From assembly GCA_943788295.1 (NCBI GenBank), contig CALSPS010000002.1, positions 187,352-251,351 of the forward strand: a DNA stretch of 64,000 nucleotides, given 5' to 3'. Each line of letters opens with the position of its first letter. Positions within the stretch are counted from its first letter, which is position 1. The notes beneath the pieces were generated by a model. That model was not told where the DNA came from and made no database searches. It saw only the letters and a program-made list of their open reading frames with translations. The stretch comes from Candidatus Poseidoniaceae archaeon. GTDB lineage: Archaea; Thermoplasmatota; Poseidoniia; Poseidoniales; Poseidoniaceae. Shown piece by piece: positions 1 through 64,000 of the stretch. Both the position numbers and the translations under genes were made by a program.

Positions 1-630
1 TTGACCAACCTCTGGTCCGAGCCCGTGGACCAGATTGAAGACGCCGCTTGGTAGATTCAATTCGTCAAGCGTTTCAGCCAAGATGTTCGCTGTGAGTGGT
101 GTCATTTCACTTGGTTTGGCGACGATAGCGTTGCCCATCAGCAGGGCAGGTGCGACCTTCCAAGAGAGCAAATAAAGCGGTAAATTCCATGGTGTGATTA
201 ACCCAACAACACCCAAGCCATTGCGATGGACATAATTCATGGCGTCCTTCATTTCAAAGGTCATCTCCTTTTGTTCTCTTGCAAATGAAGCAAAGAAGCG
301 GAAGTTCTCAACAGATCTTGAGGCATCAACACGCCGTGCAAGCGAGATTGGTTTTCCAGTGTCGAGGGATTCTGCTTGCGCAATCTGTTCGTGTTTTGAT
401 TCGAGGGCATCGGCAATCGTTTCAAGCCAGGTGATGCGTTCAGCCATCGGCGTTGCATTCCACCCAGATTGGGCTTTCTTTGCCGCAACAGCAGCAGACT
501 CGACATCACTCGACTTTGATCGTGGGATCGTGGCAATCACCTGCCCGTTTGCAGGATTGATGTCTTCCAAAGTTTGTCCATCGTGAGCCTCAACAAAGGC
601 TCCGTCGATGTAATTTTTCAGGTGAAGCAT
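1..630 (-). CDS. Aldehyde dehydrogenase family protein, partial (3' end lies outside the window)
   Basis: Manual minus-strand translation from ATG at 628-630 gives MLHLKNYIDGAFVEAHDGQTLEDINPANGQ...GLGVVGLITPWNLPLYLLSWKVAPALLMGNAIVAKPSEMTPLTA. The GxxxxPWNFP...WKxAPAL..GN.VV.KPSE motifs are classic ALDH. GGAGG lies about 9 nt upstream, and the start is 3 nt after the stop of the upstream gene. Not in the ORF track because it runs off the edge. Confidence 0.8.
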   Translation of the reverse strand, partial: MLHLKNYIDGAFVEAHDGQTLEDINPANGQVIATIPRSKSSDVESAAVAAKKAQSGWNATPMAERITWLETIADALESKHEQIAQAESLDTGKPISLARRVDASRSVENFRFFASFAREQKEMTFEMKDAMNYVHRNGLGVVGLITPWNLPLYLLSWKVAPALLMGNAIVAKPSEMTPLTANILAETLDELNLPSGVFNLVHGLGPEVGQ

Positions 631-633
631 CGT

Positions 634-1749
634 TCAGGCCTCCACATCGTAGAGCCATCTGTCTTCGTCCGGATCCCATTCATCCCATGTTGGTAATGTT
701 TCCAAGCGTTCAAGGTATTGCTCGGGTACGATGCCAGGCACGATGAATGCCTTTTGTCGGTGCAATGGGTATGGGTTTCGAAGGTTGATTCCAAGCACAC
801 CAAGGACTGCTCGGGCGACATACCATGTGGCTTGTGAATTCCAGCCATGGGCGATTTTGACAACGATTCCGAGTCCCTTAGGGTAATCTGGATGTTCAAT
901 CGCTAGGCCAAGCAATCCATCTGCGCCTTCTTTGGCGATGACTTTTCCTTCACCTGCTTTGAGAACTGTAGAATCGAGACGATTGAAACCACCAACTAAG
1001 TCTGGATGACGGACCATTGCCTCCCAAATCCAATCCTTGTCTTTGTCGCGTACGAGCCCGGCATAGATTTGTGCAAGTTCTGCAACCGTGTTTGAAACGG
1101 TTGGCAAACCACATCCGTCTTTTGCAACCCTCAAAGGACTCCAGTCCTCACCGAGGTAGGTGCGAATTTCTCTCATGTAAGCGTGAAAGACTTCGTGAGT
1201 CGGCAGGGTATATCCTGCACGATTCCAACCTTTTTTCCTGCACCCATGTAGGATTGCGGCATGTTCTCCCGAGCAGGTGTGGAACCAACGGCGCGGCCGT
1301 CTAACCTGTCGGCCAAATTGAATCAATGGCACATCCAGTGGGGTGAGCATCAAAGGCCATTCTTCCTCAAAAAGCAAGGATTGTGCCGCTGCGACGTGCT
1401 CAGTGTCCCCGTTGTGAGAGGCGACCGCAATCGCCTTCTGTTCCCACGTAGCGTCTTCAAGCTCTTTGGTGAATGCCTTGAGCATGAACGGTTTCATCAT
1501 CGATCGACCATAACACAAGACGTTCCCGCCAAACGAGTGGATCACCTCATCACCATGGGCCCAAGCTACTGCACCATGAATCGTGGTTTCAGAAACGCCA
1601 TTGCGCCGGTAATCAACCAGTGGCTCCCACGCCACTTCACGCCCAGTGGGAATGCCCTCGACTTGCTCGCCCAATGGGCTATCAGGATACATTGCACTGC
1701 CCGGTCGGCCGGGCTCAACTGCGGATGGAGTGTCATGTTCAATCGACAA
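634..1749 (-). CDS. Asparaginase family protein (L-asparaginase II / PF06089-like)
   Basis: 371 aa ORF. The CSGEHAAILHGC motif resembles the CSGKHAGML signature of Rhizobium-type asparaginase II. Its stop TGA (634-636) lies 3 nt upstream of the ALDH start, suggesting an operon. Confidence 0.55.
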   Translation of the reverse strand: MSIEHDTPSAVEPGRPGSAMYPDSPLGEQVEGIPTGREVAWEPLVDYRRNGVSETTIHGAVAWAHGDEVIHSFGGNVLCYGRSMMKPFMLKAFTKELEDATWEQKAIAVASHNGDTEHVAAAQSLLFEEEWPLMLTPLDVPLIQFGRQVRRPRRWFHTCSGEHAAILHGCRKKGWNRAGYTLPTHEVFHAYMREIRTYLGEDWSPLRVAKDGCGLPTVSNTVAELAQIYAGLVRDKDKDWIWEAMVRHPDLVGGFNRLDSTVLKAGEGKVIAKEGADGLLGLAIEHPDYPKGLGIVVKIAHGWNSQATWYVARAVLGVLGINLRNPYPLHRQKAFIVPGIVPEQYLERLETLPTWDEWDPDEDRWLYDVEA

Positions 1750-1758
1750 TACTTCACC

Positions 1759-3006
1759 TCACCTGTTCAATCGTGTTTCCACAAGGGGTACAACTTGTTC
1801 CATGTACGCTTCCATGTCTCGGCAGACACGGTCTGAATCGTGATTGAAGAAATCAAACCAAGCCATGATTCGGTCTTCGGGATGGAAGCGTTCAATCATT
1901 TGCTGTGCCACTTCCTCGACGTTACCAATCAGTGCGTTGTTGGCTGCATTGCTCACTTTGCTGGGGTCAATGGTCCCTTCCAGTGCATTCCAATACGCTC
2001 CAAGAGCGGCCTTGGCTTCTTGATGAGCGGCGGTGCTTTGCTGCTCTAGAGTCAATCCGTCCTCTGCGTTGAGGAACACGAATGAAGTCCGGGGCATGTC
2101 GCTGCGTTGCCATGCACCTCCATCTGGATGGAACACTTCTGACATTCGAGCATGTGTGGCTTCGATGACCTCTGGTTTGGTGATTGATAGATTGAACACC
2201 TTGACCGGCAGAACGGTGTTGAGGAAAGTTTGAGCGCGAGGATCGTGAGTTCCAGCAACCAGTTCTAGCAGGCCTCTTCTGAAGTGACTCGGTACGATTT
2301 TCAGGTCTTCGAAAACATAGCGTCGAGGAATATGAATTTCTTCTGGGGCAGATTTGAGGCCCTCGAATTCAATGGCCGCATCTTGGACTTTTTTCCAATC
2401 CTCATCAGATCTGAAATTGTTCCGGGTGAGAATGGTCTCGTATGTGTGCGATGAATTCACAACATCACCTCTCAGCAGGCGCAAGAATATGTCGCCTGCT
2501 TCCATGAAGATTTGACCGCGAAGTGCTGGCCATGCTGCCTCTTCAATCGCGTTCCTTGGCACGATTCCATACGGCCTTGCCATGAACTCAAAGCGTCCAG
2601 CGGAGAATCCAACGTGGAGTTTACGATGTTCGTTAGGGTTCAGTCCATGCAATTGCAGGGTGTTCGCAATTCGCTCGGCTTGGGCGATGGGGCCGCCAGA
2701 GGCTAAAATCGAAACCACTGCACTACCAATTTCAATCGATTTCGTCCTTCTAAATGACTCCATTGCAAGTTGCGGAAAGTCCGTGCACAGTCCAACTTCC
2801 CCTTGCCAGTGGGGCACGACAGGTCTGCTGTTGCTCTTCTGCGTTTCAGTTGAAAGGTGGGCCTGAGCAATCCATCCAACACCAAAACCAAGGCGATCAG
2901 CGCACTCCAATTGTTGGAAGTAATGTTCGAACATTTCGTTCTCTGTCGGCACTTGACCCGCTGCGTCAGGGGTCTGGCTGATTGAGAAAAAGATGTCATG
3001 GTCCAT
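1759..3006 (-). CDS. Luciferase-like (LLM-class) flavin-dependent oxidoreductase
   Basis: ADRLGFGVGWIAQAHL and the overall pattern resemble the LLM family (GFD..W..EHH). Start moved to M30 (MDHDIFFSISQ, ATG at 3004-3006) to match the typical LLM N-terminus (MKFGIF...) and to remove the overlap with the upstream TPR gene. The track ORF extends to 3093. Confidence 0.5.
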   Translation of the reverse strand: MDHDIFFSISQTPDAAGQVPTENEMFEHYFQQLECADRLGFGVGWIAQAHLSTETQKSNSRPVVPHWQGEVGLCTDFPQLAMESFRRTKSIEIGSAVVSILASGGPIAQAERIANTLQLHGLNPNEHRKLHVGFSAGRFEFMARPYGIVPRNAIEEAAWPALRGQIFMEAGDIFLRLLRGDVVNSSHTYETILTRNNFRSDEDWKKVQDAAIEFEGLKSAPEEIHIPRRYVFEDLKIVPSHFRRGLLELVAGTHDPRAQTFLNTVLPVKVFNLSITKPEVIEATHARMSEVFHPDGGAWQRSDMPRTSFVFLNAEDGLTLEQQSTAAHQEAKAALGAYWNALEGTIDPSKVSNAANNALIGNVEEVAQQMIERFHPEDRIMAWFDFFNHDSDRVCRDMEAYMEQVVPLVETRLNR

Positions 3007-3082
3007 AGGTGGCACCGGTCGTCCCAGTCGAAGCCACATCATAACGAGTGTGGCGGAACCGTTTGACAAAATGACGTAATCT

Positions 3083-3937
3083 TCACTTCTCATCAGGGGA
3101 TTTTTTGAAGTCTGTGAGCGCTTCTATGCGTTGACGTACAGCGATTGGAGTGGGCAATCCAGCGTTGATGAAGGCATGTAGGCAGTCGGACAACTGAAGC
3201 ATTGCCGTCTCATAGTCTTCTTCGATTTCTGCAATGTCCGCAAGGCCCCAACGGGCAACAAGCTGTCCAGAAAGATCTTCCAATCCCACAGCAAGGTCAA
3301 GCGATTGGGTGTAGAGGTCCTTTGCGGCATCAAATTGGCCAAGTGTGGCTTGGCTGTGGCCCATATCGGCCATGGCTTCCATTTGGCCTTCTTCGTCCCT
3401 CATGTCCATGAGCAGTTCGATTCGCCTCGAGCCATGAACGAGGGCAGTTTCGTGATTGTGTTGCTTTTTGGCAAGCGCTTCGAGCAAGGCGAGACCGTAA
3501 ACAATACCGTTGTTGTCCTTGACTTTTTCACGAATTCGCAATGAGCGAGAGGCAAACATTTGCGCTTCTTCGTAGGCTTCTTCAGCCATGTGCAGCAACG
3601 CAACGTGATGGGCAACGGCTGCAGCGAGGGGTCCTCCACCCTCAAGCAATTCACTTTGGGCCGTTAATTCAGAGAGTGCATCGATGGAGGCACCTGTCAA
3701 TTTGAGGTGTTCAAATTCGGCCCAACCCGACTCGATTTCGTCTGTTGCGTTTGATTTGGCATGCGTTAGCAACCGTTCGGCGAGTGGTTCGTCTTCAAGT
3801 TCGAGGGCAAGTGGGATGAGGCGCAAAGCAAGGGGTGTGTTGATGTCATCCATTGCCCCGCCTTCGGTCAGCATATCCAATATCCGCCTTGCTTGATCTG
3901 CGGTCACTTCGCCGTCCATGGTTGGCGGCTGTGGCAC
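3083..3937 (-). CDS. TPR-repeat protein
   Basis: 284 aa, helical repeat pattern with Ala/Leu/Gly periodicity typical of tetratricopeptide repeats. No catalytic motif. Confidence 0.4.
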   Translation of the reverse strand: MPQPPTMDGEVTADQARRILDMLTEGGAMDDINTPLALRLIPLALELEDEPLAERLLTHAKSNATDEIESGWAEFEHLKLTGASIDALSELTAQSELLEGGGPLAAAVAHHVALLHMAEEAYEEAQMFASRSLRIREKVKDNNGIVYGLALLEALAKKQHNHETALVHGSRRIELLMDMRDEEGQMEAMADMGHSQATLGQFDAAKDLYTQSLDLAVGLEDLSGQLVARWGLADIAEIEEDYETAMLQLSDCLHAFINAGLPTPIAVRQRIEALTDFKKSPDEK

Positions 3938-4008
3938 CGCGTCAAGAACGTATCTCCTCGGCGCCGGACACGCTGAACCTTCATACGCACAAAGCGGTTG
4001 CGTCCTTC

Positions 4009-4986
4009 ATGGGCAAGTATGACGGGTACTTGCAAGGGTTGAGCATCGCAGCGATTCTCATTCTTGCTCCTCTGGCTCTGCAATCCTTGCTGAGTCAAGA
4101 TGAGGCCCAAGTGGTCTATGTCGCTGTCCCCGTGGAAAATGAAAACGAAACTTCCCCTTCTGATCCCATCTCAAACGAAGAAGCACGTGCACCCGAGTTG
4201 ACTCGAGATGAAGTGGCAAGAATTGCCACCTTCAACATCAAGGTGTTTGGCGAGACAAAGATGGGTAAACCAGAGGTTGTTTCTGTCTTGGTTGATACTG
4301 TACTGCGCTACGACTTGGTCGCCGTTCAAGAAATCAAGGACATCGATCAAACGGTTCCTTATGATTTCCTTGATGCCATCAATAACCGCAGCAGTAGCCC
4401 TTGGGGCATGCTTCTTAGTGAGCGTTCAGGGCAACAGGAAGATGATCGCTCCTCACAGGAACAATATGCCTTTTATTACAACACTTCGATGTTCGAACCA
4501 ATTGGCAATGGCACGTTGTTTAACGACAGCGAAGATGATGCTTTCCAGCGGGAACCGTTTCAGGCGCGGTTTTCATTGATCAACGAAACGGACAACACCT
4601 CAAGTTTTGATTTGAGTTTGATCACTGTTCACACCAAACCGGCAGCTGCCGTCGATGAGATCAACGCCATGGGTGAGGTTGCCTCCCGCTACCTCGCGCA
4701 ACATCCCGATGAGGAAGACCTTGTGCTGCTCGGTGATTTTAATGCAGATTGCACCTATGCTTCGGAGCAAGATTTAGCAAATTCAGCGCTTGCAGGCGGT
4801 AATTTCACTTGGATTGTTGGAAACGACGCAGACACAACGGTCGCCTCAAGTTCCTGCGCTTATGATCGAATCTTGACGACGGGAGACCTGAGCGGTCGGA
4901 TGACTGGGAACTGGGGCATCGATGAAGTGTTTACGAGCAGCAATGTTTCGGACCACTACCCAGTTTGGTTTGACATCCGCCGATGA
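4009..4986 (+). CDS. Secreted endonuclease/exonuclease/phosphatase (EEP, DNase I-like) family protein
   Basis: N-terminal signal anchor (LSIAAILILAPLALQSLLS), ATFNIKVFGETK at the N-terminus of the domain, and a C-terminal SDHYPVWFDIRR (the SDHxPV catalytic His motif of EEP). Start moved to the internal ATG at 4009 (MGKYDG) because the track ORF from 3853 overlaps the convergent TPR gene. Confidence 0.7.
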   Translation: MGKYDGYLQGLSIAAILILAPLALQSLLSQDEAQVVYVAVPVENENETSPSDPISNEEARAPELTRDEVARIATFNIKVFGETKMGKPEVVSVLVDTVLRYDLVAVQEIKDIDQTVPYDFLDAINNRSSSPWGMLLSERSGQQEDDRSSQEQYAFYYNTSMFEPIGNGTLFNDSEDDAFQREPFQARFSLINETDNTSSFDLSLITVHTKPAAAVDEINAMGEVASRYLAQHPDEEDLVLLGDFNADCTYASEQDLANSALAGGNFTWIVGNDADTTVASSSCAYDRILTTGDLSGRMTGNWGIDEVFTSSNVSDHYPVWFDIRR

Positions 4987-5802
4987 TCAAATGCTTCGCA
5001 ATCGTCCACCGTCAACGGCCAAACTAACGCCTCGAATGCCACCTGATGCGGGCAATGCAAGGAAGGAAATGGCGCTAGCAGTCTCCAGTGGGTCAATCAG
5101 CCGCTCAATTGGAACTTGGCCAAGCCAGCCAGCCTGGACCTCTTCGAGCGATTTCCCAGTTCTTTCTTGAATCGATGCTGCAAGCGAGCCAAGGCGACTG
5201 GTGTCGGTAAAGCCGGGAAGGACATTGTTGATGGTGATGCAGGGTGCAAGTTCTCTTGACAAGGTCTTGGACCAAGACGCCATGGCTCCACGAAGTGTGT
5301 TTGACAGTCCGATGTTTGGTATTGGCTCTTTCACCGATGTGGATATAATTTGGATAATACGGCCGTATCCATCGCTCTCCATTCCGGGCACGAGCATTTG
5401 TGTGAGGGTGTGAGCAGCGTGAAGGTGGCGTTTGAAAGGCGCTTCAAAATCTTCGAGGTTGTTGGCAAGCAATGGACCGCCGGGTGGGCCTGCTGCGTTG
5501 TTGATGAGGATGTGGACATTGCCGCGTTGCTGAAGGAGAATCGGAATGGCTGCCCGGATTGCTTTCTGGTCCTCGAGGTCCAGGGCAAGGCTTGCATGAT
5601 CTCCTCCCCCAAGTGCAGCAAGTTCTTCGCACAGAGACAAAAGAGCCTCTGCGTTTCTGGCGCTTACGGTGACGTTCGCTCCTGCTTTAGCCATCATCTG
5701 GGCTGTGGCTCGGCCGATGCCTTTGCTTGCACCACACACCAACACGTGCTTTCCTTTCAGGGCGGTTGTTGCGTAGGGGAAGTCGTCACCGAGCAGGTCC
5801 AT
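4987..5802 (-). CDS. Short-chain dehydrogenase/reductase (SDR) family oxidoreductase
   Basis: GKHVLVCGASKGIGRATAQ is a Rossmann TGxxxGIG motif, NAAG is present, and length is typical (~270 aa). Start placed at M50 (MDLLGDD, ATG at 5800-5802), since the track ORF to 5949 overlaps the upstream hydrolase gene. Confidence 0.75.
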   Translation of the reverse strand: MDLLGDDFPYATTALKGKHVLVCGASKGIGRATAQMMAKAGANVTVSARNAEALLSLCEELAALGGGDHASLALDLEDQKAIRAAIPILLQQRGNVHILINNAAGPPGGPLLANNLEDFEAPFKRHLHAAHTLTQMLVPGMESDGYGRIIQIISTSVKEPIPNIGLSNTLRGAMASWSKTLSRELAPCITINNVLPGFTDTSRLGSLAASIQERTGKSLEEVQAGWLGQVPIERLIDPLETASAISFLALPASGGIRGVSLAVDGGRLRSI

Positions 5803-5845
5803 GCCCCACCCAGTGAGTGCTTCGTCATAGGTGTTCGGATGGGGT

Positions 5846-6622
5846 CTAGAGCCAATCACGGATGGCATTGAGCTGCACCAACCAATCATCGCTGGCCACA
5901 TCAATGATGGAATAGTGGTCGCCAGGGAGCCACAACTTCTGAACTTCAATGCCCTTTGCTTTCATGACGCGGGCATAAGTTTCGGATTGATCTCTTGGTA
6001 CATCGACATCCCGTTCGCCATGGACGAGCAAAAGTGAGGCATCAGCAGGGTGATCTACGGGATTCAATTGCCGCCAAAGTTCGGGTTCCGCTTCAGGACT
6101 CGAACCAATCCATCTGCGGACTGCATCTCCTTCGTCAGATAGTTTGGCTTGGTCTGCACTCATCAGGTCGGTGATCGGTGCCTGGGCGATGGTGAGCCAC
6201 GGTCGGCGCTCGGCTTTTGCTGCCAACATTAACGCAAGATGGCCGCCTGCTGAATGGCCCATAATCATTGAGCGCGTAATGTCAATGCCAGGAAGCAAGG
6301 CGAGTTGGCCCCATGCTCGCATGACGTCTGAAAGGGTGTCCATCCAAACGCCTTCATCGCCATCACTCCATCCTTTGAATTCGATGTTCCATGCAGCAAT
6401 TCCAGCTTCAGCTAAATCATCAGCAATGGGTCGCATGAGTTCACTTGTCCACTGAGATTTCCAGAAACCGCCGTGTATCAGCATGATGCACGGAACGCCT
6501 TCTGGCTTCTGGAAGGCAGATGGATCATCAGGCATGTGAAGGTCGGCAAACTGCCAATCTTCAGCACCCCACTGCATCCGGTCAACGCCCATATCCACCA
6601 TTGTAAGGGTCTTCCCTATCAC
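5846..6622 (-). CDS. Alpha/beta hydrolase (esterase/lipase-type)
   Basis: The oxyanion-hole motif HGGFW (HGGG-like) and the nucleophile elbow GHSAGG are present. 258 aa. Confidence 0.65.
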   Translation of the reverse strand: MIGKTLTMVDMGVDRMQWGAEDWQFADLHMPDDPSAFQKPEGVPCIMLIHGGFWKSQWTSELMRPIADDLAEAGIAAWNIEFKGWSDGDEGVWMDTLSDVMRAWGQLALLPGIDITRSMIMGHSAGGHLALMLAAKAERRPWLTIAQAPITDLMSADQAKLSDEGDAVRRWIGSSPEAEPELWRQLNPVDHPADASLLLVHGERDVDVPRDQSETYARVMKAKGIEVQKLWLPGDHYSIIDVASDDWLVQLNAIRDWL

Positions 6623-6675
6623 CCTTACCTCATGTCTGGCAAGAGTTCAAAGGGTGAACAACGCAGCGCAAGAAT

Positions 6676-7122
6676 ATGACCAACCCACTGGATGTTGAAT
6701 TTGAAACGATGACTGGAACAACAACGACACTCCGCACCATCGGTGGGGAATCAACGACAACTTGGGTTGTTGTTAACGTGGCAAGTGCGTGTGGATTCAC
6801 GAGACAGTATGACGGCTTACAGGCATTATCGCAACAAGAAGGGGTCACCGTTGTGGGCTTCCCGTGCAATCAATTCGGAGGTCAAGAACCCGGCACTCAT
6901 GCCGAGATATGTTCCTTCACTGAAGAAAAATACAGCGTCACATTCCCACTCATGGCAAAAATCGATGTCAAAGGCGACAACAGTGCGCCGTTGTTCCAGG
7001 TGTTGACTTCTCTATCGGAAAACACAGGCAATATCCGTTGGAATTTCTCCAAGTTTGTCATTGACAGTGAAGGATCTGTCACAAGATTTGGCTCTCGCGA
7101 TGAGCCTGAAGACCTGCTTTGA
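6676..7122 (+). CDS. gpx: Glutathione peroxidase
   Basis: VVVNVASACGFTRQYDGLQALSQQEGVTVVGFPCNQFGGQEPG is the canonical GPx signature (VNVAS.CG.T ... FPCNQFG.QEPG). Confidence 0.85.
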   Translation: MTNPLDVEFETMTGTTTTLRTIGGESTTTWVVVNVASACGFTRQYDGLQALSQQEGVTVVGFPCNQFGGQEPGTHAEICSFTEEKYSVTFPLMAKIDVKGDNSAPLFQVLTSLSENTGNIRWNFSKFVIDSEGSVTRFGSRDEPEDLL

Positions 7123-7177
7123 TTCCATCGCAGGTTGACTGATTGGATTTCATGCAATGGCATTGATTCGAATGATG

Positions 7178-7198
7178 CCGTCCGTTTAGAAGACGGCC
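7178..7198. terminator. Hairpin between convergent gpx and GST genes (possible bidirectional terminator)
   Basis: gccgtc-cgtttagaa-gacggc is a 6-bp stem with a 9-nt loop, followed by ctttgtg. It lies in the 89-bp gap between two convergent stops. Confidence 0.2.
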
Positions 7199-7211
7199 TT
7201 TGTGCGCGAAT

Positions 7212-7883
7212 TCATGCTTTTGGGCTGAATGCATTGGATTTGAACACCCAACGGAATTCATCTTCTTGGGCGCCATAGTAGGCTTCAACTCGGGAATCGT
7301 TCGACACAAATGCGTGGTACTTCAGAAGTCCTGGGTAATTTTGAATCATGTCTTTTTCGATTCCGTCAAATTGCCCTGAGAACATCATGAAGACGTTGAG
7401 GAATGCTTTGACATCTGCGAGGGTCATGTCCTCAGTTCCAATCAACCAGCCTGTAGAACTTGCTTCGATCACCTTTTCCAAATCTCGCAGTGCAACATCG
7501 ATGGGTCCCCCTTCGACAAAGAGTGCCTGGCGTGCTGCAATTTTTTCATCCAAATCTTCAATGTAGAAGGTAGGAGTGAAATGGACCCTCCAATTGTTGA
7601 TGATTTCAATCATCTCATCGACCTTTCCTCGAACGAAGAGATCTTCAGGTTCGATGCCGGCTAGGGTTGCGGCGTATCGCATGAGCGCGTTGGATTCTGC
7701 AAGGGTTCCCTGCGGAGTCTTTAGAATCGGGAGAAGGCCGTAAGGCAATTCACCCTGCTCTTTCAAAGCCAGAAAACCTTCTCGATCAACGGTGGTGTTT
7801 TTCCAGTTCACTTGAGAGATTTCCAAACAAAATCGAGTGGGTTCTGCGTAACCGGGCGATGCGAAATAAATCAATTCGTGCAT
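7212..7883 (-). CDS. Glutathione S-transferase family protein
   Basis: LPILKTPQGTLAESNALMRYAA matches the GST N-terminal thioredoxin-fold motif (vP.L...g..l.ES.AIlrYla). 223 aa. Confidence 0.7.
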   Translation of the reverse strand: MHELIYFASPGYAEPTRFCLEISQVNWKNTTVDREGFLALKEQGELPYGLLPILKTPQGTLAESNALMRYAATLAGIEPEDLFVRGKVDEMIEIINNWRVHFTPTFYIEDLDEKIAARQALFVEGGPIDVALRDLEKVIEASSTGWLIGTEDMTLADVKAFLNVFMMFSGQFDGIEKDMIQNYPGLLKYHAFVSNDSRVEAYYGAQEDEFRWVFKSNAFSPKA

Positions 7884-7928
7884 AACCGTTGCTGAGAGGT
7901 TCGGCTCTTGAACAATCGGGTTGTGTCC

Positions 7929-9335
7929 TCAGGGGCTGACACGTCGGCGGTCTCGTGGGAAGAGGACCGTTTCACGAACGTTCTTCGCACCGGTGAGTTT
8001 CATCAGAATACGCTCAACACCAAGGCCCCAGCCTGCATGTGGCGGGACACCATGACGGAATCCTGCTACATAGAATTCGAATTCTTCGGGGTCCAAGTCC
8101 ATGCCCTTGAGGTTTTCAATCAACACGTCCATTCGGTGTTCTCGCTGGCCGCCAGATGTTAATTCATCACGGCCGAAGTTGAGATCGAAACCACGGCTGA
8201 GTTGCTTCCCTGTGCTTCCGTCTTCGCCCTCCACATGATGAATGTAGAACGGTTTGAGATCCATTGGCCAGCGGGGTAGGAAGTAAAATTGTGGCAAATC
8301 TTCTGCGAGCAAATCAGAGTTTTCTGCATCGATGTCATCGCCCCACTCAATTTTCCCTCCTTTTGCTTTAATGGTGTCAATTGCGTCGCAATAGGACAAC
8401 CGTGGAAACGGCAACTCTGGTACGATGACTTCGATTGGTTCTTCGTCTTGAGTCGCTCTGTAAGCGTTGATTGTAGCAATGTGAGCGTTGCATTCATCGT
8501 CGGTTGTGATCGAACTCCAGATGTGGTGGATCATGCGTTCGAGGACACCCATGACGTCCTCGTCGTTCGCCCACGAGCACTCGATATCGAAGGATATGAA
8601 TTCATTCAAATGTCGATATGTGTCGTGTTTCTCAGCACGGAAGGCCGGACCAACTTCGAACACCCGCTCAAGACCTCCCGACATGCACAATTGCTTGAAT
8701 AATTGTGGCGATTGGTTGAGGAAGGCAGGGGTGTCAAAGTACATCATTGGGAACAAATCTGTGCCACCTTCTGTCGCAGTTGCGACAATTTTTGGAGTGT
8801 GAGTTTCAAAAAAGCCTTCTGAAATGAGGGCTTCCCTTCCATACTGCAATACCTTTCCACGCAGCTTGAACATGGCGTTGACTTGAGCCCTGCGTAAATC
8901 CAAGAATCGGTTGTCAAGCCGAGTGTCGAGGGCCACGTGAACTGTGTCGGTGACGCCGAGTGGCAGTGGTGCTTCAGCCCGTGCAATCACCACGGCAGAG
9001 GTGGCGACAACCTCGTATGCTGGAGGTGGTGTTGGCTCGCCTTCCTTGGTCTTAGGTGGGCGCTTTTGGGACACCGTTCCCGTGAACTGTAAGGTCGATT
9101 CACGGGTCATGCGTTGAACCATATCGAGGGTCTCATCACCAACGTTGTCCCCTTTGAGGAAGATCTGGGTCGTCCCGGTACCGTCGCGAAGGTCGACAAA
9201 ACAAATGGCGCCTTTGCCTCTGTTGGCTTCCATGAAGCCAGCAACAGTTACTTCTTGGCCGATTAAATCAGCACCTAGGTCTTGAATTTGGCCCAGAGTG
9301 TGGGTGCGGTAAGAGGTTGGAACCCATGTGGTCAT
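7929..9335 (-). CDS. aspS: Aspartate--tRNA ligase, archaeal type (class IIb)
   Basis: Near-colinear similarity, recalled from memory, to Thermococcus-type AspRS: SYRTHTLGQI (YRTH N-terminus), LDTRLDNRFLDLRR, THTPKIVATATEGGTDLFPM, QSPQLFKQ, motif 2 FRAEKHDTYRHLNEF, motif 3 GLGVERILM, and a C-terminal RETVLFPRDRRRVSP. Start set at MTTWVP (ATG 9333-9335). An alternative start MSSRRRP is at 9362; the track ORF to 9539 is too long. Confidence 0.85.
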   Translation of the reverse strand: MTTWVPTSYRTHTLGQIQDLGADLIGQEVTVAGFMEANRGKGAICFVDLRDGTGTTQIFLKGDNVGDETLDMVQRMTRESTLQFTGTVSQKRPPKTKEGEPTPPPAYEVVATSAVVIARAEAPLPLGVTDTVHVALDTRLDNRFLDLRRAQVNAMFKLRGKVLQYGREALISEGFFETHTPKIVATATEGGTDLFPMMYFDTPAFLNQSPQLFKQLCMSGGLERVFEVGPAFRAEKHDTYRHLNEFISFDIECSWANDEDVMGVLERMIHHIWSSITTDDECNAHIATINAYRATQDEEPIEVIVPELPFPRLSYCDAIDTIKAKGGKIEWGDDIDAENSDLLAEDLPQFYFLPRWPMDLKPFYIHHVEGEDGSTGKQLSRGFDLNFGRDELTSGGQREHRMDVLIENLKGMDLDPEEFEFYVAGFRHGVPPHAGWGLGVERILMKLTGAKNVRETVLFPRDRRRVSP

Positions 9336-9494
9336 GTAGCGAGGGCGTCGTCTAGAGGACATCAACCATTCGTTCGTACAGTCACCCCCGAGCCATCCCG
9401 AATGAAACATAAAATCTCCAATTATTCTTTTTGGGAATATTGGTTGTTGTGAATAAGCGTTCCATTCATATAGTTGCGGTTGAGGGGGGGTGGC

Positions 9495-10730
9495 ATGACA
9501 GGCGACCTGTTCTCTTCTGAATCCGTAACCCGGGGCCACCCTGACAAGCTTTGCGACACCGTATCGGATGCCATTGTAGACGCCTGTTTGGCCGTTGATC
9601 CAAACGCCCGTGTGGCGGTTGAAACCTGTGTCAAGGGGAAAGAAAACCTAGGACTCATTGTGCTTGCTGGTGAAGTTTCACTCAACGGTCCGGCACCAGA
9701 TTACGAAGCAGTTGCACGCACTGCGGCCGTCGAGGTGGGGTACAACTCCCATGAGATTGGAATGGATGCAAGATCCGCTGAGTGGACAGAAGTCCAAGTT
9801 CACATCACAACTCAATCTTCAAACATCGCACAGGGTGTCAACAAGGATGGATTATCACAAGGTGCCGGTGACCAAGGGCTCATGTTTGGGTATGCCTGCA
9901 CTGAAACCGAATCATTCGACGAATTGAAGGGTCGCTTTTTCCCACTTGCTGCTGCGCTGTCCCAACGGCTCACACGACGGCTGACTGCCGTTCGAGAACA
10001 AGGCATTCTTCCATGGGCAAGACCCGATGGTAAATCTCAGGTGACCGTGGAGTACGACGAACATGGTGCCGTGTCAAAGGTACACACCGTTGTCATTGCC
10101 ATCCAACACGACAAGGCTCTCAAGGAACAATTTGACGGTTCAGAGGAAGCAGAACTCGCTCATGTGCGCAGCGAAATCGAGAAACATGTTGTCCAGTATG
10201 CCATCCCCGAAAGTTTGCTTGAGGGCGGTTACAAATTAGTCGTCAACGGGACAGGCCGTTTCGCAGATCCAGGAGGCCCATACGCAGATGCTGGTTTGAC
10301 TGGTCGAAAAATCATCGTCGATACATACGGAGGCATGGGCCGCCATGGTGGTGGCGCATTCTCAGGAAAAGATCCATCCAAAGTCGATCGGTCCGCAGCC
10401 TACGCATCCCGTTGGGCAGCAAAACACGTCGTCGCTGCTGGTCTTGCAGACCGTTGTGAAATCCAGCTTGCATACGTGATTGGCGTGGCTGAACCAGTGA
10501 GCGTTCGTGTTGAAACCTTCGGTACTTCCAGCCTAAACGATCGACTTCTTTCTGATCGTGTCAAGAAGGTCTTCGATTTCAGACCGGGCGCCATTGCTCG
10601 AGATTTACAACTTCTACGGCCAATTTATTCCACCACCGCAGCAGGTGGGCATTTCGGAAGGATTCCAGGGGACGATGGAACGTTCCCTTGGGAAGTGATT
10701 GAAGAATCACGTATTTCGAAGTTGCAGTAA
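9495..10730 (+). CDS. metK: S-adenosylmethionine synthetase (bacterial/eukaryal MetK type)
   Basis: FSSESVTRGHPDKLCDTVSDAIVDACL is the MetK N-terminal GHPDK signature, with MetK glycine-rich loops downstream. Start at ATG 9495, preceded by GAGGGGGGG. An AT-rich divergent intergenic region (9336..9494) is shared with aspS. Confidence 0.85.
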   Translation: MTGDLFSSESVTRGHPDKLCDTVSDAIVDACLAVDPNARVAVETCVKGKENLGLIVLAGEVSLNGPAPDYEAVARTAAVEVGYNSHEIGMDARSAEWTEVQVHITTQSSNIAQGVNKDGLSQGAGDQGLMFGYACTETESFDELKGRFFPLAAALSQRLTRRLTAVREQGILPWARPDGKSQVTVEYDEHGAVSKVHTVVIAIQHDKALKEQFDGSEEAELAHVRSEIEKHVVQYAIPESLLEGGYKLVVNGTGRFADPGGPYADAGLTGRKIIVDTYGGMGRHGGGAFSGKDPSKVDRSAAYASRWAAKHVVAAGLADRCEIQLAYVIGVAEPVSVRVETFGTSSLNDRLLSDRVKKVFDFRPGAIARDLQLLRPIYSTTAAGGHFGRIPGDDGTFPWEVIEESRISKLQ

Positions 10731-10820
10731 TGTCTTCTTCTCGGTATGGAAAGCGAATATTGAGCGGCCCATAGGGCCGATTCACTCAAGAGGTAGGCAT
10801 CCGTGGCTTGACTCGGTCTT

Positions 10821-13800
10821 ATGTCGTCTCGCTCCACTCGTGCTTTGGCCCTCGTCTCTGTTTTGCTTCTCGCAAGCCTCGCTCCGCTTGCGGTGCCGGC
10901 TGCTGCACACAGCGCAATTTTACTCTCCACAGACACCAGTCACGTGGTTCTTCAGCCCGGCGATGCAACCAACGTTACGCTCACAATCGAAAACAACGGC
11001 TCCTCCATCGAATCCTTCAACATCAGCGTGGATGACTCTGGACTTTCCAATGTGTGGACCGTAACTGCGGTTGATGCAACAGTGGACAATGTGTTCCCAA
11101 CTTGGACACGCAACACAACCATCGTTGTGCAATTGGCGACCGGGGCATTACCATCTGATGGTGGTTCATTCCTCATCGAGGTGACAGAACCAGATCAGAA
11201 CATTACTTCCTCGGTCGTCGTTTATGTCAACGTGCAACCTTCCTACAATCCTTTGTTGGATTTCAGTTCAAGCGGTCCTTTGTTGGAAATGGCGGCTGGT
11301 GCCTCAGGCAACGTCGCCGTTGACATCACCAATGGCGGTTCTGTAGCAGATACCCTTCTTTTGGATGTGGATTTCGAGCCAGACCTTGCCGCATGGTGGG
11401 CATCGAACGGCAACGCTACGGGTGGTAACGGGACCGGCAACGGGACTGGCAGCGGGAATGGAACCGGCAACGGGACTGGCAGCGGGAATGGAACCGGTAA
11501 CGGGACTGGCAGCGGGAATGGAACCGGTAACGGGACTGGCAGCGGGAATGGAACCGGTAACGGGACTGGCAGCGGGAACGGAACCGGCAATGGAACAGGT
11601 GGTGCCAACACAACCACCATCTCGAACGTCCTGATGTTCGGGAACAGTTACACCGCAAGCAGCAGCCTAAACGGTTTGCTCGAATCCATGGGCGTGCTCA
11701 ACGCCGATGCTATTTCGCCGGGTGGTAAGCGTTTAGATCAACACTGGAGCGATGTCAACACCTCTGCTCATGCCTCAAACACCACCTTGAGGGACCCAGC
11801 GATTGACTGGGACTACGTAGTGCTTCAAGATCAAAGTCAAGTCCCAGGATTCTATCGTACAACCTCCTCTTGGATTGCAAGTAAGGATGGCGCGGTTGCA
11901 TTAAGCCAAGCCGTCGATGATGAAGGCTCTGAGTCAATTTTGTTCATGACATGGGGCCGTCGAAATGGAGATGCGATGAATCCGACCCTCTACTCAAATT
12001 TCACGGTCATGCAGGACCGCTTAGAAGAGGGCTACATCGACTACAGGGACAACATGACTGCTGCGGGTTCAACAGTTTGGATTGCACCTGTCGGTCTTGC
12101 CTTCAAGCACATTCACGATAATGTGGTTGCGGGTGGCGTCAACGCAAGCGTCAGTGGAAATCTGTTTTACGACCTCTATTCTTCAGACGGAAGCCACCCT
12201 TCCCTTGCTGGAAGTTACCTTGCAGCGTGTGTGCTTTATGCCACAATGACTGGAACATCCCCAGTTGGCTCGAACGACACCGTCTCCCTCAACGCCAACA
12301 TAAAACTCCAACTTCAGCAAGCAGCTGCTGCGACCGTCTTCAACGAAACATCGCACCTCGACTATCCTTGGGAAAGTTCGAGCACAACTTCGACAACGAG
12401 TGCACGAGGTTTGGGCGGTGGCGTTCCAGCTGGATGGAATGTCCAATGGGTCGACGATCAACTGGACAACATGAGTGCAGGGGAAACCCGTCAAGTGACC
12501 TTGCAGATCAGCGTACCTGCGGATGTAACACCAGATTTCTACGGATTCAGGCTTTACGCAGCATCGACCCAGGGCAACGTCTCGAGTTCGACCATTGTTG
12601 TTGTTCACGTGGACGAACAACACAACCTAAGCATGGCGTTCCTCGACCAAGATGCAGACTTCATCCCTGGGTCAACCCAGAACACAAGCGTTGTAGTGAC
12701 CAACACCGGAAACGCTGAGGCTGATTTCGATTGGTCGATTGAATCCATATCAGGTCCTTGCGCATTCGCCCTTCCTGTCGCGTCTGCGCTCGCCGTTTCA
12801 CCAGATCAAGCGGTCAATGTTGCCGTTCAGGTCGATGTGCCTGCCTCTGCAACCATTGCCGATTCATGCACATTCAGCCTTTCCGGGTCAACACCTGATG
12901 GCAGTGCGATGATGGTTGCAGGAAGCGACACATTCACGATCGCTGTCGATGAACATGTCGAGTTCGAAGTTGTTGCTTTGGATTCGGTGGTTGAAGTGGA
13001 ACATGGTGCTGCATCCATGTACAATGTTCGTCTGTACAACAACGGAAGCGAAACCCGTTCGTTCAACCTAGAGGTTGTCGAGGTGACAGGCTTGGACACC
13101 GTTGTGACCTCCTCTCTTACGATTGATGTGGCCGCGGGTGAAACTGGTCTTTGGGCCATTGAAACTCAGGCAGATGAAGGCACAGTGGGCGACTTCATTC
13201 AATTCTTTGAGGTCATCCGTGGAGATCAAACTTCAACCACATCTGTGGAAATTGAAGTCTTGCCAACGGCACAAATCGAGTTGGCAGGGCCTCTGGATGG
13301 TCGAATTTTGATGCAGCCAGGTTCCACAAGCAGCACCGTCTTGACTGTGACCAATACTGGTACAGGAAACGTTTCTTTGGTGGCTTCTCTTTCCGGGCTA
13401 CCGGCTTCAGTCCAAGCGGAAATCAGCCACACATCGCTGTCGCTGACCGTTGGTGAAACCGCTCAAGTTCACCTCAATCTTTCTTTAGCGAACAATGCAG
13501 ATCCGGGGACGCATCCACTCACGATAGGCTTTGGTGGTTCAGGGGCCTCGGCAACAACAAGCATTGATTTGCAAATCCAAGACCGGTTTGCAGTGCTTGT
13601 TTCCACCACCTCGAGCGATATGGTCGCAGGCCCAGCCAACAATGCAAGTGCCACCTTTGATGTCACCAACCTCGGCACTTCCACGGACATTTACCAACTC
13701 AGCATCGTTGATGCCTCACAATCCGATTGGTTTTCATTCACGCTCTCCACGACCTCGGTCACGGTTGGAGCAGGAGAAACGGCAACCGTTGAATTGTCTG

Positions 13801-14951
13801 TTCGTGAAATTTCCACTGGTGCCACTTCCAACGGAATCACAGTGGCTCTTCTCGCAAGTTCTGGTACCGATGAAAATGCAGAGCATCACGTCAACTTGAC
13901 GGTACGTCCACAGATTGCTGGAGCGACCATTACCGTCATTGCTGATGATGATGAAGCCAAGCCTGGATCAAGCATTCGCGGCACAGTTGTGGTTCAGAAC
14001 AGCGGGACGGGCCAAGACCAACTTCTGCTGACCACCGTTGGTTTGGATTGTGGTGTGACGGCTCAATTCAACCTCGAAGCAGGTGCTTCGTCTTCCGCAA
14101 TTCCATGGTCGTGTGTCATTGAAGACACTGCACAATCTGGGCTTGGGGAATTGCTCTTCAGAGTCACCAGTTCGGCCCGCAGCGAGTATGTTGCAACCTA
14201 CACTGAAATTTACTCTGTTGAACCGTCATGGGATGCAAGTAATGTCCTTCAAGTCACAACCGATCTCGCCTCATACGCCGTACCCTATTCAGGCGGTACG
14301 ACTCTCGTTGTAACGGTTGAAAACCTCGCCAACACCCAAGTGTCGGGATCTTTGGATTTCGCTGGTGAAGGTTCAGCCATGCTCTTAGGGGAATGGTCAA
14401 GGTATGTTGACAATGCAAGCACATCGGCCTTTGTGCTCGCACCGTTTGCAAGCGTTGACTTTGAATTAACCCTTACTTCGAACGTTCAAAATGAAGAGGA
14501 TGCTGACTTATTCATCAAGGTCACTTACACCATCGATGCTACGACAACCACTTCTTCTGACCAATCTCCAAATTTTGCTGTGGAAGTTGCCGGTCCTGCC
14601 CAAGCACCACAAGGCGTAACCCTGCCGCTTGGATTCCAATTGGATCAGAATTCAACATTGAACGCATTGATCGGTGGTTGGGTCTTTTCCCTGCTTCTTC
14701 TTAGCGTGATGTACATCCAACGCTCACGTCGGGGCGAAGTGGAGGTTGAATCAGAGGACCAGGATGACGAAGTCGTTGAAGAAGCCTCGGAACCTGAACC
14801 AGCAACCTTAGGGTACAACGAGTGTCGAATGGAAGATGGCAAGGTCAGTTGCCCATCATGTGACGCTCGACTTGGTGTGCCTCGAAGCAGCGTGGCACCA
14901 TTCCGCTTTACATGTCCAAAGTGTCAAACTACGATCCGCGTGATTGAATGA
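10821..14951 (+). CDS. Giant secreted surface protein: signal peptide, NGT-sequon repeat linker, SGNH-hydrolase-like domain, long beta-rich repeat region, C-terminal TM helix and cytoplasmic acidic tail with zinc ribbon
   Basis: 1376 aa. The N-terminus MSSRSTRALALVSVLLLASLAPLAVPAAAHS is a signal peptide. (GNGTGNGTGS)n spans aa ~200-260. The VLMFGNSYT...DWDYVVLQDQSQ...ILFMTWGRRNG...DGSHPSLAGSYLAACVLYATMTG pattern matches an SGNH-like hydrolase family (recalled as DUF4886-type). It is Thr/Ser/Val-rich with many NxS/T sequons. The C-terminus has a TM helix (LIGGWVFSLLLLSVMYI), then an Asp/Glu-rich tail and CPSCDARLGVPRSSVAPFRFTCPKCQTTIRV. Confidence 0.7.
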   Translation: MSSRSTRALALVSVLLLASLAPLAVPAAAHSAILLSTDTSHVVLQPGDATNVTLTIENNGSSIESFNISVDDSGLSNVWTVTAVDATVDNVFPTWTRNTTIVVQLATGALPSDGGSFLIEVTEPDQNITSSVVVYVNVQPSYNPLLDFSSSGPLLEMAAGASGNVAVDITNGGSVADTLLLDVDFEPDLAAWWASNGNATGGNGTGNGTGSGNGTGNGTGSGNGTGNGTGSGNGTGNGTGSGNGTGNGTGSGNGTGNGTGGANTTTISNVLMFGNSYTASSSLNGLLESMGVLNADAISPGGKRLDQHWSDVNTSAHASNTTLRDPAIDWDYVVLQDQSQVPGFYRTTSSWIASKDGAVALSQAVDDEGSESILFMTWGRRNGDAMNPTLYSNFTVMQDRLEEGYIDYRDNMTAAGSTVWIAPVGLAFKHIHDNVVAGGVNASVSGNLFYDLYSSDGSHPSLAGSYLAACVLYATMTGTSPVGSNDTVSLNANIKLQLQQAAAATVFNETSHLDYPWESSSTTSTTSARGLGGGVPAGWNVQWVDDQLDNMSAGETRQVTLQISVPADVTPDFYGFRLYAASTQGNVSSSTIVVVHVDEQHNLSMAFLDQDADFIPGSTQNTSVVVTNTGNAEADFDWSIESISGPCAFALPVASALAVSPDQAVNVAVQVDVPASATIADSCTFSLSGSTPDGSAMMVAGSDTFTIAVDEHVEFEVVALDSVVEVEHGAASMYNVRLYNNGSETRSFNLEVVEVTGLDTVVTSSLTIDVAAGETGLWAIETQADEGTVGDFIQFFEVIRGDQTSTTSVEIEVLPTAQIELAGPLDGRILMQPGSTSSTVLTVTNTGTGNVSLVASLSGLPASVQAEISHTSLSLTVGETAQVHLNLSLANNADPGTHPLTIGFGGSGASATTSIDLQIQDRFAVLVSTTSSDMVAGPANNASATFDVTNLGTSTDIYQLSIVDASQSDWFSFTLSTTSVTVGAGETATVELSVREISTGATSNGITVALLASSGTDENAEHHVNLTVRPQIAGATITVIADDDEAKPGSSIRGTVVVQNSGTGQDQLLLTTVGLDCGVTAQFNLEAGASSSAIPWSCVIEDTAQSGLGELLFRVTSSARSEYVATYTEIYSVEPSWDASNVLQVTTDLASYAVPYSGGTTLVVTVENLANTQVSGSLDFAGEGSAMLLGEWSRYVDNASTSAFVLAPFASVDFELTLTSNVQNEEDADLFIKVTYTIDATTTTSSDQSPNFAVEVAGPAQAPQGVTLPLGFQLDQNSTLNALIGGWVFSLLLLSVMYIQRSRRGEVEVESEDQDDEVVEEASEPEPATLGYNECRMEDGKVSCPSCDARLGVPRSSVAPFRFTCPKCQTTIRVIE
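11425..11606 (+). repeat. Tandem 30-bp direct repeat (about 5.5 near-identical copies) inside the surface-protein gene, encoding GNGTGNGTGS units
   Basis: The unit gaaccggcaacgggactggcagcgggaatg recurs at 11461, 11491, 11521 and 11551 with only synonymous ggc/ggt and aat/aac changes. Partial copies flank it at 11431 and 11581. The repeat also creates spurious ORFs in other frames on both strands. Confidence 0.9.
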
Positions 14952-14954
14952 ATC

Positions 14955-15761
14955 TTATTCGGTTGAAGTTCTCTGAGCAATGAGCAAAAAGGCAGTGTGG
15001 CCGAATGGCCCGTTGACTGGTCGCATACCACCTTTCGATGCCTTGCCCCATTGGCGCTCCATGAGTTCTCCAGCCCATTCTACGGTGAGGCCAGCGCCTT
15101 CAGCAGCTTCCCATGCCAATTCAACTTGGCTGGTCACGGGGCAATAACACGCCATACGCCCGCCGACGGCAAGCAGCGAGGCGACAGCGTCAATTGCAGT
15201 GGGGTGTTGAGGCAAATCGAGAATGATTGCATCAAAAAACTCTGAATGAGAGCGAATTTCATCAACCACCTCTTCAATGGCTCCGTGAACGTGATGGTGG
15301 CTGGGGAATTCATGCCAAGATGCTCGTGCACGATCCATGTTTTTTAGGCCAACATCGGCGTGTTCTGATCGTGGTTCTACAGTGACATGAGTTCCACTTC
15401 CTCCAAGTGACCTCGCAATGTGCATCGAGAGGCCTGCACTGCCTAGTCCTGCTTCTAGGACACGGTCGCCCGATCCAATTCCAAGTTTTGCGATAAAGTA
15501 GCCAGCGTCTTTGGCACTGATGGTTTGTGCCCTTCGGAGCATTCCTCTGGAAAGTTCGGGGAGGCGGGGCGGCATTCTCGTCAATTGCTTTTGGCCAAGG
15601 GTGATGACGGTACCATAGGGTGCGCTCCCGATTGTATCAACAGGATCAAAAACACCCAAACCTTTGACTTTGCGAACGCCAGCCGACATTTCCACAACAT
15701 GGACTTTCCCTTCTGCTTCGACCAGAACTGCCCACGCATCGTTGACCATAAGCGATGCCAA
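14955..15761 (-). CDS. trmI: tRNA (adenine57/58-N1)-methyltransferase TrmI
   Basis: GDRVLEAGLGSAGLS is the SAM-binding motif 1. FFDAIILDLPQHP and a C-terminal GPFGHTAFLLIAQR match the TrmI/Gcd14 family (...HTGFLtfARk). Confidence 0.75.
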   Translation of the reverse strand: MASLMVNDAWAVLVEAEGKVHVVEMSAGVRKVKGLGVFDPVDTIGSAPYGTVITLGQKQLTRMPPRLPELSRGMLRRAQTISAKDAGYFIAKLGIGSGDRVLEAGLGSAGLSMHIARSLGGSGTHVTVEPRSEHADVGLKNMDRARASWHEFPSHHHVHGAIEEVVDEIRSHSEFFDAIILDLPQHPTAIDAVASLLAVGGRMACYCPVTSQVELAWEAAEGAGLTVEWAGELMERQWGKASKGGMRPVNGPFGHTAFLLIAQRTSTE

Positions 15762-15794
15762 CCGACGCTCGGTTTCAATCCTTCGTGGACCAAG

Positions 15795-15936
15795 ATGTTC
15801 TTTTGTTTAGGTTCCAGCGAAAATTATACATTTGTGCTTATTATAATCACATTGTAGCCCAGTGCCCCGTTTGTAAATTTAGATGCGCAGTCGGGAAAGG
15901 GGTTGGTTAAAATACCAACTAGGATGTGAAGGAAAC
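15795..15936 (+). promoter_or_regulatory. AT-rich divergent promoter region with several TATA-like boxes upstream of surface protein 2 (and trmI on the other strand)
   Basis: aaaattataca (15821-31), ttataatc (15841-48) and ttgtaaatttag (15871-82) sit in a locally AT-rich stretch. A weak SD AAGGAAAC precedes the ATG at 15937. Confidence 0.25.
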
Positions 15937-18900
15937 ATGAAGATGCCCGCTCGCCTTCTTGCTCTAACCATCGTAACTCTGTTCGTAGGAAGTGTTCTTA
16001 CAGGATTTACTGCAGAAATGAACTCAGTTTCATCAGATTTGATTCTTGAAGAACCTGCTGCTGTGAACCAAGCAAGTTCCGCAACAAGCCCTGGACACGT
16101 CGTGTTCGGCCAATACATCTCATCTGACAATTGTGGGCACTGCTCGAAGACAGGTGGAGGTTCTGACGCTCATCACGCAGTCAAGCAACTTCACCCGGAT
16201 GAGTACGTGTACATCACCTACATGTCCGCATCCTATGGCGACACAGACACCGCACGTGCTGGAAACGTCGCCCCATACAACTGGGCTTGGTCCACCGGTG
16301 GAGCACCCGATGCCTATTTCGGTGACCGAACCGACAAAGGCCAAAGTGGTGCATCAGCCAATTATGACACCTACGACACCCTCTTCTCCTCCGGTGGAGG
16401 AATGGCTTCAACCGTCAACGATTACGGAATGTCTGCATCAATCTCCCAAAGCGGTGGAACCTATGATGTCGATATTTCTTACCGATACTCCGGATCTGCA
16501 TCGCCAGCAAGCAACATGAAATTGTATGCAGCCCTCGTTGACAAAGACTGCACAGGGTACACCTACAGTTCGGGTATTCCCCATGGCTACAACTGCTGGA
16601 TGGCTTGGCTCACTGCTGGTGACACCTACAAATCAAAGAACGCAGGTACAGGATCGTCTTTCATCAGCGTAACACCAACATCCACCTCCCAATCCGAGAC
16701 TTGGAGCAGTATTCCAACCTCAGTGGTCCCAGGTGGTATCAACAAGGCGGTCGTCATTGGTGTGCTCATGTCTGGCAATCAAGTGTCCCTTGGCGGCAGT
16801 TCTGCCCACGTATACCACGCTATTGATTCCACAATGGGTCCAAAGATGGACCTGACCCCAGGGCCACTCACCGCCACAAATCCAGAAGGCGGCTCAGCTT
16901 ATGTGATCGGTGACACACTCACACTCTCCTCGAGCATCAGCAATGTTGGCGACCTTGATTACACCGCAGGTGGTACAATTGAATTCTTCTACAAGAACGG
17001 CGTCAACGAAGTTACCATCGATACGGTCTCTCTCAACAACCTCGCAATGGGCGCATCTCAGCCTGCTTCGGTTTCCTTTGACACATCGGTCCTTCCAAGC
17101 AATGGTTGGAAAACAACCTTCGGTGTTCGATTGACCGGATTGGTCGATGAAACCCAAAGCGCAAACAACGTCGCTCAGACGGAACTTGACCATGACCGGC
17201 CCCCCTTGGCCATGAAGGCCCAGGTCGAAGGCTCGAATGTCATTGCACGAGGCACCCAATTCAACATCCTTGCAAAGGGTGATGCAGACGACAATGTTGA
17301 CACGATTGAAAGCATGTCGTTCAACATTGAAGTCTCACCGAGCAGCCAAAACCAATGGTCGAATGCCATCGTCTCTGGTGGTGAAATGATCTTGTATCCC
17401 GGCTCAGCAAGCGAAGGTCGGGAATACCTCCTCAGTCCATCAATGGACATGACCTCTGGCTGGTATGACATCCGCTCACAAACTGTTGATTCACGAAGCC
17501 AAACCAGCGCATGGAGTGTGACCGCAGATGCCTTTGAACTTGCAAATGGGATTCCATCCATTGTCGCTGAACCGATCCCTTCGGTTCTGTGCGACATCAC
17601 CAGTAAAGTCGATATGACCCCTCACGTTTCGGATCCTGAAACCCCTCTAGAGGACCTTGTCATTACCTCGGACAGCCCTGCGTTCATCGCATGGCATGCC
17701 GCATCTGCAGAACTCGAAGTCAACTTTGCATGGAGCGAAATCAATGGATGCCCTCTCGGACAACAAGGCATCGAAATCCGAGTCGATGATGGTGGAGATT
17801 ATTCTCAAACCGGTGAATTGCCGTATGGGACCCTCTTGTTTAACATCCTCGAGAACGGACAACCTCGCTGGGAAGGCCTTCCAACTCAAACCATCGATGA
17901 AGGTGGCAGCGGTCTTATTGATTTGCTTCCATTCCTTTCCGACACTGACGACACCGGCCAATCGGTGAATGCAAACACCCTCGCCGTGTCGATGGTGAGC
18001 AGCTCCAACCCAGATGTGATTGAGTTCACCCTTGACGGCTACGCACTCGGCTTCGAGACTTTGGATGACGATGTCAACGGCCAGTCGATTGTAACCCTTC
18101 GTGCGAGCGATGGTGAACAAATCTCAGAACAGACCATGATGGTTCAAATCAACCCTGAAAACGATGCACCTCGTGTCGATATGGAGGGACTTGAATCCAT
18201 CAAACTCAAGCGAAACGAAGAGATGGTTGTCGACTTAGTCTCTCGAATCACAGACATTGACGATCCTGCTTCTGAGGCCTTTGTCACGGTGACACCATCC
18301 GAAGCTGGGGCTGCCCGGTACAATTTGCTCACGGGTCTGCTTACGATTCAGTTCGAAAAAGTTGGTTTACAAACTGTTTCGATCGAAGTCATGGACAAGT
18401 ATGACACCAACACCTACACGATGAACATCGAAATCTACGATGCGCTTCCTCTTGAACTCGCACTGGTTGACGATGGAACCGGTCACATCTTTGCGGACAT
18501 GTCAAACGCTTACATCGGGCAAACTCCAATCATTACAATGACCCTGACCGACAACGCTCCCGTGTTTACCTACCTGTATGCGACCTGGAACGTCTGCAAC
18601 ACCCTAACTGGTACCTGTGATGGGTTGCTCAGTTTTGAGATGGATGTGACCCAATCCAACACAGGCTGGACCAATGAACTCGATATGCCGTCCTTGGTCT
18701 TCGAAGGGCAATCTGCCCGTGCAGATGGAGCACGAGACCGTGATTACTACGAAGTTGAATTGATGGGTACCGCTGACGATGGTGAGGATTACAAGACCCT
18801 TTCAAAGGTCAAGTGGGACATCACTGAGAACGCACCAACGCCAGAAGAGATGACGGATGATGCGCTATCGAATCACATCGTGAACCTCCTGGCCACAAAA

Positions 18901-19374
18901 GCATCTCTCGAAGGTGCAATTTCGGAATCAAACGGAGACACAACCGAACTCGAGGCAGACCTTGTTGAGGTCAAAGCAAATCTCGACCTTGCTTGTGATG
19001 ATCCACGGGCTCAATGCCCGACCGACGGTAACTCGGGTGCAGCCGTAGCTGAAACAGGGGAAATCCTCCCAATCGAAACCATTGCATTTGTCGTCATTGG
19101 CGTGGTCATTGCGGCCCTTCTCATCGGTCTCATGATGACTCGGGGTGGGCGCGAGCAGGAAGATGTTGCATGGAATGCAGGCACCGTACCCGCTAACGAT
19201 ATGGTCGCTAACTCGATGTACGGTGGAGCCCAGGAATTGTTCCAAGCACCAGCACCGATCGTGCCTCAAGCACCATCAGCAGGACCACCATTGCCAGCAA
19301 CAGGACTGCCTGTTGGATGGACAATGGAGCAATGGGTCTACTATGGACAGCAATACCTCGACGACCAACGTTGA
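15937..19374 (+). CDS. Giant secreted surface protein 2 (signal anchor, Ser/Thr/Asp-rich beta-repeat ectodomain, C-terminal TM helix and short cytoplasmic tail)
   Basis: Start at MKMPARLLALTIVTLFVGSVLTGF (ATG 15937); the track ORF begins 54 nt earlier. It is >1100 aa, low in Cys apart from a few pairs, and has many D/T/S-rich Ig-like or cadherin-like stretches. The C-terminal TM is IAFVVIGVVIAALLIGLMM, followed by a Pro/Ala-rich tail ending GWTMEQWVYYGQQYL. Confidence 0.65.
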   Translation: MKMPARLLALTIVTLFVGSVLTGFTAEMNSVSSDLILEEPAAVNQASSATSPGHVVFGQYISSDNCGHCSKTGGGSDAHHAVKQLHPDEYVYITYMSASYGDTDTARAGNVAPYNWAWSTGGAPDAYFGDRTDKGQSGASANYDTYDTLFSSGGGMASTVNDYGMSASISQSGGTYDVDISYRYSGSASPASNMKLYAALVDKDCTGYTYSSGIPHGYNCWMAWLTAGDTYKSKNAGTGSSFISVTPTSTSQSETWSSIPTSVVPGGINKAVVIGVLMSGNQVSLGGSSAHVYHAIDSTMGPKMDLTPGPLTATNPEGGSAYVIGDTLTLSSSISNVGDLDYTAGGTIEFFYKNGVNEVTIDTVSLNNLAMGASQPASVSFDTSVLPSNGWKTTFGVRLTGLVDETQSANNVAQTELDHDRPPLAMKAQVEGSNVIARGTQFNILAKGDADDNVDTIESMSFNIEVSPSSQNQWSNAIVSGGEMILYPGSASEGREYLLSPSMDMTSGWYDIRSQTVDSRSQTSAWSVTADAFELANGIPSIVAEPIPSVLCDITSKVDMTPHVSDPETPLEDLVITSDSPAFIAWHAASAELEVNFAWSEINGCPLGQQGIEIRVDDGGDYSQTGELPYGTLLFNILENGQPRWEGLPTQTIDEGGSGLIDLLPFLSDTDDTGQSVNANTLAVSMVSSSNPDVIEFTLDGYALGFETLDDDVNGQSIVTLRASDGEQISEQTMMVQINPENDAPRVDMEGLESIKLKRNEEMVVDLVSRITDIDDPASEAFVTVTPSEAGAARYNLLTGLLTIQFEKVGLQTVSIEVMDKYDTNTYTMNIEIYDALPLELALVDDGTGHIFADMSNAYIGQTPIITMTLTDNAPVFTYLYATWNVCNTLTGTCDGLLSFEMDVTQSNTGWTNELDMPSLVFEGQSARADGARDRDYYEVELMGTADDGEDYKTLSKVKWDITENAPTPEEMTDDALSNHIVNLLATKASLEGAISESNGDTTELEADLVEVKANLDLACDDPRAQCPTDGNSGAAVAETGEILPIETIAFVVIGVVIAALLIGLMMTRGGREQEDVAWNAGTVPANDMVANSMYGGAQELFQAPAPIVPQAPSAGPPLPATGLPVGWTMEQWVYYGQQYLDDQR

Positions 19375-19447
19375 GTCGAATCACCCCATCATCTTCATAC
19401 ATGGTGGATTGTAAACCCATAAAGGGGAGTAGCGTGGAGGCCATACT

Positions 19448-21526
19448 GTGACCGAAGAGACTGACGACGTCGTTGCTCCCGTCGAGGCGGCGGAAGAGGC
19501 CACTGTTGCTGTCGAAAAAACAGCTTCAGAGGTGGACAAAACCGAGGTGACCGTGTGGGCCCCCGAACCGTCAACAGACGCCGACGATGTCATGTCACTC
19601 AGCGTTGACGAGTGGATTCAATCCGTCAATTTTGATTCGACCGAAGACGTTCCAATTCCAGACCGCTTAGTGGACCAAGTCATCGGCCAAGAAGCGGGTT
19701 CAGTGGTGATCAAAAAAGCCGCAGAACAACGCCGCCACATGCTTATGATCGGCGATCCAGGTACTGGGAAATCCATGCTTGCCCGCTCAATGACCGATTT
19801 GCTCCCCAAGGATGCGCTTGAAGACCTTCTCGTGTATCCAAACGAAGACGATGAGAATGAACCCCGCGTCCGTTCCGTTCCTGCAGGCCGAGGCGACCGA
19901 ATCGTCAAGTTGCAAAAGGAATCAATGCGCACTCAGCGAGAACGCTCCCAAAAAATGCTCTTGATTGCATTTGCAGCCGTCGGTTTCCTCATTCTCATCG
20001 CCACGCTTCAATCAGGTGATATCATCACCCTGCTGTTTGGTGGTTTCTTGCTTATGTTCGGCTACATGTTCATCCGGGGACGATTGAGTTCTGGAGACGA
20101 GAGCCGAATTCCCAAGGTGCTCGTGAAGCATGAAAATTCATCCCCTCCACCGTTCGTCGATGCAACAGCTACCCTTTCAGGGTCCCTTCTCGGTGATGTT
20201 CGCCACGATCCTTTCCAGTCAGGCGGAATGGAAACACCTGCACACGATCGTGTCGAGCCAGGTGCGATCCACCGTGCTCACAAAGGCGTGCTTTACATCG
20301 ACGAGGTCAACCTTCTTCGTCTTGAGGAGCAACAAGCCTTGTTGACTGCAATGCAAGAGCGAGCCTTCCCTATCTCAGGACGCTCAGAACGCTCTTCGGG
20401 TGCATTGACGAAGACAGAACCTGTGCCATGCGACTTCATCTTGATCGCTGCTGGAAACCTCGATGCAATACAAGGGATGCACCCAGCGCTACGAAGCCGT
20501 ATCCGTGGCTATGGATACGAAGTTTATGTCAACTCAGAAATGCCTGACACCGCACGAAACCGAAGGCGCTTGATTCGCTTCATTGCCCAAGAAGTCCGCC
20601 GAGACATGGGCACTTCTCGCGAAATACCTCATTTTGAAAAGAGTGCGGTCGCTATCATTCTACGCGAAGCCCAACGCAGAGCAGGTCGACGAGGCAAGCT
20701 CTCCCTGCGCCTGCGTGAACTCGGAGGATTGGTTCGGATTGCGGGAGATCTTGCCATGGAAGAGGGCGCACCTCTTACCACTGCAGCACACGTCCTTGGC
20801 GCCCGTAACATCGCTAAGCCGCTTGAACAACAGGTGGCAGACCGAATGATTGAGCGCCGTCAAGATTACGCATTGGTCGTTAATTCCGGTGAGCGAATCG
20901 GACGAGTGAACGGACTTGCGGTCCTCGGAGCTAATTCTGGCTTGTCGGATTTCAGCGGGATCATGTTGCCCGTCGAAGCACTTGTCACTCCGTCTCAAGG
21001 CGGTGGTGGGAAAATTCACGCTACAGGTGGTCTTTCTGACCTCGCTAAAGAAAGCGTCACAAACGTGAGTGCTGTGATTAAGAAACTGACTGGGAAGGAC
21101 ATCTCTGATTATGACATCCACATCCAATTCGTGGATACCCATGGGGTGGATGGCGACTCCGCTTCCATCACCATCGCAACAGCAATCATTTCCGCTCTCG
21201 AAAGCATCCCAATTCGTCAAGATTTGGCCATGACGGGTTCTCTGTCGGTTCGTGGTGAAGTTCTGCCAATTGGCGGTGTTACCGCTAAAATCGAAGCAGC
21301 AGCTCGCTCGGGCATCAAAACCGTCGTCATTCCACGTGCAAACATGCAAGACGTTCTCTTGGATGAAAAATACGAAGCCATGGTCGAGGTGGTCCCAGTT
21401 GATACACTCGATGAAGTCATGGAATTTGCACTCATCAAGCATGCAGAAAAGGCAGGATTGGTCGAACGGTTGGGTGCTGTCATCGACCGTCTGACTCCTC
21501 TTCCAAGCAAGGTTCAATCCGCTTGA
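19448..21526 (+). CDS. lonB: Archaeal membrane-bound Lon protease (LonB)
   Basis: LVDQVIGQE is present. The Walker A is [18 protein letters not shown]. Two TM helices are inserted in the AAA+ domain ([31 protein letters not shown]), which is the hallmark of archaeal LonB. The C-terminal Lon protease domain carries [16 protein letters not shown] (catalytic Ser). It starts with GTG at 19448 and an acidic 55-aa N-terminal extension. Confidence 0.85.
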
Positions 21527-21600
21527 GCACGCTAGCAAGACGACGCCTCTTGATGGACATAGGCGTTGGGTACAAGAAGACCCCTTGATTCGGTGAACGC

Positions 21601-22977
21601 ATGGACACGAAGGAAGATGCACCACTTCCGGTTGTCGACGCCAGCAAGGGTGCCCTTTTGGTCCTCTTTTTGGTCACCGTTATCGACATGATTGGTTTTG
21701 GAATCGTCATCCCTTTCCTGACCTATTTGGTTGAAGATCTCACTCCTGCAAGTCAAGAAGCCAGCATCGGCATCTGGGTGGGTGTCCTTATGACTTCTTA
21801 CTCAGCAGCCCAATTCCTTTTTTCCCCCTTTTGGGGCTCCCTTTCAGACAGAATAGGGCGTCGCCCGGTCCTGATGGTGGGTTTGGTTGGCAACACCGTC
21901 TTTTTCACGATGTTTGGCCTTGCCAACACATTGCTGATCGCTCTCGCGGCTCGCTTCTTAGCAGGCGTTTTCAACGGTAATCTTGCTGTAGCTCGGGCCT
22001 ACATTGGTGATGTGAGCACTCCGCAACAACTTGCCACACGAATGGGGCTCATTGGGGCAGCATTCGGTTTGGGGTTCACATTTGGCCCATTCATCGGCGG
22101 CGAACTTTCAGACCCTGCGAGCAGATGGGAGGTCTTTACCGGGACCATCTTTGACGCTAACCCTTACCTTTTACCGTGTGCAGTGGCCAGTTTATTGTCG
22201 ATTCTTTCACTGCTCGTTGCCATTCGGAACCTTCCGGAGTCGCTGCCTCTTGAGCGACGAACAAAGAGTGAGCGCACCTCCTGGACCGGTGGCATGATTC
22301 AAACAATGAAGAACACCTCGTCCATGCTCCGCTCGGGAAGTGTCTCCGTCGTTATTTGGGTCTCAATGCTGTTCATTTTCGGGTTTACAATCATGCACGC
22401 CGTCTTCATCCTCTACACTCAAATGTCACCAACTGATGGTGGTCTGGCGTTTAGCGAGGCAGACAACGGACGTGTTTTTGCTATGATTGGAATCACGGGT
22501 ATTCTTACTCAAGGGTTCCTCATCGGACCCCTTTCCCGTCGTCTGGGCACCCGTCGGCTCATTCCCATTGCCATCGCCATCACCGGGCTGGGACTTGTTT
22601 TGATTCCATACACTGAGTTTGAACACCGATGGTTGCACATCTTGATCGTGGGTACGCTGATTTCGATTGGCAACGGTTTGTTCCAGCCCTCCTCCTCCTC
22701 GTTCCTGACCCGTATTGCAAAATCCGAAGGCTATGAGTTGGGTGTTGTGATGGGTGCTCAAGAATCAGTCGGTGCCTTTGCAAGGATCATTGGACCACTC
22801 ACTGGAGGCTTTGTTTGGGTCTACACTGATGCAAGAGACTGGCCTTTAGATTACCACACTGCATTCCATTTGTGTGGTGTCTTGATGATCTTAGCAGGCA
22901 TGATGTCCTTGCGCCTACCACTCCTCCCTCAAGACGAATCAAATCAAAGTTCGGAACCATCGTTTGCAGAAGAGTAA
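21601..22977 (+). CDS. MFS transporter
   Basis: About 12 predicted TM segments. MFS motif A is present as GSLSDRIGRRPVLMVGL. Confidence 0.8.
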   Translation: MDTKEDAPLPVVDASKGALLVLFLVTVIDMIGFGIVIPFLTYLVEDLTPASQEASIGIWVGVLMTSYSAAQFLFSPFWGSLSDRIGRRPVLMVGLVGNTVFFTMFGLANTLLIALAARFLAGVFNGNLAVARAYIGDVSTPQQLATRMGLIGAAFGLGFTFGPFIGGELSDPASRWEVFTGTIFDANPYLLPCAVASLLSILSLLVAIRNLPESLPLERRTKSERTSWTGGMIQTMKNTSSMLRSGSVSVVIWVSMLFIFGFTIMHAVFILYTQMSPTDGGLAFSEADNGRVFAMIGITGILTQGFLIGPLSRRLGTRRLIPIAIAITGLGLVLIPYTEFEHRWLHILIVGTLISIGNGLFQPSSSSFLTRIAKSEGYELGVVMGAQESVGAFARIIGPLTGGFVWVYTDARDWPLDYHTAFHLCGVLMILAGMMSLRLPLLPQDESNQSSEPSFAEE

Positions 22978-23017
22978 CCGACATCATCTTCAAATGGTAA
23001 TATTGTCCCCTTGAATC

Positions 23018-24442
23018 ATGGAACAGGTGAACACGGCTTGGGACTCTGGGCGTTTCAATCGTCGCGTTTCGACATTCGCTCATGCACTGATCATCATCAG
23101 CTTAGCAGTTGTCTGGTTGATTTTACTCAAAGGTGTTCTTCAGCCTTTTTTCATCGCTTTAGGCATCTACTTTGTCTTGAAACCCGGCTCTGACTACCTC
23201 TCTACCAACGGCTTCCCTGTCATTTTGTCCTACCTCACCATGGTGCTGTTGACCATGCTGGTTGTCTCATCCGCCGCTTTTTTCGCATATTATCAGGCAT
23301 CTGATGTGCTCTCTGATGAGGCGAAAATGGAGGATTACAATGATCTCCTTGAGGAGCGTTGGCACGACCTGAAAAGCACACCACTCATCTCCATTGCATT
23401 TGAAGATGAAGCTGCGATGAACAACAGCCTTGTCGAGGACCTCGCCTCTTGGGGTGTGATGGAAAATGATGAGCAACTTTCTGATGTTGCTGTGGGCATG
23501 TTAGCGGGCGTAGGTTCTCTTCTTGCGACCAGTGTCACCGTGATGTTTTTCTTAATTTTCATCATCTTCGAAGCCAGTTTGTTGCCCGGGCGAATTGAAC
23601 GCGCTTGGCCTGGTGGAGCCAGTCAAAAGGTACAAATTGTTCGCACCAAGATTGAAGCGAGCGTCAACACTTACATCATTGTCAAAACAGGTGTTGGTTT
23701 AGGAACAGCAGTCTGTGCTGGGATCGTTATGCTTGTTTTTGGCATCGATTTGTGGTTCACTTGGGCTCTTCTCACCTTTTTATTGAACTATGTGCCCTAC
23801 ATTGGTTCTCTTATCGCAACCCTCCCACCAATCATCCTTGGTTTGATTCTCCTCGAACCAATGTCGCTTCTTCTGCTGATTCTTTTGCTGCTCACCAACC
23901 AACAACTGTGGGGTCAAATCATTGAGACCCGCTGGGCTGGTCGGGCCCTTGACTTGTCACCTGTGGTTCTGCTTCTCGTGACGGCGATTTCCTTTGCTGG
24001 ATGGGGTATTCTTGGGATGATTTTGGCAGTACCATTTGCAGTCATTGTCAAGATTGTTCTTGAGAACATAGAGGCGACCCGCCCAATCTCAATCCTTCTG
24101 TCAGAACGAGCACCTTCGATTGATGAGGCTTGGGAAGAAGCCATGAAGGACGGACGGCTATCGTCCTTTGAGACTCAATCATTGAGCCAATTGCAAGAAG
24201 TGCTTGGCTATTCAGACAGGGAGATTCGTTTGATCTCCGGCCGCATTGCCATTCAGCGGGTGTTGCGAAGAAACCGGATTACTGACGATCAATTGGATTT
24301 GATTTCCGAGGTTGCAGACGCTCTCCAGAACCACCAAGATCTTGCTGCTGAAGTGACTTCGACGTTGCATGAAGGAAAACTAAGCAAGGAAACGAAACCA
24401 CTGCTCCAACGAATGTTGGTTGCTATTGAAGAGGAAGAGTAA
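23018..24442 (+). CDS. AI-2E family transporter (PerM/YhhT-like permease)
   Basis: Multi-TM protein with LLNYVPYIGSLIATLPPIILGL matching the conserved AI-2E/PF01594 core. It has a long C-terminal cytoplasmic extension. Confidence 0.6.
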   Translation: MEQVNTAWDSGRFNRRVSTFAHALIIISLAVVWLILLKGVLQPFFIALGIYFVLKPGSDYLSTNGFPVILSYLTMVLLTMLVVSSAAFFAYYQASDVLSDEAKMEDYNDLLEERWHDLKSTPLISIAFEDEAAMNNSLVEDLASWGVMENDEQLSDVAVGMLAGVGSLLATSVTVMFFLIFIIFEASLLPGRIERAWPGGASQKVQIVRTKIEASVNTYIIVKTGVGLGTAVCAGIVMLVFGIDLWFTWALLTFLLNYVPYIGSLIATLPPIILGLILLEPMSLLLLILLLLTNQQLWGQIIETRWAGRALDLSPVVLLLVTAISFAGWGILGMILAVPFAVIVKIVLENIEATRPISILLSERAPSIDEAWEEAMKDGRLSSFETQSLSQLQEVLGYSDREIRLISGRIAIQRVLRRNRITDDQLDLISEVADALQNHQDLAAEVTSTLHEGKLSKETKPLLQRMLVAIEEEE

Positions 24443-24709
24443 TCACAGAACTTCAGTTAGGATTTTTTCCAACTCGGTGTTGATCATCAAGATTAGGGTT
24501 CCAAATTCCGGTGGAATGTTGGGGTCCTCATACAATTCTTCCAACTTGGATTGGGCCATTGCGATGCGAACATCGAGTTTCTTAGCCTTGTTGAGCAACC
24601 AATTTTCACAGGCTTCCTTGGCTTGACGGCGAATGTTTCGTGGGACTTTTGGGTCATCAATTTGGTTGATGACTGTGGCTACTTGTTGAAGACGAGTTTC
24701 GATGTCCAT
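24443..24709 (-). CDS. UPF0147 family small protein (archaeal)
   Basis: MDIETRLQQVATVINQIDDPKVPRNIRRQAKEA...EDPNIPPEFGTLILMINTELEKIL carries the VPRNIRR motif and an ~88 aa length typical of UPF0147. Start moved to the ATG at 24707-24709, which is preceded by GGGG. The track ORF (to 24955) adds 82 non-conserved residues. Confidence 0.55.
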   Translation of the reverse strand: MDIETRLQQVATVINQIDDPKVPRNIRRQAKEACENWLLNKAKKLDVRIAMAQSKLEELYEDPNIPPEFGTLILMINTELEKILTEVL

Positions 24710-24784
24710 AATTACAGCCCCTTTGGTCGCTACCTGTTGCTGTGTGTAGGCCGTCTTTAAGTTGATTGCCGGCCCCCGCACACC

Positions 24785-25783
24785 ATGGACATCAGCGAAA
24801 ACGACATCCTTGGGTGGTCGAGAATCTTCGCATTGACCCTCGGAATGGGTTGGGCTGCATGGATGGACCACAAGGAACGGAAAGTGGCAAACGAGCATTG
24901 GATGGTTTGGATCAAGCCAGCGCTGTTTTTGTGGGCCCTCGACCTCATGGCCCAAGGTGCAGATTGGACCATTTACCTCACCGCCTCAGCAGCCGTGGCA
25001 TACGCAAGCGGGGCTGTCATCGGTCGTCCCTCAATCAGTGATGCGCGTGCTGGTTCGAGAATTGACCTAATTGTGTTTGTTTGGTACGCTGTGAGCGCTG
25101 TTGGGTTGTTGATGGGTGCTCTTGAATATCAATCCACAAATCCACTGGATGTGATGCTCGGTGATGCAGATCGACTTGGTTCACTTTGGTGGAAAACCCT
25201 CTCGGTGCTGTTTGTCATTCTGATCATTGATGCCGCGTGGCGGTTCAGACTGCTTCACGGTGGAGCTGATGCAAAGGCCCTGATGTGGGTCGCCATATTG
25301 ATTCCTAACTGGTCGACAGTTCCCCTTTCCCTTAACGATGCTACATCCACCGCCTTAGTGGCTTTACCACCAAGTCTTGCGTTGCTCATGTGGGGTGGTT
25401 TGAGTTTCCTCGTCATTCCTTTCATTCTGTTCGTCCGAAACATTGCGTCAAGAAACATCAACCGTCTTGGTGATCTTCGTCTTGCTTGGCACGCATCGAA
25501 GATAAATTTGGACCAGGTTCTCCAAAGGCACGTTTGGTTGCTGACCACCCTCATCGAATTACCGGACGGAACCACTGGCATCCATCACAGAACACGGGCA
25601 CCACGAACGACGCCTTCTCGTGAGGCATTGGAAGGCTCAGTTCAAGCCTTAGCCGAGGCTGGTGTCGAAGAAGTGTGGGTCAGTTCGAAATTACCATTGC
25701 TGGTGTTCCTATTGCCTGCAATTGCGCCATTGGTTCTTTTGGGAGACCCGATGGTGTTGGTTATGCCGCTGCTCGGCTTGTAA
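24785..25783 (+). CDS. A24-family aspartic peptidase (archaeal prepilin/preflagellin peptidase, FlaK/PibD-like)
   Basis: It is polytopic. The first catalytic Asp lies in AAWMDHKERKV and the second in LLHGGADAKALMWV (the GxGDxK motif of type IV prepilin peptidases). Confidence 0.7.
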   Translation: MDISENDILGWSRIFALTLGMGWAAWMDHKERKVANEHWMVWIKPALFLWALDLMAQGADWTIYLTASAAVAYASGAVIGRPSISDARAGSRIDLIVFVWYAVSAVGLLMGALEYQSTNPLDVMLGDADRLGSLWWKTLSVLFVILIIDAAWRFRLLHGGADAKALMWVAILIPNWSTVPLSLNDATSTALVALPPSLALLMWGGLSFLVIPFILFVRNIASRNINRLGDLRLAWHASKINLDQVLQRHVWLLTTLIELPDGTTGIHHRTRAPRTTPSREALEGSVQALAEAGVEEVWVSSKLPLLVFLLPAIAPLVLLGDPMVLVMPLLGL

Positions 25784-25813
25784 GCCAAAAATACGACTGC
25801 TGAGGAGCAAACA

Positions 25814-25963
25814 TCATGCGCCCTTGCGCTCGATGTTCTTAGCACGGAGCCCCTTGTAACCGCACTTGCGGCAACGTGCGGCACGCACTGCATTACGGGC
25901 GTTGCACTTCATGCAAATCTTGCGGTGGAGCAAGCGGGCCTCTGCTTCGGGGAATCGTGCCAT
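25814..25963 (-). CDS. rpl40e: 50S ribosomal protein L40e
   Basis: Manual reverse-strand translation gives [49 protein letters not shown] (49 aa). [10 protein letters not shown] plus C-x2-C...C-x2-C is the L40e signature. It is below the 60-aa track cutoff; two spurious ORFs (25642..25893, 25662..25859) overlap it. Confidence 0.85.
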
Positions 25964-26036
25964 GGCAAAGCGACCAACTCCCCCTATTTAATCACAACCG
26001 AGGCATCGAATACAGGACAGTACGGCCTTTTCTTGA

Positions 26037-26864
26037 TTGGACCTTTGTCGGACGTCGGGGCGAAGTAGTGTTGAAAGGCTTCGGGGAACAGGCAGGGGCA
26101 TGCGTGTCTTGCGCCTTCCAGGGATTCATCACGATTCCAATGTCGTGGTCGTGTCTGGTTCGGTTGGCGCACTGTTGATTGACGCTGGCACATCGTGGTA
26201 TCAAGCGCTGCAGGTTGAGCGAATCAAAGGAGTGCTGGACGATGGTCTTACACTTGACCGTATTGTGTTGACAAGCAAGCGTTTCCCGTGCTCAGGAGGG
26301 GCGAAGCACATTGCAGCGGCTTTCGACCATTGCCCTGTCCACATTCACCCAGAGGGCCAAGCCGCTTTGGAGACCGGTGATTTCTTTTCGACCTGGGCCA
26401 ATCGTTACGACTCTGACATGCCAGCAATTGCTGCAACAGCGTGCATTGACGGTGAGGTCTTTGCCTTGGGTGATGGTCAAGTGGAGTCACTTCACCTTCC
26501 TGGTTGTTCTCCAGATGGTCTTGGGTATTGGATTGAAGATCAAGGTATGATGGTTGTTGGTTGTCTCCTACCAAGAGCGGACCGTCCTGCTCGATGGGAT
26601 CTTCCTGGTGGGTGTTTACCAGATTTGATTGAGAGTTTAGAAAGGGTGAAAGCCAAGCGACCAAAAGCGATAGTCCCATTCCAAGGGCCAGCCATACGGG
26701 GACAGAAACGCGTGAATATTGTTCTCGACCAACATCTGGAATTTTTGCGCTCATGTGAACTTCGAGAGGGGGCACCACCAATCTCTTGGGGCCGACCAGC
26801 ACCTACAGCGCTATGGTACACCTCAAACCCACCATGGCCTTTGGAAGAAAAGGAATCTGTTTAA
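26037..26864 (+). CDS. Hypothetical protein (possible degenerate metallo-beta-lactamase-fold)
   Basis: VVVVSGSVGALLIDAGT resembles MBL motif 1, but no HxHxDH follows. The likely true start is MRVLRL at 26100. Confidence 0.3.
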   Translation: MDLCRTSGRSSVERLRGTGRGMRVLRLPGIHHDSNVVVVSGSVGALLIDAGTSWYQALQVERIKGVLDDGLTLDRIVLTSKRFPCSGGAKHIAAAFDHCPVHIHPEGQAALETGDFFSTWANRYDSDMPAIAATACIDGEVFALGDGQVESLHLPGCSPDGLGYWIEDQGMMVVGCLLPRADRPARWDLPGGCLPDLIESLERVKAKRPKAIVPFQGPAIRGQKRVNIVLDQHLEFLRSCELREGAPPISWGRPAPTALWYTSNPPWPLEEKESV

Positions 26865-27508
26865 GCAACAACCGGTAGATCAAGCATCAGTGGCTGAGGC
26901 AGTTCAGAGCGTTCTTGTTCATTTCCCAAAATCTTAGCTCGTCTGTTTGCTCGTTGCCTTGCTTTTTCATGAAATGGTTTCTTCCCGTCAATGGAATCAG
27001 TCTGGCTGCCATCCATGCCGTATGTGGCACGAGTCCAACCGCTTTGGATCTGGATGATGTGATTTTCAAGACGCATGCTCGTGATGGGGCCATCATGCGT
27101 GAACAAGTGCACTCCCCTGCCCGGTACATGCCCCCCAACCATCCACACCTGGCCAGATTGAGTCGCGACCAAAAACGATGATTCACTTGAAGAAACAGTG
27201 CACATCGAGCGCACAACGCCACCTTCTACAGCAAATTTGTCAATGACATCCATGCTCGGAATAGAAATCAGTGTGACGCCACCGTTGGCGTCACCAATAA
27301 CGCCAGTTTCTATGCTCATGGATGGGCCGCGGAGGACCACCATGACGGTTGCGATGGCATCAAGTTTGGTTCTCTTATTGATTCCAACGTTAGGTCTCCA
27401 CTGAATGAGGCCATCGTCCATGGCCACGAGGCACCCCACCGGTGTGACAAGGCTTCGGACTACTACTCGGTTGTTCATACAACAGAAAGCAGAGCCGGAG
27501 GTACTCAT
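26861..27508 (-). CDS. Hypothetical protein with three beta-strand-rich internal repeats (possible small beta-propeller/PQQ-like)
   Basis: Repeats VRSLVTPVGCLVAMDDGLIQW, VRSMCTVSSSESSFLVATQSGQVWMV and ITSMRLENHIIQIQSGW. No catalytic motif. Confidence 0.3.
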   Translation of the reverse strand: MSTSGSAFCCMNNRVVVRSLVTPVGCLVAMDDGLIQWRPNVGINKRTKLDAIATVMVVLRGPSMSIETGVIGDANGGVTLISIPSMDVIDKFAVEGGVVRSMCTVSSSESSFLVATQSGQVWMVGGHVPGRGVHLFTHDGPITSMRLENHIIQIQSGWTRATYGMDGSQTDSIDGKKPFHEKARQRANRRAKILGNEQERSELPQPLMLDLPVVA

Positions 27509-27548
27509 TCATTTTCTAGACCCGTAGGTCGAAAACTGAAAGTGAACG

Positions 27549-27827
27549 TCAGTAGGTGTCTTCGGCTTTGCTGTCCTTCTTCCACTTGCGGTAGCAGGAT
27601 TTACAGACGCGCACTCGTCCCTTCCGTTGAGTGTAGCCTCCGTCGCCCCACACATCGATCGCATTGTCAATCGACAGCGAGCGGCCACCGAAGCTCTTGT
27701 CTGCAAAGTTATCGCAGGAGTTGATTCCACAGGGAATCTCGCCTTCTTTCTTTGACTTCTTTGCTTTCTTGTCGACGTTTTCGCCGGCATCGGCCTTGTG
27801 TTTTCGTGCCTTTGCTTTGAAGCCCAT
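27549..27827 (-). CDS. Small Lys-rich zinc-ribbon protein (hypothetical nucleic-acid-binding)
   Basis: 92 aa. The N-terminus is KAKARKHKADAGENVDKKAKKSKKEGE. Cys pairs are CGINSC and CKSCYRKWKK. It lies immediately downstream of tfb on the same strand. Confidence 0.4.
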   Translation of the reverse strand: MGFKAKARKHKADAGENVDKKAKKSKKEGEIPCGINSCDNFADKSFGGRSLSIDNAIDVWGDGGYTQRKGRVRVCKSCYRKWKKDSKAEDTY

Positions 27828-27878
27828 GAGTCAAAGCACAAGGCCCCGATTCATCAAGGTTACCACGCATTGAAGCGT

Positions 27879-28892
27879 TCACTGCTCGGAAACATAGCCG
27901 AGTTGACTCAGCAAACCATCGATCAGTCGAAGCAGTCCCCTCAGGGTCACTTCAGACACATTGGCGACTCCACACACTTCAGATTGTGTTCGAGGAGAAC
28001 CTGATTCGCTGGATGCTTTGTAAATCAGTGCTGCTGCGACACCCATTGGCTTCTTCCCTTGCCAGATGTCCTCGTGCGGTTGAATGGCGGACCACAGGTG
28101 GCCCACTTGGATGTGGGTGTTTGGTGGTAATTGGAGATCTGAGATGAACTTGTCAAAGTACTGGTCTGGGGACGATATCTTGTGGAGGTTTAGCCTCCGG
28201 GACACTTGGCGAATCAAGCGAGAAAGTTCCTTTTCAGTCACATCGAAAGCCCGAGAGATGTCTGGGATTTGACGTGGGAGGTTTTCTTGGCGAGCGACGA
28301 GGTATGTGCATGCTGCAGTCACACCTGCGATGGACCGTCCAGTGACGAACCCTTCACCTGACAAGCGTCGGTACAAACGAGCTGCTTCCTCTTGGAGCGG
28401 CTTTGGTAAACCTGAGTTGTCTCGTATGAATTGGTTAGCACGAACGAGGTTGCGCTCTCTGCTCTTTCGAGTTTTGGAACGCTCATCGATGACTCGACGG
28501 CGTCGCCACTCTCTGCGTGCTTGGGATGAGATCCCGTGGCGTCCTGCTGATCCAGTGTTCAGGTCGCGAACATCAATCGTGGTGTTCAGGCCCTTGTCGG
28601 CTAGAGTGTAGGTGAGCGGTTGGCCAACCCGTGAGCGATCTTGGCTTCTGTCCCTGTTGGTCCACTCTGCGCCTGGGTCAATGACGTTTTCTTCAACGAC
28701 GAGACCGCATGCATTGCATGTGATTTCGCCGCGGCTGTCGTCAAGTTGCCAGTCCACGACGCCGCATTCTTCGCATGGTCGTGTGTGACCCTCCAGCGTT
28801 CGCCGGACGGAATGGCTGCTTTCTCTCGAGTCACGCGTGACCGGGGAGCTTGTGTTTAGGTTGCTTGTTTGGGGCTTTGTGTTTTGCTTCAT
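27879..28892 (-). CDS. tfb: Transcription initiation factor IIB (TFB)
   Basis: N-terminal zinc ribbon CEECG...CNACG, B-linker, and two cyclin-fold repeats (RNLVRANQFIRD..., GRSIAGVTAACTYLVAR...). It has an unusually long Ser/Thr-rich 38-aa N-terminal extension. Confidence 0.85.
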   Translation of the reverse strand: MKQNTKPQTSNLNTSSPVTRDSRESSHSVRRTLEGHTRPCEECGVVDWQLDDSRGEITCNACGLVVEENVIDPGAEWTNRDRSQDRSRVGQPLTYTLADKGLNTTIDVRDLNTGSAGRHGISSQARREWRRRRVIDERSKTRKSRERNLVRANQFIRDNSGLPKPLQEEAARLYRRLSGEGFVTGRSIAGVTAACTYLVARQENLPRQIPDISRAFDVTEKELSRLIRQVSRRLNLHKISSPDQYFDKFISDLQLPPNTHIQVGHLWSAIQPHEDIWQGKKPMGVAAALIYKASSESGSPRTQSEVCGVANVSEVTLRGLLRLIDGLLSQLGYVSEQ

Positions 28893-28928
28893 CTTCTCAA
28901 CTCCTTGTTCAGTAGTTGAGAACCTTTC

Positions 28929-28940
28929 TATTTAAAACCC
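28929..28940 (-). promoter_or_regulatory. Putative TATA box for tfb
   Basis: The minus strand reads GGTTTTAAATAG, about 37-50 nt upstream of the tfb ATG (28890-28892). Confidence 0.3.
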
Positions 28941-29141
28941 TGTGTGGGGGTGCTGATCGCTGAACGATAGACTCCTCGTAGGATAGACGGTCTGTTTGGG
29001 GTTCTCCGTAAGTAAACCATGATTACCTCGAACTGAATATAAACTGTTGTTTGAGGGATTTCATGGGGAAGGCATGGTCTAACCATCCCGAAGCAAGAGT
29101 TCAAAGACGGTACGCGGTACCCAACAAGCAGGGAGAAGACC

Positions 29142-30449
29142 ATGCCAGCAACTGTCGTTCTTGGAGCACAATGGGGAGATGAAGGAAAAGGAAAACTAGT
29201 GGACAGGATTGCTGAACAGGCCACATGGGTTGTTCGTTTCCAAGGTGGTAACAACGCCGGACACACAGTGGTTCTCGGAGAACAAGTCCTCAAGTTCCAT
29301 TTGCTCCCATCGGGAATCACCCGCAAGGAATGCAACTTGGTTCTCGGCGACGGCATGGTGATTGATCCTTGGGTTCTTGACACCGAATTAAACGGCTGGA
29401 AGGACAGCACGGGTGAGGACCCCAGAGGCGACCGTTTGTTCATCAGCGAACGGGCTCACGTGATTCTCCCCTACCATTGCATTTTAGACGGTCAGGATAA
29501 GAAAATCGGTACAACAGGACGAGGTATAGGCCCGACCTATGCAGATAAAATCAACAGAATTGGATTGCGGTTCGGTGACCTTGCCGAAGTGAACGGTGAT
29601 GACGAATGGATTCACTCGACGGCGAACAGAATGAACGCCAGCCTTACTGCTGCAGGATGCGAGGACCGAATCAAGGAGGCAGACCTCAAATCTGATGTGG
29701 CCTGGATCCTCGAATCGTACGCTGGCTGCATTGCCAACACTGGTTTGATGCTCGATAACGCACTCAAACTGGATGAACATGTCATCCTCGAAGGCGCTCA
29801 AGGATGCTTGCTTGATATTGACCAAGGCACTTTCCCCTACGTCACATCATCTGTGACTTCACGCGGCAATGCCGGCCACGGTGCGGGCATTCATCCGGGC
29901 CATGTTGAAGACGTGATTGGCATCACGAAAGCCTACATCACGCGCGTGGGCCACGGAGCAATGCCGACTGAATTGGAAGATGAAGTCGGAGACCACCTAG
30001 GTACCATCGGTCATGAATTTGGTACCACCACCGGACGCAAGCGACGCTGCGGTTGGTTCGATGCTGTTGTCATGCGTCATGCACAGCGAGTGAATGGATT
30101 CACAGGACTTGCCTTGACGAAATTGGATGTGCTTGGTGGTCTTGAAGAATTGAACATCTGTGTGGCATACGAATTGGATGGGAAGGAAATCCTCGAAATG
30201 CCAGCAAGTGCCACCGCACTCGCCCGATGCAATCCGATTTACATCACAATGCCAGGATTCCCTGGTCATTCCCTCGAGGAATGGCTCGCCATTGCCAAGA
30301 AGGCTAACGCCGATGCTGCGGGATACGCATCACTGCCAACAGCCGCTCAATTGTACATCAAAAAGATCGAAGCGCTTGTGGGTGTACCTTGCACCAGCGT
30401 TGGCGTTGGACCAGACCGTGATGCAACGATTGACTGCGTTGATGCGTGA
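29142..30449 (+). CDS. purA: Adenylosuccinate synthetase
   Basis: The N-terminal GAQWGDEGKGKLVD is the PurA P-loop signature, with GNNAGHTV and GTTGRGIGP motifs downstream. GGGAGAAG precedes the ATG. Confidence 0.9.
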   Translation: MPATVVLGAQWGDEGKGKLVDRIAEQATWVVRFQGGNNAGHTVVLGEQVLKFHLLPSGITRKECNLVLGDGMVIDPWVLDTELNGWKDSTGEDPRGDRLFISERAHVILPYHCILDGQDKKIGTTGRGIGPTYADKINRIGLRFGDLAEVNGDDEWIHSTANRMNASLTAAGCEDRIKEADLKSDVAWILESYAGCIANTGLMLDNALKLDEHVILEGAQGCLLDIDQGTFPYVTSSVTSRGNAGHGAGIHPGHVEDVIGITKAYITRVGHGAMPTELEDEVGDHLGTIGHEFGTTTGRKRRCGWFDAVVMRHAQRVNGFTGLALTKLDVLGGLEELNICVAYELDGKEILEMPASATALARCNPIYITMPGFPGHSLEEWLAIAKKANADAAGYASLPTAAQLYIKKIEALVGVPCTSVGVGPDRDATIDCVDA

Positions 30450-30511
30450 AGGCTTTCATCCTATATTGAGGTGAAGACTCAAAAAGGATTGGCCCAACCG
30501 ACCGTTTACAG

Positions 30512-30584
30512 GGGCGTTTAGCTCAGTTGGAAGAGTGCTTGGTTTGCAACCAAGATGTCGTGGGTTCAAATCCCACAACGTCCA
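30512..30584 (+). tRNA. tRNA-Ala (anticodon TGC)
   Basis: Hand-folded cloverleaf. The acceptor stem gggcgtt/aacgtcc carries the G3:U70 wobble (the Ala identity element). D stem is gctc/gagt, the anticodon loop tttgcaa, the T arm gtggg-ttcaaat-cccac, and the discriminator A73. No CCA is encoded. Confidence 0.9.
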
Positions 30585-30643
30585 TTTCCCTGCTCAAAGA
30601 GTCTGAACCCCGTGAGGTTTTGACTCACTGTGATTGTCATCAA

Positions 30644-31969
30644 TCATTCAAGAAGTGCCTCAGCATCCTTGAGTTCGCGTTTCAACTTTCGCTCCAAGAT
30701 CTCAATTTGGTCTTTGAGGTTCTGGATCACGCTCATGGCATTGCTGGCGTTGCCCTTCATGGCTTGGAAGTCACCAAGGTCGGTTTTAATTTGAGCAAGA
30801 GATTTCCTCAAGGCATCCACATCCACCTCAATCTCACCCTGAGCATGGAGTTGCTCGTTGACAAGTTGGATGCGCAAGGTTCGGTAGATCACCTCCAGAG
30901 CAAGGAAGTCGTCGTTCTTCCAGTCCACGCCGACAAGGTAATTTTCATCTTCCTTTTCAACAACGAAAGAACGAACACCCATGTGCTTACGCTCCATGAG
31001 GCCGATGCCGCAGAGAGCAGAGCGATTCTTGACACCTTCACGAATCTGCCGAAGCAATTCTTTTCGAGGAATCTTACCCGCTTTGGCTTCAATGGCCACC
31101 CGCAGCGGAGGAAGGCCGGTGTGATTTATGACCAGGACAATGTCACCAACCTTGGAACGTGAAGCACCTTCCCCTTCACCACCCGTGTGTTCCACGCGGT
31201 CACCAAACAAACCAGCGATGTCCTGTAGCGCATCAACACTGTCATTTTCAAAGTGAATACCCTTGCCAGTGCTCTTCTCATGGAGTTCTTCAATCTCCTG
31301 TTCCTTAGCTTGGAGGGTTTCATCGACGTTGAGTGCATCTTCTATGCGCTTCATTCGAGCGTCAAGTTGTTCACCCATTTCGGTCATGGTTTGAGCCACC
31401 ATGGTCCGAATTTCACCGACACGTTCCCGTTGTTCCCGAACAAACTTGCCGAGGTTGGTCTTTTCGTCCGTGATGTCCGTGGCTTGGCTGAGTATGGTCA
31501 TCACCTGTGTGGCCTGATCCAAGAGGACTTGGCCTGTCTTTGCAGGAATGGAATTAGCCTGTTCGGGGTCAGTTAGGTTGTTTGTAACTGATTTCAACAA
31601 ACGCTCAAGAAGGCCGTCTGAGCCAAGAGTCTCTTGCATGCGACGTGCGAGGATTGAATCGTTGCCCGTCAAATTAGACTCGACAAAAGCCTCTAGATTT
31701 TTGTTGATTTCTTGTTGTTGTGAGAGGGTTTGCTCAGCCGTGTGTTCCACCATGCGCTCAAGTTCACTTGTGTCTAACGAGAGAGAGGCATTGGCCATTG
31801 CGAGAATACCGATTTGAGTGGCATTATTGAGGTAGTCAATCAAATCCTCTTTCGAATTTCGGAATTGTTCCGGGATTTGAATCCATACATTGTGTGGAAT
31901 ATTGAGTTCAATTGAATGTGACGATTGCTCAACATTGGGTTCCTGTGTGCGGGGTTCTCTGATGGTCAT
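30644..31969 (-). CDS. Coiled-coil protein with C-terminal PD-(D/E)XK nuclease-like domain (DUF2130/RmuC-like)
   Basis: 441 aa. Residues ~60-250 are heptad-rich and Gln/Glu-rich. The C-terminal core VGDIVLVINHTGLPPLRVAIEAKAGKIPRKELL has D276 ... E294-x-K296 in PD-(D/E)XK spacing, followed by a coiled-coil tail. Confidence 0.5.
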   Translation of the reverse strand: MTIREPRTQEPNVEQSSHSIELNIPHNVWIQIPEQFRNSKEDLIDYLNNATQIGILAMANASLSLDTSELERMVEHTAEQTLSQQQEINKNLEAFVESNLTGNDSILARRMQETLGSDGLLERLLKSVTNNLTDPEQANSIPAKTGQVLLDQATQVMTILSQATDITDEKTNLGKFVREQRERVGEIRTMVAQTMTEMGEQLDARMKRIEDALNVDETLQAKEQEIEELHEKSTGKGIHFENDSVDALQDIAGLFGDRVEHTGGEGEGASRSKVGDIVLVINHTGLPPLRVAIEAKAGKIPRKELLRQIREGVKNRSALCGIGLMERKHMGVRSFVVEKEDENYLVGVDWKNDDFLALEVIYRTLRIQLVNEQLHAQGEIEVDVDALRKSLAQIKTDLGDFQAMKGNASNAMSVIQNLKDQIEILERKLKRELKDAEALLE

Positions 31970-32058
31970 GTCTCTACAAGGCTCCTACCCCTTATAAATT
32001 GTTCAACCGGTTAAATTTGGGCTGGCATAAGTATGGCAGGGATTCGAGTCACAAGCGT

Positions 32059-32508
32059 TCAGTTCAGCCATGTATTGGATGGTTCTAAGAGCAATTTTTC
32101 AGCGTGCCAACCGGAAAAATGAACCGTTGGTGCAGGCAAATCAATCCCCTCTGATCTTAGGTCTGTGAAGAATTTCATAAGTGAAAGAAAGCCGTTGATG
32201 GGTAATGCATTCTCCACTGCATCATTGGGTGCGAGCGTCCAGAATAATTCAGGTACACATCCGCCGATCATGCTTGAGATACCAACCATCTTTGATTCCC
32301 CGAGGTTTACTTCGGAATCTTGAATGCACATGAGCCAGATGTGCAGATCCTCATACTTCTCGATTCTAGGCTGTAGCAATGCGATTGAGCGTCGAAGTTC
32401 ATCGCGATGTTGCCTCACAAAGCCCAAATCCACCTTGGTGAACCCTCTTGGTATTCCCAAAGCTTGCAGTACCGTTTCTAAATTCCATCCATAGGTTATT
32501 GATGCCAT
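32059..32508 (-). CDS. Hypothetical protein (149 aa) upstream of the DUF2130-like gene
   Basis: No recognisable motif. Same strand, 89-bp gap to the downstream gene. Confidence 0.3.
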   Translation of the reverse strand: MASITYGWNLETVLQALGIPRGFTKVDLGFVRQHRDELRRSIALLQPRIEKYEDLHIWLMCIQDSEVNLGESKMVGISSMIGGCVPELFWTLAPNDAVENALPINGFLSLMKFFTDLRSEGIDLPAPTVHFSGWHAEKLLLEPSNTWLN

Positions 32509-32639
32509 ATTTTGAACTTACAATTCACAGTATATGAACCAAAATAAGACGGCTGTTCTCGAAGTGAAAGTAAAATCACAACTCCTCTTGTCGCACAGAT
32601 GGGGCACGTTGAACTAAATGTTCACCATTGGCAAACCAA

Positions 32640-34511
32640 TCAAACACACACTGTATGCGTGCAGGCTGGTGGTGTGAAGTATTGCCGATCTTCTGGGATG
32701 AAGGTGTCCAACTGCAAGGTTGAGCCTTCGCCTTCTTGGATGAAGACGACTGATGAGGTGCTCGCTGGAAGGTAATCCTCGCCTGTTGACAGCAGGCTGA
32801 GTCTTAATCGGTGACCTGCCTCAATCTCAGCGTCCAACGGCATGAATTCCATCTTCGCATTGATGGTTTCGACCAGTGGGGTCCATGTTTGGATGTCATC
32901 CCCGCCTGCGTGATACCGCAAATCCATGATAGCGTGTCCAATATGGATGCATTCATCGTTTTCATCGCAATCTTCCAAGAGCGCGTAAAGTTGGCCACCA
33001 ACCGTAGCGGTCGTCACATCGACATGGAGTCGAGGCGTGCCTGCGACGTACAATGTTTCGCCCAGTGGTTCTGATTCCCAAGTCGGGCCTGTTGTCGCAT
33101 CTGGTAATACGCTCATTCCTCCGCCCACACTCGTGAGCATACCTCCAAGGTCCATGCTCATGACTTCAACGTCGATTGGAGGGTAGCGGTCTTCAAGTCG
33201 CCAAGAACCCTGATTCGATTGGATTTCGACGTACAATCCGGGTTGTTCACCCTCGCCTCGTAGATAGAAATCAAACCACTCAAGGAGGTCTTGCATCCAA
33301 TCCATTCGAACCATTTCAGGGAAGGCTTCTCCTCCTCGGCCGCCCATGTCGGAACGGTCGAACAGTTGTTGTGGGCGGTCTGGATAATCGTGATCCCATT
33401 GACCAAACAAGCCCTTTGCATCGATGCCTGCATCCTTCAGAGCGTTGATGGTCGGAACCGCCATGTGAGGGTCGACGTTCCAATCGTGCATGCCTTGAAT
33501 CAGGTAAACGCTGCCTTGGTAATTTTCGATCACTCGGTCGAGGAAGTAACGTTCTGCCCAATAATCACCTGCAACTTCAGAACCAAAAATATAGGCGGAA
33601 ACGCCAGTTCCGGGCCCAATGAGGTAATCTGGGCATATGTTTTGGTAATCTTCCTCATCACCGTCAATTCCGTATGATCCGTAGACCCCGTTGTGCATGA
33701 TCGGTGCGCGTGCTTCTGCTGAGCCGTTGCGCCACATCAATTCCTTGACGCCGATGAGGCCGGAGATTGGCACGATGGTCTTGAGGTAATCATGTTCTGC
33801 CCCAAACATAGCTGCTTGCCAAGGTGTGCTGCCGTCGTAGGATTTTCCAATCATGCCAACAGCGCCGTTGGACCAATTTTGTTCACCAAACCAGCGAACT
33901 GCCGCGTCGTTGCCGAGTTGCTCTGCGTTGCCCATGAGGTCCATGCAGTGGTTCGAGCGACCCGTGCCGGCAACTGAAACTTGGGCGAAGGCATAGCCAT
34001 GCGGGAGAATCTGGTCGATGATCATCTGGCCGAGCCATGTGCCAGGTACCTCGATGCTCGGTGTTTCAACCGATGCTTCCTGGAAGTATGGTCCAAATTC
34101 CGCAATCACAGGGACCTTGACGCCTTCTGGAACATTTGGTCGCCACACTGCAAGGCTGATGACCGCGTCGTCTGGAGCAGCCCCACCCTCGCTGATTGGA
34201 AGGGAATACTCGACAAAGTGGTGGGTTGAATTCCATTCGTTCTCCGTTGCGAGAATTTCGTAAGGACCAACTTCCAACGCTATGCCGAAGTCGCCTTCTG
34301 TTTCATAGGGCAAGGTCGACCTCTCCCACACTGGAACCCGGTAAGGGTTTGAAGATCCTTCTTCGTCGACAACGAGGTCCATGACGGCTTCACCGAACAC
34401 AGCCGAGACGAATAAAAAGACCAAAGAGACGGCAATTGTCGAGCCCAACACGAGGTTGAATTCTCTTGAGCGTTGACTTCGCTCAATCAAATCGCTCTCC
34501 AAATCGCTCAT
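32640..34511 (-). CDS. Membrane-anchored S15/CocE-NonD family hydrolase (X-Pro dipeptidyl-peptidase-like)
   Basis: N-terminal signal anchor (LVLGSTIAVSLVFLFVSAVF). The GKSYDGSTPWQAA nucleophile elbow is GxSYxG as in S15 peptidases. A C-terminal beta-sandwich-like region follows. 623 aa. Confidence 0.6.
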   Translation of the reverse strand: MSDLESDLIERSQRSREFNLVLGSTIAVSLVFLFVSAVFGEAVMDLVVDEEGSSNPYRVPVWERSTLPYETEGDFGIALEVGPYEILATENEWNSTHHFVEYSLPISEGGAAPDDAVISLAVWRPNVPEGVKVPVIAEFGPYFQEASVETPSIEVPGTWLGQMIIDQILPHGYAFAQVSVAGTGRSNHCMDLMGNAEQLGNDAAVRWFGEQNWSNGAVGMIGKSYDGSTPWQAAMFGAEHDYLKTIVPISGLIGVKELMWRNGSAEARAPIMHNGVYGSYGIDGDEEDYQNICPDYLIGPGTGVSAYIFGSEVAGDYWAERYFLDRVIENYQGSVYLIQGMHDWNVDPHMAVPTINALKDAGIDAKGLFGQWDHDYPDRPQQLFDRSDMGGRGGEAFPEMVRMDWMQDLLEWFDFYLRGEGEQPGLYVEIQSNQGSWRLEDRYPPIDVEVMSMDLGGMLTSVGGGMSVLPDATTGPTWESEPLGETLYVAGTPRLHVDVTTATVGGQLYALLEDCDENDECIHIGHAIMDLRYHAGGDDIQTWTPLVETINAKMEFMPLDAEIEAGHRLRLSLLSTGEDYLPASTSSVVFIQEGEGSTLQLDTFIPEDRQYFTPPACTHTVCV

Positions 34512-34590
34512 TTCCTTCCCTCCTGCAGACTTGCCTTGTGAGGGCCTCTTTTGAGGTTACCGAGTCAATGGTTGTCGGTGTAAATGAGGC

Positions 34591-35937
34591 CTAATCGTCC
34601 CTTTGTCGCTGATTGCGAGACCGATTTCGATTCCTCGAACGGTTGTTTCCACCTTGATTCGAACCGCTCTGCCCGCTGCGTTGTTGTTGGCCACTGTTGC
34701 GACCCTGTCCCCCTCTTGGGCGGTTTCGATTGCGTTGTTTTTTCTTCGGTGCGTTCGGGTCTTTGATTTTGCCCGGTTTTTGACCAGGCTTCGGAATCGC
34801 ACCGATGAAGTGGAATTCGTGAGAACTATCGACGGGTATTTCTTTGCCGATCAATTGTTGAATGCCGACGAGATAACCTGATTCGGTGTCGTCGCAAAAG
34901 CCGTACGCTACACCCGTTTTCCCTGCACGAGCGGTACGTCCAATGCGGTGAACATAACTCTCTGGCTCATTGGGCAAGTCGTAATTGAAGACGTGCGTGA
35001 CACCATCCACGTCAATGCCTCGGCTGGCAATGTCGGTGGCCACCAAAATCGGTATCGAGCCGCTCTTGAAACCAGCCAATGCCTTGGTTCTCGCTCCTTG
35101 GCTTTTGTTTCCATGGATTGCTGCAGCGGAAATGCCGCTTTGATCCAACTGCTTGACAAGACGGTTTGCCCCGTGCTTTGTCCGTGTAAAGACGATGCCA
35201 CATTCCACCCGTTCTTGTTTGATGATTTTGACCAAAAGTCGGCGCTTGTCTGCCTTTCGCAAGAACATTATTTTCTGGTCAATCCGATCAACAGTGACTT
35301 CTTCGGGTGTAATGTCCACTTTGATGGCGTCATGAAGAAACGAACCAGCGAGGTTGGCAATAGAGGAGGGCATTGTCGCACTAAACAAAAGATTCTGGCG
35401 CCTTTTTGGCAACAGTTTCAACACTTTCTTGATGTCGTGAATGAAGCCCATGTCAAGCATTCTGTCGGCTTCGTCCAGAACAAAGAACTCAACATGAGTG
35501 ATGTCGATGTGACCTTGGTTGATCAAGTCGAGCAAGCGGCCAGGTGTTGCAACGAGAATGTCCAATCCCTTTTGCAAAGCTCGAACCTGTGGGTTTTGAT
35601 TGACACCTCCAAAGATGACCTTGTGACGGATGTCCAAATGTTCACTGTAAGCGTCAAACCGCTCATCGATTTGGGCAGCAAGTTCCCTTGTCGGTGACAG
35701 CACCAAGGCACGAATCTTTCGCTTGCCTTGGGGTCTGTTACGGCTCATTATTTGAAGCACCGGGAGCGCAAATGCTGCGGTTTTTCCGGTTCCTGTTTGG
35801 GCCACTCCGAGCACGTCCCGTCCTGCGAGAAGGGGCGGTATGGACTGCTCTTGGACTGGAGTGGGGGTTGTGTACCCTTCAGCAGACACGGCTCGCAAGA
35901 GTGGTTCTGATAGTCCAAGTGCTTGAAAATCGGTCAT
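34591..35937 (-). CDS. DEAD-box ATP-dependent RNA helicase with C-terminal Arg/Gly/Asn-rich tail
   Basis: The Q-motif is TPTPVQEQSIP, motif I AQTGTGKTAAF, motif II DEAD, motif III SAT, and motif VI HRIGRTARAG. Start set at MTDFQALGL (ATG 35935-35937); the track ORF to 36153 adds 72 spurious residues. The tail is GGQGRNSGQQQRSGQSGSNQGGNNRSRNRNRSRNQRQRDD. Confidence 0.85.
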   Translation of the reverse strand: MTDFQALGLSEPLLRAVSAEGYTTPTPVQEQSIPPLLAGRDVLGVAQTGTGKTAAFALPVLQIMSRNRPQGKRKIRALVLSPTRELAAQIDERFDAYSEHLDIRHKVIFGGVNQNPQVRALQKGLDILVATPGRLLDLINQGHIDITHVEFFVLDEADRMLDMGFIHDIKKVLKLLPKRRQNLLFSATMPSSIANLAGSFLHDAIKVDITPEEVTVDRIDQKIMFLRKADKRRLLVKIIKQERVECGIVFTRTKHGANRLVKQLDQSGISAAAIHGNKSQGARTKALAGFKSGSIPILVATDIASRGIDVDGVTHVFNYDLPNEPESYVHRIGRTARAGKTGVAYGFCDDTESGYLVGIQQLIGKEIPVDSSHEFHFIGAIPKPGQKPGKIKDPNAPKKKQRNRNRPRGGQGRNSGQQQRSGQSGSNQGGNNRSRNRNRSRNQRQRDD

Positions 35938-36076
35938 TGAAATCCCTCGTTCTATTGACGCAGTGAATCGCTGTGTGCAATCTGAACAAGCCAAGGTCCC
36001 GGCATCTCCCCTAAGAAGCAGGGGGGTTGAAAACCGGTGCGTGCAATGATTGGAAAGGACTCCAACCAACGCCGTT

Positions 36077-37633
36077 TCACAGAATTGGTTGGTTACGAAG
36101 CCATTCAAGATCCGAGATGTACAACTGGCGGATGTCATCCAATCCAAGCACAAGCATAGCGAGGCGCTCTAAGCCCATGCCCCAAGCGAGAACGGGCGTT
36201 GAGATGCCCAGAGGTTCGGTGACTTCGGGTCGGAAAATTCCAGCACCGCCAAGTTCCAACCATTGACCTCGCCATTTCACTTCGATTTCTAAACTTGGCT
36301 CGGTGTACGGGAAATACGCCGGCCGAACACGAACTTCAGGGTAACCCATCTTGGCGTAGAAGGTCTTCAGGGTGGTCACCAGCATTTGCAGGTTGGCCCC
36401 CTCTTCCATGATGATGCCTTCGATTTGGTGGAATTCTGGGAGGTGGGTTCGGTCGATCGCTTCCTTCCTGAACACCCGATCTACCGAAAACACACGGCAA
36501 GCCTCGTTTGGATGGGCTGCAAGGTATTGGATGGTGTTGACCGTGGTGTGGGTTCTCAGCAGTCCCTTTTCTGATGTGGTCTTTGAAAACGCACCACCCC
36601 AACCGACTGAGCCAGTTTCGCCCCCGTGTTCGTGAATGTCCCCCCATGCTTTGACAAGGTCATCTGGAAGCGGTATTGAAGCGGGCGAATCAAGATAGAA
36701 TGTATCCTGCATTTCACGCGCTGGGTGGTCTTGTGGAATGAACAAAGCATCCATGTTCCATCCTGCAGTTTGGACGTAATCATCAACCAGTTCTGAGAAT
36801 CCCATTTCCAAGAAAATCGAGCGTACCCTTTCGATCAGTGCTTGCATTGGATGGCTTCGACCGGTTCGAGGTGTGGCGGATTCAAGCGTGACATCGAAAC
36901 TTCTGAATTCCGCTTCTTTCCAAGCCTCTGATTGCAGCAATTCTGTGGTGATGTCGGAAATGGCTTGCTTTTCTTGAAGGTGTCCGCTGTCGACAGAAGA
37001 CCCGGCACCGGTGATGGTCCATGTGCGGGTTGTTGCCTCAGTGACTTCGATCAACCCACGTCGAGATTTGAAATGCTCAAACAGAGCAGCATCGGCTGAT
37101 TCTGCTGAGAGCGGAAGTGCGTTGAGAAACGAGGTGCGTTGTGCGATTTGCTCGCTCACTTCGTCAGGATTTGGTGCGTGGAACGCTCCCTTGACCAGTT
37201 CGACCCCTAGGCGTTTTAGCAAGCCCACACCAGGCCCCGCTTCATGGCGTTCAAAGGCTGTCTGAAGGTTGGCCATCGTTGGTTCCGAAGTGGTTTGAAT
37301 CCAAGTCCAAAGTCGCTGCTCAAGCAGTCCGTTGTCGATGGCATTGTTTCCCTCCGGTGCCGCCTTGACGGTCCTTGTCACCTGCTCATTGGTGTCGACC
37401 AAACCGTGGTTTGTGAGGCCGTGGCCAGCGCCAACTGCAATGGCTTGATCGTTCCATTCACAGGCTTGGAGAATCGCATCAAGCGTCCACTCCTTCCCAG
37501 CATCTTGTTGCATCACTTTGAGCATTCTCCGCTCAGGATTCAGCAAGTTAGGGGCCTCCATGAAAAACTCGGTGTGCCCAACGCCCTTCAAATCTGTCCT
37601 TGTTTTTGACTGCAGAATGAGGTTCGCACGCAC
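36077..37633 (-). CDS. pheS: Phenylalanine--tRNA ligase alpha subunit (archaeal/eukaryotic type)
   Basis: Class II motif 2 FRKEAIDRTHLPEFHQIEG and motif 3 GMGLERLAMLVLG are present, with N-terminal winged-helix-like repeats. An alternative start MEAPNLL is at 37561. Confidence 0.85.
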   Translation of the reverse strand: MRANLILQSKTRTDLKGVGHTEFFMEAPNLLNPERRMLKVMQQDAGKEWTLDAILQACEWNDQAIAVGAGHGLTNHGLVDTNEQVTRTVKAAPEGNNAIDNGLLEQRLWTWIQTTSEPTMANLQTAFERHEAGPGVGLLKRLGVELVKGAFHAPNPDEVSEQIAQRTSFLNALPLSAESADAALFEHFKSRRGLIEVTEATTRTWTITGAGSSVDSGHLQEKQAISDITTELLQSEAWKEAEFRSFDVTLESATPRTGRSHPMQALIERVRSIFLEMGFSELVDDYVQTAGWNMDALFIPQDHPAREMQDTFYLDSPASIPLPDDLVKAWGDIHEHGGETGSVGWGGAFSKTTSEKGLLRTHTTVNTIQYLAAHPNEACRVFSVDRVFRKEAIDRTHLPEFHQIEGIIMEEGANLQMLVTTLKTFYAKMGYPEVRVRPAYFPYTEPSLEIEVKWRGQWLELGGAGIFRPEVTEPLGISTPVLAWGMGLERLAMLVLGLDDIRQLYISDLEWLRNQPIL

Positions 37634-37648
37634 TCAAGGTTTGGGCGG

Positions 37649-38026
37649 TCACTCTTCTTCATCCCAAAGCGTCCTTTCGCATTTGGAGCATTGGAAAGCA
37701 ACTGGTTTGGGGCCATCGACCGTGGTAACATGCCCACATGGGCCGCAAAGGATGGTTGAACGAATTGGCTCATCCAGCGTCACATCGACCCGAAACATCA
37801 CTCGGCCAGCATCCGGCATCTTCTCGGCACTAGGTTGCCAATGTTCAATTTCCTCTGGTGTCATGCTCCGTTGCGAGGTCATGGTCATTCCAACAAGGAA
37901 CAGCACGATTCCCGAAATGCCAATCGTACCACCCATTGCGTACAAACCTCCAACCGATAGGAAGGCACCAGTGACAATGCAAATAATCGCAGCGATGAGA
38001 AAATTTTCTTTCGCATTTTGCATCAT
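37649..38026 (-). CDS. Small membrane protein with two TM helices and a C-terminal zinc ribbon
   Basis: TM helices are FLIAAIICIVTGAFLSVGGLYAM and GISGIVLFLVGMTM. The C-terminus has CGPCGH ... CSKCE. It sits between pheS and the aminotransferase on the same strand. Confidence 0.4.
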   Translation of the reverse strand: MMQNAKENFLIAAIICIVTGAFLSVGGLYAMGGTIGISGIVLFLVGMTMTSQRSMTPEEIEHWQPSAEKMPDAGRVMFRVDVTLDEPIRSTILCGPCGHVTTVDGPKPVAFQCSKCERTLWDEEE

Positions 38027-38035
38027 GGGTCAACC

Positions 38036-39394
38036 TCAGGATAGGGCGTGAGCTAGTGCTTGGGCGACACGGGGGATCTGGGCGAGTGGTATTGCACACA
38101 GACCAATGCGTACGCCTCCTGTGAGTGGGACTAAGAACACATTTTGTTGAGCACAAGCCTCAGCGATTTCTGCTGGTTGGTCATGCTCAAGCCAAGCAAA
38201 GAATCCATCGTGCGTTGGGTTGAGGGGGACATTGAGTTCTTCACATGCTGCAGTGAATGCCATGCGTCGCTCGCTCAGCAAGGATTGAAGTCGGTCTCGC
38301 TCTTTGCTCCATGCGGCTCCAGTTTCATCGGATGCGTGCAGTTCACTCACGGTGTACTGGGACACCCGTGGAGCAGCAGACCATGTTTGACGGCCGGTGA
38401 CGCCCATCACAGTATCGATGCGTTCTGTCACCGCTGCGTCTGGGTGAACGCTGACCAAAGCACCGGTTCGCAATCCATAGATGGTATGGGATTTTGACAA
38501 TGAAAGAGCAAACGTGATCAGAAGGTTTTCCGGCCAAGGCCAGCCGTTTGTCATGGCTTCATGGAGGGTCTCAGCCCAACCATGAGGCTCTTCGGCATAG
38601 AGGTGATATGCAGCATCAAGCAAGAGCGTGTGCCCAACATCCTCGTTGACAGAGGCGCTTTCCATCACGGCTTCTAACAGCGCCATGCGTCCATCTGCGG
38701 TCAGGGAGAGTCCCGTAGGGTTGTGTGCAGGATCGTTCAACCACATCATCACCTTGTCTTGTTTCTTGCACAGTCCTGAAAGTTGGAGTTTGAAGCCCTC
38801 GATGTCCACGTAGGGGTAGGGGCTGCTGTTTTCTGGCAACAGCGGGTAAGTCGTCACCTTGAGGTCACATCCCGAAAGGAATCCTTTGTATGGACCCCAA
38901 TGTCGGTCACGCAACATGACATGGTCGCCTCGATTGGCGAAGTTCGTCGCTGCGAGGTAAAGCGCACCCGAACCTCCCGCAGATGCGGTTGCAGTGATGG
39001 AAAGGCCCATCGCCTCCAATTCGTTTCGTCGGTCTCCAAGGGCTAATGTTTTCGCTAAATCAAGAAAAGCCGGCAGTCCCTTGAGTGGGGCATAGGCTGC
39101 GATTTCGACCGGTGGTGCCTTTCGAACAGCCTCATCAACAACTGCGTTGATGGCAAGCGCACCATCGTCCTCAAGCAAAGCACCAATCGTGCCGTTGACA
39201 GCATCAATGCCTTCTGCTACGGCGTTCTGGTAACGCCCCCACCAAGCAAAGATTGTATCACTTCCCACTTTTGTCTGTGCGTAGGGGTTCAGCAAACCTG
39301 CACCGGCGTCGTGGTCCATGAGGGTGCGAATGCGGGTTTGCTCTTTGAGTTGCCTCTCGGTTTTGGTAGGGAAGGCATCCGTTTCATTCATCAA
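38036..39394 (-). CDS. Aspartate/aromatic amino acid aminotransferase (class I, subfamily Ia)
   Basis: Colinear with the AspC/TyrB architecture. The PLP lysine lies in FALSLSKSHTIYGLRTGAL (compare SFSKNFGLYGERVG), and NPTG is present. The N-terminus may start at a later Met (MDHDAG, 39319). Confidence 0.75.
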   Translation of the reverse strand: MMNETDAFPTKTERQLKEQTRIRTLMDHDAGAGLLNPYAQTKVGSDTIFAWWGRYQNAVAEGIDAVNGTIGALLEDDGALAINAVVDEAVRKAPPVEIAAYAPLKGLPAFLDLAKTLALGDRRNELEAMGLSITATASAGGSGALYLAATNFANRGDHVMLRDRHWGPYKGFLSGCDLKVTTYPLLPENSSPYPYVDIEGFKLQLSGLCKKQDKVMMWLNDPAHNPTGLSLTADGRMALLEAVMESASVNEDVGHTLLLDAAYHLYAEEPHGWAETLHEAMTNGWPWPENLLITFALSLSKSHTIYGLRTGALVSVHPDAAVTERIDTVMGVTGRQTWSAAPRVSQYTVSELHASDETGAAWSKERDRLQSLLSERRMAFTAACEELNVPLNPTHDGFFAWLEHDQPAEIAEACAQQNVFLVPLTGGVRIGLCAIPLAQIPRVAQALAHALS

Positions 39395-39438
39395 GGGTTA
39401 GCCTTTGGCCGTACCATCGCCTGTGTAGCATAGCTGGT

Positions 39439-39511
39439 AGTGCATCGGATTTGTAATCCGAAGGCCGGGGGTTCGAGTCCCTCCGCAGGCTCCTTTCATC
39501 GATAAGACCGA
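39439..39511 (+). tRNA. tRNA-Thr (anticodon TGT)
   Basis: Hand-folded: acceptor gcctgtg/cgcaggc (one G-U pair), D arm gcat-agctggta-gtgc, anticodon arm tcgga-tttgtaa-tccga, T arm ggggg-ttcgagt-ccctc, discriminator U73 followed by cc. Confidence 0.85.
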
Positions 39512-39524
39512 TAACTCGGTTGTT

Positions 39525-39989
39525 GTGTCAAAAGACATGCGCCCATTCCACCTTGCGTTTCCCGTGACGCACCTTGAATCGACAGAATCCTTCTATGTCG
39601 ATGTTCTTGAATGCAGCATTGGCCGGCGAACCGACCGATCGATCAATTTCAATTTTCATGGCCATCAGATTGTGGCTCACCTTGTTGAATCAATGCCCGA
39701 TGCAACCGACGGGGGCCGTATCGATGGGCGTCAAGTTCCTCCGTTCCATTTCGGTTTGGTCATGGAATGGGATCAATGGCATCGCCTTCGCGACCGCCTT
39801 GAAGCGATGGACATTGAGTTCCGGCTTAAGCCTCATATCCGCTATCCAGGGACAGTTGGTGAACAATCCACTCTGTTTCTCGACGATCCTTCTGGGAATG
39901 CCTTGGAATTCAAATCATTCCGCGAGGATGAACGTTTGTTCGCCACACTTCCGGGCAACGAACATGCGCCCGGCGGTGGAGCCCTCTAA
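39525..39989 (+). CDS. VOC (glyoxalase/bleomycin-resistance/extradiol dioxygenase) family protein
   Basis: FHLAFPVTHLESTESFYVDVLEC matches the VOC beta-alpha-beta-beta-beta N-terminal module. 154 aa. Confidence 0.5.
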   Translation: MSKDMRPFHLAFPVTHLESTESFYVDVLECSIGRRTDRSINFNFHGHQIVAHLVESMPDATDGGRIDGRQVPPFHFGLVMEWDQWHRLRDRLEAMDIEFRLKPHIRYPGTVGEQSTLFLDDPSGNALEFKSFREDERLFATLPGNEHAPGGGAL

Positions 39990-40026
39990 AGCGAACGCTC
40001 AAGGTTGAAGAGCGGCTGGCCAAAGC

Positions 40027-40902
40027 ATGGTCGCCCAACGCCTGGACGGGAAACTCTGCGCTGCAAGCGTGGAAGAAGAACTTCAGGGGCGAATCAGCGC
40101 TTGCCAAGAAAAGGGAATAACGCCGCATCTTGCGGTTGTGATCGTAGGGGACGATCCTGCAAGCCACGTGTATGTGAACTCCAAAGTGAAGGCGTGCAAG
40201 CGACTTGGCATCAAGAGCACGCACATCGAACTCGCGGCCTCATCCACAGAAGCAGAAGTTCGTGATGTCATTCATCGCCTCAACAGGGATACAAGTCTAC
40301 ATGGAATCCTTGTTCAGTCTCCACTTCCTTCTCACATGGATGAAGAGGGTTTAACCGACCTCATCGACCCATCAAAGGATGTTGATGGCTTTCATCCTCA
40401 AAACCTTGGACGCTTGGTTCAAGGGCGTCTTGACGGCATGCTGCCCTGTACCCCAAGTGGTGTGATGCGAATGCTAAGATGGGCCAACATCGATTTGACG
40501 GGCCTGCGCGCTGTTGTTCTTGGCCGTTCACGAATTGTCGGTATGCCACAAGCCTTGCTGCTTGGTGCGAAAGGGGCCGACGCAACAGTGACCGTCGTTC
40601 ATTCTCGCACCAAAGACGCACAGGCTGTGTGCGCTCAAGCAGATGTGGTTGTCGCCGCCATTGGTCGACCTGAAATGGTCACGGTAGATTGGATCAAACC
40701 GGGTGCAGTCGTGGTTGACGTCGGCATCAATCGCGTCGATGATGCAACCCGTGAACGTGGCTGGCGATTAGCGGGTGATGTTCATCCAGATGTTGCGGAA
40801 AAAGCGGCATGGTTGTCTCCTGTTCCAGGTGGCGTAGGTCCAATGACCATCGCGATGTTAATGGAAAACACAGTGCGTGCAGCTGAACAAAACGGTAACT
40901 GA
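40027..40902 (+). CDS. folD: Bifunctional methylenetetrahydrofolate dehydrogenase/methenyl-THF cyclohydrolase
   Basis: LDGKLCAASVEEEL...PHLAVVIVGDDPASHVYVNSKVKAC and VVLGRSRIVGMPQALLL are canonical FolD motifs. Confidence 0.9.
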   Translation: MVAQRLDGKLCAASVEEELQGRISACQEKGITPHLAVVIVGDDPASHVYVNSKVKACKRLGIKSTHIELAASSTEAEVRDVIHRLNRDTSLHGILVQSPLPSHMDEEGLTDLIDPSKDVDGFHPQNLGRLVQGRLDGMLPCTPSGVMRMLRWANIDLTGLRAVVLGRSRIVGMPQALLLGAKGADATVTVVHSRTKDAQAVCAQADVVVAAIGRPEMVTVDWIKPGAVVVDVGINRVDDATRERGWRLAGDVHPDVAEKAAWLSPVPGGVGPMTIAMLMENTVRAAEQNGN

Positions 40903-40912
40903 GGATTGATCT

Positions 40913-41713
40913 ATGGAACAAAAAGCCCCACGACTTTCGAGCGCTTCACTTGTCGTTGGTGGTCTTTGTGTTGCTTTTGCCATTCTCAACAGTACGGCCG
41001 ACCTCATTTTACAAGCAGGACTGACCGTCGAAGAAGTTGCCAGCCTCGGTCTTGCTGGATGCTGTTTTGTTGTCTCCTTCCTTGCTTCTCGCGAACGTCC
41101 AATCCCAGAACTGTTGAACCAACCGACCATTCAAGAGCAATACGACGCCCTTGAATCAACGCCAACACCCTACCGTTCATCATCCGCAGAACAATCCCCG
41201 CAGCACTCTGGAATGACGCCGGTATCGCCCACACCCGTGATGACCATGCCGGCGTTTGAACCGCTAGCAGCGTCTGCTCCTATTGAACGCGCATCAGTGC
41301 CAAACGCCGAGGATGTGGCATCGGCTCTCGCATCGCTTTCCTCCGGCTCAATCGGCACGGCTGCCGCAGAGCAAGTTGCCGTTCACCCCGCCCCTCACAT
41401 CCATACTGAACAGGGGCGCGAGTTTACACAACCCGTCGGTTCACTGGCAGAGTCCTTCGTGAGGACACCAATCACCAACGTCCCTTTGCCCGGTAAGATG
41501 AATGAGCCAGAACCAGCACCGCAAACGCTTGATGGGTTGCCTTCAATGCCTGATTTGGATGAATTGCTCAACGCACCCCCTGCGCAGTCAGCAGTTTCCC
41601 CGCCTTCTGTGCCCTCGCTTCCAGACCTTGATGCCTTGCTCAACAGCGTTCCATCACCGGTTCACGAAGCGCCCGTCACGCCTGACTTGCCCGACCTCGA
41701 GGGGTTGTTTTGA
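40913..41713 (+). CDS. Pro/Ser/Ala-rich membrane protein with C-terminal LPDLDxLLN-type repeats (hypothetical)
   Basis: Two N-terminal hydrophobic segments (LVVGGLCVAFAILN, LGLAGCCFVVSFLA). A low-complexity Pro-rich tail follows, ending LPSMPDLDELLNAPP...LPDLDALLNSVP...LPDLEGLF (three copies of an LPDL[DE]xL motif). Confidence 0.45.
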   Translation: MEQKAPRLSSASLVVGGLCVAFAILNSTADLILQAGLTVEEVASLGLAGCCFVVSFLASRERPIPELLNQPTIQEQYDALESTPTPYRSSSAEQSPQHSGMTPVSPTPVMTMPAFEPLAASAPIERASVPNAEDVASALASLSSGSIGTAAAEQVAVHPAPHIHTEQGREFTQPVGSLAESFVRTPITNVPLPGKMNEPEPAPQTLDGLPSMPDLDELLNAPPAQSAVSPPSVPSLPDLDALLNSVPSPVHEAPVTPDLPDLEGLF

Positions 41714-41744
41714 ATCCGTACGAAGTTCAATAGAGGTTGGTATC

Positions 41745-42632
41745 ATGGAACAAATCATGTGGTCTGATGCGTTTGATTTGCACAGCCATTCCACAAACAG
41801 CGACGGTGAGCATTCTGTCGACCGTGTGGCCGAGCTCATGGCTGAAGCAGGTGTAAAGCACTGGGCCCTTACTGACCACGACACCATCGCAGGTTGGGAT
41901 GATGCGAAGCTCGCTGCCCAACAAGTAGGAATCGAATTCATCCCAGGGGTTGAGATCACATGCGAACCAGGGCTTGCCGTTTGTGAACAAGAAATGCAGC
42001 GTTGGCAGCGAGATCGGGCTCCAACGTCTTGGCACTTGTTGGCGTACTTTCCACCTGCAACCACCTCTAAAGTGCAACGAGAAGAATTCCGTCAATGGCT
42101 AGCACCGCTTGGCGAAAGCCGCGGCCCAAGAATGGAAAAGATGGTTGCTTTGGCCAACCAGCATGGCATGAACATCGACCTCGATTCGGTCATGGCTCGA
42201 GCAGAGGGATCTGTTGGGCGCCCACACCTTGCGGATGAATTAATTGCCAAAGGGTTTGCAGTTGACCGTCAAGACGCCTTCGACCAGTGGCTGGGGGATG
42301 GTCGGCCATTGGCCATCACACGCTCAAAACCCTCAATTGAAGAAGCCACTCAAGCCGTGCATTCTTCCGGTGGTTTTGTTTCTCTTGCTCACCCCATCTA
42401 TTACGGGGTAGAAGCCAAAACGCTAGCAAAACATTGCAGTGCATTGGGCGTTGATGCTATCGAATGCTTCCACCGAAGTCATCCTGATTCCTATCGGCAC
42501 GCAATGATGATGGCTGCAAGGGAGCATGGAATGCACTTGACCGCAGGTTCAGATTTCCACGGTCTTTCTTCGATGCAAACACCCGGTAAAACTCCACTGC
42601 CCTTAGCGGATCTTCCACCATCGCTTGGATGA
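41745..42632 (+). CDS. PHP-domain phosphoesterase (TrpH/YciV-like)
   Basis: FDLHSHSTNSDGEHS...HWALTDHDT is the PHP His-cluster signature. Start set at ATG 41745 (MEQIMW); the track ORF from 41502 overlaps the upstream gene in another frame. Confidence 0.75.
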   Translation: MEQIMWSDAFDLHSHSTNSDGEHSVDRVAELMAEAGVKHWALTDHDTIAGWDDAKLAAQQVGIEFIPGVEITCEPGLAVCEQEMQRWQRDRAPTSWHLLAYFPPATTSKVQREEFRQWLAPLGESRGPRMEKMVALANQHGMNIDLDSVMARAEGSVGRPHLADELIAKGFAVDRQDAFDQWLGDGRPLAITRSKPSIEEATQAVHSSGGFVSLAHPIYYGVEAKTLAKHCSALGVDAIECFHRSHPDSYRHAMMMAAREHGMHLTAGSDFHGLSSMQTPGKTPLPLADLPPSLG

Positions 42633-42650
42633 TTCAATGAAGGGCCATTC

Positions 42651-43487
42651 TCACTCAGCAACAGGTTTGCGAGTGATGGTATCGATGATCAGTGCTGCTT
42701 CGAACAGAAGAATCACAGGCATGGCCACAAGGAAAAGGGACAATGGGTCGGGCGGTGAAAGAAAGGCACCAAGAACAAAAGCGCTGAACCAAATGTGCCT
42801 TCGGACCTTTCGTACATCAGACCTCGATGCAATTTGAAGTCGTAAGACAAGCAAGGTCGCAACCGGCGCTTGGAACCCAATGGCTGAAGCGACGGCTAAG
42901 TTAGCGATGAACCCGACATAGCCTGAAAGGCGCCATTCGGTTGAAAGTCCAGCACTTTGCGCATCGTTGGTGAGGTATTCCAGGAGCATTGGGGTCAGCA
43001 AATTCCAGGCATACATGACACCTAAGCACGCGAGGGCAACGCTTGACACAATGGTGAGGACAAGGGTGGCGCTTGGTCGCGGAGCCGTCGCTTTTAGTTC
43101 ACGCATACGTTGCTTGAGATCTGGATTCTTGCTGCCCAGCCATGCGCCTTCACCAAACAATAAGACCAGCACTGAAAATGCTCCGCAATACGCTGCAAGT
43201 TTGACTTGGAGCAAAATAAATTCCACTGGTGTGAGCACGATGATGTTGACATCATCTGGCAACCGGTTAGGTTCAATCAACCAAGCAATGAACATCGATG
43301 TGAGTGGAAAACAGACCACAAAGGTCAGGCCAAAGGCAGCGGCTAGCAGCCTCACGCGACGTCGCAGATGAGCCTTGATATCCAGCAGCAACCTACCACC
43401 GGGGCTATCCATGAGTTCCCCGACCGAATCGGCCAGTTCAGTCGCTCCGGCCATGGTCTGTGGAGGGGCAACGCCCTCATAACACAC
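42651..43487 (-). CDS. tatC: Sec-independent protein translocase TatC
   Basis: Six TM helices. DIKAHLRRRVRL resembles the TatC N-terminal LxEHLxELRxRL, and FLSPPDPLSLFLVAMPVILLFEA the C-terminal SPPD...LYE motif. Start uncertain (43487, 43454 or 43412). No tatA seen nearby. Confidence 0.65.
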   Translation of the reverse strand: MCYEGVAPPQTMAGATELADSVGELMDSPGGRLLLDIKAHLRRRVRLLAAAFGLTFVVCFPLTSMFIAWLIEPNRLPDDVNIIVLTPVEFILLQVKLAAYCGAFSVLVLLFGEGAWLGSKNPDLKQRMRELKATAPRPSATLVLTIVSSVALACLGVMYAWNLLTPMLLEYLTNDAQSAGLSTEWRLSGYVGFIANLAVASAIGFQAPVATLLVLRLQIASRSDVRKVRRHIWFSAFVLGAFLSPPDPLSLFLVAMPVILLFEAALIIDTITRKPVAE

Positions 43488-43493
43488 ACCATT

Positions 43494-44933
43494 TCATTCG
43501 TTTTCCCAAATGTGCGAGGGGGTTGAGTCAATGAAGCTTCGACCGTGCTTCTTCAAGCGCCACAAACGATGGATGACAAAACCGGTGATCCATAGCGAAG
43601 GTAAGGACAAGAGAAACGCTTGCCACATAACGTCTTCATGATAGTCATTGAGGACTCGGACTTGGACCACATCCTCGTCACCAGTGCTTGGGTTGTGCAT
43701 CACGACAAGGCTGTAGACCTTAGGCGAATCAATTTCAAGCATCAGTGTTGAATTTGGAGCGACCGTGTAGTGCTCTCCCAGAGTTTTCATAATCGACCAA
43801 TCAATGGAGCCATTCTCCATAGCAGGAGGAGCAGATTCCACGATTAACACCACCACCTCGAGGGTGATGTCTCCATGGAGGTTTGTCACGGTTGTGTCGA
43901 CCGTGTTGCCTGGGTCGAATTTTTGGATAATTTCGAAGGTTGAATCTTCAGGGCCAAGCTGGTAAGACACCCTCTCGTCCATCGTTGCCGTTTGTGCATT
44001 GACGGCCATGAAAATGAGCGCCACCATGACCAAGGTTACAATCCCTTCAACGGTCACATGCCGACGAACTTTTGGAATGGTGAATCCTTTGAAGAAACCA
44101 CCGTAATCGTTGCGCAATCTTGGTTGAAGGTGGTGGATGAATAAGGCACCCACTCCACCAACCAGCATACCGAGCGGGATGTCGACAAACCAGTGGATGC
44201 CAAGGTAGAGGATCGTGAAGATGAACAGCGCAGTGTTGAGGCAAACGAAGATGTGGTAGCGGTAGTGCTGCCATTCCTTCATTTTACCACCCGCTTCCCT
44301 TACATGCAACCAATTGAGCAGGATGATGCCGAACGGAATGGCGACATGGAGCGATGGAACTGCGTTGTCAAGTGGGTCATGTAGGGCGTAGAAGACATTG
44401 TACCATGCTTCGTGGTAGAGCAGAGCATCCATCCCCGGAATCCAAGAAGAGGTCACTTCGACGTTGAAGAACAGGTAATATGGAACAGCAATCGCGTAAA
44501 TCAACAGGTAATTGAGCGTCACTTTGTCCGTCATGTCCCTGTCTCCAGTGTAGGCAAAATACACCGTTGTGACATAAATGAGGAAGAGGTAGATGAACAA
44601 GTAATGGAAATTAAGGAATGAGGTCAGCGCTTGGTTGGCAAAGAAATTTTGAATGTGAAGTGTGAAATCTCCCTCAATTGAATGGACCAATTCTGTCCAG
44701 TGCCCCGTCTGCATCTTGATTGGTTCATTCAGTGCGTCGGTGATTGCCTTCCAACGAATGATGACGATGTACCCCATGGCGTGCAGGTAGTACCTTTGAT
44801 CGTGAATCACTTCAGCCCATTTCCCTAAAGGAGTCCTCATGTTCTTATCATGGAGGGTGAAGAACCAACAAATGATTGGCGTTAGAACCAAAATGAGTCC
44901 CATCATGATTCCATACGGGTCCATATTTGCCAT
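43494..44933 (-). CDS. PAP2-superfamily membrane phosphatase fused to a C-terminal extracytoplasmic domain and terminal TM helix
   Basis: About 8 TM helices. PAP2 motif 2 PSLHVA and motif 3 GIHWFVDIPLG are present. A ~150-aa soluble domain and a final TM (WQAFLLSLPSLWITGFVIHRLW) follow. Confidence 0.5.
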   Translation of the reverse strand: MANMDPYGIMMGLILVLTPIICWFFTLHDKNMRTPLGKWAEVIHDQRYYLHAMGYIVIIRWKAITDALNEPIKMQTGHWTELVHSIEGDFTLHIQNFFANQALTSFLNFHYLFIYLFLIYVTTVYFAYTGDRDMTDKVTLNYLLIYAIAVPYYLFFNVEVTSSWIPGMDALLYHEAWYNVFYALHDPLDNAVPSLHVAIPFGIILLNWLHVREAGGKMKEWQHYRYHIFVCLNTALFIFTILYLGIHWFVDIPLGMLVGGVGALFIHHLQPRLRNDYGGFFKGFTIPKVRRHVTVEGIVTLVMVALIFMAVNAQTATMDERVSYQLGPEDSTFEIIQKFDPGNTVDTTVTNLHGDITLEVVVLIVESAPPAMENGSIDWSIMKTLGEHYTVAPNSTLMLEIDSPKVYSLVVMHNPSTGDEDVVQVRVLNDYHEDVMWQAFLLSLPSLWITGFVIHRLWRLKKHGRSFIDSTPSHIWENE

Positions 44934-45018
44934 GGGCCTGCTTGACTGCTTTAGGCGTTATGACGTCAAATGACGCCGAGCGTATGTTTCAACAATAGCC
45001 TGCGTCACCGGCCAAGAG

Positions 45019-46212
45019 GTGAAAGGGGATGGCTTCTTCCTGTGCTATGGGAGGACCATGTGGAAGCCTGCACCTGAGAACACTCTTGAGAGTCTGAGGC
45101 ACGCAATTCAGATGCATGATGGCATCGAATTCGACCTCCGACTCACCAAAGACAAGGAGGTTATCATTCACCATGATGGGATCGTCTCTGTTCCCAAAGA
45201 AAAGTTGGGCTCAGGTGATGCTTGGGTTGAACACCGCACTCTAAGCGAACTCGAATCGTTTGGATTTTGTTCCTTCCGTAGCCTTCTCGAAGATTCGATT
45301 GTGCACTCCGAATGGCGCGACAATGGTAAAATGGGCTGTGTTGAATTGAAACGGCCTCATCCCAAAACAGATGTTGGCGGCGGGTACTTTGGTGCAAGCC
45401 AACACAGAAAACACATCACTCAGTTGATCAACGCCTCCGATGCGATCCTCAATGAATTTGAGATTCCTCATGAAAATACGGTGTTTTACGCCTTTCACCG
45501 TGGAATGAAATCGTCCATCAAAACTTCCTCCACCACCCGTCCTTGGGCTGAACTTCTCCCGTACATTCCTCCGTTTGGAAACCGGACCACAAAGCGCCTG
45601 CGCGCCCTCCCACAATTCCTGACTCACTCGTTCTCCAAATTGGTTGAAAGCCATAGCGGGAGTGGCGCTTCGATGATTCCTGCAGCCATTGAATATTTTG
45701 TGCCTCCAATCAACAAGATGCCAGTCGGCAAAAAGGTAGGCCTTAGCGGAAAAGGTGCGGAACACCTCAAGGCCGTCCAGGGGGGTTTCCCCGTGTATGT
45801 TTGGCCAACGAAACCAGACGTAGAGCACATGTTGCTCGCTGCTGGCCTCACAGGGCTAACCGATCATGCGGATCCGGATTTGACTTGGCTGCCCAGCGGT
45901 CATGCACGCTGGACACAACCAGCTAGCCTTCCACTTGATGTGGAACAAACAGAACTGCTGAAATCAGCGACCAAAGCCACTCACCTCGATATTCTAAAGG
46001 AATTGAAAACCAACGTTACTCCGTGGACTGAATGCAACCCGAGTGAGCGTTCTTCCCTTATTCAGATGTGGTCAAAACGCTGGTCGTGGGGCGAGATGCC
46101 GAAGCAGAATCAACATGTGGTCTCCAAAGATTCGAACAGCCCCCCGTGGCAAGCAGTTCGATTGATTGGTCACAGAGGATCGGGCAAGACTTCCCGTCCA
46201 GTCTTGAATTGA
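45019..46212 (+). CDS. Glycerophosphodiester phosphodiesterase (GDPD) family protein with C-terminal extension
   Basis: The N-terminus is YGRTMWKPAPENTLESLRHAIQMHDGIEFDLRLTKDKEVIIHHDG (HRG..PENT...E.D..LTKDG..V..HD). The TIM-barrel end is GLTGLTDHADPD. The C-terminal ~100 aa end with a second HRGSG-type motif. Confidence 0.6.
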   Translation: MKGDGFFLCYGRTMWKPAPENTLESLRHAIQMHDGIEFDLRLTKDKEVIIHHDGIVSVPKEKLGSGDAWVEHRTLSELESFGFCSFRSLLEDSIVHSEWRDNGKMGCVELKRPHPKTDVGGGYFGASQHRKHITQLINASDAILNEFEIPHENTVFYAFHRGMKSSIKTSSTTRPWAELLPYIPPFGNRTTKRLRALPQFLTHSFSKLVESHSGSGASMIPAAIEYFVPPINKMPVGKKVGLSGKGAEHLKAVQGGFPVYVWPTKPDVEHMLLAAGLTGLTDHADPDLTWLPSGHARWTQPASLPLDVEQTELLKSATKATHLDILKELKTNVTPWTECNPSERSSLIQMWSKRWSWGEMPKQNQHVVSKDSNSPPWQAVRLIGHRGSGKTSRPVLN

Positions 46213-46215
46213 TGT

Positions 46216-47382
46216 TCACTCGACGTGGCGAAGACTTTGTTCTTCTGCGATGTACTTAGGTCGGTAAAGCGGGGTGCCTTTCCCGTTTCGCATAACGCTG
46301 CGTTCATCGACAATTTGAGCGCCGATTCCAGCCACTCGAGCCCAGCCAAAGAAGGTGGTGTAGTAGGTCGGGTCGGTCAATCCAATGTGGTGCAACAATG
46401 CTCCACTTGCAATGTCGACATTGGCGTTAGGATTGCTGATTTTAGGATTCTCAGAGAGAACCCGTGGCGCAACCTCTCTGAGCGTTTTGATGATTTTGAA
46501 GTTCTCATCTTCAGGGCAGATTTCTTCTCCCAAAGCAAACTGAGCGGTTGCTCTTGGGTCTTCAGTGCGGAGAACAGCGTGACCGAAACCAAACACGGGT
46601 CGCTTGGCAGCGAGTTCAGCGCGTACGAAGGCCTCCACTTTCGCAGCATCACTGGTGCCAACACGCAGGACAAATTCCAGACAGGACTGGTTTGCCCGTC
46701 CGTGCAATGGCCCGGAAAGGGCGTTCATAGCACCTGCCATAGCAGAATAGATGGTTGCGTGACCAGAGGCAATCGCTTTGCCGGTGAAGGTCGAGAGATT
46801 GCCGCCACCATGATCCATGTGCAACACGAGGTAAGTGGAAATCACTCGGGTCATTTTCTCCTTGTCGATTCCATCCAAATCAAGCGTGTTGACAAACCTG
46901 TCAACAAGCGAGGCGTCTGGGTCATCAGCGGGGATGTTTTCTGTTCGCCCTTCTCGGATTCGGAAGACTAAGCCCATGAGCCGAGGCATTCGAGCGATGA
47001 GGTTCATGGCGTCAGAGCGCCAATCATTGGTGGTTTCAATCATACCAAGGGCGTGAATGCCAACGCTTAGCCAGTCCATTGGGTGACCGGTGGTGGGAAG
47101 CGCATGGAGCACGGATTCAAGGTCGCCAGGGATTGTTGCTCTCTGTGCTAATTCACTTCGAATCTGGGCGGATTGCTCCGAGGTTGGAAGTTCCTTATTG
47201 AATAGGAGGTAAATGATGTCCTCCGGGGCAAATGCGGCCAGCTCCGTGATGGGATAGCCACAATAGTGGACCCCTTCGCTCGGGGTTACGAATGAGGTTC
47301 GACAGGTTCCGACCGGCACGCCTCGCATACCCGTGTTTAGGTGGTCAGAGGTGACTTCAAGCAAGACGTCCTTATCGCTCAT
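46216..47382 (-). CDS. Citrate synthase
   Basis: GFGHAVLRTEDPRA matches the citrate synthase signature (GFGHRVYK.DPRA). The length and HAxxxxxLS motifs fit, and a TTTATA box lies ~36 bp upstream. Confidence 0.85.
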   Translation of the reverse strand: MSDKDVLLEVTSDHLNTGMRGVPVGTCRTSFVTPSEGVHYCGYPITELAAFAPEDIIYLLFNKELPTSEQSAQIRSELAQRATIPGDLESVLHALPTTGHPMDWLSVGIHALGMIETTNDWRSDAMNLIARMPRLMGLVFRIREGRTENIPADDPDASLVDRFVNTLDLDGIDKEKMTRVISTYLVLHMDHGGGNLSTFTGKAIASGHATIYSAMAGAMNALSGPLHGRANQSCLEFVLRVGTSDAAKVEAFVRAELAAKRPVFGFGHAVLRTEDPRATAQFALGEEICPEDENFKIIKTLREVAPRVLSENPKISNPNANVDIASGALLHHIGLTDPTYYTTFFGWARVAGIGAQIVDERSVMRNGKGTPLYRPKYIAEEQSLRHVE

Positions 47383-47497
47383 TTATGGTCCACCGTGCCC
47401 CTCCACCGAGGCTTCTCGTATAAAGACGGCTGCTCCGTCTTTCAATCACGTTCGTTAAGGTGTGATTTCCAACACTTACTTCAGAAAAAGCAAGTGT

Positions 47498-47968
47498 TCA
47501 TTTTCGCCGATTCAAAGGCGGCCAGTTACGAAATCCCTTTGTGGACTCACGGTCAGCAAAGACGTGGATTCGAATGGCCTCGCCATCAATCACGATCGCA
47601 TCTTCGGCAGTGAGGCCTGGGCACTCTTCTTTGACTTCCTTCCATGACCGCTCGGTCGCCAAATTCTCGGACCACCATGGGAAGGCTGCACATTGTTGAG
47701 GGCGCACTTCGTAAATTGAGCAACGCTTTTCACCGTCAAGAAAAATGCACACATCATCGCTCGGTCGGCTTTGGAGGACATAGCGGCCATCCAGTGTTTT
47801 ACGGCAATCCCTCTCGAGCCATGCCTCCACCTCCATTTCATGGTGCAAAGCGATGCGTTCAGCATCTCGAATGGAGAGGTAGACAATCCCTCCTGGCTGA
47901 TCACAGCACCTGCCACAATTCGTCTGGCAGGAAAAGGGCACTCCGCCCATCCACCATGCGGCTTTCAT
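47498..47968 (-). CDS. YkgJ-family (UPF0153) zinc/iron-sulfur-binding protein
   Basis: CQTNCGRCCDQ is a CxxCGxCC motif, with a downstream Cys (CIFLDGEKRCSIYEVRPQQC). It overlaps the upstream gene by 4 nt. Confidence 0.55.
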   Translation of the reverse strand: MKAAWWMGGVPFSCQTNCGRCCDQPGGIVYLSIRDAERIALHHEMEVEAWLERDCRKTLDGRYVLQSRPSDDVCIFLDGEKRCSIYEVRPQQCAAFPWWSENLATERSWKEVKEECPGLTAEDAIVIDGEAIRIHVFADRESTKGFRNWPPLNRRK

Positions 47969-50025
47969 TCCTCTTCACCTTGAGCGCTCGAGGGAACAGC
48001 GTGAAGAGTAGCCAGTTTGATTGTACGGTGTTGTTCTGGGGTGTCTTCAAGCAGGTCCATCATGTCAATGTTCGCTGCATCAACGTCCCATTCACCTTCC
48101 GGTACGAAACTGTCCAGATCAGCCACTGGGTCTGAACGAGGGGTGCTTTTCTTTCTTCGACCGATGGTTCGCTTTTTCTTCACTTCGTCTTCCGTAAACG
48201 GAGGCAGTGGTTCTCGATCTGGATCGATCTCGACAAGTTGCTCTTCCAAATGCCTCAAATCATCAGCAATCTGAATCAACTCCTCGATTGACGCACCTGA
48301 TGTTTGTTCTGCCAAGGCCATCATTTTGTTTTCAAGGTCTTCAAGTTGAATCGAACTTTGCGCAAAGGCTTGTTCAAACGAACCGATTTGTTGGTCGATG
48401 CTCTCATCTAAATCTGTTAAAATTTCGGCAGCGGTTCCATAGTCTTGCTCTTCAATCCGACCGGTTCGTGCCACAAGATGCTCTTCTCGTTCGTGGAGAT
48501 CAAGGACGGAGGGGACTTTCAAATCCAAATCACGAAGTGCCGTTTTCATGTACGCTTCATGCCGAGATTGAGCGTTTTTTGCCATGGCTTGTGTGTCGAA
48601 TTCGGGGGGCGTGTAATCGTCTTCGCCAATGATTGGAAGCGTGGTGTGGATGTCAATTCCACCGATAGTATCATCGCTGTAAACAACATCAATGGCCTCA
48701 GCAATCAAGGTCGTCGCAATATCAGAAACGCGTTCTCTTTGGACGCTTGGCGCCGGATGTTGAGAGCGCACAGGTTCGCCCATCAAGACAGCAGCCACAT
48801 CGTCGCCATCAAGCAAATCTTGACCAGAACTGATGGCCAATGCTACCAAATCCAAATTGGCTTTAGTGGACCGCCACCCTCCTCCTTGGTGCAGGACAAT
48901 GCTTGCGAGTTGTCCATCGTCAAGCATCAGGCTTCGCTTGAGTGCAAGTTGCCTCGCATAGAGCACCATGCTGGTTGGTTTTGGGGCTTGAATGCGAACT
49001 GCAGCAGCGTTCTTGACCAAATCCCACAGTCTTGAAGCTGGCCAACGCTCTGGCTCAATGGTTGTGCTTAGCACGACATGAACGCCCATGTTGAGGGCGT
49101 AGTCAACCATTGTACCCAGCAGGGAAGCTGCTGTTGGATGGTCGGCCATAAGATGAGCATCATCGATCGCTAAAAGACGAGCTTGGGCGATTGCTTCCTG
49201 CCATCCTGCCGGCAGTTGGTCCAAGTGTTGTATGTCAGCAGAACCGAGCAGAAACACATCACCCTCTTGACGCCGAAGTATGCCTTGAGCGATGGCATGA
49301 AGCAAGTGGGACCGGCCAGTTTCATTCGGGCCTACCACGAGCAACGGGTTGAGTGACATGCCGGGGGAATCAACAACGGCTTCTGCTGCTTGAGTGGCTC
49401 TGAGGTTCTCTTCAACGGTGAACCATTGCTTGAAACTCATCTGTGATTCGGGCCGCAGTTTGATTGGCCATGGTGCATCAACCGGAGCGAGGGTAGCGTG
49501 ATGGTAAGCCGTGTTCACCTCGGGTGTGGCAAGGGCGTTCGGGAGTTCGTGAATGGTTCTCCCTCGTTGATCATCGAGGACGCTTGACCAAACAGGACGA
49601 CCGTCCATTTCCATTCCAACAAAAAAATCATCCTCGTCAACCGGGGCCCTTTGTTCATCAAACCGTTCTGCTGTCCGTTGCCTCAGTGTACGAAGACGAG
49701 ATGCCACAATCGAGGCAAGTGAGTCATCATCCTCGTTGAGCTGGAGGGCTGGTTGGTGGACTTTACTCCCTTTGCCAAGAACCGCATCGGCGATGATGTC
49801 GTAGGTTGGGCGCTCGACAACACCAACACGTTGCAACAAAGAGCCACTGCGTGAATCGGGCACTGCTTGCTTACCAAGCAAGCGGTTTAATCGTGATTTA
49901 GGCCGCTTTTGTGGTGCTTCGCTTGGCACCTTTTCAGCAGGAAGTTTGGTTTGTGCTCCCACTTCAGCAAGTCCTTTCTTGGCTTGAGCAATGGCGAAGT
50001 TGAGGTCTTCATTTCGCGAACTCAT
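47965..50025 (-). CDS. DnaA-homologous AAA+ protein (Hda/DnaA domain III-like) with degenerate Walker A, long N-terminal region and acidic coiled-coil C-terminus; no DnaA domain IV
   Basis: Residues 200-370 align motif-by-motif to DnaA domain III. FTVEENLRATQAAEAVVDSPGMSLNPLLVVGPNETGRSHLLHAIAQ compares with F..F..G.SN..A.AAA.AV...PG..[21 protein letters not shown]. Walker B is LLAIDDAHL (LLIDDIQFL), sensor I HVVLSTT (IVLTSD), and box VIII-like RIQAPKPTSMVLYARQ. The Walker-A Lys is replaced by Arg (GPNETGRS, 49309..49332). Confidence 0.6.
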   Translation of the reverse strand: MSSRNEDLNFAIAQAKKGLAEVGAQTKLPAEKVPSEAPQKRPKSRLNRLLGKQAVPDSRSGSLLQRVGVVERPTYDIIADAVLGKGSKVHQPALQLNEDDDSLASIVASRLRTLRQRTAERFDEQRAPVDEDDFFVGMEMDGRPVWSSVLDDQRGRTIHELPNALATPEVNTAYHHATLAPVDAPWPIKLRPESQMSFKQWFTVEENLRATQAAEAVVDSPGMSLNPLLVVGPNETGRSHLLHAIAQGILRRQEGDVFLLGSADIQHLDQLPAGWQEAIAQARLLAIDDAHLMADHPTAASLLGTMVDYALNMGVHVVLSTTIEPERWPASRLWDLVKNAAAVRIQAPKPTSMVLYARQLALKRSLMLDDGQLASIVLHQGGGWRSTKANLDLVALAISSGQDLLDGDDVAAVLMGEPVRSQHPAPSVQRERVSDIATTLIAEAIDVVYSDDTIGGIDIHTTLPIIGEDDYTPPEFDTQAMAKNAQSRHEAYMKTALRDLDLKVPSVLDLHEREEHLVARTGRIEEQDYGTAAEILTDLDESIDQQIGSFEQAFAQSSIQLEDLENKMMALAEQTSGASIEELIQIADDLRHLEEQLVEIDPDREPLPPFTEDEVKKKRTIGRRKKSTPRSDPVADLDSFVPEGEWDVDAANIDMMDLLEDTPEQHRTIKLATLHAVPSSAQGEEE

Positions 50026-51965
50026 GCTCCACCCTCCCTTTCTTTCCGCAGTCGCTCAAGATCTTCAATCTCCCAAGAACTCAATGAATCTTCAATAGAC
50101 GGAGGAGCCTGTTCACTCGAGGCGATTTCTCTTGGCAACTGTTTTGGTTGTGCTTCTGCCTCAACCCCGGGTCGGGCAGAAAGAGGTGTTAGCGCTGTTG
50201 AAGCGTTTGTTGGTTGTTTATTCTTAATCGCCTCGATTGGACTGGGCTGACTCTTGATGGATGGAAGGCTATGCTGGCGAGTTGAGGCATGCTGTTGGGC
50301 TGCGTCGCGAAGCGATCGACCATTGAATTTCCTTGGCTGGAATGTTTTGTTCACTGCAGCTTCTTGCCGTGCTTCATAGGTTGCTAACTGATGGGACAGT
50401 GCAACGGATGCTCGATGTGAGGTGGGTGGCTTGAATTCGGGTGAAGATTCAGGGGCATGGGCCACAGCAGCCTGGGTTTGGAATTGCGAATGCTGAGCGG
50501 CAGGTGCGTTCTTCTTCTTCCTTCTTTGAATCCGTTGTGGGGTTCTTGGTCCGCTAGGTTTGGTCGGTTGTTTGGCGATGGGGGTTGGCTCGGGCATCGC
50601 TTGAGGCTCAGGAGTTTGCGCTTCCCTGACTTTGGATTCAACAGGAGTCTGTATTGATGTTGGAATCTGCTGATCGATTTGAACTTCAGCTGGTTGAGCC
50701 ACTTCGGCCACGGTCATTGGCTCATTTGGAGGGGAGGGCCTTGGTTGTTGATCTTCAGCCCATGCTTGGATTTGTCCCTCTAATGCTGCAGTGGCTTGTT
50801 GACGTTCCTCGCTTGTCAACGGTTCTTCACCACCGATCATTGTCATCTCGCCTGCCTCTGAAGTTTGGACAGGTGAATGCTCAATGGCACGTTTCAACTG
50901 CTGTTCGATCCATTGACGTTCATCATCTGTTGGAGGGGCACACAACGGATGGTCTAGAAGAAGTTCTGGATCAAGCAGCCATTGTTCAACATCGCTTTGT
51001 TGAATCATCGAAAAGCACCGCTCTAAGCGGTGACGGGGTTCAAGTTCAAAGGCGTTCAAATCTGCAGTGGTAAGGAGCACATGATCATCCATTCGAACAC
51101 CGTCGACTGCGTCTCGCAGAAAATCGATTGTCGGCCCGTCACCGTTCATTCCAGCAAGGTATTCCACGCCTTCAAGAACGACCACAGCGCGCATGTTTTC
51201 CCATAAAAAAGCGTCAATTTTAGCCCTGACCTCTTGGAGTGTTGGTTGAATAGCCCGTGGATGGTTGCCTGTGCTGAGCCAATGGCATGCAGAAACTGGT
51301 AGGCCATGTTCGACGCTCAGCGAATCCACATCGTGTCGAGAGAGAACGAGCACGGGCCGCCCATGGTTCGCTAGGTGGCCTGCAAGGGTGAACACCTCAG
51401 ATGGGTCCAATGCATCGAGCATCAAAGCATCACCAGGATGGATCATTTTCTCGCTGCCTTGGTGCCGCCCCATGTAGGCTTGACTTCGTTGTTTGATCGC
51501 TTCGGGCGCATCCACAGTGACCTCGAGTTCAGGCAACCGTTCTTCGCGCCGCCAGCTGCCTTTTCGCAGGGTGACGTTTGACCACCACCGTTCGTCGACC
51601 AAGGGCTCGGCGGATGCCGCTTCCAAATGTAAAAAAGCGGTCGGATAAAGCGTTGAAACCCGTTGGGCTTCAGCAGCAGATAACTCGTGAACTGCGAGCA
51701 GAGTTTCCATTGGCATTGCATCATTTTCGATTTCCAGCAAAGCCTCGAGCCCAAACAGAAGAGCATCTGATTCGTGCATCGCCAACACGGGATGGCCTTC
51801 GATGAACAACACTTGGCCGATCCTTGGCATAGCATCCTTTGGTTTGCGTTCCGTTCGGATGTAGCCGGTCGTGGTGAGGCGTGCCATGTCCGAAGACAAA
51901 ATCCGCAAGGCATTGGGGTCGCCACGGCGTACTTCCGTGACATCTCCCTGCGGCAATTCGGTCAT
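50022..51965 (-). CDS. DUF835-like domain protein with long Pro/Gln/Ala-rich low-complexity C-terminal half
   Basis: The central region (aa ~180-315, nt 51020..51428) GRPVLVLSRHD...WLS...AIQPTLQEVRAKIDAFLWENMRAVVVLEGVEYLAGMNGDGPTIDFLRDAVDGVRMDDHVLLTTADLNAFE matches, from memory, the archaeal DUF835 pattern (LxxLxxIxxFxxxxxxxVVLLDGLEYLIxxNGFxxVLKFL). Assigned from memory only. It overlaps the downstream DnaA-like gene by 4 nt. Confidence 0.4.
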   Translation of the reverse strand: MTELPQGDVTEVRRGDPNALRILSSDMARLTTTGYIRTERKPKDAMPRIGQVLFIEGHPVLAMHESDALLFGLEALLEIENDAMPMETLLAVHELSAAEAQRVSTLYPTAFLHLEAASAEPLVDERWWSNVTLRKGSWRREERLPELEVTVDAPEAIKQRSQAYMGRHQGSEKMIHPGDALMLDALDPSEVFTLAGHLANHGRPVLVLSRHDVDSLSVEHGLPVSACHWLSTGNHPRAIQPTLQEVRAKIDAFLWENMRAVVVLEGVEYLAGMNGDGPTIDFLRDAVDGVRMDDHVLLTTADLNAFELEPRHRLERCFSMIQQSDVEQWLLDPELLLDHPLCAPPTDDERQWIEQQLKRAIEHSPVQTSEAGEMTMIGGEEPLTSEERQQATAALEGQIQAWAEDQQPRPSPPNEPMTVAEVAQPAEVQIDQQIPTSIQTPVESKVREAQTPEPQAMPEPTPIAKQPTKPSGPRTPQRIQRRKKKNAPAAQHSQFQTQAAVAHAPESSPEFKPPTSHRASVALSHQLATYEARQEAAVNKTFQPRKFNGRSLRDAAQQHASTRQHSLPSIKSQPSPIEAIKNKQPTNASTALTPLSARPGVEAEAQPKQLPREIASSEQAPPSIEDSLSSWEIEDLERLRKEREGGA

Positions 51966-51971
51966 TCTTCC

Positions 51972-51988
51972 ACACCCCTACGGGGTGT
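51972..51988. promoter_or_regulatory. Perfect 7-bp-stem palindrome immediately upstream of the DUF835-like operon
   Basis: acacccc-tac-ggggtgt lies 7 nt upstream of the operon's first start codon (51965), in the divergent gap to the DUF309 gene. Confidence 0.25.
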
Positions 51989-52000
51989 AAGCCTGCTGAA

Positions 52001-52486
52001 GTGTTCTTGAAGGGTCCGCTTGATTTTCCTCGCCGACAGCGGTTTGAAGCAAGAACGCCTCGGGCCGTCATGGACGGAGAGCATTCGAGGCAATCGATTG
52101 CACCGCTTCAAGGGTCAGAGCTCGAATTGTGGTTAGCTGGACTCGAGGATTTTGATCAAAAAAGATACTGGCACGCTCATGAAGACTGGGAGGATTTGTG
52201 GAACGCTCACAAGCGTAGGCAGGCACCTCAATCTGAAATTTTATTTGTACAAGGCATGATTCAAACAGCCGCCTTGTTGTTGAATCACGAGCGTCAGAAA
52301 ACCCGAGGCGTGAAGAATTTACAACTCAAGGTCAACACAAAGTTGGGTTCGTGGTCTTGTGTTTGGGGCATTGATGTGGCCCAGCATGTTCAATCGATGA
52401 ATACCTTTGCTGCGGATGCGGACATCTGGTCGCTTGATGCGCAAGCGTACGAACTGCCTCGTTGTGGGCGTGAAGTTCAAGCCTAA
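52001..52486 (+). CDS. DUF309-domain protein
   Basis: YWHAHEDWEDLW...FVQGMIQTAALLLNHERQKTRG resembles the DUF309 core (yfeaHEvlEelW ... qGLIqlAvalyH..rgN.rGA). The likely start is MDGEHS at 52070. Confidence 0.45.
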   Translation: MFLKGPLDFPRRQRFEARTPRAVMDGEHSRQSIAPLQGSELELWLAGLEDFDQKRYWHAHEDWEDLWNAHKRRQAPQSEILFVQGMIQTAALLLNHERQKTRGVKNLQLKVNTKLGSWSCVWGIDVAQHVQSMNTFAADADIWSLDAQAYELPRCGREVQA

Positions 52487-52504
52487 GCGCCTCATCCCTC
52501 TTTC

Positions 52505-53152
52505 ATGGAGGAAGTCAATCCCTTGCCAGCGGGCATGCGTAGATTCAACGAATTGGATCTTGCCCGTCCTTTTTTCCTCCGTTTTTGCGGTGCATCGAGT
52601 GCGATTGTGCTTGGCTTCTTTTTCTTGGCTTGGTTTGTGTTCTCCGCAACAAACTCACCGTTAGTGGCCTTGGTTTCGTTGCTTCCATCGCTACCGCTTG
52701 TGTGGTGGCTTTACCAGTCGACCAGTCTGCTTCACGTCCCCTTGGCAGTGGATTTGAATCATCCATTCATGAAGGGTGATCCGATGGGTAAATCAGTGGT
52801 GATGATTCAAATGGTCGATGGTTCATGGATTGATTTAGGCAATGGGCGGGTCCGCCTAGCAGAGGATGATTTGCTTGATGGATGCAATCTTGTGCGGGAC
52901 AACGATGATTACACTCATGTTGGGCATTTCAGTCGACACCCAATGACTCACAGAGGCATCAAAAAACAGGTTGTCATTCTGAATCAAGCCATGGCCCTCC
53001 GCGACGCAGTCAACGGTGAAGAGGATACCATCGAAGAGGCACGACGGCGTGAGCGCTTGGACACGGGCCTTTTGGATCGCTCTTGGATGGAAGAAGAAAC
53101 TGAAATTGAAATCGATCCTGATGGTATTATCAGCAAATTCCGTGGTGAGTAA
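52505..53152 (+). CDS. Hypothetical membrane protein
   Basis: Two N-terminal TM helices (SSAIVLGFFFLAWFVF, LVALVSLLPSLPLVWWL), then a soluble acidic C-terminal domain. Confidence 0.35.
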   Translation: MEEVNPLPAGMRRFNELDLARPFFLRFCGASSAIVLGFFFLAWFVFSATNSPLVALVSLLPSLPLVWWLYQSTSLLHVPLAVDLNHPFMKGDPMGKSVVMIQMVDGSWIDLGNGRVRLAEDDLLDGCNLVRDNDDYTHVGHFSRHPMTHRGIKKQVVILNQAMALRDAVNGEEDTIEEARRRERLDTGLLDRSWMEEETEIEIDPDGIISKFRGE

Positions 53153-53214
53153 ACCCTCCATTCTTGCGTCGTTCGACCCTGCCCCTTCAAAACCAAGAGG
53201 TATGACGCTTATGT

Positions 53215-53829
53215 GTGAATGCACCATCGAGATGGGGCCACCGGCTCGAGCAGTTGAGCGGTCCTGAGCAGGAAACTCTGCTTGGAACTTCTCTTTCCCG
53301 TCGCTTCACCATGTTGCCACTCTGGCTTTCACACCCCGCTAACATTGGCGCCTTTTACGGACTTTTGATTTCCTTCGCCCTGATTTTACCTTACAGGTTT
53401 GCAGGTGAAGACAACAGTTCATGGTTGCCGAATTGGGTGTTTCATGCATCGTTGTTGATCGTGGCATGCTTGCTGCTTGGTTTGGCATCACTCTTGCTGA
53501 TTCACTGGTCCAAGCGCTTTCCAGTGGCACCTCCACGTGTCGTTCTTTACCCCATGCCATTCGTTGGGTTGGCCCTCTTGACGCTCACTCGCACTGACAT
53601 CATCCAAGCCCCAACACTGCTTGTTTGGTGTTTGTTGTTGTTACCAGGCCCGATGTATGTCCACCTCTCATGGGCACCTCGTTGGCGTTTGTTGTGCATG
53701 CTCGAAGATGGAAAGGATCCTTTCATCGGCATGGAGTCGAAAGAACCTGAACCTCTAGAAGATGCAGCAACCCTTGCTGGGGACGATGAAGATTTACTTT
53801 CGGTCGTCGAAGAATACGCTGAGGAATGA
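53215..53829 (+). CDS. Hypothetical polytopic membrane protein
   Basis: About four TM helices and an acidic C-terminal tail. The likely start is MLPLWLS at 53311. Confidence 0.35.
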   Translation: MNAPSRWGHRLEQLSGPEQETLLGTSLSRRFTMLPLWLSHPANIGAFYGLLISFALILPYRFAGEDNSSWLPNWVFHASLLIVACLLLGLASLLLIHWSKRFPVAPPRVVLYPMPFVGLALLTLTRTDIIQAPTLLVWCLLLLPGPMYVHLSWAPRWRLLCMLEDGKDPFIGMESKEPEPLEDAATLAGDDEDLLSVVEEYAEE

Positions 53830-53830
53830 C

Positions 53831-55051
53831 TCAGATCAGGCCAAGCGTTGGTCCAACTTTTTCGAACAAGCGAAGCACTTCATCCAAGTCATCACGAGAA
53901 AGGCCGGCAGACATTTGTGTTCTGATCCGAGCCTTGTCACGAGCCACCATCGGGAATACGATTGCTCCAGCCATGACCCCTTCCTCGCCGAGCGCTCTTG
54001 TCATGGCCTTTGCAACACTTGAATCTCCACACATCACTGGTATGATCGGCGTGACAGATGAACCGGTATCGAAGCCGAGTGATTGCAATTCCTTTCTGAA
54101 ATAATTGGTGTTTTCCCACAACTTGGCATGGTGTTCGGGCTCTTCCATCAGGACCTCAACAGCCGCTTTTTGTGCGGCTGCGACGCCTGGCGGTTGTGAA
54201 CCGGAAAGCAACCATGAGCGCGAGTGATTCAATGCATGGGTTCGGGTCATTTCCGTACCTGCAAGAATACCTCCTTGAACACCAAGGGCCTTTGAGAATG
54301 AACCAGTTTCAAAGTCCACTTTTCCTTGAAGATTGAATTGAGCAACAATGCCCGCTCCTTTTTCCCCAAGAACCCCTTCTCCATGGCAATCATCAACATA
54401 GACCATAGCCCCGTATTCCTCTGCTAACGCTGTGACTTCATCGAGGGGAGCAATGTCGCCATCCATAGAAAACACACCATCGGTAATGATCAACTTCCGT
54501 TTTGCATCGTCGTGTGCTTTGAGGACAGCTTCAAGTTCTCCCATGTCATTGTGTGCATACACACCTCGACTGGCTTTCGTCAGGCGAACACCATCGATGA
54601 TGGACCCGTGATTCAGTTCATCACTGATGATCACATCTTGAGGGCCGGTGACAAGGGTAGGGATCAATCCTACGTTGACCGTGTATCCTGCCGAATAAAT
54701 CAAAGAGGCTTCAACGCCCTTGAATTCAGCAACTTTTCGTTCTGCCTCAAGGTGGATGTCCATGGTGCCTGCAATCGCACGAACGCTTCCGCTCCCTGCT
54801 CCATATTTTTCAGTGGCTTCAAGCATGGCTTGCTTGACCTTTGGATGGGTGGTGAGGTTGAGGTAATTGTTGGCCGAAAGCATGATCGTTGGTTTTCCAT
54901 CCATCCGACATCGAGGCTGATTTGGACTTTCCAATGTTGGCGGCTCCCACAACAGTGATTTGTCTGACAGTTCATCATAACGGGCTTTCATCCAAGACAT
55001 ATCACCGGGCATAGCATCGCCTCCGCCCGATGCGAACGAATCCAGATTCAA
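53831..55051 (-). CDS. kbl: Glycine C-acetyltransferase / 2-amino-3-ketobutyrate CoA ligase (AONS/KBL family)
   Basis: Colinear with E. coli Kbl from memory: NNYLNLTTHP (NNYLGLANHP), FSMDGDIAPL, DDCHGEG, TGSFSKALG (PLP Lys), and C-terminal ARIRTQMSAGLSRDDLDEV (QARIRTQMSAAHTPEQI). BioF is not fully excluded. Start uncertain (55051-54991). Confidence 0.75.
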   Translation of the reverse strand: MNLDSFASGGGDAMPGDMSWMKARYDELSDKSLLWEPPTLESPNQPRCRMDGKPTIMLSANNYLNLTTHPKVKQAMLEATEKYGAGSGSVRAIAGTMDIHLEAERKVAEFKGVEASLIYSAGYTVNVGLIPTLVTGPQDVIISDELNHGSIIDGVRLTKASRGVYAHNDMGELEAVLKAHDDAKRKLIITDGVFSMDGDIAPLDEVTALAEEYGAMVYVDDCHGEGVLGEKGAGIVAQFNLQGKVDFETGSFSKALGVQGGILAGTEMTRTHALNHSRSWLLSGSQPPGVAAAQKAAVEVLMEEPEHHAKLWENTNYFRKELQSLGFDTGSSVTPIIPVMCGDSSVAKAMTRALGEEGVMAGAIVFPMVARDKARIRTQMSAGLSRDDLDEVLRLFEKVGPTLGLI

Positions 55052-55121
55052 GTTCCTTTGGGAAGAACATTCTCGCCTCGTATGTTCGAACCATGCACCT
55101 CAAAAGGGAGGCGTCCGTCCC

Positions 55122-55595
55122 GTGGCCATGGAGTTGAGCGGAAAGGTCAGCAGCGGTCTAGGCCGGGCGCACGTGTTCATGGCTCAACCGCACTACCAAG
55201 AGCAATTCCGGGCTCTGCTTGGAAAAACGGCATGGCCGGGAACGCTCAATGTAACCGTTCACGGGACTGATTTGATCAACTATATTGCCTTAAGAAAGAA
55301 GTCAGGCATCGATACATTGGACGCGTCAACAGAGGACCGTGACGCTGCACTGAATGTCCCCGTCGGTTCTTTTGAGGCTCATCGAATCCGTGGTTTTCTA
55401 AGGGATGGTGTATCCTTTGGCGGTGCTACAGCATTCATAGCCGAATTCAAAACTCAATCTGGTACCATCGCATGTGCATTGCTTATCCCCGACTTGACCC
55501 GACACATCGACGTTGTCGAGGTCATTGCAGGAGCATGTTTGCGTGAAAAGTTCAACCTTGAAGACGATGCACTGGTCCAAATAAAGTTGGATTGA
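55122..55595 (+). CDS. ribK: CTP-dependent riboflavin kinase, archaeal type (DUF120/MJ0056 family)
   Basis: GKVSSGLGRAHVF...PGTLNV and the C-terminal LREKFNLEDDALVQIKL match MJ0056-type RibK (GEVVSGLGEGRYF...EGTLNL...LREQFNLKDGDVIKI). Confidence 0.75.
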   Translation: MAMELSGKVSSGLGRAHVFMAQPHYQEQFRALLGKTAWPGTLNVTVHGTDLINYIALRKKSGIDTLDASTEDRDAALNVPVGSFEAHRIRGFLRDGVSFGGATAFIAEFKTQSGTIACALLIPDLTRHIDVVEVIAGACLREKFNLEDDALVQIKLD

Positions 55596-55597
55596 TC

Positions 55598-56512
55598 TCA
55601 TCGATGACGAACGATGGGAAGTTCCCCTAACCTTGCCCACTCATTAAGGAGCAGGCTCTTTTGCTCATGGCGGGCAGCCTCTCTCCATCGCTTTCTCATC
55701 GTTCGCTCAACGGCTGGTCCAGCAGGAGGTGCTGAGAAACATTGCACATGAATGGGAGTTGCATCAAGAGGTAATTCATCCCAGTGCACACCCCACAAGA
55801 TCAACCAATCCGGTGGGGCCACTCCAAAGTCCGCAGGTGTATCCGCATCCTCAAGGGCAGCCTTCACCTCTGCTGGGTCAATTTCTCCAATGCACATTCT
55901 ATGCAGAGCCATCGCAGTGCGTCGGACTTGATTCCAAAGGAACGCTTCGCCGACAATTTCGAATCCTACCACCCGCTTATCGACCACCCAAGGGGTGCAA
56001 GAATAAATCGTTCGAATGGGGTTCTTTCCTTCTTCAAGCCGAGCAAAATTCGTTGCATCATACGTTCCTTCAAACATCTCCAACCAGTCGGTGAACACTT
56101 CGCCTGGGTGAGTCCAAAACTCGATGCCTTCAAGCCGGTAACGGTAAACCCGGTGAACGGCCATACGAGGGTTCCATGATTCATCGATTTCCTTCACATC
56201 GAGAAATGCGATGTCTTTTGGAAGCCTGTCATCAAGCGCCCGCACCATTTTTCGTGGCGTTAATGCTTGCCATAATTCCCTTTTTATTCGAACTACACCG
56301 CCGTTCAATCTGACATGAACACCAGCATCGGTTCTGCTCGAGAGCACAAGGTTGTGTTGATCTTCTTCCGGGTCAAGCCACTTTAAGCTCCGAAACACCC
56401 GGATGAGTTCGCCTTGTACAGTTTTCACATCCGGTTGAATCTGACTGCCATGATAAGCATCGCCAAGATAGCCAATTCGAAAGGCAAGGCGAACGGTGGT
56501 GCCGTCCGCCAT
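55598..56512 (-). CDS. truA: tRNA pseudouridine(38-40) synthase TruA
   Basis: RIGYLGDAYHGSQIQP (YdGt.f.GwQ.Q) and the catalytic SRTDAGVHV motif are present. Confidence 0.8.
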   Translation of the reverse strand: MADGTTVRLAFRIGYLGDAYHGSQIQPDVKTVQGELIRVFRSLKWLDPEEDQHNLVLSSRTDAGVHVRLNGGVVRIKRELWQALTPRKMVRALDDRLPKDIAFLDVKEIDESWNPRMAVHRVYRYRLEGIEFWTHPGEVFTDWLEMFEGTYDATNFARLEEGKNPIRTIYSCTPWVVDKRVVGFEIVGEAFLWNQVRRTAMALHRMCIGEIDPAEVKAALEDADTPADFGVAPPDWLILWGVHWDELPLDATPIHVQCFSAPPAGPAVERTMRKRWREAARHEQKSLLLNEWARLGELPIVRHR

Positions 56513-56521
56513 CTGCTCACC

Positions 56522-57043
56522 TCAAGCGTCTTCAGAGAGCATTTCAATGGCTTCTTCAGGAGAGTAACCGAGTCCACCAACAGCCCACATCAGGGCCTGC
56601 TTGAGCCAGGGTTGAACCATTGGGTTCTTCTTGGTAGGATCCATCACCTCGATGGCATCGACAATGTTTCGACTTGCATTGAACAAGACTTCATCGGTCG
56701 GGATGTCATTTAGTTCGAGTTTCTTTGCATACCGTTGGAATTCTTTGACCGCGACAGGTATGCGTCGGCATTCAAGGGCAAAAGTGGCGAAATCAGCAAT
56801 ATATTCCTCGTTTTCCTCATCGAGTTGCATTGCTTTTTTGTACGCCATCATGATCTTTCCCCCGGGAATGATGTCGTCTTGAGCTTCCATGTTCTTCATG
56901 TTGGCAAATTCTGCATACATGTGGTGAACTTGTGCGTTTGTCTTATTGGTTGACATTTTTGCGTCAAGGTCTGCAATGGCACCATCGAGGTCGCCATTAC
57001 GAAGCATTTCAATCGGGCCTTGGAGAAGTTCATCATCGCTCAT
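56522..57043 (-). CDS. Hypothetical helical protein
   Basis: 173 aa, acidic, helical repeat character. No motif. 9-nt gap to truA. Confidence 0.3.
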   Translation of the reverse strand: MSDDELLQGPIEMLRNGDLDGAIADLDAKMSTNKTNAQVHHMYAEFANMKNMEAQDDIIPGGKIMMAYKKAMQLDEENEEYIADFATFALECRRIPVAVKEFQRYAKKLELNDIPTDEVLFNASRNIVDAIEVMDPTKKNPMVQPWLKQALMWAVGGLGYSPEEAIEMLSEDA

Positions 57044-57107
57044 GGTTATCGCCTGTTTTGTTCGGGTGCGTTAGGGCTTTTGAATCACTCGTTTGAGCGT
57101 TTTCGAT

Positions 57108-58169
57108 TCAATCTTTGGAAGTGGTTTCAGAAATTGTTTTCTTCAAATCACTGAGGAGGTGGGATTGACTGTTTTTCTTGTGCATTTCATTCAACAATCC
57201 TTTGGCTTTTTCCCACTTTCGGATGTTGTACATGCAATGCTTTGGATCTGGACGTACGGTTCGGATGGTTCGTTGGTATGTCATGATGCCAATGAATGTT
57301 CGAATGAGGCCTTTGCCGGCTTTTTCGACTTTTGAATCGTTCTCATTTTCGCTTGTTCCTGGAATGCTATGCTTGACGACTGGAACGTTGCTTTCCTCGA
57401 CAATGCCTACGCCGGAATCGGTCAACACCGTAACGGTCGCAAAACCAAGCAGGGTGCCGGTTGGAGATCGAGCAACGACAACTTCTGAGATGCGATCGAA
57501 AAGAATTCGGCGATGGGAGCGTGAAAGCAAAAAGCTGTGTTCAAAGATGATAGCGTCGCTGGTGATGGCGTAATGGAAACTGCGTTGGTAGTAGTAAACT
57601 AAGGCCATGTACGCTGCAACAAATCCACCACCAAAGATGATGAAGTTGTAATTTGGTAGGTATCCGGTATTGCTGTCGTTCAACAGCCCGGTCATGGCGA
57701 TTAAATCATCCAACAAGACAAGGGTTGGTGCAAGCGAGACAATAAGGAGGCCAAAAGTCACCCATCGACCCGATGTCGAGACGTTCATCAACCGATTCAT
57801 CCAAGTGATGAACAACATGACTCCTGTCAGGCCAGCCGCACCGCTGGAGAAGAAGATGGTGGCGAGTAAGCCAACAAAGAAACTCTCGTTGTCTTTCCCG
57901 GGTTCAAACTCAAAAACCAAGTGAATGGCGAGCACAAGAAGGCCAAGCATGTACAGGTTGAGGAATGCAAAGGTGCTCGGCCGCTTTGTGAGCAAGACTT
58001 CCTCGCCGGCAATCAAGCGGAATTTCTTCGACAACTTCTCTTGTTCTGCAGCCATTTCCGCCGCTTGAGATGCTATTGGATCGACAACCGTTTCTTCTTC
58101 GGGGGTCGCCCCGGCCTCTGTGGATTCTTCGCTCATAGCAATCGCTCCATTCGTTTGTGGCGCAGACAA
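57108..58169 (-). CDS. Membrane protein with bacterial-PH (bPH_2/YdbT-like, DUF304) domain
   Basis: It has 4-5 TM helices. YAITSDAIIFEHSFLLSRSHRRILFDRISEVVV...GTLLGFATVTVLT resembles the bPH_2 membrane-flanked PH domain consensus. Confidence 0.45.
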   Translation of the reverse strand: MSAPQTNGAIAMSEESTEAGATPEEETVVDPIASQAAEMAAEQEKLSKKFRLIAGEEVLLTKRPSTFAFLNLYMLGLLVLAIHLVFEFEPGKDNESFFVGLLATIFFSSGAAGLTGVMLFITWMNRLMNVSTSGRWVTFGLLIVSLAPTLVLLDDLIAMTGLLNDSNTGYLPNYNFIIFGGGFVAAYMALVYYYQRSFHYAITSDAIIFEHSFLLSRSHRRILFDRISEVVVARSPTGTLLGFATVTVLTDSGVGIVEESNVPVVKHSIPGTSENENDSKVEKAGKGLIRTFIGIMTYQRTIRTVRPDPKHCMYNIRKWEKAKGLLNEMHKKNSQSHLLSDLKKTISETTSKD

Positions 58170-58238
58170 CCCAAATAAGTCCTTCCACGGTTGCGTCGAA
58201 AATGCATGGCCTCTCGGCTGTTTATCATGAATCGAAGT

Positions 58239-59444
58239 TCAGTGCAAAAAGCCCCAAGAATGTTCAGCATTGCCTCTCGCCCATGCATAGTCGGTTTCTT
58301 TTCGAACTCCATACTCGTCCATGATCCTTAATCGCTCGAGTTTCAGCGGATATTCATTGTATGTGAGGTGAGAGGTCATTCCTCCACGGGTTGGTTGATT
58401 GAAGGTCCAATGAGCGCGTTCGATTGCTTGAACTGTGAGTTCCATTGTTGTCCTGCCGTTCCACATTTTGATGTTGAACTTAGGCAAGGGTGCTCCTGGG
58501 TGGTGGGCATGTTTTCCTTCACTCATCTCCGAGCCCAATTTTTCAATCGTGATTCGATTGAACTTTTCACTCCGCTTGTGCTTGCCATCGTGGAAAAGAC
58601 CGCCTTGGGAAAGCCCCAAATGGCCAAAATCTCGACGTTTCCACGGACGATTGTCCCTTGCTGTGACAGTAAATGAGAGGTGAGGCATGAACCAGTCAAT
58701 GTAGGACCCATCATCGAGGTGAAGAACACCCCAATACCACGGGACTGAAGGGGCTTGGACACTCACCTTTTGGAAGTATGCAGTTCCTTTTACGACTTCA
58801 TCATCAAGGGTTCCTGAGGCCTTAGTGCCATGCAAACGTAGGATGTCATACCCCATGTTTCCAGCATAGGTTGCGGTTGCCTCCCTGGCCGTGGACATCG
58901 CTCCGTTCCAGGGGGTTAACTTGAGGCGCATTTCTTTGGGTACATTTGGATGGCTAGCCTCCTCATCGGTCGTTAGATTGAGCCAAAATTCACTCAAATC
59001 ACTCTTCAGGCCCATGCTTAGATCCTCCTCCAAAAGCGGCACCACTGCTCCGCCACCCTTACCCGAATTAGGATCGGCCGATGGCCACTTTGGGTGTGAA
59101 TCTGGCATGGCGACAATTCGGCAAATCCGTTTGATCACCGGCTCATGCATTTGTGTTCCATCGAACCACCATGCACAAACCATGCCATCAAGGGCCATGC
59201 CGTCGTGGTCGTCGAATCCTGGACGTCCTTGAGGGGTCCATGGAGTGCCACTGACTTCCACAAGAGGATTGTCTTTGGTCGACCACAGCACCATCAATTG
59301 GCGACCACTCGGCTTTCCATCAGGATCCTCGAGCATCACCAACCACCACCACCAATCCCATGTGAGATGGTGAAGAGGTGGCCTATTTTGTAGGGTCCAC
59401 ATCCCTGACAAATCACCAGCAAATGCAGTCATCTCATCGCTCAT
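58239..59444 (-). CDS. AttH/CrtC-like (hydroxyneurosporene synthase/lipocalin-like, COG5621) protein
   Basis: HHLTWDWWWWLVMLED resembles the EWWY motif near the N-terminus of the CrtC/AttH family. ~400 aa, beta-rich. It is the last gene of the ABC operon, with a 4-nt overlap. Confidence 0.4.
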   Translation of the reverse strand: MSDEMTAFAGDLSGMWTLQNRPPLHHLTWDWWWWLVMLEDPDGKPSGRQLMVLWSTKDNPLVEVSGTPWTPQGRPGFDDHDGMALDGMVCAWWFDGTQMHEPVIKRICRIVAMPDSHPKWPSADPNSGKGGGAVVPLLEEDLSMGLKSDLSEFWLNLTTDEEASHPNVPKEMRLKLTPWNGAMSTAREATATYAGNMGYDILRLHGTKASGTLDDEVVKGTAYFQKVSVQAPSVPWYWGVLHLDDGSYIDWFMPHLSFTVTARDNRPWKRRDFGHLGLSQGGLFHDGKHKRSEKFNRITIEKLGSEMSEGKHAHHPGAPLPKFNIKMWNGRTTMELTVQAIERAHWTFNQPTRGGMTSHLTYNEYPLKLERLRIMDEYGVRKETDYAWARGNAEHSWGFLH

Positions 59445-60751
59445 TCAATTTCCTTCCCTTTGAAAATTGCGCCACCAATAAACCACAAGACTGCGCCTTG
59501 AATCAACAAAACAATCGTGGCTATAATCGATGAAACCAAGCCTGTTGAACCAACACCTGGCCTAGAATAGAAGAAATCAAGCGCCAGAGCGCTGGTCTGA
59601 ATCGATCCAAAGTCGTCGTTGAATGAGGTTCCTTGCAAGAGGAATAAGTCCATGTTCGGCCATACGAGCATGGCAGCAGAATCAACGATCATCAAGGCCC
59701 AACCAATCACGGAAAACCGTAAAATTGACGCATCAGGGGCACCCATCGATAACAGGCACATGCCAAGTTCCCATGCTGCAAATGGGATGGCGAGAACGAT
59801 TCCGTATCTCCACATGACGCCTAATGCGCAAAACAGCATGCCATAGACGAGTGATGCCATCATTGTTGCAAAAACGATAGCAAGCCAAACGCCAAGGTCT
59901 GCAAATCTAAAGAAGCCTTCACTTGGACCCATGAAGCCAGAAATTAAGGCAAAGAGGAGGCCGATGCTGATGAAGTACGGCCAAACAATACCAAGATAGC
60001 CAAGAATTCGATACAGGAACACTTCCGTCCGAGCAATCGGCTTGGCCAACATAAAGTGCATCGTTCCTGCTGTCATTTCGTCACGAATCAATCCAGTGGC
60101 CAAGAACAATGGACAAAACAATCCGAGTAAGAGCACGAACCCCATTTTGCCCATGCCGAGCACAAAGGCCATGTGAGTTGCTTCCAATGCGTAGGCTGCA
60201 TCATCAGGATCTTCGTCCACATTGATGTCGGGATTTGCACTCCATTCCCCGTTGAATCGGTTTTGGACAAGTAAAACATCGCACTCAATGTCGTTGTCAT
60301 TTGTGTCTTTTCGCGATGATGTACCATCGTAATTGTAACAATCACCATCGTCATCAAATCCCGTGGATTGATAATTTGAGGTTCCGTCAAAGACGATGTC
60401 GAAGCCATCTTCATCGATGTAATTTGATGCAGGCTCCGGGGCTATGGGTGGGTCGAGAAGTCCGGGGTGCGAATCTGCCATGTAAGGGTCGGTGCCCCAT
60501 TTGAGTTCTTGTCCCGTTGGATAGCCATCGTTGTCGAGGTCCAAGCTGTCACCGTCATTATCAACCGATTCAAAACCTGTTGCCATCACGTCGATGTAGA
60601 TCAGCATCACAAGTGAAATGGCGACAAGGCCAACGCCAAGAACGACCCAAGTTGAGGTTTTGGTGCGGTATTGACGCATCGTAAATTCTGTGATGGCAGC
60701 CGCCTTTCGGTCAAGGGCGCGATAAATCGTGTTGGGCTTCGATTCCATCAC
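59441..60751 (-). CDS. ABC-2 type transporter permease with large extracytoplasmic Asp-rich (Ca-binding-like) loop
   Basis: The first TM is followed by a ~120-aa loop containing DNDGDSLDLDNDGYPTG ... DDDGDCYNYDG ... DNDIECD (DxDxDG-type repeats). About six further TM helices follow. The GTG/ATG start overlaps the upstream ATPase stop. Confidence 0.55.
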   Translation of the reverse strand: MMESKPNTIYRALDRKAAAITEFTMRQYRTKTSTWVVLGVGLVAISLVMLIYIDVMATGFESVDNDGDSLDLDNDGYPTGQELKWGTDPYMADSHPGLLDPPIAPEPASNYIDEDGFDIVFDGTSNYQSTGFDDDGDCYNYDGTSSRKDTNDNDIECDVLLVQNRFNGEWSANPDINVDEDPDDAAYALEATHMAFVLGMGKMGFVLLLGLFCPLFLATGLIRDEMTAGTMHFMLAKPIARTEVFLYRILGYLGIVWPYFISIGLLFALISGFMGPSEGFFRFADLGVWLAIVFATMMASLVYGMLFCALGVMWRYGIVLAIPFAAWELGMCLLSMGAPDASILRFSVIGWALMIVDSAAMLVWPNMDLFLLQGTSFNDDFGSIQTSALALDFFYSRPGVGSTGLVSSIIATIVLLIQGAVLWFIGGAIFKGKEIE

Positions 60752-61740
60752 AACGTCCCTCCGCTGGTAAGATAGCCAAGAATCGATGCTAAGTCATCAT
60801 CCGGGTTATCGATGCTGTGGATTCGATGGTTGTTGTCAACGATCACCGAAGGGAGTTTTGCATGTATTGCACCCAAGTTATGAGTTTGAATTGAGAGGTT
60901 GTTCTTGGTTGGGAATGAAATACCTGAAACATCATCCAAATCGATGACATCCTTTGCTAATGCTTTGGCGTCGTCCGCTTCAATGGTGATGCGGTGAGGG
61001 ATTTGGTCGAGTTTTTCACGTATGGCGTGAAGGTTACCGAGTGCTAAAAGTCGTCCATTGTGAAGGATGATAATTTGCTCAGTGATTCGTTCGATTTCCT
61101 GAAGGATGTGGCTGCTGACGATGATGGTTCGCCCCATTCGTCCCAATTCACGAATGACATTCATGATGGTTGTTCTTGCCAATGGGTCACACCCTTGGAG
61201 TGGTTCATCCAAAATGATCAGTTCTGGATCGTTGACGAGAGCATGCGCAATTTTTGCTCGTTGTCTCATCCCCTTGGAGTATTGCCCAATTTTCTTGTGT
61301 GCAACATCAGCAAGCCCAACGAATTTCAACACTCGGTCCGCCTCAACCATCGCTTCTGCTCGGGTTAGGCCGTTTAGCCTCGCAAAAGTGGAGACGAATT
61401 GATGGGCCGTCATCCAGTCGTACATTTTCTCGTGTTCGGGTACAAACCCTACTCTGGCGTACGGTGCTGGGTTTTTCCACGGGTCGGTGCCAAATAAGCG
61501 AATCTTACCTTGACTTGGTTTGAGTTTACCCATGAGCAATTTGAACATGGTCGATTTACCTGCCCCGTTCATGCCAAGCACGCCTGTTACGCCGCCATTA
61601 AGGGCAAGTGTGATGTTCGAGAGTGCAAAGATTCGCCCGTATGATTTCGAAACGCCCTCAAGCAGAACAGCCGGTGCCGTTGTGTCTGGCCGCCATGCCT
61701 CAGTCTGGCCTTTCCCTTCTTGATCAAAATCTGGCATCAT
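60748..61740 (-). CDS. ABC transporter ATP-binding protein
   Basis: Walker A GMNGAGKST, Q-loop, ABC signature YSKGMRQRAKIA, Walker B LIILDEP, and H-loop SSHIL are present. Start set at ATG 61738-61740, giving an ATGA overlap with the upstream permease stop. The track ORF to 61893 is over-extended. Confidence 0.85.
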   Translation of the reverse strand: MMPDFDQEGKGQTEAWRPDTTAPAVLLEGVSKSYGRIFALSNITLALNGGVTGVLGMNGAGKSTMFKLLMGKLKPSQGKIRLFGTDPWKNPAPYARVGFVPEHEKMYDWMTAHQFVSTFARLNGLTRAEAMVEADRVLKFVGLADVAHKKIGQYSKGMRQRAKIAHALVNDPELIILDEPLQGCDPLARTTIMNVIRELGRMGRTIIVSSHILQEIERITEQIIILHNGRLLALGNLHAIREKLDQIPHRITIEADDAKALAKDVIDLDDVSGISFPTKNNLSIQTHNLGAIHAKLPSVIVDNNHRIHSIDNPDDDLASILGYLTSGGTL

Positions 61741-62780
61741 TCTCGAGTCACCTCCATCGATGATACTCGCGCACTCAGTGTGTAGAGCGCTATGGCATTC
61801 ATTGCAATCACGGAGGCCAACGACCACGTCCAAGAATATTGGTCGTAAGTGGGCTGGGTCCCAATCAGCGTTTGCCCAACATGCGCCATGCAATCATAGG
61901 GCGAAAGGAGGTAGAGAATCTCACGATCGAACAATGTTGAAACCAAAACAGCGAGCACTTTTGTTCCCAAGACGATGGACAGAAGTCCAATTCCGGGGAA
62001 AAATTTACCCTTGGAAACACTTGACAAGGCTAGGCCTATGCTGGTGTAGGTGAACACAAGCATCACGCCCGAAAGGAAGGCTGCGAGAAACAAGGGGAAG
62101 GTATCCATAATCCAAGCCCAGCCGCGACCAAGGGCAATGATTTCAGCGAAGTAATACAAGGTCAGGCTAAGAAGCACGATGATGGATTGAATGACGGCAA
62201 CGGAGATAAATTTCATTCCAACGTAATCGAATCGGGTGATCGGGCGAGAAAAGTAAAGCGCCGATGTGCCATGTTGCCTGTCTTCAGAAATGACGCTACC
62301 GACCAATAATGCGGCAATGATTGGGTAATAGAGGACATTTCTTGGAAAGAAACCAAGCACATGGCCGTACAAGTTATCCCTGCTGACCCCCCAAAGTTGG
62401 TGCAGTGTGCTTTCACCGATCAGACCTGAGATGAGCGTCAATCCAGCATTGCTCAATGAAGCAATGAACACGACCAGAATAAACAGGCGCGTTGGCATGC
62501 CCCATGGGCGGTGTCCCTTCTTGAAAATTCCAAGCAAGTGATGGCGTAAAATCGCCCAGTTTCTCATCCATCGAGGGTTGAGTTCCCCGTTCCACGGTTT
62601 GTATTCTTGCGAGAAGATCTCTCCGCCAGCCGCTGGCGTGTTGGCCACTGGCGTGCTGAGGTCCTCATCGCCTGCTGTCGATCCCCAAGCAGCATCCATT
62701 CGCCCTTGGCCCGTGACTGGGGCAGCTGCGTCGAATTGGACAGGAGGTGCATCTTGGCCCAAAGGTGGCTCTTCAGTCAA
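61737..62780 (-). CDS. ABC-2 type transporter permease
   Basis: Six TM helices after a low-complexity N-terminus. The TTG start at 62780 overlaps the upstream ATPase stop (TTGA). An alternative ATG is at 62702. Confidence 0.55.
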   Translation of the reverse strand: MTEEPPLGQDAPPVQFDAAAPVTGQGRMDAAWGSTAGDEDLSTPVANTPAAGGEIFSQEYKPWNGELNPRWMRNWAILRHHLLGIFKKGHRPWGMPTRLFILVVFIASLSNAGLTLISGLIGESTLHQLWGVSRDNLYGHVLGFFPRNVLYYPIIAALLVGSVISEDRQHGTSALYFSRPITRFDYVGMKFISVAVIQSIIVLLSLTLYYFAEIIALGRGWAWIMDTFPLFLAAFLSGVMLVFTYTSIGLALSSVSKGKFFPGIGLLSIVLGTKVLAVLVSTLFDREILYLLSPYDCMAHVGQTLIGTQPTYDQYSWTWSLASVIAMNAIALYTLSARVSSMEVTRE

Positions 62781-63805
62781 GCTCCGCCACCTCCCATGTG
62801 GGCGGGTGCGTCCACCTTTCGTGCAAGGGCGGGTGAGGCAAGCAAGTCTTCGCTTGACTTCACGTCATAGCCTAGGTTTTCCATGATGACCAAAAATAAG
62901 TCCTCAAGTGATGCTTCATATTCGTGCATTCGTCGAACTTGAGCGCCTGTTTCAGCAGCACACCTCAAGATCCGGGTTGACGTGTCCTCACCGGTGTGTG
63001 CGATTCGCATGACGCGACCTTCGCGTCGCACCGTGAGTCCATCTGCATGCAATGCCTGTTCGAGGCGAGTCGCCCCACCCCACACGTGAATCTCGATTTC
63101 ACGGTCAATGGCTTTGAGATCTTCAATGGCGCCTTGGGCAGCAAGCTTCCCCTTGTGGAGAAGGACAATATTGTCGCACACTCGCTCCACGTCATCCATG
63201 AGATGGGACGCCATCAATACAGAGCGGTTTCCAGATTGAACGGTCGTTGTAAGGGTTTGAATCATGAATTCTCTGGCCTTTGCATCCAAACCGTTTGAGG
63301 GTTCATCAGCGATGATCAGTTCTGGGTCATGGATAAGGGCGCAGGCTAACTTTGTGGCTTGCTTCATGCCAGTGGAAAAACTCCCAATGTTACGGTATCG
63401 TTGCTCTCCAATGCCTACGTATTGAAGTGACTCGTGAGCGCGTGCGAGGGCGATGGTTGGATTCATACCCAACAATTCACCAGAGTATCGAACTTGGTGG
63501 ATTGCATCCATATCGGGGTTGAGTGCATCGTATTCAGGCATGTAACCAATTCGTGCTCGGATTGCATCGCCTTCGGTGCGGATATCATGCCCAAGAACAG
63601 TTCCCTCGCCCTCCGTGGCTTGGATCAAGCCAAGGATGGTTTTTAGGAAGGTCGATTTGCCAGCTCCGTTCGGTCCTAGGAGGCCAGTAGCACCCTTTTT
63701 GACAGCCAAATTTAGATTGTCAAGGGCCACATGAGGGCCGTACGATTTAGTGAGGTTTGTTGTTTTGATAATCAGTTCATCCATACCAAAAGCCCCCCTC
63801 ATCAA
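62777..63805 (-). CDS. ABC transporter ATP-binding protein
   Basis: Walker A GPNGAGKST, signature FSTGMKQATKLA, Walker B LIIADEP, and H-loop ASHLM are present. The likely start is MDELIIK at 63784, preceded by GAGGGGGG. Confidence 0.85.
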   Translation of the reverse strand: MMRGAFGMDELIIKTTNLTKSYGPHVALDNLNLAVKKGATGLLGPNGAGKSTFLKTILGLIQATEGEGTVLGHDIRTEGDAIRARIGYMPEYDALNPDMDAIHQVRYSGELLGMNPTIALARAHESLQYVGIGEQRYRNIGSFSTGMKQATKLACALIHDPELIIADEPSNGLDAKAREFMIQTLTTTVQSGNRSVLMASHLMDDVERVCDNIVLLHKGKLAAQGAIEDLKAIDREIEIHVWGGATRLEQALHADGLTVRREGRVMRIAHTGEDTSTRILRCAAETGAQVRRMHEYEASLEDLFLVIMENLGYDVKSSEDLLASPALARKVDAPAHMGGGGA

Positions 63806-63871
63806 AAACGACGTAAGCGACGGACCTTCAATGCTACCACGTTTTGTGGTCGATTAAAGTGGACTACTGGG

Positions 63872-64000
63872 CTATGCCGCCACGGGTTTTAACGGCAATT
63901 CCTTTCTTGAATCCTTGGAATTCATCTGCGGTGCTGTTGGCGAGCCCATGTCCGAGGAGGTCGCCTTTCTGATTGACGATGAGGCAAGTTTGTGCTGGGC
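63872..64000 (-). CDS. Partial ORF of unknown function (C-terminal 42 codons, continues beyond the window)
   Basis: Open minus-strand frame ...QHKLASSSIRKATSSDMGSPTAPQMNSKDSRKELPLKPVAA ending with TAG at 63872-63874. No motif. It could be non-coding leader. Confidence 0.15.
   Translation of the reverse strand, partial: AQHKLASSSIRKATSSDMGSPTAPQMNSKDSRKELPLKPVAA

Follow-up and report, generated by a model that had tools for sequence, protein, structure and literature searches.

A 30-bp tandem repeat in a Poseidoniaceae (MGIIa) archaeon probably encodes a disordered, sequon-dense spacer between an Ig-like and an SGNH-hydrolase-fold domain, glycosylated by AglB and varying among strains as in-frame length alleles through gain or loss of units rather than acting as an on/off switch. 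The repeat lies within a 64,000-nucleotide stretch of DNA that was analyzed as a whole (the window), in a gene (10821–14951, + strand) whose ORF, translation and homologs define a 1376-aa type-I membrane protein, hereafter the ectoprotein. We found 416 homologs, every named one from Poseidoniales, and the gene neighborhood is syntenic, with SAM synthetase upstream and GCD14 and a 1163-aa protein downstream; an exact-match look-up of the window's 1376-aa protein gave no match.

The array consists of six in-frame 30-bp units (11424–11603, + strand) that encode five copies of GNGTGNGTGS followed by GNGTGNGTGG, with 12 NGT sequons, within a few bases of the interval 11425–11606 assigned to it in an earlier sequence-only reading of this DNA. 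Tandem Repeats Finder reported a period of 30 with 5.3 copies, 97% matches and a score of 288 at 11433–11590, and a degenerate 12-bp sub-period (72%) inside the 30-bp repeat. Units 3–5 are identical in DNA (11484–11573, + strand) and are the site of a one-unit difference from two near-identical assemblies (L165 and L168); with this period and match rate, the units have the head-to-tail, high-identity arrangement of a VNTR. Relative to units 3–5, unit 2 carries one synonymous change, unit 1 four, and unit 6 six plus one non-synonymous codon (AGC>GGT, S>G), so that the earlier description of differences restricted to synonymous third positions holds for all except the last codon of the last unit, while the identity of the central units and the divergence of the edge units support the recent expansion it had suggested. 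The codon differences among units, 11 synonymous against 1 non-synonymous where only ~27% of sites are synonymous, point to purifying selection on the repeat peptide.

The + strand frame was accepted because hundreds of homologs agree on it; the same homology marks an overlapping minus-strand ORF (11243–11620) as spurious, and an Rfam search for an RNA-level explanation matched only two tRNAs. In this frame, N198 (NAT), twelve NGT sites from N203 to N257 and N263 (NTT) form 14 N-x-S/T sequons, x never being proline, in the 68 residues 198–265, with one N-G-T per 4–6 residues, matching the at least 14 sequons in ~70 residues counted previously. The earlier proposal of a dense and evenly spaced array of N-x-T sites in a giant surface protein is supported by translation, homologs and units, which assign the array to a large archaeal protein that is exported and anchored in the membrane. 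A scan found no other array of at least four closely spaced sequons in the window, and in related loci such arrays are almost confined to this linker-bearing gene family.

The ectoprotein begins with a putative signal peptide (aa 1–30; 10821–10910, + strand) that has a hydrophobic core and ends in PAAAHS; a hydrophobic segment spans aa 5–35, and AF2 places a helix at residues 4–19 followed by a low-confidence stretch. The N-terminal Ig-like β-sandwich domain (aa ~30–180; 10908–11360, + strand), which carries the conserved sequons N51, N59 and N67, is modeled as all-β with pLDDT >90, and its Foldseek matches are Ig-like domains. The inter-domain linker (aa 185–264; 11373–11612, + strand) is predicted to be disordered, with pLDDT <50 between two domains above 90, and its borders are the EPDLAAWW and NVLMFGNSY motifs, kept in all homologs. 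Beyond the SGNH-fold domain, a second short linker (aa 518–537; 12372–12431, + strand; pLDDT <50 over 520–537) is Ser/Thr-rich and without sequons in the window's protein; L158 and L159 have (GNGT)n at this point. The stalk that follows comprises about seven Ig-like/CARDB-like domains (aa ~540–1270; 12438–14630, + strand), recognized by Pfam matches (NPCBM_assoc, FixG_C, Ig_VWA7 and HYDIN-like Ig), by an NCBIfam match under its cut-off (choice-of-anchor T) and by internal BLAST self-similarity with a period of about 105 aa. A hydropathy scan located the C-terminal transmembrane helix (aa 1278–1300; 14652–14720, + strand), followed by the positive-inside residues RSRRG, and the protein closes with an acidic tail and a predicted cytoplasmic zinc ribbon (CPSC...CPKC; 14841–14945, + strand), whose Pfam Zn_ribbon matches fall under their cut-offs and whose cysteines are nearly invariant across 60 homologs.

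A signal peptide together with a single C-terminal transmembrane helix and its positive-inside residues predicts that aa ~31–1277 are extracellular, and on this topology and the modeled disorder the linker would be both exported and accessible. Because the membrane anchor is C-terminal, the linker would be membrane-distal, tethering the Ig-like domain at the N-terminus to the SGNH-fold domain. The idea that it sets the length of the stalk finds no support in this arrangement, which would leave height above the membrane unaffected.

The domain on the other side of the linker (aa 268–515; 11622–12365, + strand) is modeled with pLDDT >90 as an SGNH α/β/α fold. It matched PDB entry 4s1p in phmmer (E 2e-12) and in Foldseek (‘putative SGNH hydrolase’, target TM-score 0.85, E 3e-11), with Bacteroides acylhydrolases among the other Foldseek matches. 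Against Pfam DUF4886 (PF16227) it scored 22.2 bits and missed the gathering cut-off of 26.7, and homolog P0057 is named ‘DUF4886 domain-containing protein’ by NCBI. In common with the DUF4886 branch of the SGNH/GDSL superfamily, it has not only the fold but also a block I G-x-S with invariant S276 (G274-N275-S276) and a block V D456-x-x-H459, all five residues being invariant or ≥90% conserved in 61 sequences. It differs from that branch in having GNS rather than GDS in block I, in its Pfam score under the gathering threshold and in being embedded in a 1376-aa membrane-anchored multi-Ig protein. The predicted fold and residues thereby suggest a membrane-anchored surface enzyme, with the variable linker in front of an enzyme-like domain.

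A sequon-rich linker occupies the same site in all homologs, although its unit type and length (18–98 aa) differ. The 170 unique linkers in this length range contain 1511 sequons in 7644 residues, compared with 628 expected from shuffles, an excess in which tandem amplification inflates any motif of the founding unit; serine or threonine follows at N+2 in 79% of cases compared with 33.5% by composition. Such inflation lends some credit to a simpler account, in which the linker, a flexible Gly/Asn/Thr/Ser spacer, carries no glycans and owes its sequons to the amplification of a short unit in which N-G-T was present by chance; unmodified low-complexity G/N/S/T linkers do exist. The variety of the units argues against it. 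At least 37 unit types have been expanded independently in different lineages, different ones even at the same site in close relatives (90–93% nucleotide identity), and a sequon is present in 36 of the 37 distinct types (GNGT, GNNS, GNNT, GGNNT, GGNST, GNSS and others). Within these linkers x changes freely among G, N, S, E, Q and D, whereas +2 is almost only threonine or serine.

The sequons outside the linker bear on the same question. Those at N51, N59, N320, N411 and N508 occur in 60 of 60 homologs, the ectodomain outside the linker holds 23 sequons against 13 expected, and a secreted Exo_endo_phos family is 2.8-fold enriched. The neighboring 1163-aa surface protein (15883–19374, + strand) has none against 10 expected, and the 119 cluster representatives of its family average 0.41 against 10.5 expected, with serine or threonine at N+2 in 1.2% of cases compared with about 20% at other offsets. 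Since the avoidance is specific to N+2, it suggests that selection acts on the N-x-S/T motif in proteins that this lineage exports, and this pattern, like the conservation of sequons in the folded domains, is not what an unglycosylated spacer would predict. Structure prediction gave this neighbor a confident Ig-like stalk, with pLDDT <50 over aa 1–180 and patchy values to ~320, and a profile search against the PDB returned no matches. The head at its N-terminus (aa ~60–320) is conserved and has a CGHC motif. An apparently cytoplasmic protein (30644–31969) is also sequon-enriched, so enrichment alone is no proof of export or glycosylation. From the conserved sequons and the sequon-avoiding surface family together, we infer that the linker is glycosylated.

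The enzyme for this would be AglB, which accepts N-x-S/T with x not proline (PMC8342417) and which nearly all Archaea possess (PMC11407970); one Poseidoniales MAG has an annotated oligosaccharyltransferase gene that is transcribed (PMC9723583), and the presence of such a gene in the window's genome is assumed here from this literature on relatives. Pfam searches of 21 proteins in the 64-kb window (the ectoprotein and 20 others) found no AglB/STT3, and the WWD[YWFN]G and WWDxG motifs were absent from the window and from 1.9 Mb of related Poseidoniales loci, which counts for the account of an unmodified spacer. Weighing both sides, we consider that account unlikely, though the strongest of the alternatives to an AglB-glycosylated spacer. 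Sequons only 4–6 residues apart may not all be occupied.

Variation in unit number was followed in same-population loci, reached through an identical neighboring protein (P0280). Seven assemblies are 99.5–99.9% identical to the window over 12–15 kb and differ at the repeat. The unit numbers, taken from metagenome assemblies in which arrays of 150–210 bp are close to, or longer than, the k-mers and the short reads themselves, are six in the window, five in L165 and L168 and about three in L164; L162 and L163 have gaps at this position, and two contigs, L166 and L167, begin within the array. The L165 and L168 proteins are otherwise one residue different from the window's protein. In L164, a 1-nt deletion in a GGG run inside the repeat shifts the frame and splits the gene into 240 + 1105 aa, which looks like a consensus error. 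Across the family, protein-length variation is confined wholly to the linker: in the P0003 cluster, linkers measure 29, 34, 39, 44, 49, 54 or 59 aa and the remainder of the protein is constant at 1296 aa. In clusters at ≥90% identity, lengths form ladders with steps of one unit in the linker only, copy number differs between locus pairs with 100% identical flanks, and non-repetitive linkers never vary in length. At assembly level, conspecific genomes therefore differ in unit number, as expected of a VNTR, and the strain-variable linker length foreseen in the sequence-only reading is borne out.

Assemblers can collapse repeats by whole units, and one could attribute these differences to repeat collapse or expansion around a single fixed natural length. 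Of the eight assemblies from this population, counting the window with the seven loci, four are broken or gapped at the repeat; L001 and L082 have N-gaps there, Logan assemblies tend to shorter alleles, and the L164 frameshift falls in the same array. Artefacts would, however, hardly yield an identical 5-unit allele in two unrelated assemblies (ERZ10646672 and ERZ1741262) or the recurrence of many alleles in several independent assemblies, on contigs of 200–450 kb. Moreover, alleles differ by point changes and unit order besides count (P0130, P0144, P0195), and an assembly error cannot explain the unalignable linkers of relatives at 90–93% nucleotide identity. This explanation thus appears slightly less credible than an unglycosylated spacer, and strain-level, in-frame variation in linker length is supported, with assembler repeat collapse as a caveat.

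A further alternative concerns the identity of the protein, which the sequence-only reading had associated with the S-layer. Were the ectoprotein the cell's S-layer glycoprotein, with the repeat as its glycosylated spacer, its large size, export, sequon richness, C-terminal anchor and conservation in synteny throughout Poseidoniaceae would all fit. Pfam and NCBIfam gave no S-layer family match, only Ig-like, DUF4886 and zinc-ribbon matches; the SGNH-hydrolase-fold domain with conserved Ser/Asp/His is enzyme-like, and a cytoplasmic zinc ribbon would be unusual for an S-layer protein. We regard this identity as improbable and do not retain it. Least credible of all is a contingency locus for on/off phase variation, as the earlier ‘phase-variable’ label implied: the gene encodes a surface protein, its tandem repeat is nearly perfect and its L164 copy is split by a frameshift, but the 30-bp unit lies inside the coding region and all sub-periods across the family (12, 15, 27, 30 and 33 bp) are multiples of three, so that slippage keeps the frame and unit gain or loss alters length, not expression, and L164 has lost a single nucleotide from a GGG run rather than a unit.

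For the favored reading, a glycosylated spacer with in-frame length alleles, the following mechanism can be proposed. After Sec export, AglB would glycosylate most linker asparagines, producing an extended, hydrophilic and protease-resistant ‘bottle-brush’ tether. Slippage during replication, or unequal recombination among these near-identical units of 30 bp, would add or remove whole units, and the resulting in-frame length alleles would segregate between strains. Selection would maintain sequon density, while length and unit sequence would be left to drift or diversify.

Mucin-like or VNTR glycosylated surface spacers are exemplified by the MUC1 VNTR, the yeast Flo/Als adhesins and the bacterial serine-rich repeat proteins. 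Like the window's linker, they are disordered, low-complexity tandem repeats in exported proteins, dense in glycosylation sites, with in-frame copy-number polymorphism through slippage or recombination and a role as extended spacers. They are O-glycosylated and Ser/Thr/Pro-rich, whereas the window's linker is a putative N-sequon array in a Gly/Asn-rich unit of an archaeon. In secreted glycoside hydrolases and esterases, the binding module and the catalytic domain are connected by glycosylated Pro/Thr/Ser linkers, which likewise join a small β-sandwich module to a catalytic α/β domain outside the cell, vary in length among orthologs and are presumed, as here, to confer extension and protease protection. 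The window's linker differs from these in its G/N/T rather than P/T/S composition, in its putative N- rather than O-linkage and in a near-perfect DNA repeat that gives within-species length alleles. Among AglB-processed archaeal surface proteins, the Haloferax/Halobacterium S-layer glycoprotein, Sulfolobus SlaA and archaellins (PMC4287180, PMC3892788, PMC11407970) are also exported and sequon-enriched, with sequons scattered over folded domains in contrast to the tandem linker array described here. The literature searched contained no prior description of a sequon-array linker or of a tandem, variable-copy array of 12–14 sequons. Glycosylated surface spacers of variable copy number are nevertheless well known elsewhere, and the window's linker extends that principle without being a surprise.

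Poseidoniales are among the most abundant planktonic archaea; to our knowledge, none has been cultured, and we know of no experimental work on their envelope. The locus provides evidence, at the level of sequence, for N-glycosylation as a force that shapes their surface proteins: a hypervariable linker retains its sequons, folded domains conserve theirs, and a neighboring surface protein has been purged of them. A broader reading, which we put forward tentatively and consider less probable than not by some distance, is that a ‘sequon grammar’ sorts the MGIIa surface proteome: in some ectoproteins, diversifying selection would act on rapidly evolving N-glycan brush linkers of variable copy number, for instance as an escape from viruses or grazers able to recognize the cell surface, and the neighbor family of equally large surface proteins (0.4 sequons versus 10.5 expected) would be kept essentially free of sequons because its members must remain unglycosylated. 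The linker would, in addition, be a recombination-permissive site for whole-domain insertion, such as the ~330-aa SBBP β-propeller found in some strains. If true, sequence alone would provide a first handle on the envelope glycobiology of an abundant uncultured ocean archaeon. More immediately, linker length can be read straight from long-read metagenomes as a marker at strain level, and the repeat explains why assemblies of MGIIa genomes repeatedly break at this point and why public databases contain many truncated gene calls of ~1100 aa.

Tandem Repeats Finder placed a repeat of period 30 at 11433..11590 (5.3 copies, 97% matches, score 288), with a degenerate 12-bp sub-period, and the only long ORF spanning it is 10821..14951 (+), which encodes a protein of 1376 aa. 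Read in this frame, the repeat located by the sequence-only reading resolves into six in-frame 30-bp units at 11424..11603 (+), five encoding GNGTGNGTGS and a final one encoding GNGTGNGTGG. The DNA of units 3–5 is identical, with 1, 4 and 6 synonymous changes in the outer units; the claim that the units differ only synonymously holds up to the final codon of unit 6, the sole non-synonymous change. Codon differences among the units are thus 11 synonymous versus 1 non-synonymous, with synonymous sites accounting for only ~27%, and the encoded peptide appears to be under purifying selection. Identical central units and diverged edge units form the pattern that recent internal expansion would yield, in agreement with the expansion originally proposed. 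Residues 198–265 contain 14 sequons (N-x-S/T, x not Pro), including NAT at N198 and NTT at N263, the density anticipated for this segment (at least 14 in ~70 residues).

The protein begins with a predicted signal peptide (aa 1–30) and an Ig-like β-sandwich (aa 30–180, AF2 pLDDT >90), followed by a disordered segment that corresponds to the repeat (aa 185–264, pLDDT <50) and an α/β domain with an SGNH-hydrolase fold (aa 268–515, pLDDT >90). A second short linker (aa 518–537; 12372..12431, +), modelled as disordered over aa 520–537, leads to approximately seven Ig-like/CARDB-like domains, a single TM helix (aa 1278–1300) with RSRRG next to it, and a cytoplasmic region (aa 1301–1375; 14721..14945, +) comprising an acidic tail and then a CxxC...CxxC zinc ribbon. 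The α/β domain matched PDB entry 4s1p (‘putative SGNH hydrolase’) in both phmmer (E 2e-12) and Foldseek (target TM-score 0.85, E 3e-11), the latter also retrieving Bacteroides acylhydrolases; a match to Pfam DUF4886 was sub-threshold (22.2 vs 26.7 bits). Across 61 sequences, G274-N275-S276 and D456-x-x-H459 show little or no variation. Together, the fold and the domain architecture point to a membrane-anchored, ecto-enzyme-like protein, not demonstrably the S-layer protein first suggested. Because the membrane anchor is C-terminal, the repeat would lie at the distal tip, where in the model it connects the catalytic-type domain with the Ig-like module at the N terminus, and repeat length would not set height above the membrane, contrary to its proposed role as a stalk. 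In the cytoplasmic tail, the zinc-ribbon cysteines and their flanks (LGYNECRM...CPSC...LGVPRGS...F.CP.C) vary hardly at all within the family, suggesting a conserved intracellular interaction. The second linker is Ser/Thr-rich and free of sequons in the window (SSSTTSTTSARGLGGG), and is a (GNGT)n sequon array in the related loci L158 and L159.

In every homologue, the linker between the Ig-like and SGNH-fold domains is flanked by conserved EPDLAAWW and (V/L)LM(F/Y)GNSY. Among 170 unique linkers, its length ranges from 18 to 98 aa and its composition is dominated by N (26%), G (25%), T (18%) and S (16%). These linkers contain 1511 sequons in 7644 residues (about one per five residues), compared with 628 in composition-preserving shuffles; S or T occupies N+2 in 79% of cases, versus 33.5% expected from composition, while a range of residues occurs at N+1 (G, N, S, T, V, Q). 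Since tandem amplification inflates such counts, we also counted distinct unit types (periods of 3–11 residues, 208 unique linkers), and 36 of the 37 contain a sequon, e.g., GNGT, GNNS, GNNT, GNSS, GGNGT, GGNNT and GGNST. Relatives 7–10% diverged from the window in DNA have expanded other units at the same site, namely (GGNNT)5 in L019, (GGNST)5 in L082 and the protein entry P0260, and GNGT variants in L023 and L119, all closed by the same GGANTTTISNV boundary. What is conserved in the linker thus appears to be sequon density, not sequence. Five further linker alleles bear an insertion of ~330 aa. It splits the linker in L046 (1656..2732), L051, L052, L122, L140, P0026, P0035 and P0264, leaves sequon repeats on both sides, and is built of ~45-aa repeats (SSLAIDSNDNLHVTY...DGSSWSTP) with a Pfam match to the SBBP β-propeller repeat (E 3e-7). 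L046 and L019 share 400-nt flanks that are 98.8–99.5% identical, with the propeller present in the former and not in the latter; such an optional mid-linker domain in some strains is among the less expected observations.

To compare strains, we used P0280, an identical entry for the adjacent 1163-aa surface protein found on nine contigs, and fetched seven of these loci, which are 99.5–99.9% identical to window 9883..25374 over 12–15 kb. The stretch bounded by identical anchors measures 210 nt (6 units) in the window and 180 nt (5 units) in L165 (ERZ10646672) and L168 (ERZ1741262); this 30-nt difference at the repeat is the sole gap in their 12–14.5-kb alignments, and, the repeat aside, their proteins are one residue away from that of the window. 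L164 (ERZ10646538 contig_32459, 443 kb, 99.9% identical) has 119 nt, or ~3 units, at ~1602..1721. In L164, a 1-nt deletion in a GGG run splits the gene call into 240 + 1105 aa; this is probably a consensus error and, less probably, a real frameshift allele. The scaffolds L162 and L163 carry a 100-N gap within the repeat (at least ~7.4 units in L162), and contigs L166 and L167 begin within it. The strain-variable linker length proposed from the sequence is therefore borne out at the assembly level, with 6, 5, 5 and ~3 units. Classical phase variation, also proposed, is excluded because the 30-bp unit keeps the reading frame.

Among proteins clustered at ≥90% identity, the part outside the linker has a fixed length in each cluster (1296, 1304, 1305, 1303, 1299, 1298 or 1306 aa), a few seemingly truncated members excepted, and the linker accounts for all other length variation. 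In the P0003 cluster, successive linker lengths of 29/34/39/44/49/54/59 aa are one GGNNT unit apart, some of them on contigs of 200–450 kb; L045, with 100% identical flanks, reaches 89 aa. Among locus pairs with 99.5–100% identical 400-nt flanks, copy number differs in every pair with a cleanly repetitive linker, and length never differs in short non-repetitive linkers. These copy numbers come from assemblies, not reads, and arrays of 150–210 bp come close to what short reads can resolve: many scaffolds are gapped or end at the repeat, and Logan assemblies tend to shorter arrays. Much of the variation is nevertheless arguably real, since alleles recur in unrelated assemblies, vary in point changes and unit order besides count, and close relatives have unalignable linkers. 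The repeat is also a systematic assembly breakpoint in Marine Group IIa (MGIIa) metagenomes, with N-gaps (L001 2895..2994; L082 10659..10708; L162; L163), contig ends (L075, L119/L121, L126, L139, L166, L167) and split MAG contigs, and many database entries of ~1093–1110 aa starting at M(F/Y)GNSY are artefacts of repeat gaps.

Sequon enrichment is not confined to the linker. In the folded domains, N51, N59, N320, N411 and N508 are sequons in 60/60 homologues (48–75% identity) and N393 in 98%, and the ectodomain without the linker has 23 sequons versus 13 expected. Most window proteins have counts near expectation. A secreted Exo_endo_phos (nuclease/phosphatase) protein (3853..4986, +), with an internal start and a signal-like segment at aa 58–82, has 9 versus 2.9 expected, with a 2.8-fold enrichment in its family (22 orthologues). 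An exception to enrichment as a mark of exported proteins, which counts against a glycosylation reading, is a 441-aa Glu/Lys-rich, coiled-coil-like protein (30644..31969, −) that has 9 sequons versus 2.7 expected (P~0.002), lacks any Pfam match or hydrophobic segment and is apparently cytoplasmic. Neither AglB, the archaeal oligosaccharyltransferase, nor its WWDxG motif was detected in the window or across 1.9 Mb of related loci, which likewise counts against that reading. AglB, with its WWDxG motif, is described as almost universal in Archaea (PMC11407970) and rejects only Pro at position x (PMC8342417), and a Poseidoniales MAG has an annotated oligosaccharyltransferase gene with differential transcription (PMC9723583). 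From indirect evidence of this kind, we infer that the linker array is probably N-glycosylated.

No sequon occurs in the adjacent surface protein (15883..19374, +), where ~10 are expected. The protein combines an N-terminal signal or anchor (aa 21–44) with a C-terminal TM helix (aa ~1058–1089) and an Ig-like stalk, and ten of its Cys are invariant. Conservation is strong through aa ~320, with a CGHC motif at aa 84–87; this N-terminal region has no Pfam or PDB match, and its AF2 pLDDT is <50 for aa 1–180 and patchy up to ~320. Across 119 cluster representatives, the family averages 0.41 sequons versus 10.5 expected, and S/T occurs at N+2 in 1.2% of cases, versus 15–21% at offsets −2, −1, +1, +3 and +4. 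Such position-specific avoidance, a further indirect sign of N-glycosylation, is intelligible only if these cells have an oligosaccharyltransferase that scans the proteins they export. Such family-wide avoidance beside a sequon-rich gene is also among the less expected observations.

After Sec-dependent export, the unfolded linker would be a good AglB substrate, and dense N-glycans would stiffen and extend it, shield it from proteases and let the distal Ig-like module reach far out from the SGNH-fold domain. Each event of slippage or unequal recombination, acting on identical 30-bp units, would add or remove 10 residues and two sequons; linker length may be neutral once a minimum is reached, or viruses or grazers may impose diversifying selection on it. 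The closest functional parallels are O-glycosylated, mucin-like variable-copy spacers (MUC1, yeast Flo/Als, bacterial serine-rich repeat proteins) and the glycosylated P/T/S linkers of secreted carbohydrate-active enzymes; unlike both, the conserved element here is an N-linked sequon in an archaeal ectoprotein. Sequons are scattered in known archaeal N-glycoproteins, and the literature searched contained no account of tandem sequon arrays or of the present family.

The window has a GC content of ~51%, and Rfam detected two tRNAs and nothing else. All named members among the 416 detectable homologues, including MG2_1379 of the first MG-II genome, are Candidatus Poseidoniales/Poseidoniaceae/Poseidonia, i.e., MGIIa archaea, and gene order is kept (Asp-tRNA synthetase, SAM synthetase, target gene, GCD14, 1163-aa protein, LonB). 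The gene and its synteny also occur in MAGs labelled Opitutaceae and Verrucomicrobiales (L114, NZNM01000002.1; L153, NZEQ01000011.1), likely a result of mis-binning.

Follow-up and report, generated by a model that had tools for sequence, protein, structure and literature searches.

The open reading frame at 10821..14951 (+) of the window (the whole 64,000-nt stretch of DNA that was analyzed) starts with ATG and encodes a type I membrane protein of 1376 aa, in which an SGNH-fold domain is inserted into the ectodomain and a predicted C4 zinc ribbon follows the single TM helix. We read this protein as probably a surface-tethered carbohydrate/lipid esterase or acyltransferase, the scaffold of which would be coupled to a putative intracellular partner. 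We found no literature on this protein family.

Architecture and topology

From the N to the C terminus, the protein is composed of the following features:

10821..10907, + strand: Sec-type signal peptide, aa 1–29, with a basic n-region, a hydrophobic core (aa 9–27), and a cleavage-like site between AAA and HS
10908..11402, + strand: two N-terminal Ig-like/CARDB-like beta-sandwich domains, aa 30–194 (weak Pfam matches NPCBM_assoc, DUF7407, and GldM_3rd)
11403..11606, + strand: Gly/Asn/Thr/Ser glyco-linker, (GNGTGS)n, aa 195–262, with NGT sequons
11616..12368, + strand: DUF4886-type SGNH-fold domain, aa 266–516 (Pfam, AF2, Foldseek, and alignments)
Within this domain, + strand: block I, G274-N-S276 (Ser codon 11646..11648)
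Within this domain, + strand: block II, G301-G302
Within this domain, + strand: block III position, Q336-D-Q338-S339, after beta-3
Within this domain, + strand: block V, D456-G-S-H459 (Asp and His codons 12186..12188 and 12195..12197)
12369..12419, + strand: Ser/Thr-rich linker, aa 517–533, read straight from the sequence
12420..14615, + strand: stalk (~730 aa) of approximately seven Ig-like beta-sandwich domains, aa 534–1265 (Pfam FixG_C, NPCBM_assoc, Ig_VWA7, and HYDIN-Ig)
14664..14720, + strand: single C-terminal TM helix, aa 1282–1300, with an invariant G1286-W1287 and with R1301 and other basic residues after it
14721..14807, + strand: acidic, predicted cytoplasmic spacer, aa 1301–1329 (29% mean pairwise identity)
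14808..14948, + strand: C-terminal C4 zinc ribbon, aa 1330–1376, with the predicted ligands C1344, C1347, C1365, and C1368

Only two hydrophobic segments occur in the ORF, at aa 9–27 and aa 1282–1300. The first, in which hydrophobicity reaches its maximum of 2.28 at aa 9, belongs to the signal peptide, with which the N-termini of the homologs align. The second is preceded by no Lys/Arg in 15 aa and followed by three in 15 aa, with RSRR directly C-terminal of the helix. Furthermore, all 37 N-x-S/T sequons are found in the ectodomain, which has a pI of 4.05 compared with 8.4 for the ribbon, and the ribbon follows the sole predicted TM helix. Hydrophobicity, the positive-inside rule, and the distribution of sequons and Cys residues would thus place the ectodomain outside and the zinc ribbon inside the cell. 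This agrees with the sequence-only reading, which had proposed a cytoplasmic ribbon. The ORF, signal peptide, single C-terminal TM helix, acidic tail, and C-x2-C...C-x2-C ribbon that it described are all present, as are the motifs that it quoted (GNSYT, aa 274–278; DWDYVVLQDQSQ, aa 329–340; ILFMTWGRRNG, aa 373–383; and DGSHPSLAGSYLAACVLYATMTG, aa 456–478). On the other hand, that reading put the SGNH domain immediately behind signal peptide and linker, whereas ~165 aa forming the two Ig-like domains (aa 30–194) precede the linker.

The glyco-linker arises from tandem copies of a 30-bp unit (11433..11590; 5.3 copies, 97% matches). The N-terminal Ig-like pair shows a mean pairwise identity of 58% and is also present in orthologs that have no SGNH domain, and the stalk is homologous to these orthologs along its entire length. 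The stalk, in which two pairs of Cys residues are conserved (C647/C683 and C1077/C1098), scores 61 bits against NCBIfam choice_anch_T, under the cut-off of 70. The spacer, Asp/Glu-rich here, is Pro-rich or of a different length in distant orthologs.

Archaeal S-layer and surface glycoproteins can have a C-terminal TM anchor, as in the haloarchaeal cell-surface glycoprotein. The present protein resembles such glycoproteins in its signal peptide, acidic ectodomain, many N-glycosylation sequons, Ser/Thr-rich linker, beta-sandwich repeats, and C-terminal membrane anchor, and it may be an S-layer-like protein. However, whereas those glycoproteins have a few basic residues after the TM helix, this one has a 76-aa, predicted cytoplasmic tail with a conserved zinc ribbon at its end, and it also embeds an enzyme-type domain. 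Searches of Pfam and NCBIfam gave no sequence match to S-layer families, and no PGF-CTERM or archaeosortase-type signal was seen in the protein.

Distribution and modularity

More than 416 full-length homologs were found, and the quoted motifs are nearly invariant across 121 aligned sequences, which puts the architecture far beyond chance. The TM plus zinc-ribbon cassette is carried by 196 species-level genomes. The MAG titles of the 80 loci listed are almost entirely Poseidoniales, Poseidoniaceae, Poseidonia, or unclassified Euryarchaeota/Methanobacteriota/Thermoplasmatota; the loci include the MG-II chromosome CM001443.1 and one contig titled Verrucomicrobiales. Across Poseidoniales, orthologs of the gene occur in synteny, between MetK and GCD14. 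Relatives, including those without the SGNH domain, keep the order AspRS–MetK–gene–GCD14, and the stalk and tail of the syntenic relatives are 28–42% identical to the query. A second protein of ~1130–1180 aa is encoded next in three of the four loci examined. Synteny with housekeeping genes (AspRS, MetK, and GCD14) says nothing, however, about the function of the gene.

Is the SGNH domain what defines this protein? Some syntenic orthologs have no such domain and others carry another module, while the scaffold and the zinc ribbon persist. The SGNH domain is an optional insert and not the defining feature of the protein.

The SGNH-fold domain

The segment aa 266–516 is a genuine SGNH-fold domain. 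In isolation, it matched Pfam DUF4886 with 28.1 bits (cut-off 26.7), a family matched by 29/29 family members, and its AF2 model (pLDDT 92.5, pTM 0.91) has five strands alternating with helices. By sequence, it matched PDB 4s1p with E = 2.7e-10 (1.6e-18 with the family profile). The best Foldseek matches were 4i8i (DUF4886) and 4s1p (putative SGNH hydrolase), with E ~1e-11, followed by an acyltransferase, acetylesterases (rhamnogalacturonan and acetyl-xylan esterases among them), TesA, Ape1, and PatB.

DUF4886 (PF16227, SGNH hydrolase clan CL0264) includes 4i8i, which is BACUNI_01406 from Bacteroides uniformis, and 4s1p, which is Shel_16390 from Slackia heliotrinireducens. Both have the same fold as the query domain (target-length-normalized TM-score 0.70–0.85) and share with it GNS, GG, WD[YF]..Q..S, TW, and DG.HP. 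Known DUF4886 members are small bacterial proteins (~190–270 aa), whereas the query domain is an archaeal insert in a 1376-aa membrane-anchored surface protein. The SGNH-type alpha/beta fold, the block I Ser, the block II Gly, and the block V Asp-x-x-His are likewise common to rhamnogalacturonan acetylesterase (1deo), acetyl-xylan esterase (7ddy), TesA (4jgg), Ape1, and PatB, but the identity is only 10–16% and Foldseek E is 1e-5 to 1e-3. Block I is GNS instead of the GDS of characterized SGNH enzymes, and Q-D-Q-S replaces their block III Gly-x-Asn. The SGNH/GDSL-like assignment of the sequence-only reading holds for the fold, but its choice of ILFMTWGRRNG as block III does not: TWGRRNG is part of strand beta-4, with a variable Asn382 (N/S/D), and Q336-D-Q338-S339 holds the block III position.

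Could the domain edit the cell's own envelope by putting acyl groups, O-acetyl or others, onto N-glycans or surface polysaccharide or by taking them off? It would then resemble the extracytoplasmic SGNH domains of PatB (a peptidoglycan O-acetyltransferase) and Ape1 (an O-acetylesterase), and both PatB (8tlb) and Ape1 (8gld, 8gkd, and 4k3u) are among its structural neighbors. SGNH families include O-acetyltransferases, as reviewed in PMC9487903, and the protein is sequon-rich, as its surface neighbors presumably are. Nevertheless, we consider such editing unlikely, as the domain order would put the domain at the outer tip of a long stalk, which favors external contact; the many orthologs without the domain or with a different insert argue against an essential housekeeping role in building the envelope; and no AT3 or MBOAT acyl-donor partner was seen adjoining the gene.

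The zinc ribbon

A ribbon on such a protein had been called unusual; it is instead the hallmark that the whole family shares, and no other part is conserved as well. All four Cys residues (C1344-x2-C1347 ... C1365-x2-C1368) are present in 121/121 sequences, and the mean pairwise identity of the ribbon, the most conserved segment, is 78% compared with 45% for the stalk. The consensus, LGYNECR-x5-KVxCPxC-x3-LGVPRxS-x3-FRFxCPxC-x3-IRV, includes many invariant non-ligand residues (e.g., LGVPR.S, PF.F, and IRV). The AF2 model (pLDDT 89) has five strands, and its structural matches are generic zinc ribbons, including RNA polymerase subunits and TFS4, that are not significant (E ~1). Zinc-ribbon matches in Pfam and NCBIfam were sub-threshold, with no curated family threshold reached. 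Ribbons of the MJ0042, Zn_ribbon_4/5, and FGT1 types (PF13717, PF13719, PF23548, and TIGR02098) similarly have two CPxC knuckles 17 residues apart and short flanking beta-strands. However, the query scores below their cut-offs (19.4 vs 27, 15 vs 30.3, and 11.6 vs 20.9), has an invariant signature of its own (NE.R ... KV.CP.C...LGVPR.S...PF[RK]F.CP.C...IRV), and, unlike them, is C-terminal, behind a stop-transfer helix.

A search with the ribbon profile gave 103 matches. In those with a TM segment and a CxxC pair, the ribbon or ribbons come after the last or before the first TM segment, except in P0156, the one mixed case; either placement would be cytoplasmic, and relatives of the ribbon often adjoin TM segments on the predicted cytoplasmic side, as in the query. 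No other protein within the window carries the same cassette; other large membrane proteins have related ribbons on their predicted cytoplasmic side. In other surface proteins, long spacers are followed by tandem arrays of three to seven of these ribbons, and such arrays suggest avid binding of a target.

The ribbon might also be a mere folded plug in the cytoplasm, locking in the type I topology and keeping a single-helix anchor with a 1250-aa ectodomain from being pulled out. Its small, compact form behind the only TM helix fits a plug, as do the generic structural matches and the lack of a nameable partner. Yet a plug would need neither 78% identity while the stalks diverged to 45% nor the invariant non-ligand residues, and the avidity suggested by the tandem ribbons makes it quite unlikely.

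Conservation of the candidate active site

In the locus alignment (68 rows, namely the query, ORFs from species-representative genomes, and three metagenome loci), Ser276, Asp456, and His459 are kept in 66/66 complete domains, and they occur as SDH in 118/121 homologs. The putative triad is intact and essentially invariant, and a block II glycine is also present. In the P0116 lineage, which retains the domain, all three residues are swapped together (T/N/E), the pattern expected if Ser, Asp, and His work as a unit. The domain is also more conserved than the scaffold, with mean pairwise identities of 63% and 45% overall and identities of 66% and 24% in P0179. Among the catalytic Ser, Gly, Asn, and His that the earlier reading had anticipated, the Ser, the block II Gly, and the His within Asp-x-x-His are in place, but the canonical block III Gly-x-Asn is absent from both the alignment and the AF2 model; with Q-D-Q-S at this position, the oxyanion hole is atypical. 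A missing Ser or His, or a ribbon predicted outside the cell, would have refuted that reading; instead, both residues are retained and the ribbon is predicted inside.

The SGNH-fold domain of OSK binds RNA, and the present domain could be a non-catalytic pseudo-enzyme, that is, a binding or structural module. The missing Asn and the retention of the domain in P0116 despite the loss of Ser, Asp, and His point in this direction, as does a DUF4886 family without known or demonstrated activity (PMC9487903). Against this, the three residues are kept in nearly all homologs, the DUF4886 structures from bacteria have the same GNS, GG, and DG.HP motifs, and constraint is stronger on the domain than on the scaffold, so that we regard a pseudo-enzyme as very unlikely.

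Proposed function

Zinc ribbons commonly bind nucleic acids or transcription machinery. A nucleic-acid-binding or regulatory ribbon would make the protein a membrane-tethered sensor: once the ectodomain had bound its substrate, the tail would be switched or released, in the latter case perhaps through a membrane protease (e.g., LonB, which is encoded nearby). This reading would suit the basic pI of the ribbon, its RNA polymerase and TFS4 matches, the presence of LonB downstream in all loci of sufficient length, and a candidate receiver-like stretch, read by eye, in the tandem-ribbon relative P0169, but it is highly improbable, as those matches are not significant, LonB belongs to the housekeeping block (AspRS, MetK, and GCD14) with other genes in between, and neither a cleavage motif nor a helix-turn-helix was recognized.

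Our preferred reading, a surface-tethered esterase or acyltransferase, would make this protein the form found in Poseidoniales (Marine Group II, uncultured marine archaea) of a type I surface protein that occurs throughout the lineage at a conserved genomic position and can be heavily N-glycosylated. The cleaved signal peptide would send ~1250 aa outside the cell, where the stalk of approximately seven Ig-like domains would rise from the single C-terminal TM helix and present the DUF4886-type SGNH domain at its distal end, between the stalk and the N-terminal Ig-like pair. Judging from the sequence and the model, this domain is probably a functional serine esterase or acyl-transferase that most likely targets either O-acyl (acetyl) groups on carbohydrates or lipid-like esters; particles and dissolved polymers touched by the cell could supply the substrates, as could its own glycan coat. 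Inside the cell, the variable acidic spacer would tether the small, basic C4 zinc ribbon, which may bind a conserved intracellular partner or the inner face of the membrane and would thereby link the surface protein with the cell interior.

Architecture and Topology of the Surface Protein

The ORF at 10821..14951 (+), which begins at the first ATG past an upstream stop, encodes a protein of 1376 aa with the following layout.

Layout of the 1376-aa protein
aa 1-29, + strand: signal peptide, with a hydrophobic segment at aa 9-27 (19-residue Kyte-Doolittle scan)
aa 30-194, + strand: two Ig-like domains
aa 195-262, + strand: Gly/Asn/Thr/Ser linker, encoded by a 30-bp tandem repeat (window 11433..11590)
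aa 266-516, + strand: SGNH-like domain
between the SGNH-like domain and the stalk, + strand: Ser/Thr linker
aa 534-1265, + strand: Ig-like stalk (Pfam FixG_C, NPCBM_assoc, Ig_VWA7, HYDIN-Ig)
aa 1282-1300, + strand: TM helix, the second of two hydrophobic segments
aa 1301-1329, + strand: acidic spacer
aa 1330-1376, + strand: zinc ribbon (C1344-x2-C1347, C1365-x2-C1368)

The four motif strings singled out in a sequence-only reading of this DNA were all found in the protein, and the layout proposed there was accurate except that the N-terminal Ig-like pair (aa 30-194) had been overlooked. The repeat underlying the first linker consists of 5.3 copies with 97% matches and encodes (GNGTGS)n; the long ORFs that run over it in other frames or on the opposite strand, e.g., 11243..11620 (-) and 11365..11634 (+), are most simply explained by the repeat itself. 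Several database homologs, of about 1100 aa and with 80% coverage, start just past this linker; assemblies or gene calls thus seem to break at the repeat. An assembly chimera or a mis-called ORF was ruled out, since dozens of independent species-level genomes have the full architecture.

On which side of the membrane does the zinc ribbon lie? Only two hydrophobic segments, aa 9-27 and aa 1282-1300, were detected in the 1376-aa protein, and the ribbon is C-terminal to the only TM helix. The 15 residues N-terminal of this helix contain no Lys or Arg, RSRR lies directly C-terminal of it, and all of the N-x-S/T sequons (37/37) are on its N-terminal side, in the ectodomain. The pI is 4.05 for the ectodomain versus 8.4 for the last 47 residues. 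Because the protein combines a cleaved N-terminal signal peptide and one stop-transfer helix with charges that follow the positive-inside rule and a C-terminal part free of sequons, the protein is predicted to be of type I, with the ribbon in the cytoplasm, where the sequence-only reading had also placed it.

With its signal peptide, 37 sequons and C-terminal TM helix, the protein resembles the archaeal S-layer glycoproteins, which are likewise secreted and membrane-anchored with a glycosylatable ectodomain. However, no described S-layer family matched it in Pfam or NCBIfam. At the C-terminus, a tail of 76 aa with a zinc ribbon takes the place of a short basic one, and no PGF-CTERM/archaeosortase signal, twin-arginine signal or lipobox was seen on reading the protein sequence. 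The protein is a new version of the archaeal TM-anchored surface glycoprotein theme, marked by an embedded enzyme slot and a conserved, predicted cytoplasmic ribbon.

Distribution and Synteny

More than 416 homologs, many of them aligned over the full length of the query, come from Poseidoniaceae or Poseidonia MAGs; their names say at most 'hypothetical', 'uncharacterized membrane protein' or 'DUF4886 domain-containing protein'. In a scan of one genome per GTDB species, the ribbon cassette was present in 196 genomes. Among the 80 loci listed, nearly all are from MAGs titled Poseidoniales, Poseidoniaceae, Poseidonia, or unclassified Euryarchaeota/Methanobacteriota/Thermoplasmatota, and CM001443.1 ('MG-II chromosome') is one of the 80. 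At the DNA level, the window is 93% identical to one Poseidoniaceae MAG contig.

In relatives with 28-42% identity to the query in the stalk and tail, the genes still come in the order AspRS - MetK - gene - GCD14-like methyltransferase. MetK (9474..10730 (+)), in which the three S-AdoMet_synt N, M and C domains were matched, has the same position in all of the relatives examined, and we take it to be of the bacterial/eukaryotic rather than the archaeal type. Of the four loci examined, three have a second large surface protein (~1130-1180 aa) next; wherever a locus extends far enough, LonB and an MFS transporter lie further along. Since both the gene order and the distribution over the Poseidoniales are conserved, the gene is vertically inherited, with orthologs in a conserved position across the order. 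The housekeeping neighbours give no functional clue.

A few loci stand apart. A contig deposited as 'Verrucomicrobiales bacterium ARS100' (NZEQ01000011.1, locus L063) carries a full SGNH + ribbon ORF of 1357 aa and is probably mis-binned. Two MAGs have two cassette contigs each, UBA433 (L004 and L020) and FRAM18_bin100 (L025 and L026, whose ORFs are identical in length and score); either strain duplicates within the bins or true paralogs may account for this.

We found no description of this protein family or of the Poseidoniales cell envelope in the literature, and the available portions of PMC5898192, PMC6461757 and PMC11188069 do not describe the family.

Fold and Family of the SGNH Domain

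A PDB sequence search with the query retrieved 4s1p (E = 2.7e-10), which a profile of 29 family members matched at E = 1.6e-18, together with 4i8i. The Pfam family DUF4886 (PF16227; gathering threshold 26.7) scored 28.1 bits against the isolated domain and 22.2 bits against the whole protein; by score, the query sequence alone would be a borderline member. All 29 of the aligned family members matched DUF4886, with a best E-value of 4.2e-13. The AlphaFold2 (AF2) model of aa 262-516 (pLDDT 92.5, pTM 0.91) has five strands alternating with helices and, together with Foldseek, shows the three-layer alpha/beta/alpha fold with a five-stranded parallel sheet of the SGNH superfamily. The top Foldseek matches in the PDB were 4i8i (DUF4886; E = 6.9e-12) and 4s1p ('putative SGNH hydrolase'; E = 9.9e-12), which are ahead of the next class by about six orders of magnitude. 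The natural proteins among the 36 PDB matches with E <= 1e-3 are SGNH/GDSL-type enzymes, the others being several designed scaffolds. The next neighbours, at E = 1e-5 to 1e-3, include a perhydrolytic acyltransferase, rhamnogalacturonan and acetyl-xylan esterases, TesA, and the peptidoglycan O-acetylesterase Ape1 and O-acetyltransferase PatB.

On account of the PDB sequence matches, the Pfam score, the AF2 model and the Foldseek ranking, the domain belongs to the SGNH clan (Pfam clan CL0264) and, within it, to DUF4886; the SGNH-like segment had already been recognized from the sequence alone. It is a new archaeal, surface-displayed member of a known family, for which a 2022 review (PMC9487903) records structure but no known activity.

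Catalytic Residues

Does the domain have the residues of a working hydrolase? In the family alignment of 121 sequences, the block I nucleophile lies directly after beta-1 in G274-N275-S276 (120, 120 and 119 of 121, respectively), the GNS variant of the GDS-type motif that is common to 4s1p and 4i8i. The block II Gly is represented by G301 (117/121) and G302 (112/121) in the loop after model strand 2, and the block V Asp-x-x-His by D456 (119/121) and H459 (120/121). In a 68-row alignment of the query, the ORFs of species-representative genomes and three metagenome loci, D456 and H459 are kept in 68/68 rows, and Ser, Asp and His are all kept in the 66 complete domains (66/66).

On the other hand, the Gly-x-Asn of block III is absent. 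The loop after strand 3 (aa 332-335) reads Q336-D337-Q338-S339, with no Asn, and is essentially invariant in both alignments; bacterial DUF4886 structures have these residues as W-D-[YF]-x-x-x-Q-x-x-S. The sequence-only reading had assigned block III to TWGRRNG, but this string comes after model strand 4, and its N382 is variable (N in 43, S in 42 and D in 33 of the 121 sequences). Of the catalytic residues that it had named for checking, the Ser, Gly and His are therefore kept in nearly all of the 121 aligned sequences, whereas the block III Asn is not there. Because this classical Asn is absent, the oxyanion hole would have to be built differently from the classical one, perhaps with Gln338 or Ser339 as the substitute.

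The mean pairwise identity is 63% for the SGNH domain versus 45% for the scaffold, and the distant relative P0179 is 66% identical to the query in the SGNH domain versus 24% in the stalk. The homolog P0116 ('Candidatus Poseidoniaceae archaeon' HA359_02470) has the whole SGNH domain with Ser->Thr, Asp->Asn and His->Glu changes at the triad and further changes nearby (GNTLIS, SNGREPS), and looks like a natural catalytically dead variant. Such a joint change is what one would expect of a working triad that is given up as a whole. Together with the higher conservation relative to the scaffold and the contrast within P0179, it argues for a functional SGNH domain.

The SGNH Domain as a Swappable Insert

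When the ribbon profile was searched against 1.84 billion representative proteins, 103 matches were obtained. Several of the full-length matches agree with the query in the N-terminal Ig pair, the linker, the stalk, the TM helix and the ribbon, and have either no SGNH domain (P0128, P0131, P0146 and P0181; 1053-1100 aa) or a different insert instead of it (P0162, P0171, P0186 and P0213); P0131 and P0213 occupy the same MetK - gene - GCD14 locus. Furthermore, ORFs of two Poseidoniaceae-labelled genomes (L047 135..3815 and L049 3566..7144) have a different beta-rich insert of ~110 aa (ETLMFTQP.NGTSYDL...) at the SGNH position, and MetK directly precedes the L049 ORF. The insert is modular, and the conserved entity is the scaffold plus the ribbon, with the SGNH domain as a cargo module between the N-terminal pair and the stalk. 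Since the conservation in P0179 is incongruent (66% versus 24%), exchange of the SGNH module between lineages is hinted at.

The C-Terminal Zinc Ribbon

The last 47 residues are the best-conserved part of the protein, with a mean pairwise identity of 78%, compared with 29% for the preceding spacer. C1344, C1347, C1365 and C1368 are present in 121/121 sequences, and the residues L1330, N1333, E1334, K1341, L1351-G-V-P-R1355, S1357, P1360-F, F1363, P1366 and I1372-R-V, which are not ligands, are invariant or nearly so. C1335 is ruled out as a ligand, its position being occupied by V, A or I in distant orthologs. The AF2 model (pLDDT 89) is all-beta with five short strands and, with the alignment, shows the two CxxC knuckles, each on a beta-hairpin, and the four putative Cys ligands of a zinc ribbon, which bears out the C-x2-C...C-x2-C assignment made by eye.

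Foldseek with this model returned only generic zinc ribbons, none significant (E about 1 or worse) and without a functional lead: LysW (best, E = 0.98), RNA polymerase subunits, TFS4 and the Sir2 ribbon. The curated ribbon families all scored below their thresholds (Zn_ribbon_FGT1_2, 19.4 versus 27; Zn_ribbon_4, 15 versus 30.3; TIGR02098, 11.6 versus 20.9). The C-terminal domain is consequently a zinc ribbon by pattern and predicted fold that falls outside every curated subfamily in Pfam and NCBIfam.

Is the ribbon confined to this scaffold? In the window, no second cassette of the kind that the sequence-only reading had suggested looking for was found in the six-frame ORFs of >=40 aa, either with the family HMM or with a CxxC...CxxC regex. 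Seven weaker matches of the ribbon profile (P0151, P0153, P0154, P0155, P0159, P0173 and P0201) carry three to seven tandem ribbons past the last TM segment. These are proteins of 600-2600 aa with a signal/anchor segment, a large PKD- or CARDB-like ectodomain and a long acidic or coiled spacer; the ribbons are of the type CP.C-x3-[LI]x[VI]-x4,5-[RK]P[FLY]x[FI]xCP.C and are often preceded by long acidic repeats, e.g., GVEIEGVE... (the full-length form of P0153 is P0289). A Pfam scan of multi-ribbon relatives gave only mixed sub-threshold generic ribbon families. No informative names were found among them or the distant orthologs, the names given being 'hypothetical' or 'uncharacterized membrane protein'. 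P0169 (925 aa), which lacks a TM segment, likewise combines the acidic repeat spacer with tandem ribbons of this type, four in number, and its central stretch is receiver-domain-like on reading by eye.

Another set of matches has two or three ribbons N-terminal of the first TM segment. With one mixed exception (P0156), every match that has both a TM segment and a CxxC pair carries its ribbon(s) either past the last TM segment or ahead of the first, positions that would both be cytoplasmic. This placement speaks for a role of such ribbons in the cytoplasm close to the membrane, and the tandem arrays suggest a repetitive or polymeric target.

The adjacent surface protein (15883..19374 (+), 1163 aa) has one weak CARDB match, a C-terminal TM helix and a cytoplasmic tail of ~80 aa. 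Homology to the protein under study was ruled out (BLASTP E = 0.035). Its tail contains the motifs ANSMYGG.Q..FQ and, at the extreme C-terminus, PP.P..GLP.GW[ST]M[ED]QW.YYG.QY, both kept in the syntenic homologs at L001, L002 and L084; the two adjacent surface proteins therefore both have conserved cytoplasmic tail modules.

Discussion

The anatomy of the protein is solid, and the group that carries it is ecologically dominant and uncultured; its function is something that we infer entirely. A stalk of roughly seven Ig-like domains would display the SGNH domain away from the membrane, where this distal domain, probably an active serine esterase or acyl-transferase, may come into contact with the glycans of its own cell or, on particles, with acylated polysaccharides or lipids. 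At the other end, the ribbon would bind zinc and attach the protein to the inner leaflet or to a conserved partner inside the cell. In PMC6461757, Marine Group II (MGII) is inferred to break down high-molecular-weight organic matter as well as proteins and lipids, and perhaps to associate with particles, with which an esterase fits.

It is also plausible that the SGNH domain edits the cell's own glycans as an acyl-transferase or esterase, a role inseparable here from the reading above; that it is a pseudo-enzyme is unlikely, given the conservation. As for the ribbon, nothing specific supports a regulatory or nucleic-acid-binding tail of a sensor. A mere topological plug is disfavoured both by the sequence conservation of the ribbon and by the tandem ribbon arrays on other proteins.

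Could the ribbon have a wider meaning than docking of this one protein? We consider it rather unlikely that it defines an unrecognised class of archaeal envelope-to-cytoplasm connectors (signature NE.R...CP.C...L.VP.....PF[RK]F.CP.C...[IV]RV) that dock surface proteins, with the scaffold as a platform for swapped modules. The Poseidoniales scaffold would have a single connector of this kind, and other giant surface proteins, which look unrelated to it, a tandem array of three to seven; the docking target might be the inner leaflet, a filament of the cytoskeleton, or the machinery for division or vesicles, and the cargo an SGNH esterase, another beta-rich insert, or none.

PMC6461757 describes the Poseidoniales (Marine Group II), of which no representative has been cultured, as more abundant in the surface ocean than any other planktonic archaea. 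A surface protein that is positionally conserved across the order is a concrete candidate for a major component of their envelope. Its SGNH insert would give DUF4886 a clear physiological setting, as an enzyme on the surface of a heterotroph that presumably lives on particles and polymers, and the slot with its exchangeable inserts points to a natural display scaffold. Because the ribbon is so extremely conserved, it offers a testable handle, through pull-downs or co-folding screens, on how an archaeal surface protein is connected to the cell interior.

Follow-up and report, generated by a model that had tools for sequence, protein, structure and literature searches.

In P-loop NTPases such as RecA (K72R) and Rad51, exchange of the Walker A lysine for arginine typically leaves nucleotide binding in place and cripples hydrolysis, and some P-loop proteins keep residual activity with the arginine. 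Degenerate AAA+ scaffolds, such as the clamp-loader delta and delta-prime subunits and non-catalytic ORC, likewise keep the fold with relaxed catalysis and function through assembly. Within the DnaA/Hda superfamily, the P-loop of Hda naturally carries an arginine (GAGRSHLLHA in Escherichia coli and SGRTHLIHA in Shewanella amazonensis). Arg56 of Hda contacts the beta-phosphate of ADP, the protein is described as an ADP binder and not as an ATPase, and its arginine finger is defined as Arg153 (PMC5397184).

The gene analysed here lies in a stretch of 64,000 nucleotides (the window) from a Candidatus Poseidoniaceae archaeon and encodes a DnaA/Hda-like AAA+ protein that is uncharacterised in Poseidoniales (Marine Group II). 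This order is among the most abundant planktonic archaea, and about 212 of its genomes were detected in GTDB. Archaeal replication initiation uses Orc1/Cdc6, so a DnaA-type AAA+ protein that is conserved and syntenic across the sampled Poseidoniales is unexpected. A literature search found no paper that connects DnaA to Poseidoniales or Marine Group II; its only match was the software name 'Dnaapler'.

A DnaA/Hda-type AAA+ module in an archaeal protein

The open reading frame is uninterrupted over 686 codons, as the preliminary description of this DNA had stated (Table 1). Its 105 full-length homologues come exclusively from marine metagenomes or Poseidoniales and all carry PF00308, and every named relative is a Poseidoniales MAG. 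One homologue is named 'DnaA/Hda family protein [Poseidonia sp.]' at NCBI and several are labelled 'chromosomal replication initiation ATPase DnaA' by JGI. The cluster whose representative is identical to the protein of the window comprises 210 sequences.

Table 1. Positions in the window of the DnaA/Hda-like gene, its motifs and regions, and the two adjoining genes.
Feature	Position	Strand	Remarks
Full ORF, Poseidoniales DnaA/Hda-like AAA+ protein	47965..50025	-	686 aa; ORF list
N-terminal extension, aa 1-194	49444..50025	-	family-specific; alignment A1
AAA+ module, base and lid, aa 195-415, DnaA domain III/Hda type	48781..49443	-	
Walker A, G232-P-N-E-T-G-R238-S239	49309..49332	-	GPNETGRS, residues 232-239; read from sequence
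Walker B, D288-D289, within LLAIDDAHL	49159..49164	-	invariant in alignment A1
Box VII, S331-R332-L333, within PASRLW, candidate arginine finger	49027..49035	-	
Sensor II-like W384-R385	48871..48876	-	aligns with box VIII Arg of DnaA
Acidic coiled-coil region, aa 527-600	48226..48447	-	AF2 helices 527-575 and 580-600, pLDDT about 80
C-terminal tetrapeptide GEEE	47968..47979	-	alignment A1
Upstream partner gene, 647 aa	50022..51965	-	stop codon overlaps start of DnaA-like gene
Downstream gene, 156 aa, CxxCxxCC (putative Zn/Fe-chelating) domain	47498..47968	-	PF03692, 47.5 bits

The Pfam Bac_DnaA profile (PF00308) matches aa 195-326 with 35.8 bits, above its gathering cut-off (23). An AF2 model, reliable only within aa 200-415 and 527-600 and of low confidence elsewhere, reaches pLDDT 82-92 over aa 200-415, and its best PDB matches in Foldseek are 8bv3 (TM 0.80) and the Hda structures 5x06 (TM 0.80) and 3bos (TM 0.71), with 2z4r also among the top matches. 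Searched against PDB sequences, the family profile matches DnaA best (E = 3.8e-12), and at E<=0.01 it retrieves only DnaA chains and no Hda. The canonical Walker A pattern GxxxxGK[ST] is absent from the window protein, which has arginine in place of the lysine; this does not exclude superfamily membership because Hda, an accepted member, also has an arginine. Profile matches and predicted fold thus point to the DnaA/Hda superfamily and, together with the Poseidoniales relatives, bear out the earlier view that an archaeon has a DnaA-type AAA+ module.

The rest of the protein is family-specific. The N-terminal extension, over which AF2 confidence is low, carries conserved islands in alignment A1 (SKLNRLLGK, LLQR.GV..RPT[FY]D, DGRPVW and WP) and is not DnaA domain I, as judged by the unmatched Pfam DnaA_N profile. 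The C-terminal half is modelled as an acidic coiled coil (18 D+E against 2 K+R over aa 527-600) and a disordered tail. Conservation is highest in the AAA+ base (mean majority identity 0.69) and in A1 extends over the full length to the terminal GEEE. G683, E684 and E685 are invariant among the 29 aligned sequences and E686 is present in at least 90% of them, P0025 ending in GEEK; the tail is found in most of 84 loci.

The JGI labels, and the fact that the best sequence and structure matches are to DnaA domain III, could suggest that Poseidoniales acquired a bona fide bacterial-type replication initiator. The protein reaches only 42 bits against the DnaA equivalog TIGR00362 (cut-off 343.9), neither domain I (DnaA_N) nor domain IV (Bac_DnaA_C) is matched by Pfam at E<=1, and a coiled coil and disordered tail make up its C-terminal half. 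The catalytic lysine is moreover dispensable across the family, and we regard a true initiator as highly improbable. The Hda equivalog TIGR03420 is not reached either (40 bits against a cut-off of 194.8), and clamp or PIP patterns, including the Hda-type QL[SP]LPL, match nowhere in the protein. With equivalog scores far under the cut-offs, domains I and IV missing and no clamp motif, we reject both a genuine DnaA and a genuine Hda.

The Walker A arginine and its variation across the family

GPNETGRS matches the GxxGxGKT of DnaA residue by residue, placing R238 (codon CGG, 49312..49314) at the position of the canonical lysine. The family profile 'GesetGrshLlhai' aligns with B. subtilis DnaA '[15 protein letters not shown]' with the arginine exactly on the Walker A lysine, and in hhalign it falls on Arg56 of E. 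coli Hda. The preliminary description had therefore located the P-loop exactly and assigned its arginine correctly, since the alignments to DnaA and Hda agree. Its premise that both DnaA and Hda have GxxGxGKT does not hold for Hda, given the E. coli and S. amazonensis P-loops cited above. The arginine is a known natural state in the superfamily rather than an oddity, and is unsurprising on its own once Hda is considered. The description also had it that such a change often abolishes nucleotide binding; classically, binding is preserved more often than lost.

The remaining motifs had been described as retained. This is right for the Walker B aspartates and for the box VIII-like R385, and only loosely so for sensor I, where a conserved Ser/Thr stands at the strand end and the sensor I Asp of Hda and DnaA aligns with a variable position (T322 in the window protein). 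The ASRL tetrapeptide of box VII is that of the E. coli Hda Arg153 motif (DLASRLDW). The candidate finger assignment of R332 rests on the S-R-[LF] motif, as MAFFT alone puts this residue on the first Arg of DnaA box VII.

We surveyed the state of these positions in 110 sequences and on a tree with an inferred root state. The Walker A position is Lys in 42 sequences, Arg in 33, Cys in 27, Thr in five, Ile in two and Gly in one, and Met occurs in one orthologue (P0040). Some orthologous clades are canonical GKS/GKT, the Poseidonia clade is of the Cys type (AGCS), and one clade has also lost the first glycine of the P-loop. The inferred root state is Lys, followed by at least 12 changes at this position, four of them from Lys to Arg. 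The flanking residues G237 and S/T239 are present in all 110 sequences, D288 in 105 and D289 in 106, while R332 is found in 88 and R385 in 84. R332 is kept throughout the Arg-bearing clade (R clade) and is replaced by Ser, Lys or Pro in some other clades. Among the 105 full-length homologues, about 95 have Arg at the Walker A position.

Lysine is thus ancestral and the arginine arose within the archaeal family. It follows that the arginine is convergent with that of Hda and was not inherited from it. Because Cys, Thr, Ile, Gly and Met are tolerated in sister clades and the first glycine is missing in one clade, the function that the family has conserved cannot rest on ATP hydrolysis. Orthologues can do without catalytic residues, and yet fold and full-length protein stay conserved.

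Sequencing error, a strain-specific mutation or a degenerating pseudogene could also produce a non-canonical P-loop. The preliminary description had named canonical GKT orthologues as a sign of error or strain-specific change, and such clades do exist, but they represent the ancestral state and the arginine is neither. It is shared clade-wide by orthologues down to about 44% identity, and all six Arg codons (CGT, CGC, CGA, CGG, AGA and AGG) are in use among the 33 loci of the R clade. The 210 sequences of the identical cluster and the conservation of the intact reading frame down to its GEEE tail argue the same way. We consider artefact and decay refuted, with next to no probability left to them. 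Purifying selection acts on this intact gene, in line with the earlier opinion that it is not a pseudogene, and the Walker A arginine is under selective maintenance in the R clade.

The arginine might instead functionally replace the lysine, leaving an ordinary ATP-hydrolysing AAA+ enzyme. It retains the positive charge, purifying selection acts on the pocket, and the Walker B aspartates, S/T239, the box VII Arg and the sensor II Arg are all present in the R clade. We nevertheless find a working ATPase unlikely, given the usual loss of hydrolysis in K-to-R mutants and the orthologues with Cys, Thr, Ile, Gly or Met or without the first glycine, whose shared function needs no catalysis. Hda, which has the same P-loop, is also described as binding ADP without being an ATPase (PMC5397184).

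Gene neighbourhood and the probable DUF835 partner

The DnaA-like gene occupies one syntenic locus among housekeeping genes in all relatives compared. Its conserved neighbourhood contains no replication gene, and the GC content is uniform across the window (0.48-0.54). With this uniform composition and a locus that is syntenic in all relatives, we see no sign of a recent horizontal transfer island. An anti-phage defence system can be set aside as well; PADLOC returned only a 33-residue local P-loop match (mad8, E = 2e-5) and nothing for the neighbours. In Rfam and tRNA scans, the only RNA genes of the window were two tRNAs without relevance to the DnaA-like gene. Judged by its sequence and setting, with domains I and IV and a clamp motif absent, a housekeeping locus and uniform GC, the protein is not a replication initiator.

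The protein encoded upstream has an alpha/beta domain at its N-terminus, along with a DUF835 domain and a long region rich in Pro and Gln. The DUF835 domain has a KaiC/RecA fold and no P-loop, and represents an inactivated KaiC-like domain. An assignment of the N-terminal domain as PATAN was left unconfirmed, as Pfam PatA_N gave no match even at E<=10; one member has a weak DUF2226 match (Pfam, E = 0.0065). The stop codon of the DUF835 gene overlaps the start of the DnaA-like gene in the window, and the same arrangement is seen in several relatives with identities as low as about 25-30%. Conserved neighbourhood alone says little about a partnership because synteny is high throughout Poseidoniales, and a physical one has only the overlap of stop and start in its favour. 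The downstream CxxCxxCC gene is also a conserved neighbour and starts within the stop codon of the DnaA-like gene, but the link is weaker because this gene lies on the opposite strand in locus L088.

Another possibility is that the protein is a regulator that acts in trans as Hda does, R332 stimulating hydrolysis in another initiator-clade AAA+ protein while its own arginine-bearing P-loop holds ADP. The most plausible target would be Orc1/Cdc6, which would make it an archaeal analogue of RIDA. The 'GRSHLLHA' P-loop and 'ASRL' box VII identical to those of E. coli Hda, the place of Hda among the best structural matches and the retention of R332 across the R clade all fit such a regulator. Several observations do not. 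The family is nearer to DnaA than to Hda in sequence, with DnaA chains alone at E<=0.01, and falls far short of the Hda equivalog; its arginine is convergent, the clamp-binding motif is absent, the conserved neighbourhood is free of replication genes, and the finger position is Ser, Lys or Pro in some clades. We therefore rate an Hda-like regulator as unlikely.

Proposed role and comparison with known systems

We conclude that the protein is probably an order-specific, non-replicative AAA+ switch or scaffold of the DnaA/Hda branch that works independently of ATP hydrolysis. The pocket geometry is kept, with an invariant Gly before and Ser/Thr after the Walker A position, nearly invariant Walker B aspartates and an intact lid. 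In the R clade, the catalytic lysine has given way to a selectively maintained arginine. By analogy with Arg56 of Hda and with K-to-R mutants of the classical kind, binding of adenine nucleotide most likely persists in the module, with turnover very slow or absent. We infer a stable nucleotide-loaded (ADP or ATP) conformational module and not a motor. The earlier term 'ADP-locked scaffold' is reasonable as an analogy with Hda, and the lability of R332 and R385 would fit a general relaxation of the site as well as a specific ADP-locked state. The ancestral protein, and perhaps also K-type orthologues, may be real ATPases, in which case the R-type role might be modified relative to the K-type role rather than identical to it.

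The proposed switch or scaffold probably functions through assembly, using the box VII 'ASRL' surface, the coiled coil and the GEEE tail. It is likely to act together with the co-translated DUF835 protein, which is KaiC-like and lacks a P-loop, and we flag this conserved putative partnership with an inactivated KaiC-like protein. As a long shot, we speculate that the two former NTPases, one DnaA-derived and one KaiC-like, could form a lineage-defining, non-hydrolysing nucleotide-sensing switch over a core cell-cycle process. Inactivation of Orc1/Cdc6 by an Hda-like arginine finger is a candidate for such a process and, if true, would be the first RIDA-like system in archaea.

Among known systems, DnaA domain III (8bv3, 2z4r and 1l8q) gives the best match in both sequence (E = 3.8e-12) and fold (TM 0.80). 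Common to both are 'NPL' before strand 1, a Walker B of the form 'hhhhDD' and the order of boxes VII and VIII. The Poseidoniales protein differs from DnaA by having no domains I, II and IV and a replaced Walker A lysine, by a segment between strand 2 and Walker B that is about six residues shorter than in B. subtilis DnaA, and by the location of its gene away from replication genes.

Bacterial tandem DnaA-like ATPases (P0175 and P0189), which occur with PATAN, Roadblock and MglA-like proteins and in che operons, likewise place DnaA-type modules outside chromosome replication, but they have two canonical GKT modules per protein, are bacterial and have other partners. They are not supported as the closest relatives. 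Their strong whole-protein E-values are the sum of two domains, and per domain they score 42-70 bits against 66-77 for single-domain DnaA. The degenerate AAA+ scaffolds are subunits of known hetero-oligomeric machines, whereas the Poseidoniales protein is so far linked to none.

Hda of Gammaproteobacteria (PDB 5x06 and 3bos) combines a DnaA-type base and lid without the DNA-binding domain IV, a natural arginine at the Walker A position within the identical 'GRSHLLHA' string, the identical 'ASRL' box VII tetrapeptide and a sensor II Arg, and the Poseidoniales module resembles it in all of these (TM 0.71-0.80). Hda is a protein of about 233 aa with an N-terminal clamp-binding motif, whereas the Poseidoniales protein, at 686 aa, lacks such a motif and has an N-terminal extension of 194 aa, a coiled coil and the GEEE tail. 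To our knowledge, the Hda partners DnaA and beta clamp are bacterial proteins and would not be expected in an archaeon. The Poseidoniales arginine is derived within the archaeal family, so that the same solution has arisen independently in bacterial Hda. The family is a natural experiment in which the lysine of Walker A was exchanged many times over while the remaining pocket and the whole protein were conserved, and offers a testable case of the passage from an ATPase to a nucleotide-holding or nucleotide-free scaffold.

DnaA/Hda-type AAA+ fold with arginine at the catalytic lysine position

The 686-aa protein has a DnaA/Hda-type AAA+ fold with an arginine at the position of the catalytic lysine. 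Pfam matches Bac_DnaA at aa 195-326 (35.8 bits, gathering score 23), and a profile of 29 family members retrieved DnaA chains only from the PDB sequences (B. subtilis DnaA, E 3.8e-12). In this alignment, the segment 'GesetGrshLlhai' pairs with the B. subtilis P-loop, the Arg exactly on the Walker A lysine, and Walker B 'LLaiDD' pairs with 'LLIDD' of DnaA. An AlphaFold2 model made from the family alignment is confident at aa 200-415 (pLDDT 82-92) and in the coiled coil, and poor elsewhere. Foldseek against the PDB aligned it with domain III of DnaA (8bv3, TM 0.80; 2z4r, 0.78) and with Hda (5x06, 0.80; 3bos, 0.71), followed by clamp-loader and RuvB subunits. These three lines confirm the DnaA-type module with Arg for Lys of the preliminary description, whose P-loop reading is exact in place. 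Sensor I had also been called retained; the Asp that serves as sensor I in Hda/DnaA aligns to a variable residue here.

Features of the DnaA-like locus and its flank
Feature	Position	Strand	Remarks
DnaA-like ORF	47965..50025	-	intact, 686 aa
P-loop G-P-N-E-T-G-R-S, residues 232-239	49309..49332	-	read in sequence
R238 codon CGG	49312..49314	-	read in sequence
C-terminal tetrapeptide G-E-E-E	47968..47979	-	Gly-Glu-Glu invariant in 29 aligned sequences; last Glu is Lys in one
DUF835 partner gene	50022..51965	-	DUF835 domain in product
215-aa ORF	52505..53152	+	hydrophobic segments, no Pfam match
204-aa ORF	53215..53829	+	hydrophobic segments, no Pfam match

Resemblance in fold does not make the protein a true DnaA, which is very improbable: Pfam detects neither DnaA_N nor Bac_DnaA_C, and the NCBIfam scores for DnaA (42 bits, cut-off 343.9) and Hda (40 bits, cut-off 194.8) are about equal and both far below threshold. 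A transmembrane segment was sought in the protein and not found, and a defence-system search with it gave no convincing match.

Outside the AAA+ base, which is the most conserved part, the protein has a family-specific N-terminal extension of 194 aa that contains conserved islands, a middle segment that is also conserved (…VYSD..IGGIDL…Y.PP), an acidic coiled coil (aa 527-600) and a disordered tail, in which lie a basic patch (KKKRTIGRRKK) and an acidic-hydrophobic motif (DMMDLL). The terminal GEEE recurs in most of 84 loci, even in members at only ~28% identity, and looks like a candidate docking peptide.

Spread and evolution of the Walker A site

A search of 5.8 billion proteins returned 105 full-length relatives (39-100% identity), all from marine metagenomes or Poseidoniales MAGs; 'DnaA/Hda family protein [Poseidonia sp.]' is the name given to one of them. 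After these comes a bacterial DnaA (E 6e-9). When 1.84 billion representatives were searched exhaustively with an HMM, 61 proteins came up at E<=1e-30, including more divergent members of the same architecture. Scanning GTDB species representatives gave 212 relatives; 78 loci were retained, and all of them belong to Poseidoniales or 'Euryarchaeota' MAGs save one contig binned as Verrucomicrobiales. That contig (NZEQ01000009.1, 'Verrucomicrobiales bacterium isolate ARS100') carries a family member nested within the Cys-type Poseidonia clade and is almost certainly a mis-binned archaeal contig.

The preliminary description had left room for a sequencing error or a strain-specific mutation and had asked for the same change in orthologues. 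The P-loop reads G-R-[ST] in ~95 of the 105 homologues, and the 33 Arg loci use all six codons (CGT 10, CGC 11, CGA 2, CGG 3, AGA 4, AGG 3); the likelihood of an artefact is negligible. Synonymous changes have altered the codon and left the amino acid in place, and the Arg is therefore maintained by purifying selection. GC content is uniform throughout the window. One metagenomic homologue (P0014, 792 aa) has two copies of the segment GPSETGRS, one at aa 227 and the other at aa 342, which points to a tandem duplication within the protein or to an assembly artefact.

From an alignment of 106 family sequences and, as outgroup, four bacterial DnaA, we built neighbour-joining trees without the P-loop columns (AAA+-only and full-length) and counted changes by Fitch parsimony.

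Catalytic-site residues among the 110 aligned sequences
Site	Residues	Fitch minimum changes
Walker A 238	K 42 (4 are outgroup), R 33, C 27, T 5, I 2, G 1	12
G237	G 110	0
Position 239	S 87, T 23	8
Walker B D288	D 105, E 5	2-3
Walker B D289	D 106	3
Box VII R332	R 88	14
Sensor II R385	R 84	16-17

Both trees place Lys at the root of position 238. Among the changes there are four of K>R and two of R>K; L024, a locus nested among Arg sequences encoded by AGR, is one of the reversals. The event count from these trees is approximate; Lys as the ancestral state and its repeated independent loss look robust. Met occupies this position in another orthologue (P0040), and the Cys clade (Poseidonia sp.) also lacks the first P-loop glycine ('AGCS' or 'SGCS').

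Across the family, the phosphate-loop backbone and metal-binding residues are kept, and those with a role in driving or sensing hydrolysis (Walker A Lys, arginine finger, sensor II) are labile. The catalytic residues are dispensable across orthologues that otherwise conserve the pocket and the protein as a whole. With this pattern, a still-active ATPase is unlikely, and we lean towards a module that works independently of ATP hydrolysis. One clade (L034, L039, L043, L050) has a canonical Walker A Lys (GESQTGKS) and Ser for the box VII Arg ('ASSLWDILR'), and the box VII Arg is retained in clades whose Walker A residue is Arg or Cys, which hints that the two sites are lost alternately, not together.

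Translational coupling to an inactivated KaiC-like protein

The start of the DnaA-like gene overlaps the stop of the upstream DUF835 gene, and its own stop overlaps the start of a CxxCxxCC-domain gene. DUF835 has been classified as an inactivated KaiC domain (PMC5847659) and the 647-aa partner sequence contains no P-loop; the DnaA-like gene is translationally coupled to that of an inactivated KaiC-like protein, and the operon therefore pairs two former NTPases whose catalytic sites are both compromised. In every relative with that flank available, a gene directly upstream abuts or overlaps the DnaA-like gene; it is called DUF835 in most relatives examined, and Pfam gives no call for it in the most divergent ones. 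The surrounding housekeeping genes encode citrate synthase, GDPD, TatC, FolD, an aminotransferase and a pseudouridine synthase. Relatives at 39-46% identity share this arrangement, and three more divergent members largely keep it; in L088, one of the more divergent loci, the CxxCxxCC gene lies on the opposite strand.

At full length the partner is Poseidoniales-specific. Besides its KaiC/RecA-fold domain, it has an N-terminal alpha/beta domain (aa 8-106), which shows no PatA_N match in any orthologue and a weak DUF2226 match in one (E 0.0065), followed by ~290 aa of Pro/Gln-rich sequence, predicted disordered, with sharply conserved islands (GPR..QR.RRKK, LTP..ARPG, RE.A...Q, W..ED.ERLR). A DUF309 ORF begins only ~35 nt from the DUF835 start codon, and some start codons here may thus be mis-assigned. 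The 215- and 204-aa ORFs apparently encode membrane proteins; every Poseidoniales locus examined has genes of similar size without a Pfam match at this place, likewise divergent from the operon.

Comparison with Hda and other DnaA-type proteins

The premise that DnaA and Hda share GxxGxGKT fails for Hda. In the P-loop region, E. coli Hda (identical to PDB chain 5x06_E) reads WAREGAGRSHLLHAAC and S. amazonensis Hda (3bos) reads GPVKSGRTHLIHAAC. Hda binds ADP specifically; its Walker A, at residues 50-57, coordinates the beta-phosphate through Gly55, Arg56 and Ser57, and Arg153 in box VII is the arginine finger (PMC5397184). R238 falls on Arg56 in hhalign, and the window protein shares the octapeptide GRSHLLHA with E. 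coli Hda. Arg at this position is a known, functional state in the superfamily, linked to ADP binding, which makes the substitution less surprising and the earlier 'ADP-locked' idea a reasonable analogy.

The protein is nevertheless not Hda: its score is too low, its length is three times that of Hda, it was searched for clamp-binding or PIP motifs and showed none, and its Arg is convergent because it was derived within the Poseidoniales family. A trans-acting arginine-finger regulator in the manner of Hda, for example of Orc1/Cdc6, is quite doubtful; the box VII tetrapeptide ASRL is identical ('PASRLWDL' here, 'DLASRLDWG' in Hda), and the box VII Arg is itself labile in the family. For a module independent of hydrolysis, we suggest that in the Arg clade an adenine nucleotide would still be bound, like ADP in Hda, by the P-loop backbone together with Arg238, Ser239 and the Walker B aspartates, and would be hydrolyzed slowly or not at all. 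The protein may then be a stable nucleotide-loaded assembly module, in some clades empty, acting through protein-protein contacts of the box VII surface, coiled coil and GEEE tail, with the DUF835 protein as the probable contact partner.

Bacterial proteins of ~650 aa with two tandem DnaA-type AAA+ modules, both canonical GKT, occur at L090:2640-7962 and L092:3562-10577. Their operons run PATAN (PatA_N)+TPR, TPR-Roadblock/LC7, Roadblock/LC7, Arf/MglA-like small GTPase and tandem ATPase, that of L092 within a che cluster (CheA, CheC, CheR, CheD, CheB, CheW), and DnaA-type modules thus seem to be used in polarity/motility signalling too. Per domain, the tandem proteins are no closer to the Poseidoniales family than is true DnaA.

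We found no paper on the Poseidoniales DnaA/Hda-like family, which is annotated by homology only. The K-to-R change has its direct precedent in Hda; new are a DnaA-derived protein of distinct architecture conserved across an archaeal order, the repeated replacement of its Walker A lysine, and its conserved inactivated-KaiC partner.
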